Assembly (NCBI GenBank): GCA_036679645.1
Contig: JAZDCY010000035.1
Span: 32,001 to 96,000 of the forward strand
Length of the DNA stretch: 64,000 bases
Reading direction: 5' to 3'
Source: Gemmatimonadota bacterium
GTDB lineage: Bacteria; Gemmatimonadota; Gemmatimonadetes; Gemmatimonadales; GWC2-71-9
The position numbers were made by a program, and so were the translations under genes. Each line of letters begins with the position of its first letter. Positions within the stretch are counted from its first letter, which is position 1. The notes under the pieces are model-generated. The model had not been told where the DNA came from, ran no database searches, and saw only the letters and a program-made list of their open reading frames with translations. Shown here piece by piece: positions 1 through 64,000 of the stretch.

Positions 1-1108
1 TCTCGAGTCCGTAACCGTCGATCCCGACCAGCTTCCGCGGGTTGTTGGTAAGCACACGGATGGAGCTGAGACCCTGGTCAACCAGAATCTGCGCGCCAAT
101 GCCGTAGTTCCGCAGATCCGGCGGGAATCCCAGCCGCTCATTGGCCTCGACGGTGTCATGCCCGCCATCTTGCAGCTCATAGGCCTTGAGCTTGTTGAGC
201 AAACCGATGCCCCGGCCTTCCTGATCCAGGTAGACGATGACGCCGGCGCCCTCGTCGGCAATCATCCGCATGGCGCAGCGCAACTGCCACCCGCAATCGC
301 AGCGTGCGGAGCCGAACACGTCGCCGGTGAGACACCTCGAGTGCATCCGGACCAGAACGTCACGCTTGCGCACGACATCCCCGTACACGAGCGCTACGTG
401 CTCCGCATCGTCGAGCTGGTTCGAATACCCGATCACCCGGAACTCCCCAAACGGCGTCGGCAGTCTGGCTTCGGCAACGCGCTGCACGAGACGTTCGTTC
501 TGCATCCGGTAGGCGACCAACTGGGCCACAGTGACGAACGCCAGACCATGCCGCTCACCGAACGCTTCGAGGGCGTCGCGTCGCATCATCGTCCCGTCTT
601 CCGCCAGCACCTCGCAGATGACGCCGGCCGGATAGAGTCCCGCGAGCCGGGCGACATCGACGCTCGCCTCCGTGTGCCCCACGCGCTGGAGCACGCCACC
701 CGGCCGGGCGCGCAGCGGGAAGATGTGTCCCGGCCGGCGCAGATCGGACGGGACCGTTGCGGGATCGATGGCCACCTGCAGCGTCTTCGCGCGATCGGTC
801 GCGGAGATGCCCGTCGTGACCCCGAACCGTTTGTCGGCATCGACGCTCACCGTGAACGCGGTCTCGTACGCTTCGGAGTTGCGCTCGGCCATTTGTGGCA
901 GGCCCAACGCGTCGCACCGCTCGGGGGTGAGCGCGAGACAAATGAGCCCTCGTCCATGGGTCGCCATGAAGTTGATGTGCTCCGCACTGATCAGCTCCGC
1001 GGCGCCAACGAGGTCGCCCTCGCACTCGCGATCTTCGTCGTCCGCCACGATGATGAGCTTGCCTGCCCGTACATTTTCAATGGCCTGCTCGATTGTGCCG
1101 AATCCCAT
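1..1108 (-). CDS. ribBA: Bifunctional DHBP synthase / GTP cyclohydrolase II, truncated at window edge
   Basis: Manual translation from ATG at 1108 gives MGFGTIEQAIENVRAGKLIIVADDEDRECEGDL, the RibB N-terminal motif. It lies directly after ribE and runs off the window. Confidence 0.93.
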   Translation of the reverse strand, partial: MGFGTIEQAIENVRAGKLIIVADDEDRECEGDLVGAAELISAEHINFMATHGRGLICLALTPERCDALGLPQMAERNSEAYETAFTVSVDADKRFGVTTGISATDRAKTLQVAIDPATVPSDLRRPGHIFPLRARPGGVLQRVGHTEASVDVARLAGLYPAGVICEVLAEDGTMMRRDALEAFGERHGLAFVTVAQLVAYRMQNERLVQRVAEARLPTPFGEFRVIGYSNQLDDAEHVALVYGDVVRKRDVLVRMHSRCLTGDVFGSARCDCGWQLRCAMRMIADEGAGVIVYLDQEGRGIGLLNKLKAYELQDGGHDTVEANERLGFPPDLRNYGIGAQILVDQGLSSIRVLTNNPRKLVGIDGYGLE

Positions 1109-1109
1109 C

Positions 1110-1700
1110 TCAGTCCTCGTTCCGCATCAGTGCCCGCACGAACTTGCCGAGCATGTCACCTTCAACATGCACGCGATCCCCCGGACGCAACTTACCGAGC
1201 GTCGTGTGATCCCTGGTGTGCGGGATCACCGAGAGCTGGATGGTTGCTTCCCCGGGGATTGCGTTGATCGTCATGCTCACTCCGCTCACCGCAATCGACC
1301 CGTGGGGAATCGAGAGTTGCGCAACCTCGGAGGGAAGCCGGATGTCGATCAGGAGCGCATCGTCATGATCCGCAACCGCGGTGACTTCGCCGATCCCATC
1401 GACGTGGCCTTGGACAAAATGTCCACCCAGGCGGTCTCCGACCGCGAGCGCGCGTTCGAGATTGACCTCCTCACCCACCTGCATGTCGCCGAAGCGCGTA
1501 CGCGCCCGGGTCGTGACGACCGCCTCGACGGCAAAGCTCCCGGCAGCGTGATCGACCACGGTCAGGCACGCACCGTCGATGGCAATGCTCTCACCCGTCG
1601 CAAGATCGTCGAACGGAGACGCAATACGGATACGGAGGCTCGCGTCCTTCTGCTCCAGTTCCTCAATCCGCCCAATCGCCGTCACTATTCCGGTAAACAT
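1110..1700 (-). CDS. ribE: Riboflavin synthase
   Basis: MFTGIV N-terminus, GACLTV, VNLERAL, GGHFVQGHVDG. Confidence 0.96.
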   Translation of the reverse strand: MFTGIVTAIGRIEELEQKDASLRIRIASPFDDLATGESIAIDGACLTVVDHAAGSFAVEAVVTTRARTRFGDMQVGEEVNLERALAVGDRLGGHFVQGHVDGIGEVTAVADHDDALLIDIRLPSEVAQLSIPHGSIAVSGVSMTINAIPGEATIQLSVIPHTRDHTTLGKLRPGDRVHVEGDMLGKFVRALMRNED

Positions 1701-2767
1701 GGCTGTCGATCCACCACCAGTAATGTATCGGCGCCCAATGCCCTGCGCTCAACAACCGTCCAGCGCGACACATCGGGCAGCGCATGGCCGCGTCCGGCGT
1801 TGAACGCGCGTACCCCATCACCGAGCCACAGGGGGGCTTGTATCCAATACAACCGATCGACGAGATCGGCGTCCAACAGCGCGCCGGCGAGCGCGCCGCC
1901 ACCTTCGACCAACACCGTTCGCACATCGAGGGCGCGCAAGGCCTCGAGGGCCTGCGCGAGCGTGTCCGCGCCGAGCACCCGTACCCCATGTGGCTCTAGA
2001 CGCTGTGCGAGCGGATCGCGCGCACGCGTGTCCGTGACGACCGTAGTGGGCACGTCATGTGCCGACGTCACAAGCGTCAGGTCGGCCCGCAGCCGGCCGG
2101 AGGCACTTAGTACCACCCGCATGGGTGGCATCCGCGGCGTCACGGCACCCCGAACGGTCAGGGCGGGATCGTCCGCTTCCGCCGTGCGCCGGCCCACGGC
2201 GATGGCGTCGAAGCCGGCACGTAACCACTGGACATAGTCGCGCGCTGCTGCTCCCGACACCCAGCGCGATCGACCGGCCGCATCGGCAATGAAGCCGTCG
2301 AGGGACGCGGCCAGCTTGAGGGCGACGAACGGCCGCTCTGGGCGCGTTGCAGCCCACAGAAACCCGGCATTGAGACCCGCCGCCGCCGCCGCGCCCAGGC
2401 CGATGTCGACCTCGATACCGGCGTCGCGCAGCCGCTCCACACCACCCCGGGCCACCGGGTTCGGGTCGCGCACGGCCGCGACGACACGAGCTACGCCGGC
2501 AGCGATCAGAGCATCAGCGCACGGCGGCGTCCGCCCGTGATGCGCACACGGTTCGAGCGGGACCACGCAGGTGGCTCCGCGCGCATCGGGGGCATTCGCC
2601 AAGGCGCTCACCTCGGCATGTGGCGCACCGAGCGCGGCGTGGTGTCCCTCGCCTAGCACCTCCCCGTTTCGCAGGAGGACCGCACCGACGAGAGGGTTCG
2701 GCGCCACCCGCCCCCACCCTTCCAGGGCAAGCGCCGTCGCGCGGGTCATCGCCTCCCTCTCCTCCAC
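1685..2767 (-). CDS. ribD: Riboflavin biosynthesis deaminase/reductase
   Basis: PNPLVGAV, HAE, PCAHHGRTPPC zinc motif, SLDG, VEGG. Confidence 0.96.
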   Translation of the reverse strand: MEEREAMTRATALALEGWGRVAPNPLVGAVLLRNGEVLGEGHHAALGAPHAEVSALANAPDARGATCVVPLEPCAHHGRTPPCADALIAAGVARVVAAVRDPNPVARGGVERLRDAGIEVDIGLGAAAAAGLNAGFLWAATRPERPFVALKLAASLDGFIADAAGRSRWVSGAAARDYVQWLRAGFDAIAVGRRTAEADDPALTVRGAVTPRMPPMRVVLSASGRLRADLTLVTSAHDVPTTVVTDTRARDPLAQRLEPHGVRVLGADTLAQALEALRALDVRTVLVEGGGALAGALLDADLVDRLYWIQAPLWLGDGVRAFNAGRGHALPDVSRWTVVERRALGADTLLVVDRQPCLPE

Positions 2768-2768
2768 G

Positions 2769-3794
2769 TCAGTCCTCCAACCCGACGCCCTCGCCGGCGA
2801 CCACTTCCCCGATCACCCAGGTATCGATACCGGCGGCGCGCGCCGCGAGCCGGGCGTCATCCACCGTATCGGGCCCGACGACCGCAACGAATCCGATGCC
2901 CATGTTGAAAACGTGATACATCTCGTCGCGGGACACGTCACCTCCCGACGCAAGCACGTCGAACAGCGGCGGTGGTGCCCACGACGACCGGCTGACCCGC
3001 GCGCCGCATCCCGGCGGCAGCGAGCGGCCCAGGTTACCGGGGATCCCACCACCCGTGACGTGGGCCAAGGCGTGCACCCGGTCCAGTAGCCCCGCCAGGA
3101 CGGACCAATAACTCCGATGCACCGCAAGCAGCACGCTCGCCACCGTCGCATCGCACTGCGGCACCGTCGCGTCGATGGCGAGTCCCATCTGCTCGAACAA
3201 AATGCGCCGGGCAAGGCTGTATCCGTTCGTATGCAGTCCGGTGGATGCGTAGCCCACCAGCACATCGCCCACCCGCACACGATCGCCGTGCAGCGCCGCA
3301 TCCTCCGCCACGACGCCCACTATCGTTCCGGCGATATCATAGTGCCCGGGCGCGTACAGCTCGGGCATCTGCGCGGTCTCGCCACCCGACAACGTCATGT
3401 CGTGCGCGCGACAACCGCGGGCCACCCCCTCGACCAGTTGTGCAATGGTCTCGGGCTCGATAGTGGCCGCCGCGATATAGTCCTGGAACGCGAGCGGCCG
3501 CGCCCCGTGCACCAAGATGTCGTTCACGCAGTGATTGACGAGATCTTCGCCCACGGTATCGTGGCGGTCGGCCCGCGCCGCCACCAGCACTTTCGTCCCC
3601 ACTCCGTCGGTGCTGAGCACGAGGACTGGACGGTCTACGCCGGCGGGCATCCGGATCATGCCGCCGAACGTCCCGACCGCCCCCCGGGCAAGCTCGCTGC
3701 GCGTCGAGGCGAGCGCATCTCTGATCCGGGCCTTGGCCCGGTCGGCCGCGTCGAGGTCGACGCCTGCGGCGCGGTACCGTTCCGCGGTGCTCAT
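2769..3794 (-). CDS. purM: Phosphoribosylformylglycinamidine cyclo-ligase
   Basis: YRAAGVD, TDGVGTK, GGETA, GLHTNGYSL, HVTGGG, FNMGIG. Start set at MSTAERY (3794). Confidence 0.96.
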   Translation of the reverse strand: MSTAERYRAAGVDLDAADRAKARIRDALASTRSELARGAVGTFGGMIRMPAGVDRPVLVLSTDGVGTKVLVAARADRHDTVGEDLVNHCVNDILVHGARPLAFQDYIAAATIEPETIAQLVEGVARGCRAHDMTLSGGETAQMPELYAPGHYDIAGTIVGVVAEDAALHGDRVRVGDVLVGYASTGLHTNGYSLARRILFEQMGLAIDATVPQCDATVASVLLAVHRSYWSVLAGLLDRVHALAHVTGGGIPGNLGRSLPPGCGARVSRSSWAPPPLFDVLASGGDVSRDEMYHVFNMGIGFVAVVGPDTVDDARLAARAAGIDTWVIGEVVAGEGVGLED

Positions 3795-3807
3795 GCCCCC
3801 GGGGCCG

Positions 3808-4749
3808 TCACGACGCGCCCGCGCCACCCGCGTCCGGCTGGATGTCGAAGCGCACCAGTTCCGCGAAATGCTCGACTCGTTGCGCCACCTCGACCAACCC
3901 GATCTCATCGAACCGCTGGACCGAGAAGGCCTCGACGGCAAACGATCCCATGGCGCTACCGAACACCATGGCGCGGCGCAAGTTCTCCTGCGACTCATCG
4001 CCCGTGCGCGCGACGTGCGCCATGAACCCGCCCGCAAACGCGTCCCCCGCTCCGGTCGGATCGAAGATCTCCTCGAGCGGATAGGCCGGGACGTAGAAAG
4101 TGCGGTCGGCGCTCACGAGCACCGCCCCGTACTCGCCCTGCTTGATGACGACGTGCGTTGGGCCGTGGTCCAGGATCCAACGAGCCGCCCGATAGATGTT
4201 CCAGTCACCGGAGAGCTGGCGCGCCTCGGCGTCATTGACCATGAGCACGTCGACCCGTCGAAGTAGCTCGACCAACACGTCGCGTTTGCTCTGGATCCAG
4301 TAGTTCATGGTGTCGCATGCGACCAGGCGCGGCTCTCGCACCTGATCTAGTACGGCCAACTGCAGCTCAGGATCGATGTTGCCGAGAAAGACGTACTGCG
4401 CATCCCGGAATTCCGAGGGGATCTGCGGATCGAAGTCGGCGAATACGCCAAGACGCGTCTCCAGTGTCTCGCGGTTCTGCAAATCGTATGAGTAACGCCC
4501 CTTCCATCGGAAACTCTCTCCCGAGGCGCGCACCACGCCCGCGAGATCGACGCCCCGTTTGGTGAGGCGCTCGAGGCGGTCCCAGGGATAGTCATCGCCG
4601 ACGACGCCCACGACCTGTACCTCGTGGAGCAGGCACCCGGCGAACGAAAAAAATACCGCCGAGCCACCCAACGCGTCCGCGGTGGAGCCAAAGGGCGTCT
4701 CGACTGAATCGAGGGCAATGCTTCCGACGACGAGAAGACTCACACTCAC
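3808..4749 (-). CDS. PfkB-family carbohydrate/nucleoside kinase
   Basis: N-terminal VVGS, GG motif and the PfkB signature DPTGAGDAFAGGF. Confidence 0.9.
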   Translation of the reverse strand: MSVSLLVVGSIALDSVETPFGSTADALGGSAVFFSFAGCLLHEVQVVGVVGDDYPWDRLERLTKRGVDLAGVVRASGESFRWKGRYSYDLQNRETLETRLGVFADFDPQIPSEFRDAQYVFLGNIDPELQLAVLDQVREPRLVACDTMNYWIQSKRDVLVELLRRVDVLMVNDAEARQLSGDWNIYRAARWILDHGPTHVVIKQGEYGAVLVSADRTFYVPAYPLEEIFDPTGAGDAFAGGFMAHVARTGDESQENLRRAMVFGSAMGSFAVEAFSVQRFDEIGLVEVAQRVEHFAELVRFDIQPDAGGAGAS

Positions 4750-6398
4750 ATCCGTTCCGGGGCGGCAATGCCCATCAGGGTGAGACCGTTGGAGAGTACT
4801 TGCTGTGCGGCGCCGGCAAGGGCCAGCCTGGCCCGTTCGACGGGCTCGGGCTCGCCCAGCACGCGGTGATGGTGATACCAGTGATTCACGGCCCGAGCCA
4901 GTTCTTCTAAATACGCGATGACAAGGTGCGGCTCGAGTCGCTCGGCGGCCCGGGCCACTACGCCGGGGTACTCGGCCAACTGGCGCATCAGCGCCAACTC
5001 GGCCGGTGCGGTGAGCGACGAGAGCTCTATCGTCTCAGGCGCGACGGCATCTGGTGACCACGCGGCATTCCGGCGAATGCCCGCCATGCGCGTGTGCGCG
5101 TACTGGACATAGTACACCGGGTTTTCTTCCGACTGTTTGGTGGCCAGGTCGATGTCAAAGACGAACTGCGCGTCACCCTTGCGCATGAGATAGAAATAGC
5201 GCACCGCGTCCCGACCGACCGTGTCGACAAGATCACGCAAGGTGTAGTAATTCCCGGCCCGCTTCGAGATCCGCACTTCCTCCCCAGCCCGCGTCACAGT
5301 CACCATCTGATGGAGCACGTACTCGGGGTACCCCTGCGGGATACCCAGGTCCAGCGCCTGAAGACCGCTCCGCACGCGGGCGACCGTCCCATGATGATCG
5401 GCCCCCTGTACGTCGATCGCACGGGTGAACCCACGTTCCCATTTCGTCACGTGGTACGCCACGTCGGGAACGAAGTAGGTGAAGCCGCCACCCTTCTCGG
5501 CACTCTTCCGCATCACGCGGTCCTTGTCATCCCCGAAATCCGTGGTGCGCAGCCACAGCGCTCCGTCGGCCTCGTAGGTGTGTCCCGCATCGACAAGGCG
5601 CTGCACCGTCTTCTCGACGTTTCCATTTCCGTACAGCGATGACTCGAGGAAGTACACGTCGAACGAAATCCCGAGGGCCGTGAGGTCGCGGTCCTGCTCG
5701 GCGCGGAGCGCCTCCACTGCAAGCCGGCGGATGGCGTCGAGGTCTTCACCGTCGGGATCGTTTGCATGCTCCAGCGCGTACTGTTCCGCGACGTCCCGGA
5801 TGTACTCGCCGTGATAGCCACCTTCCGGAATTGGCGCGTCGTGGCCACGCAGCTGCCGCAGGCGGGCCTGCACGCTCAAGGCCAGTTTCTCCATCTGAGT
5901 GCCGGCGTCGTTGTAGTAGAACTCTCGGGTGACGCACCACCCCGTGTGCTCGAGCAGCGCCGAAATGGCATCACCCAACGCCGCCTGCCGCCCGTGTCCG
6001 ACGTGGAGCGGCCCGGTCGGATTCGCCGAAACGAACTCGACATCGACGCGGCTCCCCTGCCCTGCGTCGCTCGTGCCGAACCGGTCGCGGTCGGTCAGGA
6101 CGGTACGAACCGTGTCGGCCAGCACCGCATCGGCGAACACGAAATTGATGAATCCAGGTCCGGCAATCTCGATGCGCTCGACGACGTCGGCAGGCAAGTC
6201 GAGCCGCCTTACGAGTTCCTCCGCAATCTCACGCGGCTTGCGGCGTAGCGACTTCGCCAGTCGCAGGGCGAGATTCGTCGCGAGGTCTCCGTGGGTCGGG
6301 TCACGCGGTCGTTCCAGCACGAATGCCGCGTCGGGGACTCCGAGCGCGTTGGCACTCTCTGCCAGCGCATCCCGGAGCCGCTCGGTACCGGAGGTCAG
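4746..6398 (-). CDS. argS: Arginine--tRNA ligase (probable CTG start at 6398; first standard start is GTG at 6320)
   Basis: HGDLATN, AGPGFIN, EFVSANPTGPLHVGHGR, YYVQYAH, C-terminal PERM. Confidence 0.96.
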   Translation of the reverse strand: MTSGTERLRDALAESANALGVPDAAFVLERPRDPTHGDLATNLALRLAKSLRRKPREIAEELVRRLDLPADVVERIEIAGPGFINFVFADAVLADTVRTVLTDRDRFGTSDAGQGSRVDVEFVSANPTGPLHVGHGRQAALGDAISALLEHTGWCVTREFYYNDAGTQMEKLALSVQARLRQLRGHDAPIPEGGYHGEYIRDVAEQYALEHANDPDGEDLDAIRRLAVEALRAEQDRDLTALGISFDVYFLESSLYGNGNVEKTVQRLVDAGHTYEADGALWLRTTDFGDDKDRVMRKSAEKGGGFTYFVPDVAYHVTKWERGFTRAIDVQGADHHGTVARVRSGLQALDLGIPQGYPEYVLHQMVTVTRAGEEVRISKRAGNYYTLRDLVDTVGRDAVRYFYLMRKGDAQFVFDIDLATKQSEENPVYYVQYAHTRMAGIRRNAAWSPDAVAPETIELSSLTAPAELALMRQLAEYPGVVARAAERLEPHLVIAYLEELARAVNHWYHHHRVLGEPEPVERARLALAGAAQQVLSNGLTLMGIAAPERM

Positions 6399-6760
6399 CT
6401 TGCGTCTCCCCCGGATGACTTGGAGGACCCGGAATCGGAGCCGGGCTTGGAGGAGGAATCCTTGGTGTCGCCAGTCTTCTTCCTCTCCTTGTCACCGGCG
6501 TCCTTTTCCTTGTCGCCGGCGTCCCTTTCCTTGTCGCCGGCGTCCCTTTCCTTGTCGCCGGCGTCCTTCTCACCGGGTGATCGCTTGTAGTCGGTGGCGT
6601 AGAAACCCGATCCCTTGAACACGAAACCGGTGCCGCCCGTGATCACCTGTTCCGCCGTCGCTCCGCATTCGGGGCAGGTGTGGGGGGCATCATCGTTCAT
6701 CTTGTGAAACCGCTCAAACGCGTGCGCGCAGCGCGGGCACCGATACGCATATGTGGGCAT
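6395..6760 (-). CDS. FmdB-family zinc-ribbon protein with repetitive charged tail
   Basis: MPTYAYRCPRC...CPECG...FKGSGFYATDY. Confidence 0.9.
   Translation of the reverse strand: MPTYAYRCPRCAHAFERFHKMNDDAPHTCPECGATAEQVITGGTGFVFKGSGFYATDYKRSPGEKDAGDKERDAGDKERDAGDKEKDAGDKERKKTGDTKDSSSKPGSDSGSSKSSGGDAS
6486..6569. repeat. Four 21-bp tandem repeats encoding (K/R)DAGDKE
   Basis: tccttgtc(a/g)ccggcgtcc(c/t)t(t/c) units start at 6486, 6507, 6528 and 6549. Confidence 0.92.
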
Positions 6761-6788
6761 GAAATCCTGTAATTAGTTATGAACAACC

Positions 6789-6817
6789 AACTTAGCCGAG
6801 CCCATGGGGAAGATCAA
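6789..6817 (-). promoter_or_regulatory. Putative sigma70 promoter for the fmdB-like/argS run
   Basis: TTGATC-17 bp-TAAGTT in an AT-rich gap. Confidence 0.5.
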
Positions 6818-8358
6818 GCAACCGAGCGATGGGTTCCCCATACCTCCCGCAGCACGTCACTGATATCACCAATCGTAGCCCGCGCACGGACCGCATTGAC
6901 CAACAGCGGCATCAGGTTCCGTCCTGGTGTGCGAGCCGCTGCGGCAAGCGCATCGAGCGCGGCATGGCACGCTTTGGCATCCCGCGCGGCACGCGTAGCG
7001 CGGACCTGCTCGATCTGCTCCGCCGCGAAAGCGCCGTAGTCCGGCATCTGCCGTGGAGGAGTGGGTTCGTCCTCGGTAAACCGATTCACACCCACCACCG
7101 CCTGCTCGCCGCTTTCCTGGGCACGCTGCTGCTCGTAGGCCGCCCGCGCAATCGCGTCCTGAAAATCTCCGCGTTCGATGGCCGCCGCCGCCCCACCCTT
7201 CCGGCCGATCTCGTCGAGTAGCGCGCGTACGTCGCGGACGATCGTCTCGGTCAGATGCTCGACATAGTACGACCCACCCAGCGGGTCGGCGGTCAGCGTG
7301 ATACCGGACTCGTTGGCGAGAATCTGCTGCGTGCGCAGGGCCAGGCGCGCCGCATCTGCTGTGGGCAGGGAGAGCGCCTCGTCGAAACCGTTCGTGTGCA
7401 GCGACTGCGTGCCTCCGAGCACCGCCGCCAGAGCCTGCACCGCGACGCGGACGACATTGTTGACCGGCTGCTGAGCGGTCAGGGTGGACCCACCCGTCTG
7501 AGTGTGGAATCGGAGCATGCAGGCCCGATCGTCCCCGCCGTAGCGTTGCCGCACGATAGTCGCCCACACTTCTCGCGCCGCCCGGAACTTCGCGACCTCC
7601 TCGAAGAGATCGTTGTGCGCGGCGAAGAAGAACGACATACGGGCCGCGATCCCGGCGGCGTCGAGTCCTGCAGCGCGCGCCCGGTCGAGGTACTCGATGC
7701 CGTTGGCGAGGGTGAAGGCCACCTCCTGAATGGCGGTGGAGCCCGCTTCCCGGATGTGGTATCCGCTCACCGAGATTGGGTTGAACGGGATCCCCTCTTC
7801 GTCGACGAACGCGAACACGTCGGTGATCAGCCGGAGCGACGGCTCGGGCGGATAGATATAGGTCCCGCGCGCGGCGTACTCCTTCAGGATGTCATTCTGC
7901 ACCGTGCCCCTGAGAGCCGTGCGGGGGGTGCCGCGCTCCTCCCCGATCACGACGTACATGGCAAGGAGGATGGGGGCAGTGGCATTGATCGTCATTGACG
8001 TCGAGACCCGATCGAGCGGGATGCCGTCGAACAACAGGGCAAGATCGTCCACCGAGTCGATGGCCACGCCCGCCCGCCCAACCTCTCCCTCGGCGGCAGG
8101 CACGTCCGAGTCGTAGCCCATTTGCGTTGGGAGATCGAACGCCACCGAGAGACCCGTCTGCCCCGCCTCCAGCAGGTGGCGGAAGCGCTGGTTGGTCTCG
8201 TGGGCCGTACCGAAACCGGCGTACTGGCGCATCGTCCAGAGCCGACCCCGGTACATATCCGGGTGGATCCCCCGGGTGAACGGGAAGACGCCGGGCCCTT
8301 CGGGCCCGTAGGCGACGTCTACTCGCAGGCCGGAGGGCGTACGGCGCTCATCGGTCAT
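6814..8358 (-). CDS. Methylmalonyl-CoA mutase family, substrate-binding subunit (no B12-binding domain)
   Basis: [50 protein letters not shown]. Start at MTDERR overlaps the fbp stop (ATGA). Confidence 0.93.
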
Positions 8359-9377
8359 GCCGTCGCGGCTCTGGTCGACGCGAGCGTCTGTTCCACGAAC
8401 GCGACGTCGTCCTTGCTGCCAATCACGAGTGGCGTGCGCTGGTGCAGCTCCACGGGCTCGATGTCGAGGATGCGTCGTGCGCCATCGGACGCCGCACCGC
8501 CTGCCGCCTCCACGATGAAAGCCAACGGTGAGGCCTCGTAGAGCAAACGCAGCTTCCCGCTGGGTGAATTCGCATCCGCAGGATACATGAAGACGCCACC
8601 CTTCATCAGGTTCCGATGGAAATCGGCAACCAACGACCCGATGTAGCGTGCGTTCTTGGCCATTCCCGAATCGTCGAGTCCCTTGAACGCACGAACGACG
8701 TGCCGGTACCCGTCCGACCACCGATCGTAATAGCTCTCGTTGATCGAGTAGTACTTGCCGTTCGACGGCGTAGTGATGTCCTCCTGGCTCAGCAGGAACT
8801 CGCCGATCGTGGGATCGAGCGTGAACCCATGGACCCCGCGCCCGGCCGAATACACGAGGACCGTACTCGAGCCGTAGATGACGTAGCCGGCGGCGACCTG
8901 CCGGTGCCCGACCTGGAGGCAATCGTCCAACGACCCACACCCACCGGAAGTGACCCGATTGTGGATGGAGAAGATCGTCCCGATCGAAACATTGACATCG
9001 ATGTTCGATGAGCCGTCCAGGGGATCGTAGATGAGCACGTACTTGCCGGCATGGTCGGAATCGCCCATGGGAACCGGTTCCGCGTCCTCTTCGGAGGCAA
9101 CGACGCACACGCGGCCGGCCCGACTGAGCACGGCCTTCATGACATCGTTGGCAAGGACGTCGAGCTTCTCCTGCTCTTCGCCCAGTACGTTCGTCGTGCC
9201 CGTGCGCCCGAGGACATCGACGAGACCGGCCCGTCTCACATAGGCCGATATGTTCTTGGCGGCGAGCGCCACGTCGTAAAGGAGGCTGGTGAGCTCCCCC
9301 GTGGCTTCGGGGTGCAAGCGCTCCTGTTCGACGATGAAGCTCTCGATTGTAACCAGCGACGGACCTGACATGGCCAC
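8355..9377 (-). CDS. fbp: Class 1 fructose-1,6-bisphosphatase
   Basis: [36 protein letters not shown]. Confidence 0.96.
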
Positions 9378-11554
9378 TCCGCGAGTAGAGGATTCGGGCC
9401 GCCCTGCGTGACCTCAAAATAGCGTCCATCCGAGCGGATCGTTACGGTACCCCCTCGGTCGGTACGGTAGACACTGACATCTCGTGTACGCAACCGCTGT
9501 AGCACGACTGCCGCTGGATGCCCGTACCCATTTTGGCCCACGCTGATGACGGCGACCTTGGGCCGGACGGCATCGAGCCACGCATCGTGTGAACTCCCCG
9601 CGGAGCCGTGGTGGCCCACCTTCAGCAGCTCGACCTGTTGCAGGTCATCGATGAGCAGGGATTCGGCGGGCCACCCGATATCGCCGGTGAACAACGCGTC
9701 GAAACGTCCAAAGGTGACCCGCACGACCACGGAGTTCTCGTTGGGCCGCAGCTCGCGCTCGAGCGACGACGCGTCCGGGTGGAGTACCGCGAGGGTCACG
9801 CCGTCGACGATGAGCGTGTCGCCCGCTCGTGCCGCAGACCACCGTGTGCCGGCCTCCGCGACCGCGCCGAGGTATTCGAGGTACAGCTCCGTTCCGAGCG
9901 GCTGACCCGGCTCAATCACGCGGCCAACCGGAACCGCGCCGAGCACCGCCGGTATCCCACCGAGGTGGTCGGCGTCCCCATGGGAGATGATCACGAGGTC
10001 GAGCGCGTGCACCCCGTGGCGGCGCAAAAAAGGGACCACGACACGCCGGCCGGCGTCTCCCGACAGTGTGCGCGGCCCTCCATCAACGAGTACCCAACGG
10101 CCGTGCGGCGTGCGCAGGACGATCGCGTCACCCTGACCGACATCGAGCACGTGGAGGGTGAGTCCCCCGGTGCTACCGATGGGAAGATGGTCCAGCGCAA
10201 CGAACGTCCACGAGAGGATTGCCGCACCCGCCAGGAGGCGCCACCGCACCAAGGCCCAGGTCGGGCGGCGAAAGACGATCCACGCGGCGCCTGACACCAG
10301 CACGAACCAGGGCAGTGCGAAGCCCACGCCTGGGTCCCCGCTCAGATGGCCCCCGGGGATCGCCGCGCCAAGTGCCGCGACACGCTCGATTCCCGTCAAC
10401 GCCAATCCGGCGCCGCGTGCCAGGGTGCCGCCTGCGACGAGGCTTCCGAAGACGGCAGGTACCGCCACGCCTGCAAGCGGAATGGCAATGAGGTTAGCGA
10501 CGATGCCAACCGGAGCCACCGACCCGAACGTGAGTGCCGTGATGGGAGCCGTCGCCACCGTCGCTCCGACCGATGCCACCACCAGCCGCGCCACCCCGCG
10601 GGCGCGCGGCGCCAGACGTAGCGCGGATGCCGTGCCCCACAACGCCCCGCAGGAGAGCCACGCCCCGACACTCGTGACGGCGCCGGGCGTCACGGCGACA
10701 ATCGCGAACACTGCCACAGCGAGAATCGTCGTGGGTGACGGGTGACGCTGTCGGACACGCGCGGTGCCATAGAGCGTGATGAACCAGGCCGCCCGGAACG
10801 CGGGAGCGGGGAATCCCAGCACAGCTACGTAGATCCACACACCCACGGCAGCACAGGCCCACGCGTGACGTCCGGCTCCCACCAGGCGCGCGACAAGAGC
10901 GAGCCAAAGACTCAGGATTCCAACGTGCAGACCGGAGATGGCCAACACGTGCGCCAGCCCGCTCTCCACAAAGCGAGCACGGAGCGCAGGAGAGATGTCT
11001 CCCCGACGGCCCAGAACGAGCGCCGCCACAAGACCGCTACGTGGCCCATACAACGCGTCGATCCGACGCGCGACGCGGTCGCGTATCCGGTAGCGCAGCC
11101 CGGGACGCCGGTCGAGTACCCGGAAACGATCGACCGCAAGGATATTGCCCCACCGGACGACGCCCACCGCGACGATAGTAGCTCCCGACCTCACATGTGC
11201 TTCACCAACACCAATGCGGACCGTGCCCGAACAGCCGGCCGGACTGTGTATCACGGTAGCCTGTGCCCTACCCCGTGTATCGGGCGCGTCGTGAATCCGC
11301 AGGATCGCCGCCTGTTTCCCGGGTCTCCACAACGCGGCGCACCCAACTCGCCGTTCTTGCGCGGTCACCGAACCGACCGATGTGCCAATCGCGAAGGCCA
11401 CCAACATCGTGCCGTGCGTCCGCGATCCGCGCGCGGTCACTACGACCGCCACGCCCACGAGAAGCACAACCACGCTCACGGGTACCAAAACAACGAGGCC
11501 GGTCACGAGACCGGCCCCGAAGATGATCGTAAACAAACGAACGGGCGGTCTCAC
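9236..11554 (-). CDS. comEC: ComEC/Rec2 DNA-uptake channel (start uncertain, 11554-11590)
   Basis: HVLAISGLH competence motif, multiple TM segments, MBL domain DVGQGD...[10 protein letters not shown]...GHHGS. Confidence 0.92.
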
Positions 11555-11567
11555 CGCCCGCACTCCG

Positions 11568-13136
11568 CTACAAAGGCGCTTCCGGTACATCGTGTCCGGG
11601 TCGCGGGGATGCCCTGACGACTCGCAAACCGTTGAGCAGCGCGACCGACACGTCCGCGGTCTGTTGGTCCGCCTGCATTGCCACGTGTTGCAGCACGCCG
11701 CCGCGTCGCTCGGTGACGTAGTGCGGCGGGAGCCGATTCAGCGCGTACACGATAACGTCGTCGCGGCACCGCTCGCATCCGCAGAACTCGTCTATCGTCC
11801 CCACCATGCGGTCGTACTCGCGTAGAGCCAAAGCTCGCACCGCCTGCGCGGGCACACCAGTGAACGTCGACCCCGTCGTTCCGGAAAGTCTGACGTCGAT
11901 GTACCGACCAATCCACTCGCGTGGCCCGTCCACGAGGACGACCTTGTTGGTGCGCGACCGCGCCTGCAGCAGGCCGCCCCGCTTCGCGACCTTCTCCACC
12001 AGCACCTCCATGACGGACCCGACGAGCGCCATGTTCCGCCGCCGTGCTGTCTGGCGCACGACGCGAATGAGTCGCTCGAGCCGGGCCGCCGCAATGTCGT
12101 CGGGCACGGGACTGGGCAACCGCAGTGCACCCGTACCGTCTCGCGGCGAGTAGCGGAAGGTGTACGCGTCGTCGAATCCGACTTCACACACGAGATCTTC
12201 GGTGGCCGTGTAGTCCTCCTCCGACTCCCCCGGGAACCCCACGATGATATCGGTGGTGATGGCAAGGCCCGGAAGGGCCACCCGCAACCGCTCGACGCAA
12301 TCGAGGTACTGGTCGCGGTCGTAGCGGCGCCCCATGCGTTTGAGCAGCCGTGATGACCCGCTCTGTACGGGGAGATGGACGTGCTCGCACACGGCGGGCT
12401 CGTCGGCCATTGCCTCGATGACATTGGGTGTGAAGTCGGTAGGATACGGGCTCGTAAAGCGGAGCCGTCGAATACCCTCGACGCTGCCCACCGCGCGCAG
12501 CAGCGCAGCGAAATCGTGCTCGCCATCGTGATAGCTGTTGACCGTCTGCCCGAGGAGCGTGACTTGGGTAATGCCCCGCCCGGCCACCTGTTCCACTTCC
12601 GCAACGACATCCTGCAGTTTGCGACTGCGTTCGCGACCGCGCGTCATCGGAACGACGCAGAACGAGCACCTATAATCGCATCCGCGTTGCACCGTGACGA
12701 AGGCCCCGACACCTTGGGTATGTTCCTGGGGGATATCCTCGTAATGCTCCCAGGGCTTGAACTCCACGTCGACGGCGCGCGTACCCGCCTGCGCGCCGGC
12801 AATCAATTCCGGTAGCGCGCGATATCCGTCGGGACCGACGACCAGATCCACGTGTGGAGCTCGGTCGAGGAGCACGGGACCGAGCCGTTGCGCCATGCAC
12901 CCGACGACCCCGAGGATCACGCCAGGGCGCTTGTGCCGCTTCAACTCGCCTATCCGGCCCACGACACGCTGTTCCGCGTTCTCGCGAACGGCGCACGTGT
13001 TAACGAGCATCACGTCCGCAGTTGCAGGATCGTCGGTGGGCACAAAGCCATCCTGTCCCAAGACCCCTAAGATGAGATCGGAATCCGCGACGTTCATCTG
13101 ACAGCCGTAGGTCTCGATGTAGACGCGTTTGCTCAT
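11568..13136 (-). CDS. miaB: tRNA methylthiotransferase MiaB with a C-terminal ComFB-like domain
   Basis: TYGCQMN, NTCAVRENAE, GCMAQ, radical SAM CDYRCSFC and a TRAM domain, followed by about 88 aa containing FCGCERCRDD..ALNRLPPHY. Confidence 0.93.
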   Translation of the reverse strand: MSKRVYIETYGCQMNVADSDLILGVLGQDGFVPTDDPATADVMLVNTCAVRENAEQRVVGRIGELKRHKRPGVILGVVGCMAQRLGPVLLDRAPHVDLVVGPDGYRALPELIAGAQAGTRAVDVEFKPWEHYEDIPQEHTQGVGAFVTVQRGCDYRCSFCVVPMTRGRERSRKLQDVVAEVEQVAGRGITQVTLLGQTVNSYHDGEHDFAALLRAVGSVEGIRRLRFTSPYPTDFTPNVIEAMADEPAVCEHVHLPVQSGSSRLLKRMGRRYDRDQYLDCVERLRVALPGLAITTDIIVGFPGESEEDYTATEDLVCEVGFDDAYTFRYSPRDGTGALRLPSPVPDDIAAARLERLIRVVRQTARRRNMALVGSVMEVLVEKVAKRGGLLQARSRTNKVVLVDGPREWIGRYIDVRLSGTTGSTFTGVPAQAVRALALREYDRMVGTIDEFCGCERCRDDVIVYALNRLPPHYVTERRGGVLQHVAMQADQQTADVSVALLNGLRVVRASPRPGHDVPEAPL

Positions 13137-14389
13137 GCCGCTGCTACCGGTTCCGCCATGAGGCCATCACCCACCCTGCGCAATCGACCCCGGAATCTGT
13201 CCGGTGGCGGTGACGCTTTGGTGGGAAGGTAGACCGGCAGGTAATCCTCCGTGAGACCTTCGTATCGCCCACCTCGCCGTTCCAGGAGCACGATGTCTGC
13301 CATTCCGCCATCGCGCGCAGCACGATGCGCCGCTGTCTTCTCCGCCACGAGCCGGCGGAGCGCTTCCGCCCGTCGGCGCGCCGTCGGCGGAGGCGCCGGC
13401 GGGCCGAGATGACGGGCCGCGGCCCCAGGGCGTTCTGAGTAGGGGAAGATATGAGCGTAGGTGAAGGGCAGCGTGCGGACGACCGCCTCGGTTTCCCGAT
13501 GATCTCGCTCGGTTTCTCCGGGAAACCCGACGATTACATCGGCGCCCAGACCGAAGGTCGGCAACCTGCTTGCGAGCCACTCGAGCCGCGCGCGGTATGC
13601 GCGCGCGCTGTACCAATGGCGCCCCATGCGCTTGAGCACGCGATCGCTGCCCGACTGGAGGGGCGCGTGAATATGCGGCGCTAGTCGATCCGGCATCTCG
13701 ATCATGAGTGCCGCGAGCTGGTCGTCCACTTCGGTCGCCTCGATGGACGACAACCGAAACCGTACGCCGGGTATCTCGCAGATCAACCGTTCCATGAGCT
13801 GGCCGAGCGTAGAGGCAGTGCCCCGGTCGCGGCCGTATGTACCAATGTGCACGCCCGTGATCACGATCTCACGTGTCGTCGTGGCGAGCTGCCGCGCCTC
13901 CTCCACCAGGTCGGCGACGAGCCGCGACCGGTTGTCACCCCGAGCCAGCGTGGTCGCGCAGAACGTGCAGTGCTCATCGCATCCGTCCTGCACCTTGAGC
14001 CATGCGCGTGTGCCGCGTGTGAATCGCCGCAGCACGCGATCGATTGGCGTGGAGGCAAGATCGAGCGCATCCAGAACCGCCGCGGGGTCGGCCGCTCCGA
14101 CCACCCGCCGCACGCCAGGGAGAGCGGCAATCGTGCCGTCATCCAGCGCCGCAGCGCATCCCATCACGACTGTGCGGATGCCCGGCCGCGCACGGGCGAG
14201 GCGCCGGACGAGCCCGCGCATCTTGGCTTCGCCGGTGTGCGTTACGGTACAGGAGTTGACGACGGCGGCATCGGCCATTCGCGGGTCGTCCACTACCGAC
14301 GCCCCCGCCGACTCCAGCGCCTGCCGGACCGTCTCGGTGTCGTATTGGTTGGCTTTGCAGCCGAAGGTGTGGAGGTAGACCGCCGTCAT
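13133..14389 (-). CDS. mtaB: tRNA t6A methylthiotransferase MtaB-like
   Basis: TFGCKANQYD, NSCTVT, KVQDGCDEHCTFC, RLSSIE. Start at MTAVYL. Confidence 0.85.
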   Translation of the reverse strand: MTAVYLHTFGCKANQYDTETVRQALESAGASVVDDPRMADAAVVNSCTVTHTGEAKMRGLVRRLARARPGIRTVVMGCAAALDDGTIAALPGVRRVVGAADPAAVLDALDLASTPIDRVLRRFTRGTRAWLKVQDGCDEHCTFCATTLARGDNRSRLVADLVEEARQLATTTREIVITGVHIGTYGRDRGTASTLGQLMERLICEIPGVRFRLSSIEATEVDDQLAALMIEMPDRLAPHIHAPLQSGSDRVLKRMGRHWYSARAYRARLEWLASRLPTFGLGADVIVGFPGETERDHRETEAVVRTLPFTYAHIFPYSERPGAAARHLGPPAPPPTARRRAEALRRLVAEKTAAHRAARDGGMADIVLLERRGGRYEGLTEDYLPVYLPTKASPPPDRFRGRLRRVGDGLMAEPVAAA

Positions 14390-15528
14390 GGACGGACGGT
14401 CATGCCGACCGAGATCTGCCATACCCGTTCGCGCACGCCGGTACCGTCGCGCAGCACGCGCTGCACGACCACGTCGAGCAACCCGCGACTATTCGCGAAG
14501 GCCACGCCGGTGCCGAACGAAAAATCGAGTTCCCGCGGCCGGCGGGCGTCGGGCGCAAAGGGAAGCTGCGCGTAACGAAACCCGAGCCGCAGTGGGATGC
14601 GCGATGTGCCGGTTGCGGCACCGCCGAGTTCCAGACCGGTCCCAATCTCCCAAGTATTGAACGCGGTCGTGCCTGCCGCGACGACGTCCGCTGCCGCATC
14701 CGACCACGATCGCCATTGCCCCGTTACCGTCAGGCGCAGGGCCGGGAAAGGCGCGAGTTGAATACCCCCCGTGATGGTGGCCGGGAGATCGAATTCCCCA
14801 ACCTGTACCGAGTCCAACGTCACCTCGAGGTCCCCGTCAATGCGCACGGCGCCGCCAATATCCATACCGGGCAGAGCGTTCCACAGGAAACCAACGGCGG
14901 CTCCCACTCCCGAAAAACTCGATCTCCCGTCCTGCCGGAACGACCGGAACGAACTGTCCTCAAACGTCCGCCGGACCTCGAGCTTGGTCGATCCGCTCAG
15001 GAGATGGACGGAAACGCCCACCGACAAGCGATCGGAGGCCGCCCACGCAAGCGCCCCCCGGATGTCCGCGATGCCCCCATCCGACATGATCCGGTCTTCC
15101 ACGCCGACCGCCGTTCCGCGCAAGATCATCGTGTCACTGGCGGTGATATCGAAGGTGCGTTCCGCATAGGTCGCCATACTAATCGCAAACGCCATCCGTC
15201 TCGATAACCGCCCGCCCACCAGGGCCAGAGGGAACCGTGTGCTCCGTAGTCCGTCTGCCGCCACGCCCGCGACTTCATAGGAGCGTAACTCGGTTCCCGA
15301 AATCGCCATCGCCGTGGGGCGCCGGAATCCGATAGGAGCCGCCGGGTTGATGGCCGACGCCGGGTCGAAAAGCGCACTACCCCCGCCAAGTGCCAGCGAG
15401 CGAGCGCTCAGCGGCCGGCCGGGAAACCCGATCCCGTGCACGGCGTACACAGACACCTGTGACCGGAGCTGGGTCGGGACCGCCAACGCGACTAGCAGCA
15501 GGGACACGATACTCGCGGATCGCATCAT
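14386..15528 (-). CDS. Putative outer-membrane beta-barrel (FadL/PorV-like)
   Basis: Signal peptide, SARSLALGG...INPAA plug-like motif, alternating amphipathic beta pattern. Confidence 0.6.
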   Translation of the reverse strand: MMRSASIVSLLLVALAVPTQLRSQVSVYAVHGIGFPGRPLSARSLALGGGSALFDPASAINPAAPIGFRRPTAMAISGTELRSYEVAGVAADGLRSTRFPLALVGGRLSRRMAFAISMATYAERTFDITASDTMILRGTAVGVEDRIMSDGGIADIRGALAWAASDRLSVGVSVHLLSGSTKLEVRRTFEDSSFRSFRQDGRSSFSGVGAAVGFLWNALPGMDIGGAVRIDGDLEVTLDSVQVGEFDLPATITGGIQLAPFPALRLTVTGQWRSWSDAAADVVAAGTTAFNTWEIGTGLELGGAATGTSRIPLRLGFRYAQLPFAPDARRPRELDFSFGTGVAFANSRGLLDVVVQRVLRDGTGVRERVWQISVGMTVRP

Positions 15529-16754
15529 CGGAAGAAGTCCACTGGAGGAACGAACGTTATGTGGAGTACGGGTCGTGTGGCAGCGTTTGCGGTCGATCCA
15601 AAACGCGCCTCCACGAACGAGGCCCCTTCCGGGACGGCTCGGAGAACGACGACCCGTGGTCGCTCGGGATCGAGCTGGAAATCGGTCAGGAGATCGGTGA
15701 TGTCGATGCGCACCGTGTCCGTCGCACCCGCTGTCACCAAGGTTGACCGAAACGGGATCGAGTCCGCCCGCACCGTGACGAGCGGCGACTTCGCCCCGAC
15801 ATCGGCCGAGACGCGCTGAACGAGGATACGCGCAGAGTCCGTCGGAGCGCCGAGGACGGCTTCGGTGAGTACCAGGACCAGTGTCGCGCGCACGATCTTG
15901 GCCGAGTCGAGGATCGACGATGGGATATCGAGCCGCAGCACTGCGCGCGCGGCAGGTACGCCACCGACGCGCAAGACATCGGCGGCCGGCAGTGGCAGGG
16001 GCGCCGCCACGAAGGTATCGAAGTCAGGCTGTCGCGCGTCGGAAACCTCGACCTCCCCCGCACCCGAATCGACGCGCGCGAACCTGGTGAGGATCGCCGC
16101 ATTGCCGACTTCGATTGCCCCTAGCGTCAGGAATGCGGGTTCTGGGCTCCGCAGCACGACACCAATGGAAGCGCGGCGCCCGTCGCTATCGAACGTAGGG
16201 AACGCGCTATCGGGAAGGACCGTACTGATGGTGTCCGCGGTAAGGCTGTCCGGGATCGGTAGCACCATGAGCAGTGTGCTGTCCGCAAAAAACGGTTCGA
16301 GCGATGCGAAGCTAGCCGTCGTATCGATATCGGCTGGGAGACGATGGAGGGCCAGCTCCAGACCCGCCACACCTTGGCTCCGGAGCACGACCGGCAGGGT
16401 CACCGCGAACGAATCGATACCCACAACGGCACCCGTTACGGTGTCGGTAGCGGCGACCGGCAAGCGATCGGGAAACGCGATGAAGCGGATGACGCTACGG
16501 CTCTGCGTGACGCCACTCGTTGCACCGGTGTCGTTGACCAACTGCATGCCCGCCGCTTCGGACCCGTTCACGAAGCCAATGAATGTCGAATCACCAACTA
16601 TGCCCTGACCCAAGACCGTATCCACGAGCTGCACCGATGCGGGTGGACAGAAGTCCGGGCAAGCCCCTGGTGCCGTGGTGGCCTCGCGGCATCCCGCGAG
16701 AGCGAGTGCGGTCGCGCCGAGCGATACGGCCCATGCGCGCGAGGCGCGCGTCAT
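15525..16754 (-). CDS. Putative lipoprotein of unknown function
   Basis: Signal peptide with LAGC lipobox and a beta-rich body. Coupled to both neighbours by ATGA overlaps. Confidence 0.7.
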
Positions 16755-17050
16755 GTTAGATCCTCCGGCCCGAATTTGTGCGGGAGGAGCTCGCTGAGGC
16801 TCCACCGCAGGGCACCGGTGGGGCCAACCGCTTCCACCGTGAGACCGGCTCCGAACTCCGCAAGCACCTCGGCACAGTTGCTGAGTCCGTACGACGCATT
16901 CTCGACGTTCGCGCCCACGAACACGCGGCCGTCGTCCGCCTCGAGGGCAGCGCCGACGCGGAATCCGCTGTACGGCGCGTACGCCTCGGCCTGTGCCGCG
17001 CGCGCGGCGGCGAGCAGTCGTTTGTCTGCACCCTTCAGAGGCTCAACCAA
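16751..17050 (-). pseudogene. cdd: Cytidine deaminase with an in-frame internal deletion
   Basis: [14 protein letters not shown] and [16 protein letters not shown] are joined directly to VLAEF, so the PCxxCRQ motif is absent. TTG start at 17050 with GGGAGAG upstream. Confidence 0.8.
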
Positions 17051-18200
17051 GTATCTCTCCCAAGAACGAATCCCCCACAGATGGCTGAATACCAAAGTAA
17101 TCAGCCACCGTCGCGCCGATGTCCGCAAAGCTGGATCGGGTGCCCAGATCCACCGCGCGCACGCCCGGGCCAACCGCTAGAAGCGGGACCGCCTCGCGCG
17201 AATGGTCGGTCGAATCGGTCGTCGGATCGGTGCCGTGATCGGCCGTGAGGAGCATCAGATCGTCGGGCTGGAGTAGGTCGATCAGCCTCGGCAACTCGCG
17301 ATCGAGCTCCTGAAGCCCCTGATAGAACCCCGCAACGTCGTTGCGGTGCCCCCAGCTCTGATCGAATTCGATCACGTTGACGAACAACAGCCCCCGATCC
17401 ATCGAGGTGAGCGCCTCAGCAACGAGCACATACGCGTCGCGGTTCGTGGGCGTGTGCCGGCTCGTAATCGACCGAGCGGCGAAGAGGTCATCGACCTTGC
17501 CCACGCCCACCCGCGGCACGCCCGCTTCTGCCAGCCGGTCCAGCAGCGTCGGACCAGCCGGCGGGAGCGAGAAGTCCCGTCTATGCGCCGTCCGGTGGAA
17601 CGCGCCGGGCTCGCCTCTGTAGGGTCGGGCAATCACCCGTGAGACCCCGTGCTCCCCCTGGAGCATCGCGCGAGCGGATTGGCACGCCGCGTACAGTTCA
17701 TCGAGCGGAATGACCTCTTCGTGCGCGGCGATCTGAAAAACCGAATCCGCCGAAGTGTACACGATCCATGCGCCGCTCCGCATCTGCTCGGCGCCGAACT
17801 GCTCGATGATCGCCGTTCCCGATGCGGGCCGGTTGGCGAGCACGCCGCGTCCGGTCCGCCTAGCGAACGTCTCCACGACATTGGGTGGGAAGCCGTCCGG
17901 ATACACCGGGAACGGCTGCTCGACCAACAGCTCGCAGATCTCCCAATGACCCGTCGTGCTGTCTTTCCCCTTGGACCGGGGCAACGCCACTCCATACGCC
18001 GCCCGGGGATCGGTACAGGCGAGCCCGGGAATGGGCCGGCAGCACCCCAATCCGAGCGCCGCGAGGAACGGTGTCTCGAGCCCGCCGACGGCACGCGCAA
18101 CGTTCCCCAGGGTGTCGCTCCCCCCGTCTCCGTACTCCTCCTGGTCGGGACACGCCCCAATACCGAGTCCGTCCAGGATGATCAAGGCGACCCGCCCCAT
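17043..18200 (-). CDS. deoB: Phosphopentomutase
   Basis: [55 protein letters not shown]. Confidence 0.96.
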
Positions 18201-19249
18201 TACGTGACGTATCTCCGCACCAATCGCGGACCGAGCCGGGCGATGACCTCGTAGGAGATCGTCCCCGCCCACTCGGCGACATCGTCGATCGTGATCGCCT
18301 CTGGGCCACTTGTCCCGATCACCGTAGCGACGTCACCGACCCGCACTGGCGTATCCACACCGACATCGGCCATGATGAAGTCCATCGTTACCCGCCCGAC
18401 CACTGGGTAGCGTGCGCCGCTCAGCAACACGTGGGCGCGGCCCTGCCCCGCCCGGAGAACGCCATCGGCGTAGCCGATCGCGAGCGTCGCGACCCGCGTC
18501 ACATGCGGAGCGCGCCACTCGGCCCCATAGCTCACCGTGTCGCCCGGCTCGAGCGTGCGGACACTCACTACGGCAGCGCGAACCGACACCACGGGCAGCG
18601 GGTCGGCGAGTCCGTCACCTGCTTTTCCACCGTAGAGGAAGATCCCGGGACGGCAGAGATCGAGACGATCGTGCATGCGCCACGCACCCGCACTGTTGGC
18701 CGCATGCAGGAGACGTGGGCGCGTGGGAAACTGCGCCGCGGCAGTGCGAAACCGTTCCTCTTGCTCCGCGGTCGCGGCGGGATTTGTGTCTGCCGCGTAG
18801 AAGTGCGTGAAGGCCCCCTCCAGATGTGCACCGGCACAGGCGCGCAAGGCATCGGTATCCGACCAGCGTACACCGCACCGGCCCATACCCGTGTCGATCT
18901 CGACGTGATAGGGGAGCGTCCAGCCGCCCGCTACCGTCGGGTCGTCGAGCACCGCCGTGAGGCTGGATTGCCGGTACACGTCGAGCTGATCCGGGACCGG
19001 GGGTGTGAAGACGAGGATCGGTCGGGCAATGCCAGCAGCGCGAAGTTCGAGCCCCTCCGGCACGGTGGCGACGCCATACCCCCACGGATCGACCGCCTCG
19101 AGCGCCCCTACTGCCTCGAGAACTCCCAGCCCATAGGCGTTGGCTTTGACCATGGGGAGCAACGAGATTCCACCCGCCGCCGCTTGCACGGTGCGCGCGT
19201 TTTCGAGGAGGTTGGCGAGGTTGATCTCAACCCACGCGCGCTGGCTCAT
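18200..19249 (-). CDS. alr: Alanine racemase
   Basis: VKANAYG PLP-lysine motif, DTGMGR, ANSA, RPGIFLYG, GYADG, GRVTMD, GTISYE. Confidence 0.96.
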   Translation of the reverse strand: MSQRAWVEINLANLLENARTVQAAAGGISLLPMVKANAYGLGVLEAVGALEAVDPWGYGVATVPEGLELRAAGIARPILVFTPPVPDQLDVYRQSSLTAVLDDPTVAGGWTLPYHVEIDTGMGRCGVRWSDTDALRACAGAHLEGAFTHFYAADTNPAATAEQEERFRTAAAQFPTRPRLLHAANSAGAWRMHDRLDLCRPGIFLYGGKAGDGLADPLPVVSVRAAVVSVRTLEPGDTVSYGAEWRAPHVTRVATLAIGYADGVLRAGQGRAHVLLSGARYPVVGRVTMDFIMADVGVDTPVRVGDVATVIGTSGPEAITIDDVAEWAGTISYEVIARLGPRLVRRYVT

Positions 19250-19257
19250 GATTCGCG

Positions 19258-19311
19258 TTGACAGGTCCACAACGGGGTCGGTATTGTACCGGCCCAAGGC
19301 CCCAAATGCAA
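19258..19311. promoter_or_regulatory. Overlapping divergent sigma70 promoters (mazG and alr)
   Basis: Plus strand: TTGACA(19258)-18 bp-TATTGT(19282). Minus strand: TTGCAT(19311)-17 bp-TACAAT(19288). Confidence 0.55.
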
Positions 19312-20109
19312 GAACCATCAGCGCTTGGACGCATCGTCGAACTGGTACGGGACCTGCGCAGCCGCTGTCCGTGGGACGCCGCGCAGACGCCTGAGACGCT
19401 TCGTCCGTATCTCATCGAAGAGGTCTTCGAGCTGGACCACGCGATCGCCAAGCTCGAGCCGGAGGCAATCAAGACGGAGCTGGGAGATCTTCTGCTGCAC
19501 CTCGCCTTCCAGATCGTCCTGGCCGAAGAGCAAGACAAGTTCGGCGCCGAAGACCTCACGCGCGCGGTGGAGGAAAAGATGTGGCGGCGCCACCCGCACC
19601 TGTTCCCGGAACACGCGCCAGCTCCGTCCGGGGAGGCCCCGGAAAACGACAAGCTTTCGCCTCAAGAAATGTGGGAGCGTCAGAAGCTGGCCGAGCGTAC
19701 GGACGACCGTCCGTCGGTGCTCGACGGGCTCCCGCCCACGATGCCGGCCCTGGTCATGGCGTACCGCCTCCAGGAACGGGCCGCCGGGGTGGGATTCGAC
19801 TGGAAAGACGTGCGGGGCCCACTGGACAAGGTGCGGGAAGAAACCCTCGAGCTGTCCGCCGAACTCACCGATGGCGCGCCGGCCCGGGTGGAGGCGGAAC
19901 TCGGCGACCTCCTCTTTGCCGTCGTTAACCTGGGCCGGAAAGCGGGCTTCGACCCGCGTGCGGCACTCGAGAAAGCCAACGACCGGTTTCGCGACCGTTT
20001 TTGCGCGGTCGAGGCACTGGCAGCCGAGCGCGGCATCGAGGTTGGACGTGCCGACCTCGAGACGTTGGATGCGTTGTGGGATGAAGTGAAGGGACGCGCG
20101 GAGCGCTAG
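19306..20109 (+). CDS. mazG: Nucleoside triphosphate pyrophosphohydrolase MazG
   Basis: CPWD, EEVFEL, ELGDLL twice, RRHPH, GFDW. Confidence 0.95.
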   Translation: MQEPSALGRIVELVRDLRSRCPWDAAQTPETLRPYLIEEVFELDHAIAKLEPEAIKTELGDLLLHLAFQIVLAEEQDKFGAEDLTRAVEEKMWRRHPHLFPEHAPAPSGEAPENDKLSPQEMWERQKLAERTDDRPSVLDGLPPTMPALVMAYRLQERAAGVGFDWKDVRGPLDKVREETLELSAELTDGAPARVEAELGDLLFAVVNLGRKAGFDPRAALEKANDRFRDRFCAVEALAAERGIEVGRADLETLDALWDEVKGRAER

Positions 20110-21404
20110 GGATACAGCCGAGTCATCATGCGGGGGAAGGCAATGGCCTCGCGGATGTGTGGGATTCCGCAGATCCAGGCGACGGTTCGTTCGACCCCGA
20201 GCCCGAACCCCGAGTGCACAAACGTCCCGTATCGCCGCAGATCGAGATACCACTCATAGGCGTCTTCGGGCAGTTTCTCCTCGCGTATGCGCGCCAGGAG
20301 TTTGTCGTGGTCGTCTTCCCGTTGGCTCCCGCCGATGATCTCGCCGTAGCCTTCGGGGGCCAGACAGTCATTGCACAGCACCGTGCGCGGATCGTCCGGA
20401 TTCTCCTTCATGTAGAAGGCCTTCACGTTTCGCGGGTAATTGTAGACGAGCACCGGCCGGTCGAATTGCTCGGCCAGCAGAGTCTCGTCATCCGCGCCCA
20501 GGTCGTGGCCCCACTCGACGTCGCTGTCGAGCGTCTGGAGCTTGGCCACGGCATCGGTGTAGGAGATGCGGTGGAATGGTGGGGTCACGCGTTCGAGCGG
20601 CGCGGGGTCCCGCTCCAGCACCTCGAGATCCGTCTTGCGACGGTCGAGGCATCTGGCGACGATGTACGAGACGAAGTCTTCTTGGAGCCGCATGTTGTCG
20701 TCCGACGTATGCCAGGCGACCTCCGGCTCGACCATCCAAAACTCGGTGAGATGGCGACGCGTCTTCGATTTTTCCGCACGGAACGTAGGCCCAAAACAGT
20801 AGACCTTGCCCAGCGCAGCGGCGGCGGCCTCGACGTAGAGCTGACCGGTTTGCGCAAGGTAGGCCTTGCCCATATCGAAGTACTCGGTCTCAAACAGCGT
20901 GCCCGCGGTTTCGCCGATGGACCCGGTCAGCAGCGGCGTATCGACCAGCGTGAAATCGCGCTCGTAAAAGAAGTCACGGATCGCCTGCACGACCTCGTGC
21001 CGGACACGCATGATCGCGACCTGTCGTCGGCTGCGGAGCCAGAGGTGCCGGTGCTCGAGCAGGAACGCGGTGCCGTGCTCTTTGGGAGAGATGGGGTACT
21101 CGAGACTTTCTCCAAGGACACTGATGTCGGTGACCGACAATTCCACGCCGCCGGGCGATCGTTCATCGGCCCGCGCCTCGCCGGTGAGCGACACGGCCGT
21201 CTCCTGGGTCAACGACTTGAACAGGTCCCACACGGGTTCTGCCACCTCTTTGCGAAGCAGGACACCTTGCAGGTAACCGGTGCCGTCGCGGACGGTGACA
21301 AACCCGATTTTCCCGCTCGATCGGCTCGTCATCACCCACCCGCGGACCGTGACACGATTGCCCGCACGCTGCGGCAGCTCAGAGATGGACGCTGTATCAG
21401 GCAT
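20106..21404 (-). CDS. asnS: Asparagine--tRNA ligase
   Basis: OB-fold with RDGTG, AQTGQLY, FRAEKSKTRRHLTEFWMVEPE, GEIIGGSQRE, GFGLGVER. Confidence 0.96.
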   Translation of the reverse strand: MPDTASISELPQRAGNRVTVRGWVMTSRSSGKIGFVTVRDGTGYLQGVLLRKEVAEPVWDLFKSLTQETAVSLTGEARADERSPGGVELSVTDISVLGESLEYPISPKEHGTAFLLEHRHLWLRSRRQVAIMRVRHEVVQAIRDFFYERDFTLVDTPLLTGSIGETAGTLFETEYFDMGKAYLAQTGQLYVEAAAAALGKVYCFGPTFRAEKSKTRRHLTEFWMVEPEVAWHTSDDNMRLQEDFVSYIVARCLDRRKTDLEVLERDPAPLERVTPPFHRISYTDAVAKLQTLDSDVEWGHDLGADDETLLAEQFDRPVLVYNYPRNVKAFYMKENPDDPRTVLCNDCLAPEGYGEIIGGSQREDDHDKLLARIREEKLPEDAYEWYLDLRRYGTFVHSGFGLGVERTVAWICGIPHIREAIAFPRMMTRLYP

Positions 21405-21413
21405 GCGGCGGGT

Positions 21414-21442
21414 ATGCTAGCCATAGCCTTGGGGGGTGTCAA
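21414..21442 (-). promoter_or_regulatory. Putative sigma70 promoter of asnS
   Basis: TTGACA(21442-21437)-17 bp-TAGCAT(21419-21414), 9 nt before the asnS ATG. Confidence 0.6.
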
Positions 21443-22511
21443 CGCGGCATGCGGCGCCGCCGCACGACGCGCTCCGTCTTCCGACCCGGCACAATGGGTC
21501 AGCTACCTGGGTAACCCGCGGCACGCCACGTCTGCCAACGAGCACCTCGCGGCAGAACTCGTCCCGTCCTGGCACGTATCGATAGGCAAGGCCGCTTCCG
21601 GCCCGCCCGCCATCGGGGACGAAGTGGTGGTCATCCTGGGTTTTAATCGCGCGCTGCAGCTCTTCGACCGACAGAGCGGAGCGCGTGCGTGGCGCGTGCG
21701 CCTCAACACCGCCGGCGTCGGTGGGCCGCTGCTTGCGGGAGACCGCATCTATGCGGCGACCGGCGGCCGTGAGGGCCGCGTGTACGCCCTGCGGCTCGCC
21801 AACGGCTCCCGTATCTGGCGTCGCGACATCGGGGCCGTGAGCCCACCCATCGCGACCGCGACCGATCGCGTCCTCGCCGTTACGGAAACGGGACGCGTTG
21901 TGGGACTCGACGCCACTGACGGCGAGGTTGTCTGGCGCCAACGCCTCGGCGGCCCGGTTCGCGCGGGCGTCATGGTGGTGGGCACCCGCGCCATCGTCGC
22001 CACGGACGACTCGATCTTCGTGCTCGCACCCGCTGACGGCGAGATCCTCACTCGGGCATCCCTGCCGGGCGCGCTCATTGCCCCGCCCGCCGCGGTCGGA
22101 GACACCCTTATCCTCGCCTCGGCCGGTGGGTTCATCGCGGCCATGTCAGTCCCCGACCTGGAGATGCTCTGGCGTGTCGAATTGGACGACCCCGTCTTTG
22201 CGAGCCCTGCGGTGGCGCGGGACACGATCGTCGTCGTGACGCTCACGGGGAAGCTGTGGCACATCCCGGTCGCCGACCCGGAGTCGAGGCGCGTATTAGA
22301 CTTGGAGGCGCCGGTGCGCGCCGCTCCGGCACCCATTGCCAACGGGGTGCTCGTCGGAACGATTCAGGGCGAGGTCCTATTCGTCCCGGCGGGAGGCGGC
22401 AGCGCCGTCACGCGCGTTCGTGTCGAGGGACCGATCGAACAGCAGCCCATCGTGCGTGACGGGACACTCTTTGTCGTAGACGGCGTTGGAGGGATGCACG
22501 CGTGGAAATAG
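21414..22511 (+). CDS. PQQ-like beta-propeller (BamB-like) protein, possible lipoprotein
   Basis: Repeated propeller blades (e.g. ALRLANGSRIW, LDATDGEVVW) and a possible NAAC lipobox. Start uncertain. Confidence 0.8.
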   Translation: MLAIALGGVNAACGAAARRAPSSDPAQWVSYLGNPRHATSANEHLAAELVPSWHVSIGKAASGPPAIGDEVVVILGFNRALQLFDRQSGARAWRVRLNTAGVGGPLLAGDRIYAATGGREGRVYALRLANGSRIWRRDIGAVSPPIATATDRVLAVTETGRVVGLDATDGEVVWRQRLGGPVRAGVMVVGTRAIVATDDSIFVLAPADGEILTRASLPGALIAPPAAVGDTLILASAGGFIAAMSVPDLEMLWRVELDDPVFASPAVARDTIVVVTLTGKLWHIPVADPESRRVLDLEAPVRAAPAPIANGVLVGTIQGEVLFVPAGGGSAVTRVRVEGPIEQQPIVRDGTLFVVDGVGGMHAWK

Positions 22512-23050
22512 CGGACAAGTACAGAAGGTTTCGCGCGTTGCGCACACGACCGTCATGGAGCCGTACGGCGGCGACAAGCGCCCTCGTGTTCCTTGCGGCC
22601 ACGCTCCCCCTCTCCTCGTCCGCCACGGCACAACAGCCTCCCGACACGCAGACCCACCGTCCATGGGTGATTTCGTTTGCCCAGTGGGCAAAATGGGGCA
22701 CGTTGGCGTCTGCCGTAGGGCTCGCCGCGGTCGCGATCTTTCGCAACGACGACGCCAACGAAGTGTTCCGCGGCCTGAACCGGTTCTGTGCCGCCGCGCC
22801 CGATGCGTGTTTCCTGGGTGATGACGGCCGATACGTCGATGCGAGCGCCGAGATCCTCTACGACGAAACCCTGCGGATCGATCGTCAGGCCCGGGCGTGG
22901 ATGGTGGCCGGCCAGGTGGTGCTCGCCGCCTCGGGTGTCCTCTTTTTGGTCGACCTGGTCACCGGTGACGACGGACCGAGGAACATCCCCTTCGCGCCGC
23001 TCGAAGTGTTCACGACCGGGCACCACACCGGGTTCCGCGTCCGCTTCTAG
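22502..23050 (+). CDS. Hypothetical membrane protein
   Basis: Signal-like segment and two hydrophobic helices. Overlaps the upstream gene on the same strand. Confidence 0.6.
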   Translation: MEIADKYRRFRALRTRPSWSRTAATSALVFLAATLPLSSSATAQQPPDTQTHRPWVISFAQWAKWGTLASAVGLAAVAIFRNDDANEVFRGLNRFCAAAPDACFLGDDGRYVDASAEILYDETLRIDRQARAWMVAGQVVLAASGVLFLVDLVTGDDGPRNIPFAPLEVFTTGHHTGFRVRF

Positions 23051-23086
23051 TCGGGCGGAGCGCCCACAAACACAGGAGCAGTCTCG

Positions 23087-23419
23087 ATGTCGAGTTCTCT
23101 CGCCGACAAACAGTGTGTGCCCTGCCGCGGCGGCGTACCGCCGCTAGCAGGCGCGGAGCGCGATCGGCTCCTCGCAGAGTTGGGTGGCAACTGGCAGGTG
23201 CAGGACGATCATCATCTGTACAAGGAGTTCCGGTTCGAGGATTTCCAGACCGCGCTCGACTTCACGAACCGGGTTGGTGCGGTGGCAGAGGCACAGGGCC
23301 ACCACCCGGACATTTTTCTCTCGTGGGGCAAGGTGGGGATCAAGATCTGGACTCACGCGATCGACGGACTCACGGAGAGCGACTTCATTTTCGCGGCAAA
23401 GGCGGACGCGATCGATTAA
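23087..23419 (+). CDS. phhB: Pterin-4-alpha-carbinolamine dehydratase
   Basis: CVPCRGG, AEAQGHHPDI, WTHAIDGLTESDFIFAAK. SD-like AGGAG upstream. Confidence 0.93.
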   Translation: MSSSLADKQCVPCRGGVPPLAGAERDRLLAELGGNWQVQDDHHLYKEFRFEDFQTALDFTNRVGAVAEAQGHHPDIFLSWGKVGIKIWTHAIDGLTESDFIFAAKADAID

Positions 23420-23514
23420 GGCATATCTCGGCGCTCTCCGCGTTCTATCGGTAATTCATCTCCGCTCTTCGAGCGCCAGCAGGGATTTCGGACATGACGT
23501 GGGTTGCGCAGAGC

Positions 23515-23557
23515 TTGTCGGGCGTGGAGTATGGCCATATGTTTGAGTATGGCCATA
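23515..23557 (+). promoter_or_regulatory. Toxin-antitoxin promoter with two palindromic operator sites
   Basis: TTGTCG-17 bp-TATGTT, with TATGGCCATA palindromes at 23530-23539 and 23548-23557. Confidence 0.7.
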
Positions 23558-23824
23558 CCTCGCGTGAAGTCGACTTACTCGCTTGATCTCGAAACCGCGG
23601 CGGCGCTAGACGACCTGGCGCGCCGCTGGGGCGTATCTAAGTCGGAGGTGCTGCATCGTGCCATCCGGGCGGCGGCAAAGGCCGAGGAGCGTGGCGCCGG
23701 TGGTCCGGTCGGCGCACTCGATGCGCTGCAGGCGTCGGCGCACCTGACGCGTGCGACGGCGGACGCGTGGGTCCGTGAGGTCAGGGCCGAGCGGCAAGCG
23801 ACCGCCCGCAAGGGGAGGCAGTGA
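23549..23824 (+). CDS. CopG/ribbon-helix-helix antitoxin
   Basis: KSTYSLD...LDDLARRWGVSKSEVLHRAI RHH pattern. GTGA overlap with the PIN toxin gene. Confidence 0.85.
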   Translation: MAIPRVKSTYSLDLETAAALDDLARRWGVSKSEVLHRAIRAAAKAEERGAGGPVGALDALQASAHLTRATADAWVREVRAERQATARKGRQ

Positions 23825-24201
23825 TTCATCTGGACACGAGCTTTCTGATTCGCGCGTTGGTAGCGGGGTCGGGGGAAGACCGCCGTCTGCGGAGCTGGCT
23901 CGAGCGGAGGATCCCGTTGGCGGTGAGCGCCATCGCGTGGGCTGAATTCTTGTGCGGGCCGATCTCCTCGGCCCAGCAGACGCTCGGCGCCCGGGTGGTG
24001 GGCGCGCCGGTGTCCTTCGGTGCCTTGGACGCCCGCCTCGCCGCGTCGCTGTTCAACGGGAGCGGCCGCCGCCGCGGGACGCTCGCTGACTGCATGATCG
24101 CCGCGGTCGCCATCCGGGCCGAAGCACAGCTCGCGACTGCAGATCCCAGAGGTTTCGCAGGATTCCAGGCGGAGGGGCTCGACCTAGCGACTGACGAATA
24201 G
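23821..24201 (+). CDS. vapC: VapC-type PIN-domain toxin
   Basis: LDTSFLI, AEFL, ADCMIAA, LATAD acidic PIN residues. Confidence 0.9.
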   Translation: MIHLDTSFLIRALVAGSGEDRRLRSWLERRIPLAVSAIAWAEFLCGPISSAQQTLGARVVGAPVSFGALDARLAASLFNGSGRRRGTLADCMIAAVAIRAEAQLATADPRGFAGFQAEGLDLATDE

Positions 24202-24287
24202 CTCCCCGCACATCCGTTCCGCCACTCCTATTCCAGATCGCAGTTCGGAGAAGGGCTAATGGCGATCTGCGATGGCCCAGCCTTCAC

Positions 24288-26387
24288 TCACCCGACACGA
24301 AACAGCTCCACGCCCCGCTCATAGCGACGCTCGATCCGCTTCCGAAGCGGACGGTGCTCCGATAGCTCCAGGCCGGGATCGCGGTCCAGCACGCGTCTCG
24401 CCTCGCGCCGCGCGATCCGGATGAGAGCGGCGTCAGTCGCAAAGTCCGTGAACCGCAGCGCAATGCCACCCGACTGGCGCGCGCCAGCCAGTTCACCCAT
24501 GCCGCGCTCCCTGAGATCCATCTCGGCGATTTTGAAACCGTCGGTCGTGCGCGCGAAGCTGCGCACCCGATCCCGTGCCTCCCAGGCGTCGGTCAGGAGA
24601 ATGCAGTGGCTCTCTGCGGCGCCCCGCCCCACTCGGCCACGCAGCTGATGGAGTTGGGCGAGGCCAAACCGCTCGGGGTGCTCGATCAGCATCACCGTGG
24701 CATTCGGAACGTCGATACCCACCTCGATAACCGTCGTCGCCACGAGCACATCGAGCGCGCCGTCGCGAAACCGGCGCATCACGTCGTCGCGGTCGTCGGC
24801 CGGCATGCGGCCGTGCACAAGATCGACACTGGCCGGCGCGAGCGTCTTGGCCAGCTCAGCGGCCATCTTGGTTGCCGCCCGCAGATCGAGTTGCTCCGAT
24901 TCGTCAATCACAGGATAAACCACGTATGCCTGGCGGCCACCTGCGCACTGGTCGCGCAGAAAGCCATAGACCTGCGCGCGGTCTTTCCCCGTGCGGACGC
25001 CCGTCTTCACCGGTGTGCGGCCCGGGGGCTTGTCCTTCAGCGCCGAAATATCGAGATCGCCGTAGAGGGTCAGGGCGAGCGTCCGCGGAATCGGTGTCGC
25101 CGATAACAGCAGGACATCGGGTGCCTCACCCTTCTCGATGAGCGCGGCACGTTGCTCCACACCAAACCGGTGTTGCTCGTCAATCACCACCAGTCCTAGA
25201 CGCTGGAACGCGGTGGTCTCCTGGATCAACGCGTGCGTGCCCACGACGAGTGCCGCTTCACCTGCGGCGATGCGCTCCCGCGCTGCGCGCTTAGCTGCGC
25301 CGCCCTGCTTCCCGAGCAGCAGTGTGGGCTCGAGACCGAGCGGCTCGAGCAGATCCGTGAGCGTGCGCGCGTGCTGCTCGGCGAGCAGCTCGGTGGGAGC
25401 CATCAGAACAGCCTGGTACTCGTTCTCAAGCGCGAGCAACATCGCAAAGAGTGCAACGACCGTCTTCCCCGCCCCGACATCACCCATGAGCAATCGGTGC
25501 ATGCGCGCATCCGACGTCATATCCGCGGTGATCTCGCGGACCGCCTTCTTCTGGCCGGCGGTGAGCGCAAAGGGCAGTGCGTCTTTCAACGCTGTAGTGA
25601 GACGTTTGTGGTTGACGAACTGCGCGCCGCGGCGGGCGTGTTTAGCGAGATGGCGGGCACGGGCCACGACGAGCTGCAAGTCGAACAGCTCATCGAAGGC
25701 GAGACGGCGGCGGCCGGCTTCCCCTGGCCTCGACTCGTCCTGGCCGGCTCCGGCGCGAGCGGGGCCGGGACGGTGGAGCACATCAAATGCCTCGCGCAGC
25801 CCCACGACCTTGGCAGCTGCGCGTATGCGATCGGGCAGAATGTCCTCGACCGTTTGCAGTATTGCGTCCAGGTTCAGCGAGACGATCCGTCGAATCACGC
25901 GGTGGCTCAGGCCTTCTGTCGCCGGATAGACGGGAATGACGATGCCCTCTCCATCCGCTTCGCCACCACTTTCTTCGCCCTCGTCCAGGATGATCTGCTC
26001 GCGCGGTGAGAGCTGCCGCCCATGGTAGTGCTTCACCGGACCGGTCACGAGCAGCAACTGTCCGACCTTGATCGTCCGATCGAGAAACGCCTGACCCGGC
26101 CAGGCACACTCGATGACCCCGGACCCGTCGCGCAGGATCACTCGGAAAATGCGCAGCCGGCGTCGAGTCGGCAGCACGCCCTTCGAGACGACGCGCCCGA
26201 CCACGGTCACATCCGACCCGACTGTCGCCTGCGCTATGGGCGTGATCGCCGACGCATCGATGTAGCGGTGCGGAGTGTGATAGAGAAGATCCTCGACCGT
26301 GCGCACGTCCATGCGCGCAAACACCTCGGCCCGGCGTGGTCCCACCGACTTGAGGAACTGAACGGAGGTGTCGAGGCGGATCGCCAT
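24288..26387 (-). CDS. recG: ATP-dependent DNA helicase RecG
   Basis: RRRLAFDE, GDVGAGKT, DEQHRFG, SATPIPRTL, QLHQLRGRVGRG. Confidence 0.97.
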   Translation of the reverse strand: MAIRLDTSVQFLKSVGPRRAEVFARMDVRTVEDLLYHTPHRYIDASAITPIAQATVGSDVTVVGRVVSKGVLPTRRRLRIFRVILRDGSGVIECAWPGQAFLDRTIKVGQLLLVTGPVKHYHGRQLSPREQIILDEGEESGGEADGEGIVIPVYPATEGLSHRVIRRIVSLNLDAILQTVEDILPDRIRAAAKVVGLREAFDVLHRPGPARAGAGQDESRPGEAGRRRLAFDELFDLQLVVARARHLAKHARRGAQFVNHKRLTTALKDALPFALTAGQKKAVREITADMTSDARMHRLLMGDVGAGKTVVALFAMLLALENEYQAVLMAPTELLAEQHARTLTDLLEPLGLEPTLLLGKQGGAAKRAARERIAAGEAALVVGTHALIQETTAFQRLGLVVIDEQHRFGVEQRAALIEKGEAPDVLLLSATPIPRTLALTLYGDLDISALKDKPPGRTPVKTGVRTGKDRAQVYGFLRDQCAGGRQAYVVYPVIDESEQLDLRAATKMAAELAKTLAPASVDLVHGRMPADDRDDVMRRFRDGALDVLVATTVIEVGIDVPNATVMLIEHPERFGLAQLHQLRGRVGRGAAESHCILLTDAWEARDRVRSFARTTDGFKIAEMDLRERGMGELAGARQSGGIALRFTDFATDAALIRIARREARRVLDRDPGLELSEHRPLRKRIERRYERGVELFRVG

Positions 26388-27280
26388 CACCCCGCGAGGA
26401 CGCGATCGGCAAACCGCACCGGATCGAAGGCCTCGAGATCGTCGAGGCCTTCACCCACACCGACGAACCTGATGGGTACACCCAGCTCACGACCGATCGA
26501 CGCCGCCGCCCCACCCTTGGCGGTTCCGTCGAGTTTGGTGATGATCAGCCCCGTCACCGGGACCGCCTCGATGAACGATCGCCCCTGCTGGATGGCATTC
26601 TGCCCCACCGTCCCGTCCAGCACGAGGAAAGACTCGTGGGGAGCACCCGGACACCGTCGCTCGATGACGCGCACAACTTTGCGTAACTCATCCATCAGAT
26701 CGCCGTGTGTGTGCAGCCGACCTGCGGTATCGACAAGGGCCACATCAATCTCGCGCGCCTGTGCGGCGGTAACGGCATCGAACGCGACTGCCGCCGGATC
26801 GCCTCGCGCGGTTCCCACCACACAGGGAACGTCGAGCCGCCGGGCCCAGACTTGCAGTTGCTCACTCGCGCCCGCGCGGTACGTATCCGCCGCGGCCAAC
26901 AGCACGCGCTTCCCCTCACCGATCAGACGGTGCGCGAGTTTCGCGATCTGCGTCGTCTTGCCCACGCCGTTCACCCCCAGCACCACGATCACCGCCGGAG
27001 GTGTGGTGCCGAGGTTCAGTCCGTCCGGTGCTCCTACTTGCGTGAACTGTTCCGCTATCTGGTCGCGCAGCCAGTCACGCATGGCAGCCTCCGAGCGCAG
27101 ATCACCGCGACGCAGTTTGTCGTGCAGCGATTCGGTGAGGTCGAAGGCGGCGGCACCAAAATCCGCTTCGACCAAGACGCGCTCCACCCGATCGAGCGCA
27201 TCGCGATCCAGCCCTTTGGCCAGCACGGCAACATCGGTGAGGGCCAGTCGCTTGATCTTGGACCAGACCCCACCGCTCAC
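26387..27280 (-). CDS. ftsY: Signal recognition particle receptor FtsY
   Basis: GVNGVGKTT, DTYRAGA, DTAGRLH, TKLDGTAKGG, GVGE. Start set at the GTGA overlap. Confidence 0.95.
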   Translation of the reverse strand: MSGGVWSKIKRLALTDVAVLAKGLDRDALDRVERVLVEADFGAAAFDLTESLHDKLRRGDLRSEAAMRDWLRDQIAEQFTQVGAPDGLNLGTTPPAVIVVLGVNGVGKTTQIAKLAHRLIGEGKRVLLAAADTYRAGASEQLQVWARRLDVPCVVGTARGDPAAVAFDAVTAAQAREIDVALVDTAGRLHTHGDLMDELRKVVRVIERRCPGAPHESFLVLDGTVGQNAIQQGRSFIEAVPVTGLIITKLDGTAKGGAAASIGRELGVPIRFVGVGEGLDDLEAFDPVRFADRVLAG

Positions 27281-29097
27281 GGAAGCCCCCGGCGCGTGCG
27301 CCATGCCCACTCGCCAACCAGCGCCGCGACGGCAAGCACATACACCCACCAGAATTCCCGCGCGTTGCGGAGCAGCGTGTACCCGCTACCCGCCGCAGCG
27401 GACGCAGCAACCGTCACGGGACCGGGCGGATACTCGTCGGAGAACGCCTCTACGACCGTCATCCCCTGTGCGCCGGATCTCCCGTCGATGCGCCACCGAT
27501 ACACGCCCGGATCGAGACGTAGACTCGCACGCCGCTGGTCGTCGAACACCAGCGGGACGGCGTATGTGGAATCGGGTCCCGTCAACTGCACGAGCGGCTC
27601 CGCCGGCGGGTCTCCCGCCCACCAGCTGAACACGACGGGCACACCTCGCGGCACGACCGGTGTCGCCGTGACGGTAACCCCCGGGGCCGCGCCGGTACCG
27701 CCAAGCAGCCAATCAACCCCGGCGGCCAGGAGCGCACGGTATGCTTCCGCAGAGGCTCCACCCCGCAACGACCAGCGCCACAGACCGCCTGCGGCGATGG
27801 TCATCTCGCGGATCCCGGCGGAATCCCGACCGACGAGAACGGGCCGCTCGGCGCCGCGCCGCCCGAGGCGCCCCGATAACGCGATCCACTCGCCTTCAAC
27901 CGGAGCAATCGGCACGATGCCGGTGAGCGGCGGGAGCGAATCCCACTCGATTGCGCCCAGCAGCCCTCCCAACGGTGAGGCGGGAACGGTCCCAACCGGG
28001 TACCAATCGCCTGCCGTGAAGCGAACGGTCGCGCTCGCGCTGGGCCACCGCCATCGGGGCTGCCGGCTCGCAGTTGCGGGCCAGTCGCCACGGACGATGA
28101 GAAGCGCCGCACGCCGCGCGGCACGCCGCACCCGGTCGACCGTAACCGGCTCTAGCGACTGCATGTCGATCCACCGATCCTCGACAATTTGCGCAAAACC
28201 CCGAATCGTCGCCTCGGTGACGTCGCGCAGTGTCGTCATGAGAAACCGGCTCTCCCAGTCAGCGGGCCGGGCCACGAGAACGATTGCGGGAAGTGCGGAT
28301 ACGGTGACCATGCGCTCCCGCCGGTCGTCCGCCGGCTCCTGATCACCCGCCGTGTTGAGTGCGATGGACAGCACGTGTTTCCCCGCGTCCAGGGCACCCT
28401 GCGGAATGCGGAGGGTACGCCGCCCGACACCAGGTGGCGGCGGCAACCGAACGGATTCTCGCGCGATGACACGGCCCTCGTCGGTGATTTCGACCCATGC
28501 GGAATCCGTCGTCAACGCGCCCCACGTGCCAACTTCCAGCGTGACCGTGATCGAGTCCTCGACCCGCACGCGCTCCGGCAGCGCCGCATCGAGCAGCGCG
28601 GCGTTCGGCACTGTATCGCGGGGGAACACCACGACAGTGACGTTTTCGCGCAAAGCCGGTGGCAGCGCGTCGAAGTCGCTCAGCTCGCCATCGGTCAGGA
28701 GGTACACGGGGCCGCCCCGTCCAGCGGCCGCCTGGAGACCAGCCCGCGCCGTAGAGATACCTGCGGTAGGGGGGGACGAATCGAACGGGGCGACCCCGTC
28801 GCCGACACGAAGAATGACGCCACGGTCGCCGGCGATCGCCCTGGCGGAATCGCGCGCAGCGGCCCAGTGTCCTCCCTCCACCGAGAGAGAGAGAGAGGCA
28901 TCGAGTAACACGGTCGGTGGGCCGGCGTCCGCCGACCGCTCACCCATCGGATTCACCAACAGGATCAAGAGCGCGCCGAGGGCGGTCGTGCGCAACGCCG
29001 CCATCCCGACCCCCTGCACACCGAGCCGCTCCCGCACGAGGTATACGAACACGGCGCCGCCCGCCACGACGAGAGTCGCGACGATCACGCCAAACAT
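27277..29097 (-). CDS. Membrane-anchored protein with a degenerate vWA-like domain and an Ig-like domain
   Basis: Two N-terminal TMs, LLDASLS and LLTDG MIDAS-like motifs, C-terminal TM with EWAWRTRRGL. Confidence 0.65.
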   Translation of the reverse strand: MFGVIVATLVVAGGAVFVYLVRERLGVQGVGMAALRTTALGALLILLVNPMGERSADAGPPTVLLDASLSLSVEGGHWAAARDSARAIAGDRGVILRVGDGVAPFDSSPPTAGISTARAGLQAAAGRGGPVYLLTDGELSDFDALPPALRENVTVVVFPRDTVPNAALLDAALPERVRVEDSITVTLEVGTWGALTTDSAWVEITDEGRVIARESVRLPPPPGVGRRTLRIPQGALDAGKHVLSIALNTAGDQEPADDRRERMVTVSALPAIVLVARPADWESRFLMTTLRDVTEATIRGFAQIVEDRWIDMQSLEPVTVDRVRRAARRAALLIVRGDWPATASRQPRWRWPSASATVRFTAGDWYPVGTVPASPLGGLLGAIEWDSLPPLTGIVPIAPVEGEWIALSGRLGRRGAERPVLVGRDSAGIREMTIAAGGLWRWSLRGGASAEAYRALLAAGVDWLLGGTGAAPGVTVTATPVVPRGVPVVFSWWAGDPPAEPLVQLTGPDSTYAVPLVFDDQRRASLRLDPGVYRWRIDGRSGAQGMTVVEAFSDEYPPGPVTVAASAAAGSGYTLLRNAREFWWVYVLAVAALVGEWAWRTRRGLP

Positions 29098-29768
29098 GCC
29101 ATCGCCTCTTCCAGCGAAAAACGTCCATCGTGGATGGCCCGACCCACGAGGACGGCACCAATTCCCGCGGCATCCGCCCGCCGCAGCTCCTCGAGCGACG
29201 CAATCCCGCCTGCCAGTACCACCGACGCGCCGCGGCCGACCAGCGCGGTCGCCCCGGCGAGATCGGCGCCGTCTAGTTGACCGTCACGTGCCAGATCACG
29301 GTAGACGACGGTCCGCACCCCGGCCGCAACGGCGAGATCGACCAGCTCCGTCGGCGTCGTTTTGGGAGACTCACCACCCGTCCTGGCGGAGACCCTCCCG
29401 TCCCGCACGTCGATACCGGCCGCGAGACGGTCCGGACCGAACGTCGCTGCCAGCTCGTGCATGGTAGTCGCCACGGCGCTTGCGCCGATAACGACGCGAT
29501 CGATCCCCCATGCCAGCGCCTCGCCAATCGAGTCCGTGTCTCCTAGCCCGCCCCCGAGCTGCACGTGAACGCCATCGAGAGCAGCCACTCGCTGGACCGT
29601 GGGCGTGTTGTCTCCCCTTCCAAACACCCGATCCATGTCGACCACATGGATCCACGACACGCCGGCTGCCCGCAGGGCACGCGCTTCCGCAACCGGATCG
29701 CCGGAAGTCCCGCGCGAGCCGCGCGCGAGCTGTCCGCGCTCAATATCGATCGCCGGAAGAATCAGCAC
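29085..29768 (-). CDS. hisA: HisA/HisF-family TIM-barrel protein (HisA-like, divergent)
   Basis: ILPAID, IHVVDMD, QLGGG, LAGGIASLEEL, VGRAIHDG. Confidence 0.75.
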   Translation of the reverse strand: MLILPAIDIERGQLARGSRGTSGDPVAEARALRAAGVSWIHVVDMDRVFGRGDNTPTVQRVAALDGVHVQLGGGLGDTDSIGEALAWGIDRVVIGASAVATTMHELAATFGPDRLAAGIDVRDGRVSARTGGESPKTTPTELVDLAVAAGVRTVVYRDLARDGQLDGADLAGATALVGRGASVVLAGGIASLEELRRADAAGIGAVLVGRAIHDGRFSLEEAMACLA

Positions 29769-29801
29769 GGCTATGTATACCCAGAAGGACAGCGGTGTGA
29801 T

Positions 29802-31064
29802 TCAGTCGACGCGCGAGACGGTGTCGCGCGCCGCGGGGTGCCCCATGAGACGGTCGAAGTAGGCTCGCACCGAGTCGAATGCGGCGCGCTGGGAGGACGG
29901 GACCGGGTCACCGCCGCCGAGATCGACGCGGCGCGGGTTCAGGTGCCGCCCATTCTTGATGAACTCGTAGTGGACGTGCGGCCCGTTGGCGACGCCAGTC
30001 ATTCCCACGTAGCCGATGATGTCCCCCTGCCTCACGCGAAGCCCGCGTCGAATGCCTCGCGCCAGCCGGCTCATGTGCGCGTAGCGCGTCTCGATCTGCT
30101 TGGGATGCCTAATGGAGACCATGATCCCGTACCCACCCCAACGGCCTGCCCGCGTGATCGAGCCATCTCCCGTCGCCTCGATAGGCGTGCCTGGATTCGC
30201 GGCGTAGTCGGTGCCGAGGTGCGCGCGCCGCGTCCGGAGCACCGGGTGATACCGGGATCGGCTGAAGTTCGATGAGATCCGGCGAAACCTCACCGGATAG
30301 ACCTTGAACGCCCGTCTCAGCGAGAGGGCGCCGGCATCGTAGTACGCATTGCTTCCGTCACTATCCTCCAGGACGTAGGCGGTGTTTTCCGACCCGCGGG
30401 TCTCTATGCTCGCCGCGACGACCCGCCCATAGCGCACTTCGCCCAGCGACGACGTGAGCCGCTCGTATAGCACGACGAAGGCATCACCTGGATAGAAGTC
30501 GCGCGTGAAATCGATCTGCCAGGCAAAGATGCCGTCAGCGAGGTCCCAGACGATCGCATCGCGCGCCACGGCCGGCAGAATGGAATCGGGAATGGCAGCG
30601 CGGATGTCGTCGTAGAGCGACGTCTCGATCGCCCCCGACACCCGCTCTGTGTGCACCGTCCACGTGACCACCTCGGTCTCGGGAGACCACACGCCGCCGG
30701 AGTCACGATCCAGCCGGAGGAAGGCGTCATCGCTCATCCGCACCCGTACCCGATCGGGCACCGGGTCGCCGATGGTGTATCGGAACTCGAAGACCGTGTT
30801 CGGCCGGACACGGCGAGGGTTGATACCGTCCATCTGGCTCAGCACGTCCAGGAACGTGCCGCCCACGATATGTTGCCGGGCGAACAGCTCCGAAAGCGTC
30901 TCGTTGCGGCGTACCGTGTCTGCGACCTCGATGAACGCACGCGTCACGACGATTGCCGGTGCCACGGGAAGACTATCGGACGACCAGGCACGCCCACCCA
31001 GCCATGCGAGGCTGCCGACCGCCAAGAGGCCGACCGCGACGAAACGCCACCCAGCCCGCACCAT
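29802..31064 (-). CDS. M23-family peptidoglycan endopeptidase (MepM-like)
   Basis: HLGTDY, YAHMS, GPHVHYE zinc motifs and an N-terminal TM. Confidence 0.92.
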   Translation of the reverse strand: MVRAGWRFVAVGLLAVGSLAWLGGRAWSSDSLPVAPAIVVTRAFIEVADTVRRNETLSELFARQHIVGGTFLDVLSQMDGINPRRVRPNTVFEFRYTIGDPVPDRVRVRMSDDAFLRLDRDSGGVWSPETEVVTWTVHTERVSGAIETSLYDDIRAAIPDSILPAVARDAIVWDLADGIFAWQIDFTRDFYPGDAFVVLYERLTSSLGEVRYGRVVAASIETRGSENTAYVLEDSDGSNAYYDAGALSLRRAFKVYPVRFRRISSNFSRSRYHPVLRTRRAHLGTDYAANPGTPIEATGDGSITRAGRWGGYGIMVSIRHPKQIETRYAHMSRLARGIRRGLRVRQGDIIGYVGMTGVANGPHVHYEFIKNGRHLNPRRVDLGGGDPVPSSQRAAFDSVRAYFDRLMGHPAARDTVSRVD

Positions 31065-32215
31065 CAGTCCATCTGTCGCCGGATGAACGTTGGGATCTCC
31101 ATTTCGCTGACGTTTTCCGCCTCTTCCGTCGACGTCGGCGCGGCAGGAGGTGGCGTGACGAGACGTGCACCCGACGAGCGCGGGTGCGAGTGCCGCTCCG
31201 GGAACTGCAGCACGCCCGGAGGCGTCCGCGCGAAGGGACCCTCCCCCCTGGCGGCTTCCCTGTCAAAACCGGTCGCGATCACGGTCACGCGGATTTCGCC
31301 GGCCATCGCCGGATCATGCACCGCCCCAAAGATGATCTCTGCCTGATCCCCCGCCGCTTCGTGGATCACCTCGCTGATCTGATTGACCTCACCGAGCGTG
31401 AGATCCTCGCCGCCGGTGATGTTGACTAGGACGCCGGTGGACCCGTTGATCGACACGTCGTCGAGTAGTGGGCTCGAAATGGCCTGCTGCGACGCATCGA
31501 GTGCCCGATCTTCGTTACGCCCAATACCCGTCCCCATGAGCGCGGAGCCGCCGTTTTGCATGACCGTGCGGACATCAGCGAAATCGACGTTCACCAGACC
31601 TGTGACGCTGATCAGGGTCGAGATACCCTGGGTCGCATGGAGCAAGACCTCGTCGGCCTTCTTTAACGCTTCCTGGAACGGCACGTTCTTGCCAACCACC
31701 GACAGAAGGCGCTCGTTTGGCACGACGATCATCGTATCGACGTGCTTGCGCATTTCTTGTATGCCGATGTCGGCTTGCCGCATTCGCTTCTTGCCCTCGA
31801 AGAGGAACGGCTTCGTGATGATCCCGACAGTGAGTGCGCCCACGTCACGAGCCAGCTGGCAGATGATGGGGGCCGCACCCGTGCCGGTGCCGCCGCCCAT
31901 GCCGCACGTGACGAAGACGAGATCGGCGCCCTCGAGAACGCGCAAGGCGTCGTCGCGGTTCTCTTCGATCGCCTGGCGCCCAATTTCGGGCCGGGCGCCC
32001 GCGCCGAGTCCCCGCGTGAGCTTCTTCCCGATCTGCACCTTGATGTCGGCCTGATTGTTGATCAGCGCCTGTGCGTCGGTGTTGACCGAGATGAACGCCA
32101 CCCCACTCAGGCGTTCGTCGATCATCCGATTGACGGCGTTCCCGCCGCCGCCACCCACACCCACGACCTTCATGTGGGCGTTCTGGGACGTGGTTTCCTC
32201 GAGCTCAAAGACCAT
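31064..32215 (-). CDS. ftsZ: Cell division protein FtsZ
   Basis: GVGGGGGNA, GMGGGTGTG, NVDFAD, C-terminal EIPTFIRRQ. Confidence 0.99.
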   Translation of the reverse strand: MVFELEETTSQNAHMKVVGVGGGGGNAVNRMIDERLSGVAFISVNTDAQALINNQADIKVQIGKKLTRGLGAGARPEIGRQAIEENRDDALRVLEGADLVFVTCGMGGGTGTGAAPIICQLARDVGALTVGIITKPFLFEGKKRMRQADIGIQEMRKHVDTMIVVPNERLLSVVGKNVPFQEALKKADEVLLHATQGISTLISVTGLVNVDFADVRTVMQNGGSALMGTGIGRNEDRALDASQQAISSPLLDDVSINGSTGVLVNITGGEDLTLGEVNQISEVIHEAAGDQAEIIFGAVHDPAMAGEIRVTVIATGFDREAARGEGPFARTPPGVLQFPERHSHPRSSGARLVTPPPAAPTSTEEAENVSEMEIPTFIRRQMD

Positions 32216-32234
32216 AGGTCGTCCTAGACCCCGC

Positions 32235-33464
32235 TTAGAAGAAGTCCTGGAACCACCGTTTCACCGGCCCCAAGAGGCGCTCGGTGGCTCCGCCGCCCTG
32301 CACTCCCTGAAGGCGCTCGCGAGCGGCCCACAACGCCAGCCCGACGGGAACCGCGTACCGCGGCGCCTGGACACTGTCGACCAACCCACCGACGTCCCGG
32401 TCCGGCGGACCCAGCCGAACGGGGATAGCGAGCACTTCACGGGTCAACTCGACCGACCCGGCCAGCTGAGCGCCGCCCCCGGTCAGGATTGCCCCCGCGG
32501 GCAACCGGCCGCCGAAGCCGGTGCTGTCGATGGCCTGCTGGACCAACCCCAGGATCTCGTCGATCCGCTGGTGAATGATATGTGATAACAGTTCGCGTTT
32601 TGCACGCCTGGTGCCCTGGCCGGGCGTGCCGGGCAGATCGATCACCTCGTCCGGGTCCACCAGAGGCGTGAATGCGCACCCGTACCGCTCCTTCAGCCGC
32701 TCCGCATCGGACTGCGTGATACCGAGTCCCTGCACTATGTCGTTCGTCACATGGGAGCCGGCAAAGGGCAACGACGCGTAATGCCGGATCTTCCCGTCTT
32801 TGAAGATGGCCATGTTGGTCGAGCCCCCACCCAACTCCACGAGGACGCACCCGAGTTCCCGCTCCTCGGCGGTCAAAACAGCGAGTGCAGCCGCCAACGG
32901 CTCCAACACCAGCCCCACCACTCGATATCCTGCGCGCTCGACGGCGCGCCGCACGTTCTGCGCGGCCGTGGCCTGCATCGACACGAGATACATGTCCACC
33001 TCGAGCCGCAGACCCGTCATGCCGACCGGATCGCTGATGCCACCCTGCCCGTCGACCTTGTACTCCTGCGGGATCGGATGCAGCAACTCGCGGTCGGCGC
33101 CGAGGCTCACCGCCCTGGCCACGTCGTCGACGCGCTTGACGTCGGCACGTGTGATCTCGTCGCCGGTCACCGAGGCGAGTCCACCCTCGTTGCGCGTCTG
33201 TACGTGCTCGCCTGCGATGCCGCAATACGTGCCGGCGGCCTGGACGCCCGCCATCCGCTCGGCGTCGCGCATCGCCGCCTCGATCCCGCGCATCGTCTCC
33301 TCGATGTCGCGCACCATCCCCCGACGCATCCCAGCGGTCTTGGCCACCCCAACGCCCAGGATCTTGACCCCGGGCATTCGCGTGTCTCCGGTTGCCTCGG
33401 CGATCACCGCGCACGCCTTGGAGCTCCCGAGATCGAGACCCGCCACGATCTGCCCACGCTTCAC
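32235..33464 (-). CDS. ftsA: Cell division protein FtsA
   Basis: GLDLGSSK, PVGMTGLRLE, ELGGGST, LTGGGA, C-terminal amphipathic helix. Confidence 0.97.
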   Translation of the reverse strand: MKRGQIVAGLDLGSSKACAVIAEATGDTRMPGVKILGVGVAKTAGMRRGMVRDIEETMRGIEAAMRDAERMAGVQAAGTYCGIAGEHVQTRNEGGLASVTGDEITRADVKRVDDVARAVSLGADRELLHPIPQEYKVDGQGGISDPVGMTGLRLEVDMYLVSMQATAAQNVRRAVERAGYRVVGLVLEPLAAALAVLTAEERELGCVLVELGGGSTNMAIFKDGKIRHYASLPFAGSHVTNDIVQGLGITQSDAERLKERYGCAFTPLVDPDEVIDLPGTPGQGTRRAKRELLSHIIHQRIDEILGLVQQAIDSTGFGGRLPAGAILTGGGAQLAGSVELTREVLAIPVRLGPPDRDVGGLVDSVQAPRYAVPVGLALWAARERLQGVQGGGATERLLGPVKRWFQDFF

Positions 33465-34129
33465 GTGCCGCTCCGCCGCGCAACCACCCATCCGGCAAAC
33501 CGTCCGTCGAGTAACGACACGCGCACACCCGCGTCGGCGAGGTAGCGACGTACCGTGACCACGGCGCGGATCTCGGCCGGCGACGGATAGCTGCGGACCA
33601 CGACTCGCTGCGCTGCCACGTTCAACGTCACTGCGTCTTCACCCCCATATGCGAGGTCCACCGACTGATACAACAATGTATCTGCCGCACGCACCGCACA
33701 GAGCGTCCCCAGCACCGCGCGATCGGCCCGCCGCGCTACGGGCAGATCGAGGCCACCCCGCGTCGGGTCATACGGGAGCGGCCGGGCGTTGCAATCGAGC
33801 GCGACCATCCCCTCCGGACCGGACACGAACGCCACCGGCGAGCGTTCCACCACCCGAACCCGGAGCGTGGCCGGCAGCCGCCGGTCCACCTCCGCTCGTA
33901 ACACGCCCGGCAGACGTTCCAGTCGCTGCCTGAGCGGCCGCACCCGGTCGAAGACGTTCTGTGACGCCTTCAGGTCCAGTGCGGCGAGCACCCGCTCGGG
34001 GGCAAGGTACCGCACGCCCACCAACTCGACCTGCCGCACACGAAAGAACGGTACCCAACGGAGACTCACCACCCCAGCCACGATCACCATTGCCGTGGAG
34101 CCGCCGATCAGCAGCGCGCGTCGAGTCAT
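33461..34129 (-). CDS. ftsQ: Cell division protein FtsQ/DivIB
   Basis: TM followed by a POTRA-like domain (RRLPATLRVRVVERSP). Located just upstream of ftsA. Confidence 0.85.
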   Translation of the reverse strand: MTRRALLIGGSTAMVIVAGVVSLRWVPFFRVRQVELVGVRYLAPERVLAALDLKASQNVFDRVRPLRQRLERLPGVLRAEVDRRLPATLRVRVVERSPVAFVSGPEGMVALDCNARPLPYDPTRGGLDLPVARRADRAVLGTLCAVRAADTLLYQSVDLAYGGEDAVTLNVAAQRVVVRSYPSPAEIRAVVTVRRYLADAGVRVSLLDGRFAGWVVARRSGT

Positions 34130-35505
34130 GCCGCCCGCCCGTTCAGGCGGTCCAGCAACTCGCGTCCCACCGCCGTGATGTCGCCTGCACCCAACGTCAT
34201 GACAACGTCACCCGTTCGCGCGATCCCGGCCACGACATCCGTCACGTTCGCGCGGTCATCGACCCAGTGTGTATCCGCACCCGCTCGCTTCGCCGCATCC
34301 ACCACACGCTTCCCCGAGACGCCGGCGATGGGGCGCTCGCGTGCGGCGTATACCTCCGTGACAACAACGACGTCCGCGAGCGACAGCGTGATCCCAAGTG
34401 CCTCCCCGTGTACCTGGGTCCGCGAGTACAGATGCGGCTGGAATACTGCCACCAACCGGGCGCGCGGGAACCGCTGACGCGCCGCCGCGAGCGTCACGGC
34501 CACTTCGGTCGGGTGATGGGCGTAATCGTCGACGATCGTGATCCCGGCCGTCTGCCCCACAATCTCGAATCGTCGCCCAACTCCACCGAACCGCTCCAGA
34601 GCCCCCGCCGCCGCTGCCACGTCACGCTCCCGTACGGCCACCACCGCGAGCGCCATAGCCGCGTTGCGCAGGTTGTGGATCCCCGGGACCTGCAGTCGCA
34701 GTGTCACCGCCCCCATCCCACCAGGTAGCGCGACCCTGGCCGTCGTGTGCTCGGCACCCGTCTGGATGTCCGTCACCCGCACGTCAGCGTCGTCCGCCAT
34801 CCCAACGGTCCACACATTCGGCACGCGTGCCGCCACGCGCCGCGCGCCCGCGTCGTCCGCGCCTGCGAGGACACGCGTCGCGCGCGCCGCGAACGTGACA
34901 AACGCCTCCTCGAGCGTCGCGACGTCACCGTAGCACTCGAGATGGTCCGCCTCGACATTAGTGACGACCGCCACGTCGGGCCAGAGCGACAAGAAGGCGC
35001 GGTCGTACTCATCCGCCTCGACGACGTATACCTCGTCGCCGTCGAGCAGTGCATTCCCATTCCACGCCGCCACACGACCCCCGACCAGTCCTGTGGGCCG
35101 CTGACCGACGGCTCTCAGCGCCTCCGTCGTCATGACGGACGTCGTCGTCTTCCCGTGCGTCCCCGCCACCGCCACCACCACACCTTCGGCGATCGCCTCG
35201 TGCAACGCGTCGGCACGCCGCATCACCGGAATGCCCGCAGCCCGGGCCGCGGTCAATTCCGGGTGTTCGGGTCCCACCGCCGCAGTGTACACGACTCCCC
35301 GCACACCGGTCACGTGCGCTGGATCATGCCCTGAGAAGATGTCGGCGCCGGCGCGCGCCGCGTCCGACGCGCCGCTCGGTTCGATGTCGCATCCGGTGAC
35401 CGCCACACCCCGATGGCGCGCCAGGAGCGCCAAGGCACTCATCCCCGCACCGGCGATTCCAAGGAAATGCACGGGGCGAGGATCGTCCGGGGTGAAAAGC
35501 GGCAT
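34126..35505 (-). CDS. murC: UDP-N-acetylmuramate--L-alanine ligase
   Basis: GIAGAGMS, GTHGKTTT, EADEYD, DDYAHHPTE, FQPHLYSRT. Confidence 0.97.
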   Translation of the reverse strand: MPLFTPDDPRPVHFLGIAGAGMSALALLARHRGVAVTGCDIEPSGASDAARAGADIFSGHDPAHVTGVRGVVYTAAVGPEHPELTAARAAGIPVMRRADALHEAIAEGVVVAVAGTHGKTTTSVMTTEALRAVGQRPTGLVGGRVAAWNGNALLDGDEVYVVEADEYDRAFLSLWPDVAVVTNVEADHLECYGDVATLEEAFVTFAARATRVLAGADDAGARRVAARVPNVWTVGMADDADVRVTDIQTGAEHTTARVALPGGMGAVTLRLQVPGIHNLRNAAMALAVVAVRERDVAAAAGALERFGGVGRRFEIVGQTAGITIVDDYAHHPTEVAVTLAAARQRFPRARLVAVFQPHLYSRTQVHGEALGITLSLADVVVVTEVYAARERPIAGVSGKRVVDAAKRAGADTHWVDDRANVTDVVAGIARTGDVVMTLGAGDITAVGRELLDRLNGRAA

Positions 35506-35560
35506 TGGTTGGGCAGCTAATATAGTGTCAACTCGAAATTTACGAAAGACTTACGGCCCC

Positions 35561-36643
35561 TCAGAGCAGCTCGATCAGATGCGAGGCAATTGCCCGCGCG
35601 GCCTGAGGTTGACCCCGCGCGCGTGCCTGCCCTGCCATCGCGGTGAGCCGTACCCTGTCCCGCAGTAACGCCGTGAGTTCGCGTTCCATCACATCCGGCC
35701 CGAGCACCGACTGTGGTAGGTGGACCGCCGCTCCGGCAGCGGCCATTGCCGCGGCATTCGCCGACTGGTGATCGGCGGCGGCGGTGGGAAGGGGCACGAG
35801 CACCGACGGCAGGCCCCAGGCCGCGAGTTCCGCCACTGTCATTGCCCCCGCCCGGGCAACCACGAGGTCCGCGGCCGCGTATGCCTCGGCAATCGGATCC
35901 CAGAACGGACGGACCTGAACGTCGGGCGGCCGGTCGAACGCCCTTAAACTCTCAAACGCCCCGGGGCCCGTACTCCAGAGCAGCGCCATCCGTGGCAGCG
36001 TGTTGCTGGCCACCATCTGCGCGACCGCGTCGTTTACCGCCTGCGCCCCTTGGCTGCCGCCGGTCACGAGCACCACCGGGACATCTGGCGTCACACCAAG
36101 CCGGCGTTTGGCTTCTGCCTGGTCCGCGGCACCCGGCGGCGTGATGGGGTTGCCAAGCGTGAACACCGCCGTGTCCGGTCCGGGGCGGAGGTGCGATTGC
36201 GCCTCGGCAAATCCCAGGTGGAGCTGCGCGGCTCGGCCCGCAAGGCGTCGTGTGGTGATGCCCGGCATCGCATTTTGTTCTTGCAGCGCAATGGGGATTC
36301 CACGCCGGTCGGCGAACCACAGCAGCGGGCCGGCGGCGTAGCCTCCAGTGCCAACGACGAGCCGGGGCCGCTCTTCGGCGAGCACGCGCCGACATTGGGC
36401 CGCGAGACGCAGCGCGAGTCCGAGCCAGCGGAGGTTGCGCCACCACGTGCGTCGATAAATCGGTTCCGCCGAGAGCAGGTGATATCGGTAGGGCCGGTGC
36501 GGCAAGATGCTCGCCTCTACCCCGCGGCGGGAGCCCACGATTACTGGCTCGATGTCGGACTGTACCGCGACCAACGCATCGGCCAGTGCCAGCGCGGGCA
36601 TGAGGTGCCCGCCGGTGCCTCCACCGGCGAGGACGACGATCAT
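35561..36643 (-). CDS. murG: Lipid II GlcNAc transferase MurG
   Basis: GGGTGGH, GTGGY, EQN, GGSQGA, RAGA, HQSANA. Confidence 0.97.
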   Translation of the reverse strand: MIVVLAGGGTGGHLMPALALADALVAVQSDIEPVIVGSRRGVEASILPHRPYRYHLLSAEPIYRRTWWRNLRWLGLALRLAAQCRRVLAEERPRLVVGTGGYAAGPLLWFADRRGIPIALQEQNAMPGITTRRLAGRAAQLHLGFAEAQSHLRPGPDTAVFTLGNPITPPGAADQAEAKRRLGVTPDVPVVLVTGGSQGAQAVNDAVAQMVASNTLPRMALLWSTGPGAFESLRAFDRPPDVQVRPFWDPIAEAYAAADLVVARAGAMTVAELAAWGLPSVLVPLPTAAADHQSANAAAMAAAGAAVHLPQSVLGPDVMERELTALLRDRVRLTAMAGQARARGQPQAARAIASHLIELL

Positions 36644-37773
36644 CGGCGCGTGCGGGAGGTGCACCGCCCGATGTTGATCAGTACGCCCGTCGCAAAGATG
36701 GAGACGAGCAGGTTAGAGCGCCCGTACGAGACAAAGGGAAGCGGAAGGCCCGTGGTTGGAATGATGGCGAGTGTGACCGCAATATGTAGCAGGGCGGTCA
36801 GCACGACCAACGAAACCAGTCCGACGGCCAGTAGGGCGCCAAACCGGTCCTCCGCATCGCGCGCGATACGCAGGCCGATCCAGAGGTACGACCCAAACGC
36901 CAACAGGATCACGACACTACCGAGGAATCCCCACTCCTCACCGATCGTGCTGAATATGAAATCCGTATATGCATCGGGAAGGAAACCGAGTTTCTGAGAC
37001 CCTTCACCGTAGCCCACACCAACCAGGCGACCCGACCCGATACCGATCAACGACTGCTGGATCTGCCAACCGGTCTCGGACGCCTCGCCGCCCGGCGATA
37101 GGAAAGTGACCATACGCGCCAAGCGGTATTGCACCGAGACGAGCTGCTGCCAGACGATGGGGATCGCGAGCACGAGGAGGACGAGGAAATGCCCGATCCG
37201 CGCGCCGGCGGCGAACATCACGACACCTAGCAACAGGGCGGCTAGCACGGCTGTCGACAGATTGGGCTGGAACAGGATGAGCGCGCACACCGGGAAACCG
37301 ATCACCAGAAACGGTAGCACGCCCGTCTTGAAGTCGCGTACGCCGTCCCCCTTTCGGGTTGCGAGCATCGCCGCCCACACGATCACCGCGAACTTGGCAA
37401 ACTCCGACGGCTGCAGGGACAGGGGCCCGAGCACCAACCACCGCCGTGCATGCCTGATCTCCGGTGCAAGAACCCGCACGACCGGGAGATAGGGAACGGC
37501 CAGAACGGCGAGCGTTCCCAGCATTAGGGGCCATGCCAGCCGTTGCCACACGTGGTAGTCGAGCCGCGCCGCTACGAGGAGCCCTATCCCCCCCACCACG
37601 ACCCCCACCAATTGTCGCAACGCAAACGCCGATCCAGGTTCGCCACTCTGTACGGCCACGATGCTCGAGGCCCCATACACGGCGGCGACACCGAACACCG
37701 CGAGCATCGCTGTCACCGCACCGAGCATGCGCCCCTGCCAGTTGACCCGAGAGAGCGTCACGCGCGCGCTCAC
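36640..37773 (-). CDS. ftsW: Peptidoglycan polymerase FtsW
   Basis: RRW, LQPSEFAK, TDFIFSTIGEEWG, LPFVSYG. Confidence 0.95.
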   Translation of the reverse strand: MSARVTLSRVNWQGRMLGAVTAMLAVFGVAAVYGASSIVAVQSGEPGSAFALRQLVGVVVGGIGLLVAARLDYHVWQRLAWPLMLGTLAVLAVPYLPVVRVLAPEIRHARRWLVLGPLSLQPSEFAKFAVIVWAAMLATRKGDGVRDFKTGVLPFLVIGFPVCALILFQPNLSTAVLAALLLGVVMFAAGARIGHFLVLLVLAIPIVWQQLVSVQYRLARMVTFLSPGGEASETGWQIQQSLIGIGSGRLVGVGYGEGSQKLGFLPDAYTDFIFSTIGEEWGFLGSVVILLAFGSYLWIGLRIARDAEDRFGALLAVGLVSLVVLTALLHIAVTLAIIPTTGLPLPFVSYGRSNLLVSIFATGVLINIGRCTSRTRR

Positions 37774-39113
37774 AACGCCTCCACGAGACGGCGGAACGCG
37801 TCGCCCCGCGCCGCGAAGTTCTCGAACTGATCGAAGCTGGAGCAGGCAGGGGAGAGCAGTGCCACATCGCCGGTCTGCACCATCCCTGCCGTATCGTGCA
37901 CCGCCTCGGCAAGAGTACCGACCCGCCGAACGGACACGACATCAGCGAGATCCTGGACAATGATGGACGCCGCCTCACCGTACGCGACCACGCACCGGCA
38001 CGCTCCCAGTACCTGGCCGAGACGCGAATAGGGCTCGCCCTTGTGCCGGCCACCCATCATGAGCACGAAGGGACCTTCCATGGCGCGAACGGCCACGGAG
38101 GTAGATGCCACGTTCGTCGCCTTCGAGTCGTTGATCCATTTTACGCCTTCGACGTGGCGCACGACTTCCAGACGGTGGACTAGACCGCTGAAACTCGCCA
38201 GCCCGTCAGCGATCTGCGTATCATCGAGACCTACGCACTCCGCGACCAGCGCGGCCGCGAGAGCGTTCTCGACGTTATGGTCACCCATCAGGCGAAGGGC
38301 TTCACGTCGTACCAGATCACGCGCCCCGAGCTTGAGCTGTCCGCCAACGCGGTCCCACCACGCGTCCGCTGGTCCGCTCAGGCGCCACAGCTTGCGCGTT
38401 CCGGGTGCGGTCCCCGCCAACTCGAGCACCGCGGCGTCATCGCCGTTCAGAATCCACTGCGATTCCTCGTCCGCGTTGGTGAAGAGCCGTGCTTTGTCTT
38501 CGTAGTACGCCTCTACCGATCCGTAGCGGTCGAGATGGTCCGGCGAGAGATTGGTGACAACCCCAATGCGGGGTCTCAGCGATGGCGCATCGTGCAACTG
38601 GTAGGACGACACCTCGACCACAGCCCACGTCGGTGCCTGCGACTCCGCGGCCAGCGCGATGAGCGGCCGTCCAATGTTGCCCGCCGCTTCCGCACGGATG
38701 CCCGCCCTCGAGAGGATGTGCGCGACCAGTGCCGTCGTCGTGGACTTACCGTTCGTCCCCGTCACGACAATGAGTCGCGTCGCCGGCAGCACAGTGGCCG
38801 CAAGATCCAACTCCGCGCGCACGGGCACGCCGGCCCGGCGTGCGGCCAGGACCGCGGGCGCCGATGGGGGCACCCCCGGCGACACCACTACGGCCGCGGC
38901 ACGTGTGATTCGTTCGAGGTCGTGGCGCCCTTGTTCGACCGCTATGCCCCGCGCCTCGAGGGTCGCCGCCGCCGCCGCAATGTGTTCGCCCGTGGAAGCG
39001 TCGGACGCGTAAACCCGGACTCCCTGATCGGCGAGGAAAAGGCTGACGGCGGTCCCTGTGCGCGCCAAACCCAGAACCGCGACCTCGCCACGGCGCCACG
39101 CAGGCGGGATCAC
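37770..39113 (-). CDS. murD: UDP-MurNAc-L-Ala--D-glutamate ligase
   Basis: SPGVP, TGTNGKSTT, GNIG, EVSSYQL, NDSKATN, SPACSSFDQF. Confidence 0.97.
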   Translation of the reverse strand: MIPPAWRRGEVAVLGLARTGTAVSLFLADQGVRVYASDASTGEHIAAAAATLEARGIAVEQGRHDLERITRAAAVVVSPGVPPSAPAVLAARRAGVPVRAELDLAATVLPATRLIVVTGTNGKSTTTALVAHILSRAGIRAEAAGNIGRPLIALAAESQAPTWAVVEVSSYQLHDAPSLRPRIGVVTNLSPDHLDRYGSVEAYYEDKARLFTNADEESQWILNGDDAAVLELAGTAPGTRKLWRLSGPADAWWDRVGGQLKLGARDLVRREALRLMGDHNVENALAAALVAECVGLDDTQIADGLASFSGLVHRLEVVRHVEGVKWINDSKATNVASTSVAVRAMEGPFVLMMGGRHKGEPYSRLGQVLGACRCVVAYGEAASIIVQDLADVVSVRRVGTLAEAVHDTAGMVQTGDVALLSPACSSFDQFENFAARGDAFRRLVEAL

Positions 39114-40231
39114 CGAATCTTGAGCGTCGAAAGCGCGATCAGCGCACACAGCAACCCGAAGATGTAGAAGCGGGTTACAACCTTCGACTCGGCCCAGCCG
39201 ATCTTCTCGAAGTGGTGGTGCAGCGGCGCCATGCGAAAGAGGCGATGCTGTTCGGCGTAGGCTCGACCGCGGCGACGGCGACGCCAGCGGAAGACGGAGG
39301 TCTGGAGGATCACCGAGAGCGCTTCCGCCACGAACACGCCACCGATCAGGAGCAGCAGGAACTCCGACTTCAACAGAATGGCCACGGTCCCGAACGCCCC
39401 GCCGAGCGCGAGGCTCCCGGTATCTCCCATGAACACCTGTGCTGGGTGCGCGTTGAACCAGAGAAACCCCAGCGCCGCACCCGCCACACTGGCGCAGAAG
39501 ATCGTCAGTTCTCCTGCCCCAGGCAGGTAGTAGATCTGGAGGTACCCCGCCCAGTCCACCCGGCCAAAGAGGTACGCGAAGATGGCGAACGCCGCCGCCG
39601 CAATCATCGAAAGCCCAATGGCCAAGCCGTCCAAACCGTCGGTGAGATTGACGGCGTTGCTGGTCGCCGTCACGACCAGTGAGACGAAAACTACGTACGC
39701 CGCGGGGGCAAAGATCACCAGAACGTACTTGAGAAACGGTAGCGTCGTCGCACTCGCGGGCACGTTGTCGGCAATGGGAAACGCGAGCAGGTAGATACCC
39801 AGCGCGACACCAAAAGTCGTCTGACCCACCAGTTTGTAGCGTGCAACGAGCCCCCGCGATTTACCCTGCACCGTCTTCAGGAAATCGTCGACGAAACCGA
39901 TCGCGCCCGTCCAGAGTGTCGCGAGCACGGCGACCCAAACGTACCGGTTGTCGAGCCGTGCCCAGAGCAGCGTGGGAACGAGGGCCGCAATGAGAATGAT
40001 CAGCCCACCCATGGTGGGTGTGCCGCGCTTGGCCTGGTGGCTGGCAGGTCCTTCAGCGCGCACGATCTGTCCCACTCCGCGCCGTTCGAGCTGGCGAATG
40101 ATCGGTGGGCCGACGAGGAACGCCAGCGCCATCGCCGTTGCGGCGGCCCCGGCCGCGCGAAACGAGATGTAGTTGAAGAGGTTGAGCCCGAAGTAACGGT
40201 CCGCGAGCGGCGTCAGGAAGTGGTAGAACAC
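39110..40231 (-). CDS. mraY: Phospho-MurNAc-pentapeptide transferase
   Basis: GTPTMGG, NAVNLTDGLDG, FMGDTGS, MAPLHHHFE. Confidence 0.98.
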   Translation of the reverse strand: MFYHFLTPLADRYFGLNLFNYISFRAAGAAATAMALAFLVGPPIIRQLERRGVGQIVRAEGPASHQAKRGTPTMGGLIILIAALVPTLLWARLDNRYVWVAVLATLWTGAIGFVDDFLKTVQGKSRGLVARYKLVGQTTFGVALGIYLLAFPIADNVPASATTLPFLKYVLVIFAPAAYVVFVSLVVTATSNAVNLTDGLDGLAIGLSMIAAAAFAIFAYLFGRVDWAGYLQIYYLPGAGELTIFCASVAGAALGFLWFNAHPAQVFMGDTGSLALGGAFGTVAILLKSEFLLLLIGGVFVAEALSVILQTSVFRWRRRRRGRAYAEQHRLFRMAPLHHHFEKIGWAESKVVTRFYIFGLLCALIALSTLKIR

Positions 40232-41577
40232 GGCGCCTCGCGGTCGGGAAGGAGATGGGGGATGGCACGTTCGAGTCGCATGCCACGCGACGCTTTCAGC
40301 AATATGAACTCGTTGCCCCTGAGCCGGCCGGCAACCGCGCGCCCCAGGTCGTCGGCGTCATCCGCCACGATCAGTCTGTCACCGAGGGCCGACCGATGCC
40401 GCTCGAGTGCGGGGACGAAGGCCCCGACGGCGCCAATCAGCATTGGGTCCGCCGCGAGAATCAGATCCGCTACCCGGTCGTGCTCCGCCTGAGAGGCGGA
40501 CCCCAACTCTAGCATCGTCCCGACGACGACCACCAGCGGGCGGTGGCCGCGCAGGGATTCCACCGTCGCGAGCGCGGCCTCGACCGAGGCCGGGTTCGCG
40601 TTGTACGTGTCGTCGAGCACAACGCGCTCGCCGGCGCGCAGCAAATCACAGCGTCCGGCCGGAAGCCGCACGCCCTCTAGCGCGCCCGCTGCACGCGCCA
40701 CATCCACGTCGAGCACCCGGCCTGTGGCGAGCGCGAGCATAGCGTTGTCCCCTTGATGGCGCCCGATCGCCGGGATTGTGGCGCGCGCGCCCGCGACCTC
40801 CAGCACACAACGTCCGTCGGGATCGAGGTGCCATGCGTCTGGATGGACATCCGCATTCGGCTCGAGTCCGGCAGTCACCACCCGTTGGCTCGAGGCTCGG
40901 GCACGCGTCACGAGTTCGGGGGGCGTCGTCCCAACAATCGCCACCGGCACACCCTGGAGCAGTGAGACCTTCTCGTCCAAGACGCCGCGTTCGGATCCGA
41001 AGCCCTCTACATGTCCCCGCGTGACGTTCGTGATCACACCAATGGTCGGTGCGATCACTTCACGCAACCTGCCGATCTCGCCGAGTTCGCTGGCTCCTGC
41101 TTCGACGACCAGCGCGTCGGTACTTTGCGGAGCACCGAGGATCGTGAGGGGGACACCGATCTCGTTGTTCAGATTCGCTCGCGTGGCATGGACTTGCCAG
41201 GACGTCCCCAAAACGGCTGCGATGAATTCCTTGGTAGACGTCTTCCCGTTCGTCCCGGTGACGGCGACAACTGGCCCGGCAATCTGACGCCGACGGTGGT
41301 GCGCCAATCGGCCGAGCGCACGGAGGGTATCGTCCACCACGAAGAGGGTGAGGTCGGGAACGTCGGGAGTGCCTCGCCTCACGACCGCGCCCGCCGCCCC
41401 GCGATGCCGCGCGTCGTCCAGGAACGCGTGGCCGTCGTACCGGGCTCCTTCGAGCGCTACATACAGCTCACCGCGCCCAAGCGTTCGCGTATCGGTGGAA
41501 ACGCCGGTGAAGCGCCCCTCGTTGGGAGCGCTCGTGCCGAGTGCCTCCGCGACGGCCGCAGCTGTCCACGTGGTCAC
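40213..41577 (-). CDS. murF: UDP-MurNAc-tripeptide--D-Ala-D-Ala ligase
   Basis: TGTNGKTSTKE, NNEIGVPLT, DTYNANP, LKASRG. Confidence 0.96.
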   Translation of the reverse strand: MTTWTAAAVAEALGTSAPNEGRFTGVSTDTRTLGRGELYVALEGARYDGHAFLDDARHRGAAGAVVRRGTPDVPDLTLFVVDDTLRALGRLAHHRRRQIAGPVVAVTGTNGKTSTKEFIAAVLGTSWQVHATRANLNNEIGVPLTILGAPQSTDALVVEAGASELGEIGRLREVIAPTIGVITNVTRGHVEGFGSERGVLDEKVSLLQGVPVAIVGTTPPELVTRARASSQRVVTAGLEPNADVHPDAWHLDPDGRCVLEVAGARATIPAIGRHQGDNAMLALATGRVLDVDVARAAGALEGVRLPAGRCDLLRAGERVVLDDTYNANPASVEAALATVESLRGHRPLVVVVGTMLELGSASQAEHDRVADLILAADPMLIGAVGAFVPALERHRSALGDRLIVADDADDLGRAVAGRLRGNEFILLKASRGMRLERAIPHLLPDREAPCSTTS

Positions 41578-43037
41578 GCGGCGGCCCCTCCCAACGCCTC
41601 GTGCACGATACTGCGCTCATCGAAGGGCAGTTTCTCGGTCCCGATGATCTGGTAGGTCTCATGACCCTTGCCAGCCAGCAGAAGACAGTCGCCCGGTCCA
41701 AGAAGCGTGACAGCTTGACGAATCGCATCGCGGCGGTCGACGATCCGCATGTGCGAGGCGTCGCCCATCCCCGCCTCGATCTCGTCCACGATTGCACTTG
41801 GATCTTCTGTGCGCGGATTGTCGGAGGTCACGACGGCAAGGTCGGCGCCGCGAACGGCAACCGCTCCCATGAGGGCCCGTTTCCCCCGGTCACGGTCACC
41901 ACCGGCCCCGAAGAGCACGATCAGACGCCCGCCGGTCAGCGGCCGTAACGCGCCCAGCGCTCGCTCCAGGGCGTCGGGCGTGTGCGCGTAATCCCGCAAG
42001 ATCGTGAATGGCTCACTCCGAATGCGCTCCATGCGACCGGGTACCTGAGGCGCCGCGGCCAGCGCCACCGCGATCGCTTCGGACGAGCTGCCAAGGGCCC
42101 ACGCGGTAGCTGCCGCCGCAAGCGCGTTGTGCACGTTGAATGCGCCGAGCAGCGGCAGCCGGACGTCTGCCGCCACGCCATCGAAGGACGTGCGGAAGGT
42201 ACTGCCTGCAACGGAACATGCGACGTCGTCCGCGCGCACGACTGCACCAGCACCACGCCCATACGTCACGCGGCGGATGCCTTGCCGGATTGGCAGTGAC
42301 ACCCACGCCGGGTCATCGACATTCACGATTTCAACGCCGTCGTCGCGCAGCAGGTGGGCTAGTCGGAGCTTCGCATCCCGATAGGTGTCTTCGTCTCGGT
42401 GATAGTCGAGGTGATCGCGGGTCAGGTTTGTGAAGACAGCTGCGCGCATGGACACGTCCGCGACGCGCTGCTGATCGAGCGCATGCGACGATACCTCCAT
42501 CACGACCGTCTGCGCGCCGCTACGCAGTATCGTGGCGAGTGCTTCCTGAACCATGAACGGACCGGGAGTCGTGAGACCGGCGTCGTCGGGCAACGCGGCT
42601 CCGCTGCCGTCTATGCCTCCCAACGTGCCCAACGCCCCAACACGTCCACCGGCGTTCAAGAGATGGCGGATCAGGGTCACGGTTGTCGACTTTCCGTTGG
42701 TGCCCGTGACGCCAACCACTGTCAGCGCGTCGGCCGGCCGTTCGTACCACGCGGCGGCTGCGACCGAGGCGGCAACGCGGGAATCGCGCACGAGCAGCTG
42801 GGGGAGTGCAACGTCGAGGCGCCTCGCGACCACCAACGCCGCCGCACCGCGGTTGGCGGCATCCGTCGCGAAGTCGTGCCCGTCGGCCACGCTGCCCTCG
42901 ACAGCGAAAAAGACCATCCCCGGCCGCACGAGACGAGAGTCGTCGGTCGCACCTGTGACTGTGGGCATGGTATCGGGCCGCCCGATGAGTTGTCCCGCCC
43001 CTTCCAGCGCGTCCACCACCGCATGGATGGTACTCAT
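41574..43037 (-). CDS. murE: UDP-MurNAc-dipeptide--diaminopimelate ligase
   Basis: TGTNGKST, MEVSSH, DHLDYH, DYAHTPD, DNPR (mDAP-type), GKGHE. Confidence 0.96.
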   Translation of the reverse strand: MSTIHAVVDALEGAGQLIGRPDTMPTVTGATDDSRLVRPGMVFFAVEGSVADGHDFATDAANRGAAALVVARRLDVALPQLLVRDSRVAASVAAAAWYERPADALTVVGVTGTNGKSTTVTLIRHLLNAGGRVGALGTLGGIDGSGAALPDDAGLTTPGPFMVQEALATILRSGAQTVVMEVSSHALDQQRVADVSMRAAVFTNLTRDHLDYHRDEDTYRDAKLRLAHLLRDDGVEIVNVDDPAWVSLPIRQGIRRVTYGRGAGAVVRADDVACSVAGSTFRTSFDGVAADVRLPLLGAFNVHNALAAAATAWALGSSSEAIAVALAAAPQVPGRMERIRSEPFTILRDYAHTPDALERALGALRPLTGGRLIVLFGAGGDRDRGKRALMGAVAVRGADLAVVTSDNPRTEDPSAIVDEIEAGMGDASHMRIVDRRDAIRQAVTLLGPGDCLLLAGKGHETYQIIGTEKLPFDERSIVHEALGGAAA

Positions 43038-44962
43038 CGGGTTTCCTGCGCGACCAATCGAACGATGGTTCCGGGAGGCAGGCTGTCTCCCGATGACGGA
43101 TCTACCCGAGTCACGCGACCCCATCCATCGACGCGCGCACGGAGCCCTGCGTCGTGCACCCGGCTGAGCGCGGCGCGGAGCGTCAGGCCAACCACCTCGG
43201 GTACGACCCGCGTGCCGCCAACGGGCCGGGTCCCGCTACCGGGCCACGCGACCACGATGCGCGTTGCGCCACGGACGGGCGGGGCGGCGACGCGTGCCGG
43301 CGGTGCGACGCGACGTGGGAGCCGACTGCGATCGAGGGCTCCGGTTTGTGCGCCGAGGATCTGCTCGAGCATCAGCCGCGTGAGCGGGGCAGCCGTGAGC
43401 GTCGCATAGGTGCCCGCGGGATTCTCCAGTTTCACTACCATCGCGAGCTGCGGATCCTCAGCCGGAAAGAGCGACGCGAAGACCGCGATGTGCGAGCCCG
43501 CTACGTACCCGCCCGGGCCGGCGACTCGCGCGGTACCGGTCTTTCCCGCTACCTCGTACACGCTAAGCGCTGCGGTCGCACCCGTCCCTCCCTGCGCCGT
43601 CACACTCCGCAGCATGCCGCGCAGCCGCAGCGCCACATCCCGCGAGACGGCACGGCGAATCGGTTCGGGCCGCATGTCATACACGACCGAACCGCCCGCA
43701 TCCCGGATTTCGCGAACCAGTCTCGGGCGGAGCATGACACCGTCGTTGGCGATCGCCGCATACGCCAGGGCGAGTTGGAGTGGTGTGACCGCAACTTCGT
43801 ACCCGATCGAGAGCGCCGTTGCCGTTGTGCCGCTCCAGTTTTCGGGACGCTTGAGGATGCCACGGGATTCCGACGGGAACTCGACACCGGTCGGGGTGCC
43901 GAAGCCGAACGCCCGCAGAAACCGAAAACGCTCGGCGGGTTCGAGGCGTGACGCGAACTTCACGGTGCCGATGTTGCTGGAGACTCTAATTGCCTGTTCG
44001 AGCGTCATCCAGTCGAAGTCGAGTTCGTGATCGTCCTCGAGCACGCGGTACGGCAGCACCCAACGGCCGCCCTCCCCGTAAACGGAATCCGACAGCCCGA
44101 CCAGGCCCAGGTCGAGCAGTGCGGCGGCGGCGAAGATCTTTGCCGTGGATCCCGGTTCGAATACGGACGTGAATACGCCGGACGTACGCCGGCCGTCTGC
44201 GCGGAGCGACATGGCCGCGAGGATCTCGCCGGTGTGCGGCGCCAGCACAACGACATCCCCCCCATCCGCCCCGTAGCGGGCCACCGCCTCGCGCAGCACG
44301 GTCTCGACGATCTCTTGGACAGCGGCATCGATCGTGAGCCAGATATCGTGGCCGGCCACCGGGAACGCATCCCGCCGCGACGGCGATTCGTACACGCGAC
44401 CCCGACCGTCCCGAATCTCGACACCTCGTCCCGGTCGGCCGGTGAGCAGGGAGTCGAACACCCGCTCGATACCGCTTGCGGGACGCCCGTCGGCCGCGGG
44501 CCGCCCAAGGAGCGCCGCTGCGAGGTCGGGATCGGGGTAGAAGCGACCGAACTCGCTCAAGAGATGAACTCCACGTATGCGCCGCAGCGGGTGCACCTGG
44601 GCAGACGTGAATGTGCCGTGGTAGTACACCCACGGTTGTCGGAAATCACGGCGCAACTGGTTTTCGGGAATACCGAGCGCCCGGCTGATCAGGGAGCGAT
44701 CGGCATCGGGCGTGAGCAGCTCGCCCGGCGCAATGCCGACGTGGAAGCTCTCCTGTGTAACCGCCAGCGGTACCCCATTGCGATCGTACAACGCGCCCCG
44801 CGGCGCCGGCAACGCGACCGAGTCAGTGCGCTGGCGGGTGGCACGGCGAGCATACACCGCCCCCTGCGCAAGCTGGACCTGGGCCGCGCGCACCAGCAAC
44901 AGCGCGAACGCCATTGCGAACGCGGCGGCCAAGACCGTGAGGCGAACCTCGAGTCTGGCCAT
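43034..44962 (-). CDS. ftsI: Class B PBP FtsI with a C-terminal PASTA-like domain
   Basis: RGALYDRNG, EPGSTAK (SxxK), SSN, KTGT, then VPEVVGLTLRAA. Confidence 0.93.
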   Translation of the reverse strand: MARLEVRLTVLAAAFAMAFALLLVRAAQVQLAQGAVYARRATRQRTDSVALPAPRGALYDRNGVPLAVTQESFHVGIAPGELLTPDADRSLISRALGIPENQLRRDFRQPWVYYHGTFTSAQVHPLRRIRGVHLLSEFGRFYPDPDLAAALLGRPAADGRPASGIERVFDSLLTGRPGRGVEIRDGRGRVYESPSRRDAFPVAGHDIWLTIDAAVQEIVETVLREAVARYGADGGDVVVLAPHTGEILAAMSLRADGRRTSGVFTSVFEPGSTAKIFAAAALLDLGLVGLSDSVYGEGGRWVLPYRVLEDDHELDFDWMTLEQAIRVSSNIGTVKFASRLEPAERFRFLRAFGFGTPTGVEFPSESRGILKRPENWSGTTATALSIGYEVAVTPLQLALAYAAIANDGVMLRPRLVREIRDAGGSVVYDMRPEPIRRAVSRDVALRLRGMLRSVTAQGGTGATAALSVYEVAGKTGTARVAGPGGYVAGSHIAVFASLFPAEDPQLAMVVKLENPAGTYATLTAAPLTRLMLEQILGAQTGALDRSRLPRRVAPPARVAAPPVRGATRIVVAWPGSGTRPVGGTRVVPEVVGLTLRAALSRVHDAGLRARVDGWGRVTRVDPSSGDSLPPGTIVRLVAQETR

Positions 44963-44966
44963 GGGG

Positions 44967-45254
44967 TCAGCGTGTATCGGGCACGGGCACCTGCAGAATG
45001 ATGATCTCCGAGTCGTCGGGCAAGCGGAGTCCCAGGGATTCCGCCCGGGGCACGAGCACCGAGAGACCGGTGGCTTCCCGAATTCGCCGTTGGAGTGCCG
45101 ATTTCTCCGCTTCTGCAGCCGATCGATCTGACCGCATCTCCCGTAATTTCGCTGCGAGCACAACGCTCGCGGTCTGTCGCGTCGTGACCCATGCCAGAAC
45201 TCCCAGCAGGAACACGAGCCAGAGCACGAACATGTGCCTTCCTCTAGCCGCCAT
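44967..45254 (-). CDS. ftsL: FtsL-like cell division protein
   Basis: Short TM plus coiled coil, positioned between rsmH and ftsI. Confidence 0.7.
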   Translation of the reverse strand: MAARGRHMFVLWLVFLLGVLAWVTTRQTASVVLAAKLREMRSDRSAAEAEKSALQRRIREATGLSVLVPRAESLGLRLPDDSEIIILQVPVPDTR

Positions 45255-46159
45255 TATTCGTGCTCGAACACACGCAGTCGGGCGCTGCGCGCCCGTGGGT
45301 TGTCTGCCACCTCGGCGTCATCCGCCATGATTGGTCTTCGCGTCACGAGCCGACCTAGGGCGTGTCCTCGGCATCGACAGACCGGAAACTCCGGGGGGCA
45401 GACGCATGTACGGCACCATTCGCGAAAGGTGTGCTTCACGATTCGATCCTCGCCCGAATGATACGCGATCACCGCCAGCAACCCCGCCGGACGCAGGGCA
45501 TCCCGGAGCAGGGGTAATCCCCGCTCCAACTCCTCGAGCTCGCGATTGACCGCTATGCGCACTGCCTGAAACAGTCGCGCGAAGTCTCCGGGCCCCGACC
45601 GCGGTCCCAGCACCTGCCGGATGGCGTTCACGAGGTCGTCACTGATGGTGAACGCGTGCCGGGCCCGGCGGGCCACGATCGCCCGAGCCAACGGCCGTGC
45701 CCGCCGTTCGTCCGCATGTGTCCGGAACAGAATGGCTAGGTCCTGCTCGGACATCTCGTTGAGGAGATCCGCTGCCGAGGGTCCCTTCCCGGACATACGC
45801 ATGTCCAGCACGACGCCGGGTCGGAACGAGAACCCGCGGACATCGCAATCGATTTGGTGGGAGGAGACCCCGAGATCGAGCAATATGAAGTCGGGACCGA
45901 ACCGGGCGATAGCGGCGAGGATCTCCGGGGCCGCAAAGCAGCCACTGACCCATGTGGCGCCTTCGGTGGCTAGCCGCGCCCGCGCAGCCGTCACCGCCTC
46001 GGGATCCCGGTCGATGGCGAGCACTTCGGCACCGGCATTCCGGAGAATGGCGGTGTGGCCACCGCCCCCGGCGGTCCCGTCCACGGCGCGCCGCCGGCCC
46101 CGAGCGAGCCGGGCGATCTGCTGGGCAAGAACTGGGGTGTGAAAATCGGCGCGCGTCAT
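45254..46159 (-). CDS. rsmH: 16S rRNA m4C1402 methyltransferase
   Basis: HTPVL, GGGGH, DLGVSS, LDMRM, FQAVRIAVNREL, NPRARSARLR. Start at MTRADF. Confidence 0.96.
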   Translation of the reverse strand: MTRADFHTPVLAQQIARLARGRRRAVDGTAGGGGHTAILRNAGAEVLAIDRDPEAVTAARARLATEGATWVSGCFAAPEILAAIARFGPDFILLDLGVSSHQIDCDVRGFSFRPGVVLDMRMSGKGPSAADLLNEMSEQDLAILFRTHADERRARPLARAIVARRARHAFTISDDLVNAIRQVLGPRSGPGDFARLFQAVRIAVNRELEELERGLPLLRDALRPAGLLAVIAYHSGEDRIVKHTFREWCRTCVCPPEFPVCRCRGHALGRLVTRRPIMADDAEVADNPRARSARLRVFEHE

Positions 46160-46319
46160 GGGGAATCGAGGTAGCGGCGGACGATCCGGAGCACCCTCCC
46201 ATCGCCTATCCGGTTCTGCAGCTTTCCCACTGAGCGCCACCATGACGTTCTCGCGCGCAACCACCTGCTCCATCAGCGGGGGATTCCCAACCCCAAGTCA
46301 CCATCCATGCTGGGCACAC
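46160..46319 (-). mobile_element. Heavily deleted group IIC intron relic
   Basis: GTGTGCCCAGCATGG begins directly after a terminator U-tract. RT-like fragments MEQVVARENVMVAL and VGKLQNRIGDGRVLRIVRRYLDS follow in different frames. Confidence 0.75.
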
Positions 46320-46354
46320 AAACAAAGGGCCCCGCCGGCGATGCGGGCGGGGCC
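46320..46354 (-). terminator. Intrinsic terminator after tRNA-Asp
   Basis: 9-bp stem GGCCCCGCC/GGCGGGGCC followed by CTTTGTTT. Confidence 0.8.
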
Positions 46355-46380
46355 ACTCGACCTGCCTTGGCGCGGAACGA

Positions 46381-46455
46381 CGGGGCTGACGGGGCTCGAA
46401 CCCGCGACCTCCGGTGTGACAGACCGGCACTCTAACCAAGCTGAGCTACAGCCCC
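46381..46455 (-). tRNA. tRNA-Asp(GTC), CCA not encoded
   Basis: Acceptor GGGGCTG/CAGCCCC, anticodon arm CCGGT-CTGTCAC-ACCGG, T-arm with GGTTCGAG. Confidence 0.97.
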
Positions 46456-46472
46456 CTGATCATGAACCTTGA

Positions 46473-46501
46473 AAGCTAGAGAGATCCATCCGCGGATTCA
46501 A
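46473..46501 (-). promoter_or_regulatory. Putative sigma70 promoter of tRNA-Asp
   Basis: TTGAAT-17 bp-TAGCTT. Confidence 0.6.
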
Positions 46502-46511
46502 GCAATGCAGC

Positions 46512-48341
46512 TCACGGGCATTCCCAGGCCGGTCCGTATGTCTCCACAGCCCCCTCGTACCGCCCGACGAACTCCAGGATTTGGGTCGCGGTCTGCTCGC
46601 TGACGCTGCGCCCTGCTTCCATTGCCGCACGCGCCTTCGCGAGGCGCTCGGCCTCCAAGGTGGCCATCTCGCACGACTCCGACTCGCGGACCTGAGTATC
46701 GAGTTCTGTGACGTTGAAGAAGTACGCAAGTCCTAGGAAGAAATTCGCGGGCGTAGCGATGCTCCCCCGGAAGACGCCGGCCGAATCCGGCCGAGCTCGC
46801 AGGTCGTGCGCGATTGCCTGCTCCAACAGATGCGCCCCTAGCAGCAGGTGGGGCAGCAACCGCGCCTGGGCGATCCGGGATCCTGGGTTGTAGTACAGTG
46901 CAGCCACGTTCATTGACGTCGCGGTGTCGGTCGACCGGGCCGAGACTAGTTGCAGCAGCACATCCGCCCTCAGCAAACGGGCCGTGTCGAGTGGCGTGAT
47001 CGTGTCGATGAGGAGCGTGCTGTCCAGCAGCAACTGCGCGGCGGCGAGTGCGCTCCCGATCTGTGTCGAATCGATCCCGATGATACGATCATATGCGTCG
47101 AGTGCGCCGTCTCGATCGTCTACCGCCTTGAGCGACGCTGCTCGCGCGCGCCAAAGAGATACCACATTGGAGAACCTCTCGACGGCCTCACCCGTCCACT
47201 GCAGCATCGCTTCATGATTCTCCAGCGCCTGCGCCGCGCCGATCACCCGCTGGAAGAACACCGTATCACCAGCGAGCGACGAATCGATGGGGTACTCCTC
47301 ACTCAGCGCATCCAGCGCGCACTGCCAGATTGCACCCTCGACGCATGCGCGCGCCTTTATTTGCAGCGTTGGGAGATCGAGCGGGTTCCGATCGAGCGCG
47401 TACTGGAGCAGGTCCGCCGCTTCCTGGTAACGCCCCGCCTGAATGAACGCACCTGCGATCCCGTGGCGCAGCTGGATGTTATTGGGATCTGCTCGGAGTT
47501 GATGCTCGAACGCATCCACACCGCGTGCCGTATCGCCCGCATCCAACAGCCGGCGGCCGAGCATCGCCCAGGCGTCGTCGTTGAGCGAGTCTCCTTCGAC
47601 GGCACGCTCGAGCGCACCGATCATGCTGTCGCGCGGCTGCTGCTGCGCCTCGAACAGTAGGGCGAGACACATGGCCGCGGACGGGTGATCGCTGACCAGC
47701 GCGAAGGCCTTGTCCGCGCGGTCGTGTGCGCCTCGGAAGTCGCTTCGCTCACGACGCTCGTTGCACTGCCGCGCGAACTCGGCGGCCTTTATGTGATCGT
47801 CGAGTCCGTCGGATACGTGGCGTGCGAACCGCTCGACACCACGATCACTCGCCCCGGCGAAACGGATCCAGCCCGAGAGTCCCGAACGCGCATTGTCAAC
47901 CAGCCGTAGCGTCACGCGCAGGCTGTCGGACGCCCCGAACCACCCGACGATGTACCCGCTGGCCTGAAGGAACCGCGCCAGCGCGTTGCCGTTCTCGGGC
48001 GGCAGAATGGCGTTGCAGTCGAAGCCGGACGCTTCGAGCGCCTCGCAGATCGTTTCGGTCGGAATAATACGGAGCTTGTATCTATACTTTGATTCCATCC
48101 GGTCGCGCAGTTCACTCGCGAAGGCCACCGCGAGCGTAGAGTCGGCCCCGCCCACCGGAACCGGTGGGAGCACGAGCACGCGTTCATTCGACCGACGGCC
48201 CCCGGAGAGTTGCGCATGCAGCTCGCCGGGCGCGGCGGCGAGGACACACATCGCGACGACGACCAACGCGCCGTGCCGTTTGGAGCTTACCAACTTTCGC
48301 ACGCTACCGACCTCCGAGATACCACCATCTGATGACGCCAC
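46512..48341 (-). CDS. Exported TPR-like protein (start uncertain)
   Basis: Signal peptide followed by repeated helical TPR-like motifs (e.g. AWAMLGRRLLDAGDTARGVDAF). Confidence 0.75.
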   Translation of the reverse strand: MASSDGGISEVGSVRKLVSSKRHGALVVVAMCVLAAAPGELHAQLSGGRRSNERVLVLPPVPVGGADSTLAVAFASELRDRMESKYRYKLRIIPTETICEALEASGFDCNAILPPENGNALARFLQASGYIVGWFGASDSLRVTLRLVDNARSGLSGWIRFAGASDRGVERFARHVSDGLDDHIKAAEFARQCNERRERSDFRGAHDRADKAFALVSDHPSAAMCLALLFEAQQQPRDSMIGALERAVEGDSLNDDAWAMLGRRLLDAGDTARGVDAFEHQLRADPNNIQLRHGIAGAFIQAGRYQEAADLLQYALDRNPLDLPTLQIKARACVEGAIWQCALDALSEEYPIDSSLAGDTVFFQRVIGAAQALENHEAMLQWTGEAVERFSNVVSLWRARAASLKAVDDRDGALDAYDRIIGIDSTQIGSALAAAQLLLDSTLLIDTITPLDTARLLRADVLLQLVSARSTDTATSMNVAALYYNPGSRIAQARLLPHLLLGAHLLEQAIAHDLRARPDSAGVFRGSIATPANFFLGLAYFFNVTELDTQVRESESCEMATLEAERLAKARAAMEAGRSVSEQTATQILEFVGRYEGAVETYGPAWECP

Positions 48342-48375
48342 TCATCGACCCTGGGTCGCCCACATCTCACCTCAA

Positions 48376-48450
48376 TGGGCGAAGAGGGATTCGAACCCCC
48401 GACTTCCTGCGTGTAAAGCAGGCGCTCTGGACCAGCTGAGCTATTCGCCC
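48376..48450 (-). tRNA. tRNA-Val(TAC), CCA not encoded
   Basis: Acceptor GGGCGAA/TTCGCCC, anticodon arm CCTGC-TTTACAC-GCAGG, T-arm with GGTTCGAAT. Confidence 0.97.
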
Positions 48451-48464
48451 GCAACCAGCCCCCG

Positions 48465-48650
48465 CTACAGCGCGAGGCCGAGCGGAAAGAACACGCAATA
48501 CCCAAGCACGAGCAAGATCGGAGCCAGCGTCGTGTCCCCACCCGCGAGCAGCGCATACCCCGCAGCGAGGGACAAGACCGCCGCTGCCAGGAACGCAATG
48601 TTCCGTGGTCCGAAGTGCAGCTTGGCGGCCGACGCTCCCTTGTCCGACAT
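48465..48650 (-). CDS. Small two-TM membrane protein (DUF3098-like)
   Basis: FGPRN..TM..TLAPILLVLGY pattern. Confidence 0.65.
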   Translation of the reverse strand: MSDKGASAAKLHFGPRNIAFLAAAVLSLAAGYALLAGGDTTLAPILLVLGYCVFFPLGLAL

Positions 48651-48658
48651 AGACACTC

Positions 48659-48687
48659 AGGCTAACCGTAGGTTCCAACCCCGTCAA
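48659..48687 (-). promoter_or_regulatory. Putative sigma70 promoter of the small membrane protein and tRNA-Val
   Basis: TTGACG-17 bp-TAGCCT, 8 nt before the ATG at 48650. Confidence 0.55.
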
Positions 48688-49682
48688 GCATCGGTACTTG
48701 GGGCGTCTGGGGGGAGGACCCAGCCGTCGTCCAGTCGTGCCCGCCGGAGCTGATCGTCGCGTCGGCGACGCCACCACAACAGGCCCACCAGAACCACGGT
48801 CACGGACCAGAACACGGCAAACGACGTGAATATCTGGAGCCACCCGTAGCGGCTGCGAAGCTCACGCTGCCACAGCCCTTCGAATTGCGCCAGCGAGACC
48901 AGGTGCGTGCGCCGGACCGCCAAATCGAAACTCCGCACATCCCGCAGGTTCTCGAGGAACGGGGCGAGCCCTCGCTCGCCGCCGATCCGCTCCAGGAATA
49001 GAACCGCCGCCGTAGAGAGCGCATAGGCAGCGTGTGCGTGCGCGGGCCCCGAGCGCAGCTCCCGGTTCAACCGGGCAAACGACGGAATATTCCCTTTGGC
49101 CAGTGTCCAATTGACACCGAGCGCGTCGAGCCGACCCCACTCGGCTGCCGCGCGCGCCGCGTACCCCTCGTCGAACCAGAGCGGAATCTGCGCCCTCGTG
49201 GCGCGATGTAGCGCCAGGTGCGCCAACTCGTGCCGCAGCGTGGTCAGGGGATCGCCGGACACCCGAAGCACGATCGAGCCCGATCGGGGAAACGCCGCCG
49301 CGGCACTCCACGGCGGAAGACGGTGCGCGGTTACCGAGTCAAAACGCTCGCGCGATCGTGTCACCACCAGCCGGATCGGTAACGAGTCCACGCCGGGGAG
49401 ACCGGGCCACCGCGCCGGTCGATCTGCAAGCTCGGCCAGAGCGGTGGCGAGTGCAGCATCACCCGCCCAGTAAACGGCGACCACCCGCCCGACGCGCACC
49501 GTCTCCGGCACCTGGGCCGGCAGCGCTACGGGTACGAGGGCCGCTAGGAGCGCGGCGGCTCTTCCCCCTGGGCCACGAGATCGAGCGTCTCTTTGCAGCG
49601 TTTCCCCCAGGGATTGAACTTGTTGGCCGCGAATCCCTTCTCCCAGGTCTCGTTGGCGCCCTCTCGATCGCCGGAGTACCAA
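48684..49682 (-). CDS. Peptidase MA-like zinc metalloprotease with a C-terminal TM (true start probably near 49550-49610)
   Basis: HELAH followed by WFDEG, signal-like segment, C-terminal TM then RRRR. Confidence 0.75.
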   Translation of the reverse strand: MVLRRSRGRQRDLGEGIRGQQVQSLGETLQRDARSRGPGGRAAALLAALVPVALPAQVPETVRVGRVVAVYWAGDAALATALAELADRPARWPGLPGVDSLPIRLVVTRSRERFDSVTAHRLPPWSAAAAFPRSGSIVLRVSGDPLTTLRHELAHLALHRATRAQIPLWFDEGYAARAAAEWGRLDALGVNWTLAKGNIPSFARLNRELRSGPAHAHAAYALSTAAVLFLERIGGERGLAPFLENLRDVRSFDLAVRRTHLVSLAQFEGLWQRELRSRYGWLQIFTSFAVFWSVTVVLVGLLWWRRRRDDQLRRARLDDGWVLPPDAPSTDA

Positions 49683-50404
49683 TGGGCCCGGCCTAGCTCG
49701 TAGTATGCCTCGATGAGATTCGGCCCCAGCGCAATTGTCTTCTGAAAAAAAGTCAGCGCGTCTTCGAACATCTCGCGCTCGAGGTAGACGAGCCCAAGAT
49801 AGTAGTGCGCGTAGAGGGTCGCCTTCTTGTCGTTGTCCAGCCGAATCGCCTTGGATAGGTGCTCGATCGCCTCACCGAAGATGCGCTTCTTGAGACAGAT
49901 GAACCCAACGTTGATGCGGGCCAGCGAGTTGGCCGGCTCCTTCATGAGCACTTTCTGGAAGGTGGCGAGCGCGTCGTCGAAGTCCTCGTGCTTCATCTGC
50001 GCCCACCCAAGCAACGACTCCGCCTGCGCATCTCCCGGCGAGTATTGCAACGCCTTGGTGAGCGCCTGAATGGCACCCTCGTAATCGCCCAGGGAAATCA
50101 GGTTCCACCCTTTCTCGATGAGCGTCGAAGCATCGATGTGACTGACGTGCATCGCCGGAATCTGGCCAGTGAACTGCGGTACCTGGTCGCTCGAGTCGCC
50201 CTGCTGCAGCTGTTTGTACCGGTCAACTAGCACGCGGATGTCTTCCTTCAAAGCCGTCAGATCGGTGATACCCTGATCGACAGCCTTGAACAACGCGATG
50301 ATCTCCCGCTTGACCCCCTCCCGCTGCTCACCAGACGACGCCTCGTCGAGGCGCTGCTGAATCGAGATGTAGCTCGCGCGAAGTGGGGTAACGATCTCAC
50401 TCAT
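49544..50404 (-). CDS. TPR protein with an N-terminal coiled coil
   Basis: About five canonical TPR repeats after a heptad-rich N-terminus. Confidence 0.85.
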   Translation of the reverse strand: MSEIVTPLRASYISIQQRLDEASSGEQREGVKREIIALFKAVDQGITDLTALKEDIRVLVDRYKQLQQGDSSDQVPQFTGQIPAMHVSHIDASTLIEKGWNLISLGDYEGAIQALTKALQYSPGDAQAESLLGWAQMKHEDFDDALATFQKVLMKEPANSLARINVGFICLKKRIFGEAIEHLSKAIRLDNDKKATLYAHYYLGLVYLEREMFEDALTFFQKTIALGPNLIEAYYELGRAHWYSGDREGANETWEKGFAANKFNPWGKRCKETLDLVAQGEEPPRS

Positions 50405-50879
50405 GACCCGCCTCCACCGTCAGGGCCGCGAGAGCGACCTGTTCGTCGGACGACAGGAGCCGTGACACCGCCAGAATCACAATCGTCCTCCCGGCGATCG
50501 TCACCATCCCATTGATGAACTGTGCCGCCAACCCTCGCACCAGATCGGGCGGCAACGTAATCTCCTCCGCCCGCACCTTGCGTACTTCGATGACCTGATC
50601 CACCACCACCCCAATCCGCGTGCTCTCCAGCTCCAGCACGATGACCCGCGTCTCATCACGCACCGTCGCCGGCGCCGTAAGCCGTTTCCGCAGGTCAACG
50701 AGTGGAATGGTGCTGTCGCCATACGAGAACACGCCCTCGAGAAACGCGGGCGCCTTCGGTAACGGCGTGGGTTCACGATAGCGGACGATCCGTTCCGCTT
50801 CGAAGACGCTCACCGCAAAACGCTGCGCGCCGACCCGGAACACGACCAACTGAACGTCGTCGCCCTGTTGTTCAGGCAT
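50397..50879 (-). CDS. cheW: CheW adaptor
   Basis: QLVVFRVG, PLPKAPAFLEG, IPLVDLRKRL, IGVVVDQV. Confidence 0.9.
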   Translation of the reverse strand: MPEQQGDDVQLVVFRVGAQRFAVSVFEAERIVRYREPTPLPKAPAFLEGVFSYGDSTIPLVDLRKRLTAPATVRDETRVIVLELESTRIGVVVDQVIEVRKVRAEEITLPPDLVRGLAAQFINGMVTIAGRTIVILAVSRLLSSDEQVALAALTVEAGHE

Positions 50880-51303
50880 CGGCCACCGCCTGTCGCTCGA
50901 GTTCGAGCTGATCAATCACCGCTGCGACATCCACCACGGGGATCATTGCCCCCTCATACCGCGTGACGCCGGCGGCCCATGGCATTTCCCACACCGCCGG
51001 AACGGGCTCGGGCGCGTCCGGCAGCAGGTCCGCCGCCTCGTCGACCTCGAGCGCCAACCGCCGCTCAGCTGCCGCAACGAGCACTGCCGTGTAAGACGTG
51101 GCACTCGGCGCCGGTCCGTGCGTGAGCACCGCCCCGAGATGCACGACGGGCACCAGATCCCCACTGATGCGCATCACACCGCGAACGGCGGCGCACGCCA
51201 CGGGCACTGCTAGGACCTGGCCGATCGGCACGATCTGCTCTACGTGCTCGACGGCGAGCGCGTAATGCCGCTCTCCGACCCGGACGAGCAGACAGCCACT
51301 CAC
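50872..51303 (-). CDS. cheW: CheW adaptor (divergent)
   Basis: [36 protein letters not shown]. Confidence 0.85.
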
Positions 51304-52373
51304 TCAGCACTCCGTAGCTCGAGCTCGGCGTGCACCTGCGGTCCGATTTCCCGCAGGGGAACAACGCGGCCCACACCGCCTCGCTGGACCGCCGCCTGTG
51401 GCATCCCGAAGATCACGGCGGTCTCCTCATCCTGCGCTAGGCCGATGCCTCCCGCGTCGTGAATCGCTCGCAGTCCCTCCGCTCCATCCCGTCCCATACC
51501 TGTCAGCACGACCCCGATCGCTCGCGGACCAAAGGCACGCGCAACGGAGCGAAACAACGGATCCGCCGCAGGACGCACACCCCACACGGCGGGCCCCTCA
51601 TCGAGACGCAGGAGTGGTTCTCCAGCGACCCTATCGACGAGCAAATGATAACCGCCCGGGGCGACGTACGCCGTGTCGGCCAGGAACGGAATGCCGTCGT
51701 CGGCCTCGACCACGCGAAACGCGCTACCCTGATCCAGGCGCTCGGCCAGACTCCGCGTGAACTTCGGCGGCATGTGCTGCACGATGACCGCGCCCGCGCC
51801 GAGCCCAGGTTGAAACGCCGGAACCACCTCGGCGAGCGCCCGTGGGCCACCCGTACTTGCCGCAATCGCGACCGCGAGCGTCGCCCGGCCCTGGATGGCA
51901 TACTCGGGACGCCGGGCCGGTGGTGCTGGCGCCGCGCGCGCTAGCATGGGTACGCGCGAAAGATTGGCCGCGACCGCCGCGTCCAGCGCCGCGATCAGCG
52001 GCGGACCGATCTGCTCGGCGGCAGCCCGTGTATGCACTTCAGGCTTCGCAACGATTTCCACCGCGCCCAGTTCGAGCGCCCGGATCGCGGCCGCGGTGCC
52101 CGGCCCTGCATAGGCACTCACCACGACGACCGGCCGCGGTGACTCGCTCATGATGTACCCGATCGCGCCGAGGCCATCGAGTTCAGGCATCTCGATATCC
52201 ATCGTCACGACATCGGGAGTATGTAGATGCACCTTCGCGACCGCGTCCATACCATCGCGCGCGGTCCCGACGACGCGGAAGCGCCCGGACGCATTGATGA
52301 CGTCGCACAACACGCGCCGCATGAGCGCGCTGTCGTCCGCAACGAGCACAGTGCGAGGGCGCTCAGAGTTCAC
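51300..52373 (-). CDS. cheB: Receiver-methylesterase CheB
   Basis: REC domain (DDSALMR, DIEMP, KP) and esterase motifs [18 protein letters not shown]. Confidence 0.96.
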
Positions 52374-52854
52374 GCGGCGTATTCCCCACCGACCAAACGA
52401 CGAGCGTCCCCGCCCCAACATCGAAGCGCAGTGACCGGCCGCGCTCGCCGCCCAACGCCTCCCCGATGACCGGTACATCCGCTTCATCGAGGGCACGGCG
52501 ACAGGCGACGGCGTTTCGCTCACCAATATGCTCCACGCCGGGCGCCATCAGCGCTGCGAACATGCGCGCGCCACCGACCAATCGCGCTGTGAGACGCTCG
52601 TACACACCGCCTTCGCGCTCCATCTCGCCGATCAGATGCGGTACGGCGGTCTCGGCGAACCGCGCCGGATTAGACCGATCGCGGGCAAACTCGGTGGATG
52701 GCAGCACAACATGCACCACGCCGCCAACACGCGCGTCGGGATCGTGCAGCACCACCGCAACGCAGCTCCCCAACCCGTGGACGGCAATCGTCCGATCCGC
52801 ACCGACAACCGCTACCCGCCCGAGGCCGACCGGCACTTCACCCCGGTGCTTCAC
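52363..52854 (-). CDS. cheD: Chemoreceptor glutamine deamidase CheD
   Basis: [30 protein letters not shown]. Confidence 0.93.
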
Positions 52855-53666
52855 GACGCCCGCCGGTAAATTCGCTCGCGCGCGTTGTCCAGCACGAGCC
52901 GGTCGCGCGCTTCGCCGAACAGCGTTTCGACCTTCCCGAGCACCAGAATCCCGCCGGGCGCGAGCGCTTCGGTAAACGCCAGGAACAACCGTTCCTGAGT
53001 CGTACGGTCGAAGTAGATCACTACGTTGCGACACAGGATCAGATCGTACGGCGGATGGGGCGGCGGTTCGCGCAGCAGGTCGTGCCGCCGGAACCGGACG
53101 AGCGTACGGACCCCGGCGGCAATCCGCCGGGGTGTGGAGTCGCTGAAATGCCGCTCCAACAGTGACGGCGGGAGCTCGTCGAAAGCGCTCTCGGGATACG
53201 ACCCTGTCTCGGCCCGTGCCAGACTCGCTCGGTCGAAGTCCGTCGCGTCAACGAATGCCGGAATGGAGGTCGACCAGCCGACCTCGCGCGCCTGCTCCAG
53301 CAGCACCATGGAGAGTGTGTATGGCTCCTCACCGGAGGCGCAACCCGCCGACCAGCAGCGGACGGCGCCCTGCCGGATGCGCCAGAGATGTGGGACGTGA
53401 TGCGCGCGGAGCGCGTCCCACGTATCGTGGTTTCGATAGAACTTGCTGACGTTGATCGTGAGCGTGTCGAGCAAGCGCTCGTATTCCGTGTCATCCTGCG
53501 CGAGCAAGCGCGCGTAGTCGTCATACGTATGAACGTTCCGAGCGCGCATCCGGACGGCAAGACGGCGCCGCAGGCAGCTCTCCTTGTACGCGTCGCATCC
53601 GAATCCGCGAGCCCGCGCGACCTGCTCCAGCAGCGCCGCAAGGGCGGGATCCCCTGCCTCGGTCAC
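52851..53666 (-). CDS. cheR: Chemotaxis methyltransferase CheR
   Basis: TINVSKFYR, WSAGCASGEEPY, DLILCRNVVIYF. Confidence 0.96.
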   Translation of the reverse strand: MTEAGDPALAALLEQVARARGFGCDAYKESCLRRRLAVRMRARNVHTYDDYARLLAQDDTEYERLLDTLTINVSKFYRNHDTWDALRAHHVPHLWRIRQGAVRCWSAGCASGEEPYTLSMVLLEQAREVGWSTSIPAFVDATDFDRASLARAETGSYPESAFDELPPSLLERHFSDSTPRRIAAGVRTLVRFRRHDLLREPPPHPPYDLILCRNVVIYFDRTTQERLFLAFTEALAPGGILVLGKVETLFGEARDRLVLDNARERIYRRAS

Positions 53667-55282
53667 GCCAGGGCGCTCAGCGTTTCGAGGTTGGTCCGCA
53701 CGAGTTCGTGGCCCGGGTTCAGGTCGAGCGCCTGTCTCCAGCACGCGCTGGCCTGCTCGCGGTCGCCGCGCTTGTACGCGATGTTGCCCAACTTGAAGTA
53801 GAGATCGTCACCGAGCTGCGGGTCGAGCTTGATGGCGCGCTGGTACGCGGTCGCCGCATCATCGTATCGGGCCGCGCGATACAGGATATCCCCCAAGTTC
53901 TTCGATAGCTGCGGCACGGACGGCTCATCGGCCAGGGCGCCACGCAGGAGATCCTCTGCTTCATCAACGGAACCGAGCAACTCGATGAGTGCGGCAAGAT
54001 TGTTGGCGAGGACGGCGCTCTTGGGATGACGCTCCAGGCCCTCGCGCAGCACCGATTCCGCCTCGTCGAACGCTTCCTGCCCGGCCGCTGCGAGGCCACG
54101 CGCCCAGTACCACAGGGGAGGGAGGGGCGCATCGCCCGCAACCTCTGCCGCCCGGTCGAGCCGACCCTCCGCCACCTGGTACTCCCCGCGCTGGAGCGCC
54201 GAGATGCCCCACCCCGTCATGATGCGGGCGTCGTAACGGGCGCGACCCGCCGCATCGCCGTAGGCCGAATCCGCGTGGTCGAGCTGGCCCAGCTGCTCGT
54301 ACGCCAGGGCGAGATTGTGCAGCACCGCGGGCCGGGCACCCAGGTGCTCGGCCGCATTGCGGAAAAAACCCGTGGCATCCCGCCACCGCGCCTGCCTCAA
54401 CGCTACGAGCCCGAGAAAGAAGTGCGCCTCACCATCTGCCGGTCGGAGCTCTACCACACGGCGAAACTCGCGCGCCGCCTCGTCGAGCATTCCCGTCCTG
54501 TAGAAGGCGATACCCAAGTTGCGGTGCTCCTGCACACGACCCTCATTGACCTCCGCCACCGCGGGCGCCTGACTGCGCCCCACCCGATGGGCGAACCCGG
54601 CGGAGATCAGGCCGTACAACGCCTTCCCAACGTCGAACTCGACGAGCCCTGAGTCCTCGATGACGCAGGCGACGTCCCGTTCGCCGTCGAACAACGGCAG
54701 GATCTGCCGCTGCTGGTCGGTCAGCTCCACGTCCGAGGCCTCGAGACGCCCGCCGTCCACGCTGAAGATCAGATCGAAGGACGGGACTTTCTTCTCGATG
54801 AGGCTCCACTCATCGACGCGGCGCGCTCCTTCGAGCAGAAGCGACTCCGGCTTGATGGAGACGACGAACTCCTCGCGTTCCGGCCGTACCTCGCTCTCGA
54901 AGTTGAACGTTCCCTGCGTCCAGGTGAAGAGATAGTAGACCGCCTCCTGGATCTGGACGCGCATGTTGCCCTCGAGATCGTCACGACTTAGGAGCCCGAG
55001 ATCCACGAGGATCTGGCCGAGTCGCTTGTCGCGCTCTTCCGACTGCTTCTCGATGGCCTCGCTCAGCTGATCCTGCGTGATCTTCCCTGCCTTGACGAGC
55101 ATGTCGCCCAACCGGTCGCGCCGGTTGACGATCGAGGCGTAGGAGATCTGTCCCCGGTCGAAGTAGATGTAGCCGAAGTTGGAGCGGTCGGCGATTGACA
55201 GGCACCCGGTCTTCTGCCCCAGCGCGAGCAACTGCAACACATCGGGGAGTGACGCCTCTTTGAGGCTGCCTTTGATCGCCAT
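53663..55282 (-). CDS. DUF4388-like + MshEN-like + TPR protein
   Basis: GSLKEASLPDVLQLLA..KTG, GTFNF, LLLEGARRVDEW, tandem RLG motifs, multiple C-terminal TPRs. Confidence 0.85.
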   Translation of the reverse strand: MAIKGSLKEASLPDVLQLLALGQKTGCLSIADRSNFGYIYFDRGQISYASIVNRRDRLGDMLVKAGKITQDQLSEAIEKQSEERDKRLGQILVDLGLLSRDDLEGNMRVQIQEAVYYLFTWTQGTFNFESEVRPEREEFVVSIKPESLLLEGARRVDEWSLIEKKVPSFDLIFSVDGGRLEASDVELTDQQRQILPLFDGERDVACVIEDSGLVEFDVGKALYGLISAGFAHRVGRSQAPAVAEVNEGRVQEHRNLGIAFYRTGMLDEAAREFRRVVELRPADGEAHFFLGLVALRQARWRDATGFFRNAAEHLGARPAVLHNLALAYEQLGQLDHADSAYGDAAGRARYDARIMTGWGISALQRGEYQVAEGRLDRAAEVAGDAPLPPLWYWARGLAAAGQEAFDEAESVLREGLERHPKSAVLANNLAALIELLGSVDEAEDLLRGALADEPSVPQLSKNLGDILYRAARYDDAATAYQRAIKLDPQLGDDLYFKLGNIAYKRGDREQASACWRQALDLNPGHELVRTNLETLSALA

Positions 55283-55283
55283 A

Positions 55284-57251
55284 CTAGACGAGTTCCTCGA
55301 TGATCCGGTCGTTCGTGTCGGGCCAGCGCCAGATCACCTTTTCCCGACTGCGCACACCGCCGGCTGGCGAGACGACGATCCCGCTAGTTCGCATGCGGAA
55401 CGACGAGCGCCGCGGCCGAGCACCGCCATCGAGCAGATCGCGCGCGAAGGGGACTGTCAGCACTGCATCGCGGGTCTCCGCGGCATCTACCACGCGCTGC
55501 ACCGTGCCGATCACCGTTCGCAGACTCTCGGCATTGCGGTCGGCAAGAAACGCGGCAAGATCCGGATCCGACGTGCCGGTGCGCGTCTCGAGCTCGCGGA
55601 CGACCAGGGAATACCGCAGGTCTCGATCTGGTGGGTCGATCTCGGCCACGAGCCCGCCCTCCATACGTGAGATGAGGCGTTCGTGGACGCCGTCCAACTC
55701 GCGCGGCGCCACGTTGACCGTGAAGACGACCTGTCGTTCCTGATCGACGAGCGCATTGAACAGGTGGAACAACTCCTCTTGGGACCGCTCCTTCCCCGCG
55801 AGGAGATGGACATCATCGAGCAGGAGGGCCGTCGCGCGGCGATACCGGGACCGCCACGCATCGACACGGTCCATCTCGATCGCCTGGACCAACTCGTCTA
55901 TGAAATCCTGCGCGGAGAGACAGGCGACCAGTGCGTCGGGCGCTGCCGATAGGGCGTGGCCCACCGCATGGAGCAGGTGCGTCTTGCCAACGCCAGTGGG
56001 GCCGGCCAGCACCAGTGGGTTGTACGTCGTCGCCGGGTGCTCCGCCACGGCACGCGCGGAGGTCAGCGCCAGCTGGTTGGACTCGGCGTCCACGAAATCG
56101 TCGAAGGCCCATGCTGCAGAAGGCCCCGGCGGTGGTGCAAGACCGTCCCGGGCCCGGCTCACGAGCTCCTCCGCGGCCGGCACTTGATCGGGATCGTGAA
56201 ACACGGCGTCACCGGCGCGCGCGGCATCGAGCGTCGTCATCTCACGCTCCAACGCCTGCAGCCGCTCAACATCCGCCCCATATTCCCGCAACACTGCGTC
56301 CGCGCCCACGGGCGTATCCTGCTCGAGCAACGTGACAATCCGCGCGGTCCGGTAGCCCTGACCTTCCCAGAACACGACGGCTTCGTGCAGTCGCTGCCGC
56401 CACGCGTCCATCTGCTTGGCGAGCGCACTTCCAACCGACGAGAGGAATTGATCGAACTCGTTACCGGCGACCACGCCCTCGCTTGCAGCCGCCGCCAGCT
56501 CGGCTGCTGCGTCATCTACCTCCCCAACCGACTCGCCGATCCCCAGCAGCGTACGCACACCGTCCGCCGTAATGGCGCCTTCGTTGACGGCCTGAAACGC
56601 GATGAGGCGGTTGAGCAATCCAATCAGCTCCCGTACGTTCCGCGCGTCGACCTCGGCGATCGCCTCGAGCACCGCCCGCTCGAAATCCACGCCACGCTCG
56701 TCAGCCTTCCTGCGCAAGATGGCGAGGCGCGTCTCGAACTCCGGCGTACCGATATCCACGACCAACCCGCCCGCAAACCGCGAGATGAGCCGCTCGTCCA
56801 GATTCTCGATCTCGTTTGGGGGACGGTCGCTCGAGAGGACGATCTGTTTGCCACCCTCGAGAAACGCCGTGATGAAACGCAACAGCTCCGACTGGGTCTC
56901 CAGCCGGCTTGCGAGGAAGTGGACATCATCGATGAGCACCACGTCGACACCCGTGAAACGATTGCGGAACGCCTCGCTCTGTCCGGCCGCGACGGCTGCA
57001 TGAAACGACTCGACGAATTCCTCGAGCGTGAGGTACTCAACCGACAGCGCCGGACTCACTTCCTTGGCGAGACGCCCGATAGCCATCATCAAATGCGTCT
57101 TCCCCAGACCCGACGCCGAGTAGATGAACAGGGGGTTGTACGCAGTACCCGGACTCTCGGCAACCGTCCGCGCCGCAGCGACGGCGAGCCGGTTGCTGGG
57201 GCCGACCACGAACGCGTCGAAGGAATACCGCGGGTTGAGATCGACGGTCAC
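55284..57251 (-). CDS. Tandem DnaA-type AAA+ protein without a DNA-binding domain
   Basis: Two copies of the DnaA domain III motif set: F..FV...N, YNPL, GxGKTHL, DDVH, RLISR. Confidence 0.88.
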
Positions 57252-57847
57252 TGCGGCGGCTCCTCACTGAGCTTACGGAGGACGCTCTCCGAGATTGCCT
57301 TCAGAGTCTCGAACACGCCCGTTCCCGACACCGCCGCGGCGGGAACACTCGGCACGCTTCGGAAGTTGAGTTGGTCGTCCAGCTCATCGACGGTGAGTAT
57401 CAGGTCGCGCGGAAGATCCTGCTTGTTGTACTGCAGAACGAGCGGAACGGTCCGAACATCGATACCCTGTTCCAGCAGGTTGTGCTGGAGGTTTTGCAAG
57501 CTCGTGATGTTCTCGTCGAGCTGGCGGGCCTGACTGTCCCCGACGAAGACGACGCCGTCCGCACCCTGTAGCACGAGTTTGCGAGTCGCGTTGTAATACA
57601 CTTGTCCCGGTACCGTATAGAGCTGGAAACGCGTCGTGAAACCTGAGATCGTTCCTAACTCGATGGGCAGGAAATCGAAAAACAGTGTCCGATCCGTATG
57701 GGTCGCGAGCGACACCATGCGACCACGACGCTCCTCAGGTACGCGCTGATAGACGTACTGCAAGTTGGTCGTCTTGCCGGATCGCCCGGGACCGTAGTAG
57801 ACGATCTTGCACGTGATCTCGCGGGTCGTGAAATTGACGAGCGACAT
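57248..57847 (-). CDS. mglA: MglA-family small GTPase
   Basis: [41 protein letters not shown]. Confidence 0.96.
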
Positions 57848-57852
57848 GAGAT

Positions 57853-58320
57853 TTACCGAAAAAGGGTCGCGAGGCTCTCGTTGAGATCCCGCTCGAAGTC
57901 GGCAGCGAGTACGGCGCGGTGCTCTGGGGGCGGCGGCGCTGCCGCCCGCAGTTCCTCCACCAGTTCCTCGAAGAATAACTGCACCAGCCCAACGGACGAT
58001 TCCGCGCCGTAGACCACGAGCACTAGCATCTGGCCGCGCACGCTGTCGAATCCCGAGAGGAAGATGCCGTGTGACTCACCCTTCTGGTTCAGCGCGCTGA
58101 ACGGGGCCTGCTCCAGCATCCGCGCCAACTCACTGGTCGACGCTATGATCCCCGCCCCCAGTGCCGCCGCAGCCATGACATCCACGGCCCTCGCAAAGCC
58201 ATGCTGCGCGATCACCTGCCCCGACGGCGTCATCACGAGCGTAAGACGGGCCCCGGCCTCGACCACAAACCGTTCCAGCGGCTCGAGGACCCATGGCTCG
58301 ATCGCGCGGGTGGACTTCAT
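57853..58320 (-). CDS. mglB: MglB-like roadblock protein
   Basis: Roadblock pattern ([28 protein letters not shown]) immediately upstream of mglA. Confidence 0.8.
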
Positions 58321-58667
58321 CCCATCTTCTCCACCGCCCGCAGCATTTCCAGCCGCGCGAGCCCGACATTCACATCCGCCCCGCCGACGCAGACGAGAAG
58401 TGTCACTTCGGGTCCGGGCACCGCCAGCAGCACACCATGATCGGCCTGAAGGTGGAGGAACTGCGGTGCGCCTATTCCGCTCGAGGCTGATGCCAGCGAA
58501 AGCCGATTCGCCAGCGACGCCGCCAACGCGGCCATCGCGTTGCCACGCACGCCTTCCATCAGCGCGTCCGCCACTACGAGACCGTCGTCCAGGGACACGA
58601 GCATCGCCCCCTGCAACCCCCGTACGCGGGTAACGCCATCGAGTGCTCGCCCGATCCGCGACGTCAT
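58317..58667 (-). CDS. Roadblock/LC7 protein
   Basis: GLQGAMLVSLDDGLVV...NVGLARLEM. Confidence 0.85.
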   Translation of the reverse strand: MTSRIGRALDGVTRVRGLQGAMLVSLDDGLVVADALMEGVRGNAMAALAASLANRLSLASASSGIGAPQFLHLQADHGVLLAVPGPEVTLLVCVGGADVNVGLARLEMLRAVEKMG

Positions 58668-59473
58668 CGCTCCTCCGCCTGCAACCAGGTGCGCGCCGCA
58701 GCGGCCGCACGCTGTGCGAGGAGAGCAACCCGCCCGGGCGGAACCGCCCGGTCTCGCTTGATCAACAGGAAGGTCCCCTGGCGTGGCTGGGATACGTGTA
58801 GATGGCCGTCCGGGGCCTCCACCGCGATGGCACGCCACACCCCCAATTCGAGCAGGCGCGCCGCCCGTTCCGCTTCCTGCGCCGCCCCGGCAAGATACGC
58901 GGCCACCTCGGCCGCCACATCCTCACCGGATGCGTTTCGCACCCCACCCCCCAACACGCGACCTTGCCCATCGACGAGCAGAATGCCTTCCTCGGCGCCG
59001 TCGAATCCGGCGAACACGTCGGCCCGGATCTCCCCTGATGCCCGAGCTGCCGTGATGTCTGCTTCTGACGGCTCGGCGGCCGCACGCACTGTGCGGAGCG
59101 CCTGCACGACTGATTCGTCGGTAGGATCGGTCGCGAGGGCCGTCTCTAGATGGTCCAGGGCGCTGTCCAACTCATCGAGACGGTAGAGCAGGAACCCCAT
59201 CCCCTTGTGAGCGCCGACGTGCCGCTCTTCCAACTGCAGCGCTCGCTCCCACTCCTCATGAGCCGCGTCGAAGTTCCCCGCATCCACGAACACCCGAGCG
59301 AGCAAGTCGTGAGCATCCGCGTGATCGGAATGCCGCTCGCACCCGGCCATGGCCACCTTCACCGCCGCGTCCAAGTTACCCAACACCCTCAGCGCCTCTC
59401 CCAACTGGAGGAAGACGAGGCTGTCGGGATCGCGCGCCATCTCGGCCGTCATCGCCTTGATGTCAGCGACCAT
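58664..59473 (-). CDS. TPR-roadblock fusion protein
   Basis: About three TPRs followed by a roadblock-like domain (ILLVDGQGRVL...PPGRV). Confidence 0.75.
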   Translation of the reverse strand: MVADIKAMTAEMARDPDSLVFLQLGEALRVLGNLDAAVKVAMAGCERHSDHADAHDLLARVFVDAGNFDAAHEEWERALQLEERHVGAHKGMGFLLYRLDELDSALDHLETALATDPTDESVVQALRTVRAAAEPSEADITAARASGEIRADVFAGFDGAEEGILLVDGQGRVLGGGVRNASGEDVAAEVAAYLAGAAQEAERAARLLELGVWRAIAVEAPDGHLHVSQPRQGTFLLIKRDRAVPPGRVALLAQRAAAAARTWLQAEER

Positions 59474-60611
59474 TGCCCCCTCGTATGACTCCATCGAGCG
59501 TGCGCGCTGCTTCGATCGCCGCCTCGACATCCTCGCGCTCCGTCGCGAGCGTGTCATCATGGCGTGCTATCGACAACCACCGCTCCCACCACTCGACCGC
59601 ATCGTGGAACTTCCCTTGGAGCGCGAGTGCATTGCCCAACGCCTGGTGCGCCAGCGCAAGCATCGGATCGAGCCCAAGCGCCTGGCGCGCCGCCCGTTCC
59701 GCATCGCCGGCGCAGTCTCGAGCGAGCGAAACCTGCGCCGCCGCGAGATGCGCTTCGGCATCGGTCGGGTACGCGGCGACGAGCGCCTCGACCTCGACAC
59801 GCGCGCTCTCGACGTCGCCGTCCGCCAGGAATCCGTCTACGCTGGCAAGGGTCCCGGACAGATCGTCTGCATCGCTGGACGACTCCCGCACCGGATCGCG
59901 CACTTGCACGATTCCAGCGCTCTGCAAGCCAAAGACCGTGCGCGCCACCTCGAATTCGGACCGGCCCAACGTTCCCGCAATCAGGCGCAGATCCACCGTC
60001 CCGTCGATCATCGCGAGCACTTCCCACTCGGTGGCCAGGAGATCGAGTTCTCCCTCCTCGGTGCCTTCCGCCAACACCAACGACGGGACCACGCCCAAGT
60101 GCGGGATCTGCCGCTCGATGCGCGACCATTCGTCGATCCGCCGAGCGCCCTCCATCATCAGGGCCTCAGTCGGGATCCGCACGAGCGCCTCTGCCGGCAC
60201 CTCGCCAATCGGGCCTTCGTTGAACGAAAAGTAGCCCTCGCGCCAATTCATGACCTCGAAGATCACCTCCTCGACTTGGAGATGGACCATTCGTTCGAGT
60301 TCTCGCTGGCTGATGGCATCGATCGCCACCAGGATCTCACCCAGCCGGCGTTCGTCGCCCCGTCGCTGCGTCTCCTGCGCGAGATTGAGCTCGGCCTCCG
60401 TAATTTTGCCGGCTCGCAACAACAACTCGCCCAGCCGATGGGGGTTGCTGCGGACTTCCGCAGCGATCACGCCGCCTTTCTCGAAATGGATTGTGCCGTG
60501 ATTGCGTCGCAGCTGCGACGTCACGCGCAAAACACCGGTCTTGCGTGAGAGATCGAGCAACTGGAAGACATCATGGATGCCGAGTTCGCGAAGGGGGCCT
60601 TCGATCGCCAC
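59463..60611 (-). CDS. DUF4388-like + MshEN-like + TPR protein
   Basis: EGPLRELGIHDVFQLL..KTG, WREGYFSF, LMMEGARRIDEW, tandem RLG motifs, TPRs. GTG start at 60611. Confidence 0.85.
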   Translation of the reverse strand: MAIEGPLRELGIHDVFQLLDLSRKTGVLRVTSQLRRNHGTIHFEKGGVIAAEVRSNPHRLGELLLRAGKITEAELNLAQETQRRGDERRLGEILVAIDAISQRELERMVHLQVEEVIFEVMNWREGYFSFNEGPIGEVPAEALVRIPTEALMMEGARRIDEWSRIERQIPHLGVVPSLVLAEGTEEGELDLLATEWEVLAMIDGTVDLRLIAGTLGRSEFEVARTVFGLQSAGIVQVRDPVRESSSDADDLSGTLASVDGFLADGDVESARVEVEALVAAYPTDAEAHLAAAQVSLARDCAGDAERAARQALGLDPMLALAHQALGNALALQGKFHDAVEWWERWLSIARHDDTLATEREDVEAAIEAARTLDGVIRGGNGR

Positions 60612-60612
60612 G

Positions 60613-63297
60613 TCAGGCCGCCTCGGTGCGGAAGATGTGCTGGAGATCGAGCGCCGTGCGTGCGTGCTTGCGCGCCTTCTGCGCATACGGACCAGCAGGA
60701 TCTAGCTGCACGACCTGCTCCCACGCGTGCACCGCGTCGGGGTACCGGCGCAACCGCGCCAGCGCGACCCCGCGGAAGAAACGCGCGGCGACGTGATCGG
60801 GATCGAACGCCGTCACCCGGTCGAACGCCTCGAGGGCTCGATCCAGGCGGCCGTCGTCCACGAGAGCCTGCGCGAGGGCCATCACCGCTTCGAGATCGCC
60901 GGGGTCGTCGTGAAGGAGATCGACCAGCAGGTTGATGGCCTCTCGCGCCCGCGCCGTCTGCCGGAAGACGCGGGACAGCGGGACCGCGGCTTCGGAGTAG
61001 GTCGGCAGCACGTCAAGCGCCGCCCGATACGTCGTCTCGGCGGCCGCCCAGTCCTCTCTCTCTTCATGCACGTGCCCCAGAGCAACGTGCGCCTGCACGA
61101 ATCGCGCGTCGAGTTCTAGCGCGGACTCGTAGGCGGCGCGGGCGGCGTCCAAGTCGCCGGTTCCCGCCGCGATGTCTCCTTCGAGCTTGCGAATGTCTGC
61201 GCGTTGCGGTGCACGAGCACGCGCCAGTTTCACCGCATCCAGCGCGCCAGCCGGATCATGGTCGGCGCGGCGCGCTTCGGCAACTGCAAGGAGCACATCG
61301 AGATGTTCCGGCAATTCCGCTGCCAGGCGTTCGGCGTCATCCCGCGCCCCCCGCGCTTGTCCCAACGACACCCGGGCGCGCACCTCGCCGAGCCGGGCGT
61401 CGATCCGATCGGGGGCTCGCTCCCGCGCGGCGCGGAACCTCTCGAGCGCCTCACCGTGCAGGCCGCGGCGCCGAAAGATCTCGCCGGCGAGCACCAGCGC
61501 TTCCACCTCGTCGGCGCCGCGCGATACTGCGCGGCCGGCTTCGGCGGCCGCCAACTCGAAGAGCCCCTTCGAGAGATAGTCCCGCGCGAGGGACAGTGGG
61601 TCGGTAGGCTCGGGATCCGCCCGCTTAGACGGACGGTCGAGCTCCTGGAAGATCTGGTCGAGAACCCCCTGATCGAAATGGAGGCTCTGGGGCGCGATCT
61701 CCGTACTCACGTCCGCGGAGATCTCGGGCACGATCGAGATGGTCGGGTCCTCGTACTGGAGATCGATGGCCAGACGGAACTTCTGCGGCACGTAATAGGG
61801 GTCAAGCGTCTGGGCGCGGGTCACCGCACGCAACGCACCGTCATAGTCACCCATCGCTGAGAGCGCAAAGCTCAAGTTGTAGTGCGCTTCTGCTGACTCG
61901 GGGTCGTTCTCGACTGCCCGGGCAAAAGCGTTGCGCGCGTCCTCCGTCCGCTGCAACTCGTTCAGCACGAGACCGATCCCATTCCAGGCGGGCGCGGACG
62001 CCGCGTTGAGATCGAGCACCTGCCGGTACGCCTGTAGGGCCAGCTGATAGCGGCCCAGGCGGGCGAGCAGCAGCCCGAGGTTCAAGCGAGGGACCTCCAG
62101 GGCTTCGCCGGAACGCATCGCATCGTGGAACTCCTCGATCGCATCTTCGTGACTGGACTGATGGGCCAAGCTGACCGCGAGATTGTTGCGCGCGATGGCG
62201 TAATCTGATGCGATCTCGACCGCGCGGCTGTAGGACGCGACCGCGTCCTCGGATTGCCCTAGCTGGTGCAGCACGACCCCACGCTCGTTCCAGAGCTTTG
62301 GGGAGTCCGGCACCTCACGCGTCAGCGTATCGTAGAGCTCGAGCGATGCCGCGTAGTCCCGTCGCAGCAGGTGGACTTCCGCCATCGCCTGCAGCACCCG
62401 GAGGCGCTCTTCGCCCTCATCGAGACCGATGCGATACTCGCGCAGCGCCTCGTTGTAGTACCCCTTCTGCCGAAATGCCAGCCCGAGATTGAAGTGGGCA
62501 AACGATCTCCCCTCTGCCGACTCGAGGGTCGCATCGTCGGGGATCCGAATGGGCTGCGACTTCCGGTCTCCGATATAGCGTTCGAGGGAGAGGTTGGTTT
62601 GCGCGCGCGCAAATGTCGGGTTGAGTCGAATGGCTCTCTTCGTTGCCTCGCGTGCCTCTTCATGCCGCCGAAGGTCGCCGTAGACGAACGCGATCAGGTA
62701 ATGCGCGTCCGCGTTCTCCGGGTTCAGCTGCACCGCGCGGGAAAGCGCGGTCAGGGCGTCGGCGTTGAGACCGCGATTGTAGAGCACCTCGCCCAGGTAG
62801 AAATGGACAACGCTGCTGTCGTGATCGAGATCTGCCGCGCGCACAAACCACTCCGTCGCCTCTTCCAGGCGACCGCGGGTTTTTTCCGCCAGTCCCAGCT
62901 GAATGAGAGCCGCCAGATCGCCGGGGTCGCGGGACACGATCTCCTCGAACTCCTGCACCGCGGCATCGGACTGCCCCAACGACGCATACGCCCGTCCCAA
63001 CTCCCAGCGGGCCTCGCGGTCTGCGGGCGTGACCCGCAAGCGCTCGTGGAGGGTCGTGACCCGCTCGTCGTAGTGCCCGGTCTGCTTGTAGGCGATTTCC
63101 AGATTCCGCTGAGCGACGAGCATCTTCGGATCCAACTCGAGCGCCCGCACGAAACACTGGATCGCCTCGTCGGCAAGGCCCTTTTGATAGAAGAGCACAC
63201 CCAGATTGTTGTGCGCCCCCGAATCCGACTGGTCGATGCGGCGGGCGAAGGAACGCAGGACCTGGCGGTCGCGCTCCGAGAGGACCAGAGGGGCCAT
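60613..63297 (-). CDS. Large cytoplasmic TPR protein
   Basis: Many TPR repeats (AHNNLG, AHFNLG, AWNGIG, AHYNL) in several blocks and no signal peptide. Confidence 0.9.
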   Translation of the reverse strand: MAPLVLSERDRQVLRSFARRIDQSDSGAHNNLGVLFYQKGLADEAIQCFVRALELDPKMLVAQRNLEIAYKQTGHYDERVTTLHERLRVTPADREARWELGRAYASLGQSDAAVQEFEEIVSRDPGDLAALIQLGLAEKTRGRLEEATEWFVRAADLDHDSSVVHFYLGEVLYNRGLNADALTALSRAVQLNPENADAHYLIAFVYGDLRRHEEAREATKRAIRLNPTFARAQTNLSLERYIGDRKSQPIRIPDDATLESAEGRSFAHFNLGLAFRQKGYYNEALREYRIGLDEGEERLRVLQAMAEVHLLRRDYAASLELYDTLTREVPDSPKLWNERGVVLHQLGQSEDAVASYSRAVEIASDYAIARNNLAVSLAHQSSHEDAIEEFHDAMRSGEALEVPRLNLGLLLARLGRYQLALQAYRQVLDLNAASAPAWNGIGLVLNELQRTEDARNAFARAVENDPESAEAHYNLSFALSAMGDYDGALRAVTRAQTLDPYYVPQKFRLAIDLQYEDPTISIVPEISADVSTEIAPQSLHFDQGVLDQIFQELDRPSKRADPEPTDPLSLARDYLSKGLFELAAAEAGRAVSRGADEVEALVLAGEIFRRRGLHGEALERFRAARERAPDRIDARLGEVRARVSLGQARGARDDAERLAAELPEHLDVLLAVAEARRADHDPAGALDAVKLARARAPQRADIRKLEGDIAAGTGDLDAARAAYESALELDARFVQAHVALGHVHEEREDWAAAETTYRAALDVLPTYSEAAVPLSRVFRQTARAREAINLLVDLLHDDPGDLEAVMALAQALVDDGRLDRALEAFDRVTAFDPDHVAARFFRGVALARLRRYPDAVHAWEQVVQLDPAGPYAQKARKHARTALDLQHIFRTEAA

Positions 63298-63300
63298 GCG

Positions 63301-63921
63301 TCAGGTAATGCGGACGGCGTCGAAGATGGCCTTAAGGGACGCGAGGTCAGGGAGCAAGAGAAAGTGACCGTTCAACGCCCGGCCGGCTTCGACGAAATGA
63401 AAGTCGGTTTCGACGCAGAACACGAAATCACGATCTTGACCGAAGTTGAGATACGCCGTCGTGACGACGGCGCCCGCGAGGTCTACCACCAGACTGGGCA
63501 CCGAGGGCAAGAGCATCATACCCATGAAATCGGACAGCGCGTTCATGTATGCGCCACCGAGTATGTTCCCCGCCTCCTTGAGGCTCGACTGCTCCAGCTC
63601 GTCAAACCTGTCCGTCGAGCCTGGCGTCCGCTTCAACAGAAGATCACAGAGAAGCTTGGCGTTCTCTTCCGGCACGAGAAAGAGCGTCCGACCAGTGAGA
63701 TCGCCGAGCATGTGCATGAGCACGGCCGCGACCACTTCATCCGGATCCCCGATCGTCTCGGGCACGTCCTCCAGGCGCGTGATCGTGATCTCCGGCACGT
63801 TGATCATGATCCGCCGATCGGTCATCTGCGAAAGCGCCGTCGCCGCATGCCCCGCGCCGATGTTGGCCACTTCCTTCAGGGCATCGAGCTGTAACGCTTT
63901 CAGATCGCGAATGTCTTCCAT
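63301..63921 (-). CDS. cheC: CheC phosphatase
   Basis: Two ExxN motifs (DALKEVANIGAGHAATALSQM and SSLKEAGNIL), plus PSVP. Confidence 0.95.
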   Translation of the reverse strand: MEDIRDLKALQLDALKEVANIGAGHAATALSQMTDRRIMINVPEITITRLEDVPETIGDPDEVVAAVLMHMLGDLTGRTLFLVPEENAKLLCDLLLKRTPGSTDRFDELEQSSLKEAGNILGGAYMNALSDFMGMMLLPSVPSLVVDLAGAVVTTAYLNFGQDRDFVFCVETDFHFVEAGRALNGHFLLLPDLASLKAIFDAVRIT

Positions 63922-63931
63922 GAAGCCGTCC

Positions 63932-64000
63932 TCAGACGAGTCCGCCCGCGTCCAGGATGAGTACGGGCGACCCGTCCCCGAGAATCGTAGCGCCGCCGAA
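63932..64000 (-). CDS. cheA: C-terminus of CheA, partial
   Basis: Manual translation gives FGGATILGDGSPVLILDAGGLV*, the typical end of the CheA P5 domain. Confidence 0.85.
   Translation of the reverse strand, partial: FGGATILGDGSPVLILDAGGLV

Follow-up and report, generated by a model that had tools for sequence, protein, structure and literature searches.

Two DnaA-type AAA+ modules are joined in one chain, with neither domain I nor the DNA-binding domain IV, in a 655-residue protein of the Gemmatimonadota that does not serve as a replication initiator; each module falls outside the clade of canonical DnaA, and the gene is linked neither to dnaN nor to an origin. On balance, this ATPase probably works as an accessory ATP switch or adaptor in a polarity module made up of MglA, Roadblock, PATAN-TPR and Che proteins, in which it is predicted to be held on the PATAN-TPR protein by its helical domain and C-terminal tail. 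To our knowledge, DnaA-type AAA+ modules are known only from replication initiation and control (DnaA, Hda). If the proposed role is correct, an initiator ATPase has been reused for signalling, doubled and stripped of its DNA-recognition domains within an MglA/PATAN/Che cluster. Polarity systems of the MglA type, in other accounts driven by a GTPase, would thereby gain an ATPase as well. A literature search outside the subscription journals found no description of this protein.

Architecture and nucleotide sites of the tandem ATPase

The window, i.e. the whole 64,000-nucleotide stretch of DNA analysed, contains the gene and its parts at the following positions.

55284..57251, minus strand: gene of the tandem DnaA-type AAA+ protein (P0001); ORF call, two PF00308 stretches, no PF08299 or PF11638
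56544..57242, minus strand: module 1 (residues 4-236), AAA+ core and lid; sequence and Foldseek match to DnaA, family census
56463..56537, minus strand: spacer (residues 239-263), disordered and weakly conserved; pLDDT <50, gappy alignment columns
56142..56462, minus strand: three-helix inter-module domain (residues 264-370), followed by PPPGPS; alignments, model pLDDT 89
55425..56117, minus strand: module 2 (residues 379-609), AAA+ core and lid; Pfam, NCBIfam and structure-chain sequence matches, census
55287..55358, minus strand: C-terminal tail motif (residues 632-655, ..SREKxxWxWPxxxxRxxEEL); conservation in 189 members

Translation of the ORF from its GTG start codon gives the 655 residues. 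A first-pass annotation, made from the DNA letters, had described two DnaA AAA+ modules lacking domains I and IV, and the profile scan bears this out: PF00308 (Bac_DnaA) matches in two stretches (E 1.8e-107, Pfam), with no Pfam match to Bac_DnaA_C (PF08299, at E<=0.01) or DnaA_N (PF11638). The NCBIfam model TIGR00362 likewise aligns twice, over profile positions 103-335 only. Its score of 506.8 bits, against a curated cut-off of 343.9, is the sum of two partial matches; because these together exceed the cut-off, pipelines name the ATPase DnaA. Genes of the family are labelled 'chromosomal replication initiator protein DnaA', a mislabelling that can cause errors when origins are predicted or genes counted in genomes of the phylum.

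The likeness to DnaA is close at the level of the module. Module 1 matches the DnaA chains 8bv3 and 8btg in sequence (E about 1e-61), and it is through this module that the full structural model matches DnaA domain III in Foldseek (8bv3_A; TM 0.93 on target, rmsd 1.7 Å). The two modules are 34-38% identical to each other, and the two-module architecture was found again in more than 100 independent assemblies. Since mutual identity is this low and recurrence this wide, a chance or assembly artefact is rejected; a recent duplication is ruled out on the same grounds, together with the separate clades that the two modules form.

Between the modules, the first-pass annotation had placed a helical linker of about 140 residues. 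The region consists of a disordered stretch (239-263), a conserved three-helix domain with a confidently modelled fold (about 264-370) and the PPPGPS segment. Family alignments show the motifs DEFxxFL, WRxR and WEGEGYRT in the folded part. The domain has no Pfam match at E<=10 and no Foldseek match in the PDB at E<=0.001, and the ESM Atlas gave no usable match. Its best VIA-align match is an EzrA repeat (Z 6.5, rmsd 3.4 Å over 111 residues), which is not significant, lying within the range common for helical bundles. Neither this domain nor the tail (EKxxWxWP...RxxEE) matches a known family. The tail, a feature absent from the first-pass annotation, is strongly conserved: among 189 members, E637 is kept in 180, K638 in 179 and W643 in 184.

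Natural variants shed some light on which parts travel together. Three single-module variants, of which P0122 is a natural single-module form, all lack module 2 but retain the tail motif and the helical domain along with module 1, and one lineage has a degenerate module 2. In two genomes (G127 and G198, both assemblies of few contigs) frameshift-like breaks fall within the disordered spacer; these could be either real breaks or sequencing errors, and a reading of them as natural split genes was dropped. Homologs are not always separate genes unlinked to mglA.

Both modules carry the Walker A lysine, the Walker B acidic pair, the arginine finger and the sensor II arginine, as originally reported, and these were mapped to E. 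coli DnaA numbering (K178 = K51/K423, R285 = R158/R529, R334 = R207/R578). In module 1 the residues concerned are K51 and D108/D109 in the ATP site, the sensor I residue D142, R154, the arginine finger R158 and the sensor II residue R207. Their counterparts in module 2 are K423, D479/D480, R525, the arginine finger R529 and R578; sensor I aligns with DnaA in module 1 only. Judged by its motifs, the protein has what is expected of a catalytically competent AAA+ ATPase. In a residue census over 189 family members, K51 and D108 of module 1 are both invariant (189/189). Module 1 of this protein has Ser at the first Walker A position, as already noticed, and so do 145 of the 189. The arginine fingers differ: R529 of module 2 is present in 182/189 members, and R158 of module 1 in only 102/189.

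The gene cluster and the likely docking partner

The ATPase gene sits among genes for a small GTPase, Roadblock and TPR proteins and a chemosensory system.

63301..63921, minus strand: CheC; cheA, cheY and cheW follow past the window edge
60613..63297, minus strand: large TPR protein, 894 aa; synteny
59463..60686, minus strand: PATAN (DUF4388)-TPR protein, 407 aa; profile match, synteny
58664..59560, minus strand: TPR and Roadblock fusion protein; profile match, synteny
58317..58667, minus strand: second Roadblock/LC7 gene, 116 aa; profile match, homologs
57853..58320, minus strand: MglB-like Roadblock/LC7 protein, 155 aa from an internal ATG of a long ORF; Robl_LC7, homologs align only from about residue 137
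57248..57847, minus strand: cluster-type mglA (small Ras-like GTPase); immediately precedes the ATPase gene in 29/31 loci
53663..55282, minus strand: PATAN-TPR protein, 539 aa, candidate docking partner; adjoins the ATPase in 31/31 loci, co-variation
50397..53744, minus strand: cheR, cheD, cheB (REC and methylesterase) and two cheW; synteny
49544..50404, minus strand: TPR protein, 286 aa, last conserved gene of the cluster; synteny

Starts and stops overlap or abut at the junctions of the cluster. The ATPase start codon, with GAGGAG 9 nt upstream, overlaps the mglA stop (GTGA), as had been read from the letters; its TAG stop lies 1 nt ahead of the ATG that begins the next gene, encoding the 539-residue PATAN-TPR protein. 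The neighbourhood of mglA, Roadblock, PATAN-TPR and che genes is conserved. Of 20 loci that extend far enough, 18 have che genes downstream, and cheA, cheY, cheW and cheC lie upstream of the ATPase; no MCP gene occurs in the cluster. Elsewhere, the genome has eight matches to the PilB/PilT family. A flagellar output was considered and set aside, with no match to FliG_C in this 92.67%-complete genome.

The first-pass annotation had offered a scaffold ATPase or MglA effector. Membership of the cluster holds, with mglA upstream in 29/31 loci, but by gene context the tightest partner is PATAN-TPR, directly downstream in 31/31, and not MglA. The conserved mglA position and the GTGA overlap would suit a direct effector or regulator that binds MglA-GTP or acts on the MglA nucleotide cycle, with MglA as its main partner, as would the fact that the adjacent MglA is a specialised second paralog, the classic mglB-mglA pair being found elsewhere in the genome. 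We nevertheless consider this improbable. In two loci (L100, L101) the ATPase still adjoins PATAN-TPR with neither mglA nor che genes nearby, while cluster-type mglA and PATAN-TPR persist without the ATPase in four others (L136, L137, L139, L140); moreover, no known MglA-binding fold (TPR, Roadblock, receiver) was found in the ATPase. Since the cluster works in some genomes that lack the ATPase, the role of the latter is taken to be accessory.

It is in these four ATPase-less loci that PATAN-TPR itself changes. The protein carries an MshE-related c-di-GMP-binding motif at residues 57-104. In 4/4 of the loci it lacks its last 55-75 residues, corresponding to the last TPR pair (about residues 465-539 in the protein encoded here), and in 3/4 the insertion with the c-di-GMP motif is also gone; all 12 of the 12 ATPase-linked orthologs keep both. 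All four belong to a single family, f2, where one loss may account for them; the co-variation is therefore perhaps one event. Of 201 Gemmatimonadota genomes, 134 carry the ATPase, and every one of these has a PATAN-TPR match. Within family f7, just two genomes (G116 and G159) have either gene, and each has both.

Relationship to the replication machinery

A canonical dnaA was expected elsewhere in the genome, and it is there: a 483-residue protein (DnaA_N, Bac_DnaA and Bac_DnaA_C) encoded beside dnaN on contig C4, which also holds the only PF08299 match of the genome. There is no dnaN in the window, as noted at the outset, and in the loci examined the ATPase gene is never next to dnaA, dnaN or replication genes.

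A phylogeny of each module, as had been proposed, places them apart from the initiator. Modules 1 (M1) and 2 (M2) each form one clade (SH-aLRT 99), and all 50 canonical DnaA rows fall together on the other side (support 94), in a tree made by a quick method with a biased sample of other phyla. Within each module clade, the branching largely follows genome families. When related loci were sought with the whole ATPase, a single true relative (L005) came back; the remaining 79, all canonical dnaA loci from other phyla, served as the outgroup sample. The family is old and appears to be confined to Gemmatimonadota, with repeated loss or absence in relatives that retain dnaA.

These observations bear on a suggestion of the first-pass annotation, namely that the protein co-polymerises with DnaA and so couples signalling to initiation. 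In its fullest form, an Hda-like regulator would cap or co-assemble with DnaA-ATP filaments, and initiation would thereby come under signals of polarity or division. Module 1 shares 44-48% identity with domain III of Gemmatimonadota DnaA, in module 2 the arginine finger is invariant and V211/R245 have equivalents, the whole ATPase scores just above the cut-off of the Hda model TIGR03420 (195.7 against 194.8 bits), and the cluster abuts dcw genes, with divIVA nearby. Against this, alignment with E. coli Hda reveals no clamp-binding motif (QL[SD]LF type) before either module, and even a loose pattern matches only 3/189 members; linkage to dnaA, dnaN or an origin is lacking, both modules stand outside the DnaA clade, the occurrence of the ATPase tracks PATAN-TPR, and in many relatives that retain dnaA the ATPase is lost or was not found. 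The suggestion is not supported, and such a regulator is unlikely. Derivation of module 2 from Hda was also considered; the single E. coli Hda sequence used, on a very long branch, did not group with it. Nor does the ATPase belong to the IstB/DnaC helicase-loader group (NF038214, 99.9 against a cut-off of 200; DnaC and DnaI models far below their cut-offs).

Some che operons encode ParA-like proteins. By analogy, the ATPase might be a nucleic-acid- or nucleoid-binding positioning ATPase that would place a chemosensory or polarity complex in an ATP-dependent manner; its gene lies inside a che cluster, and module 2 retains residues of the single-stranded DNA type. In E. coli DnaA, the hydrophobic V211 and basic R245 are reported to be used for single-stranded DNA (PMC9198467). 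Their module 2 equivalents are V455 and R489, with V/I in 164/189 and R in 136/189 members. Module 1, however, has His (142/189) and Glu (164/189) at the same positions, there is no duplex-DNA-binding domain, and the single-module forms dispense with module 2 entirely. Positioning of this kind thus seems a distant prospect, while the retention of these residues in module 2 is left unexplained by a pure protein-switch model. A functionless decaying duplicate or assembly artefact, for which the frameshift-like breaks in two genomes and the degenerate module 2 of one lineage might speak, can be practically dismissed, since homologs number in the hundreds and are intact, their catalytic residues, linker and tail are conserved, and the module clades largely branch by genome family.

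Proposed mode of action and comparison with known systems

For the accessory switch favoured here, the following picture can be drawn. The two modules would pack head to tail, with R529 of module 2 completing the ATP site of module 1, to give one main catalytic site; the site of module 2 itself, often without a partner finger, would mostly bind nucleotide. As the relative orientation of the modules is uncertain in the model (pTM 0.47), this pairing of site and finger is drawn from conservation. The ATP or ADP state would then alter the conformation or self-association of the ATPase, and thereby the availability or activity of PATAN-TPR, with c-di-GMP probably entering via the PATAN insertion. 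The output of the pathway is probably type IV pilus polarity, by analogy with PATAN and MglA precedents and in keeping with the PilB/PilT-type ATPases and missing FliG match of the genome. In the available text of the respective sources, Myxococcus MglA acts on PilB through the TPR protein SgmX (PMC11580455), and a cyanobacterial PATAN domain binds the pilus motor proteins PilB1 and PilC (bioRxiv 10.1101/2021.06.11.447907). The cluster adjoins the dcw division genes and lies near divIVA, which may leave room for a cell-cycle role.

Like DnaA domain III (PF00308, TIGR00362; 8bv3, 8btg, 2z4r, 2hcb), both modules consist of a DnaA-type AAA+ core and lid, and Walker A and B, sensor I (module 1 only), the box VII arginines and the sensor II arginine align residue for residue. 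Unlike DnaA, the ATPase lacks domains I, II and IV, has two modules per chain with an extra helical domain and tail, is not encoded beside dnaN, falls outside the canonical clade, and has lost the R245-type basic residue in module 1. With Hda, the inactivator of DnaA-ATP (TIGR03420; 3bos, 3sc3), it shares a DnaA-type module that lacks domain IV and relies on an arginine finger, and Hda chains are the only solved-structure sequence matches of module 2. Hda, in contrast, has only one module (about 230 aa), carries a clamp-binding motif at its N-terminus and differs in gene context, and the one long-branch E. coli sequence stays apart from module 2.

The resemblance to type II (two-ring) AAA+ proteins such as p97/Cdc48 is limited to the presence of two AAA+ modules per polypeptide. 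Whole-chain fold matches are weak (TM 0.24-0.30), and these hexameric rings belong to a different AAA+ clade, with about 14-16% identity.

The cluster as a whole is reminiscent of the Myxococcus xanthus MglA network (SgmX, FrzS, SopA, Frz), with MglA, a Roadblock-type partner, TPR effectors, PATAN proteins and a Che-like system, parts that together control pilus polarity in that organism (PMC11580455, PMC4316618, available text). No AAA+ or DnaA-like component is described for the network in the same text, and the words 'DnaA' and 'replication' do not occur in that of PMC4316618.

A possible parallel is a set of fusion proteins in which a DnaA-type module without domain IV is joined to an MshEN c-di-GMP receptor motif or to TPR repeats, the kinds of domain also encoded next to the ATPase gene; named members of the MshEN fusions are from Candidatus Hydrogenedentes. 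The DnaA-type modules of these fusions belong to neither the M1 nor the M2 clade, the partners are fused and not adjacent, and a search of the 201 Gemmatimonadota genomes at E<=1e-80 yielded no such fusion. A bolder reading, which we advance only tentatively, is that the ATP-dependent assembly engine of DnaA has been reused as a signalling device with c-di-GMP receptors and TPR scaffolds in at least two phyla, the Gemmatimonadota form being a self-contained two-module timer, docked on PATAN-TPR, that would set how long the MglA-defined pole and its pili stay active. With division genes next to the cluster, a link between polarity and the cell cycle might be part of this reading. The fusions in other organisms suggest that such reuse is wider than Gemmatimonadota and, together with an M1-clade member that has a C-terminal receiver domain (P0214), point to signalling.

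Architecture of the tandem DnaA-type ATPase

The protein considered here (the ATPase) carries two DnaA-type AAA+ modules, M1 and M2, on one chain. Its internal boundaries were taken from an alignment of 45 family members together with an AlphaFold2 model (mean pLDDT 84.7, pTM 0.47).

Features of the ATPase.
Window 55284-57251, minus strand: ATPase gene, ORF of 655 aa
Residues 4-236: module 1
Residues 239-263: disordered spacer
Residues ~264-370: conserved three-helix domain (DEFxxFL, WRxR, WEGEGYRT), then PPPGPS
Residues 379-609: module 2
Residues 611-635: disordered stretch
After this stretch: conserved C-terminal motif SREKxxWxWPxxxxRxxEEL

A Pfam search of the 655 residues gives two Bac_DnaA (PF00308) stretches (E 1.8e-107) and matches neither Bac_DnaA_C nor DnaA_N; the first-pass annotation, which described two DnaA modules devoid of domain IV, was correct in this respect. 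Alignment with E. coli DnaA and Hda locates in both modules the Walker A lysine (K51, K423), Walker B (D108/D109, D479/D480), the box VII arginines (R154/R158, R525/R529) and the sensor II arginine (R207, R578), so that all the catalytic motifs claimed earlier, including the arginine finger, are present. Judged by its sequence, the ATPase is probably an active enzyme. The best structural match of the full model is DnaA domain III (8bv3_A; TM 0.93 on the target, rmsd 1.7 Å, 233 columns). What had been called a helical linker between the modules does contain helices, but is in fact the disordered spacer followed by the conserved three-helix domain. Modelled by itself, this domain has a confident fold (pLDDT 89); it has no match in Pfam, in Foldseek at E<=0.001 or in the ESM Atlas, and resembles helical bundles only generically (best EzrA, Z 6.5).

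The NCBIfam DnaA model TIGR00362 matches the ATPase twice, each time only over profile positions 103-335. Because two such partial matches sum past the cut-off (506.8 vs 343.9 bits for the ATPase), homologs are labelled 'chromosomal replication initiator protein DnaA' by several sources. This equivalog model is an annotation trap, and can yield a spurious second 'dnaA' in Gemmatimonadota genomes. The window's own genome (completeness 92.67%) has three PF00308 matches only: the two ATPase modules and one canonical dnaA, whose presence elsewhere in the genome had been left to be checked; it encodes DnaA_N, Bac_DnaA and Bac_DnaA_C and adjoins dnaN on contig C4. The ATPase is DnaA-derived and probably non-replicative.

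Gene cluster and conserved context

The gene belongs to a cluster in which TPR and PATAN-TPR genes are designated by product length in aa.

Gene cluster, in cluster order.
Beyond the window edge, minus strand: cheW, cheY, cheA
Next, minus strand: cheC
Next, minus strand: TPR(894)
Next, minus strand: PATAN-TPR(407)
Next, minus strand: TPR-Roadblock
Next, minus strand: Roadblock
Next, minus strand: MglB-like Roadblock
Next, minus strand, directly before the ATPase gene: mglA
Window 53663-55282, minus strand, after the ATPase gene: PATAN-TPR(539), with MshE-related c-di-GMP motif
Next, minus strand: cheR, cheD, cheB, cheW, cheW
Next, minus strand: TPR(286)
Window 31064-46273, same strand: dcw division cluster, mraW to ftsZ

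The mglA stop overlaps the ATPase start (GTGA, as first noted), with GAGGAG upstream, and one base separates the ATPase stop from the ATG of the downstream gene, PATAN-TPR(539). Residues 57-104 of the latter's product, an insertion in the PATAN domain, match the MshE-related c-di-GMP-binding motif NF053729 of NCBIfam (55.6 bits vs cut-off 38), and two RLGxxLV-type repeats are visible there in alignment. The whole MglA/PATAN/Che cluster is flanked on one side by ileS/divIVA and on the other by the dcw genes for division and cell wall (mraW ... ftsA, ftsZ), all on one strand. Elsewhere in the window, two sizeable minus-strand ORFs rich in GC at third codon positions (27277-29097, 606 aa; 19318-20253, 311 aa) match nothing in Pfam at E<=1e-5.

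Conservation of this arrangement was assessed in 31 loci from 31 other genomes, picked for having an ATPase match (one, L102 of genome G097, is unpublished). PATAN-TPR(539) lies directly downstream of the ATPase gene in 31/31, and of the 20 loci that extend far enough, 18 have che genes further downstream. The gene directly upstream is mglA in 29/31 loci; the two exceptions (L100, L101) keep the ATPase and PATAN-TPR pair beside ileS and divIVA with neither mglA nor che genes, their M2 nucleotide site being degenerate. Direct action of the ATPase as an MglA effector is a rival reading with lower odds. Most genomes of the family have two MglA paralogs; the second one of the window's genome forms a classic Roadblock (165 aa)-MglA-like (224 aa) pair beside recR on contig C22 (locus L146, 22946-26389).

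In four genomes (loci L136, L137, L139 and L140), the PATAN-TPR gene directly follows mglA, with no ATPase gene between them; these four losses, all in genome family f2, may be one event. The PATAN-TPR proteins of these loci end 55-75 residues early, without the final TPR pair, in 4/4 cases and lack the c-di-GMP-motif insertion (residues ~55-108) in 3/4; both elements are kept in 12/12 ATPase-linked orthologs compared. Acidic, Trp-rich C-terminal tails are a typical kind of ligand for TPR grooves, and the co-variation is consistent with docking of the ATPase tail onto PATAN-TPR. The ATPase is a conserved yet dispensable accessory of the MglA/Roadblock/PATAN-TPR/Che module.

Distribution and origin

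Homologs of ~640-700 aa are numerous, and all named ones looked up are from Gemmatimonadota (one look-up: 10 clusters, 6 with names). Among 201 Gemmatimonadota genomes, four of them flagged unpublished (G057, G097, G157, G182; the conclusions are independent of these), carriers were defined by a best match stronger than E 1e-70, a threshold read by the author from the table, in which dnaA-only genomes lie at ~1e-45 to 1e-65. This gives 132/201 carriers, and two verified single-module forms (G084, G106) raise the total to 134/201. Carriers cluster in the family (94/96) and order (f2 26/38, f3 3/3) to which the window belongs and in certain further families of its class, with ATPase-level matches in just 2/23 genomes of f7, 0/11 of f6 and 0/21 of f9-f12. 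PATAN-TPR(539) matches at E<=1e-60 are found in 144/201 genomes, including all 134 carriers; within f7 they are confined to its two carriers, G116 and G159. In G159 (locus L117), a reduced ATPase and PATAN-TPR pair directly adjoins ileS and divIVA (the latter at 9525-10292). Frameshift-like changes within the disordered spacer, due either to true decay or to sequencing error, break the ATPase gene in two few-contig assemblies (L108 of G127, 6823-8819; L109 of G198, 6965-8943), and in G127 the PATAN-TPR gene also has an internal deletion.

In a maximum-likelihood tree of 102 rows (quick IQ-TREE method), M1 and M2 each form one clade (SH-aLRT 99 each), and all 50 canonical DnaA rows group together (support 94), 11 from Gemmatimonadota and 39 being a biased sample of other phyla. 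Branching inside M1 and inside M2 largely mirrors the genome families, which, with the separate clades, argues that the M1-M2 fusion is old and that the host dnaA was not recently copied to give either module. Identity is 44-48% between M1 and Gemmatimonadota DnaA and 34-38% between M1 and M2. A rerun without 11 long-branch rows and with E. coli DnaA and Hda kept both clades, and Hda did not group with M2; this is a weak test, since Hda was represented by a single sequence whose branch is very long. An Hda-like regulator of DnaA is another reading with lower odds.

Related fusions occur. P0214 (738 aa), with two modules and a C-terminal response-regulator receiver domain, and the longer forms P0184, P0205 and P0210 fall inside the M1 clade. 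Proteins of 750-1990 aa join DnaA-type modules to MshEN c-di-GMP-receptor domains (P0146, P0179, P0255, P0270, P0271) or to TPR arrays (P0209, P0228), and their modules fall outside the M1, M2 and DnaA clades; P0146 and P0179 have two modules each, ~1400 residues apart. The P0271 family has 305 matches at E<=1e-40, its named members all being Candidatus Hydrogenedentes, annotated 'DnaA/Hda family' and in some cases simply 'DnaA'. No MshEN or TPR fusion turned up in the 201 Gemmatimonadota genomes at E<=1e-80, in a search with a tightened initial pass.

Active-site asymmetry and proposed function

Conservation in 189 full-length family members.
M1 K51: 189/189
M1 D108: 189/189
M1 D109: 187/189
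M1 R207: 182/189
M1 arginine finger R158: 102/189 (G 43, Q 27)
M2 K423: 178/189
M2 D479: 181/189
M2 arginine finger R529: 182/189

From these counts, the best-kept pair is the M1 ATP pocket and the M2 finger. This pattern is consistent with the two modules pairing head to tail within the chain and sharing a single main catalytic site, the inter-module geometry of the model being uncertain (pTM 0.47). Three single-module variants (L116, encoding P0122 of 392 aa; L138, 407 aa; L141) retain the tail motif and the helical domain along with M1, which makes module 2 facultative and the tail and helical domain core parts. At the positions of V211 and R245, single-stranded-DNA positions of E. coli DnaA, M2 has V or I in 164/189 members and R in 136/189, and M1 has H in 142/189 and E in 164/189. 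A nucleic-acid-dependent positioning ATPase is likewise given lower odds.

The best-supported model has three parts. The tail and helical domain would dock onto PATAN-TPR; the M1 ATP pocket and the M2 arginine finger would form an internal site; and the ATPase would act as a nucleotide switch in a pathway most likely controlling type IV pilus polarity, with c-di-GMP as a putative input. The window's genome has eight PilB/PilT-family matches, including one adjacent pair, and no FliG_C match at its 92.67% completeness; its three MCP genes all lie outside the cluster.

A literature search, with subscription journals outside its scope, found no description of this ATPase, nor of DnaA-type ATPases linked to MglA, PATAN or MshEN. 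In Myxococcus, PilB is brought to the pole by the TPR protein SgmX, itself recruited by MglA, and candidate SgmX partners include PATAN proteins (PMC11580455). A Synechocystis preprint (bioRxiv 10.1101/2021.06.11.447907) describes binding of PilB1 and PilC by the PATAN domain, and PMC4316618 places PATAN genes near some mglA genes and records Group 1 MglA in Gemmatimonadetes.
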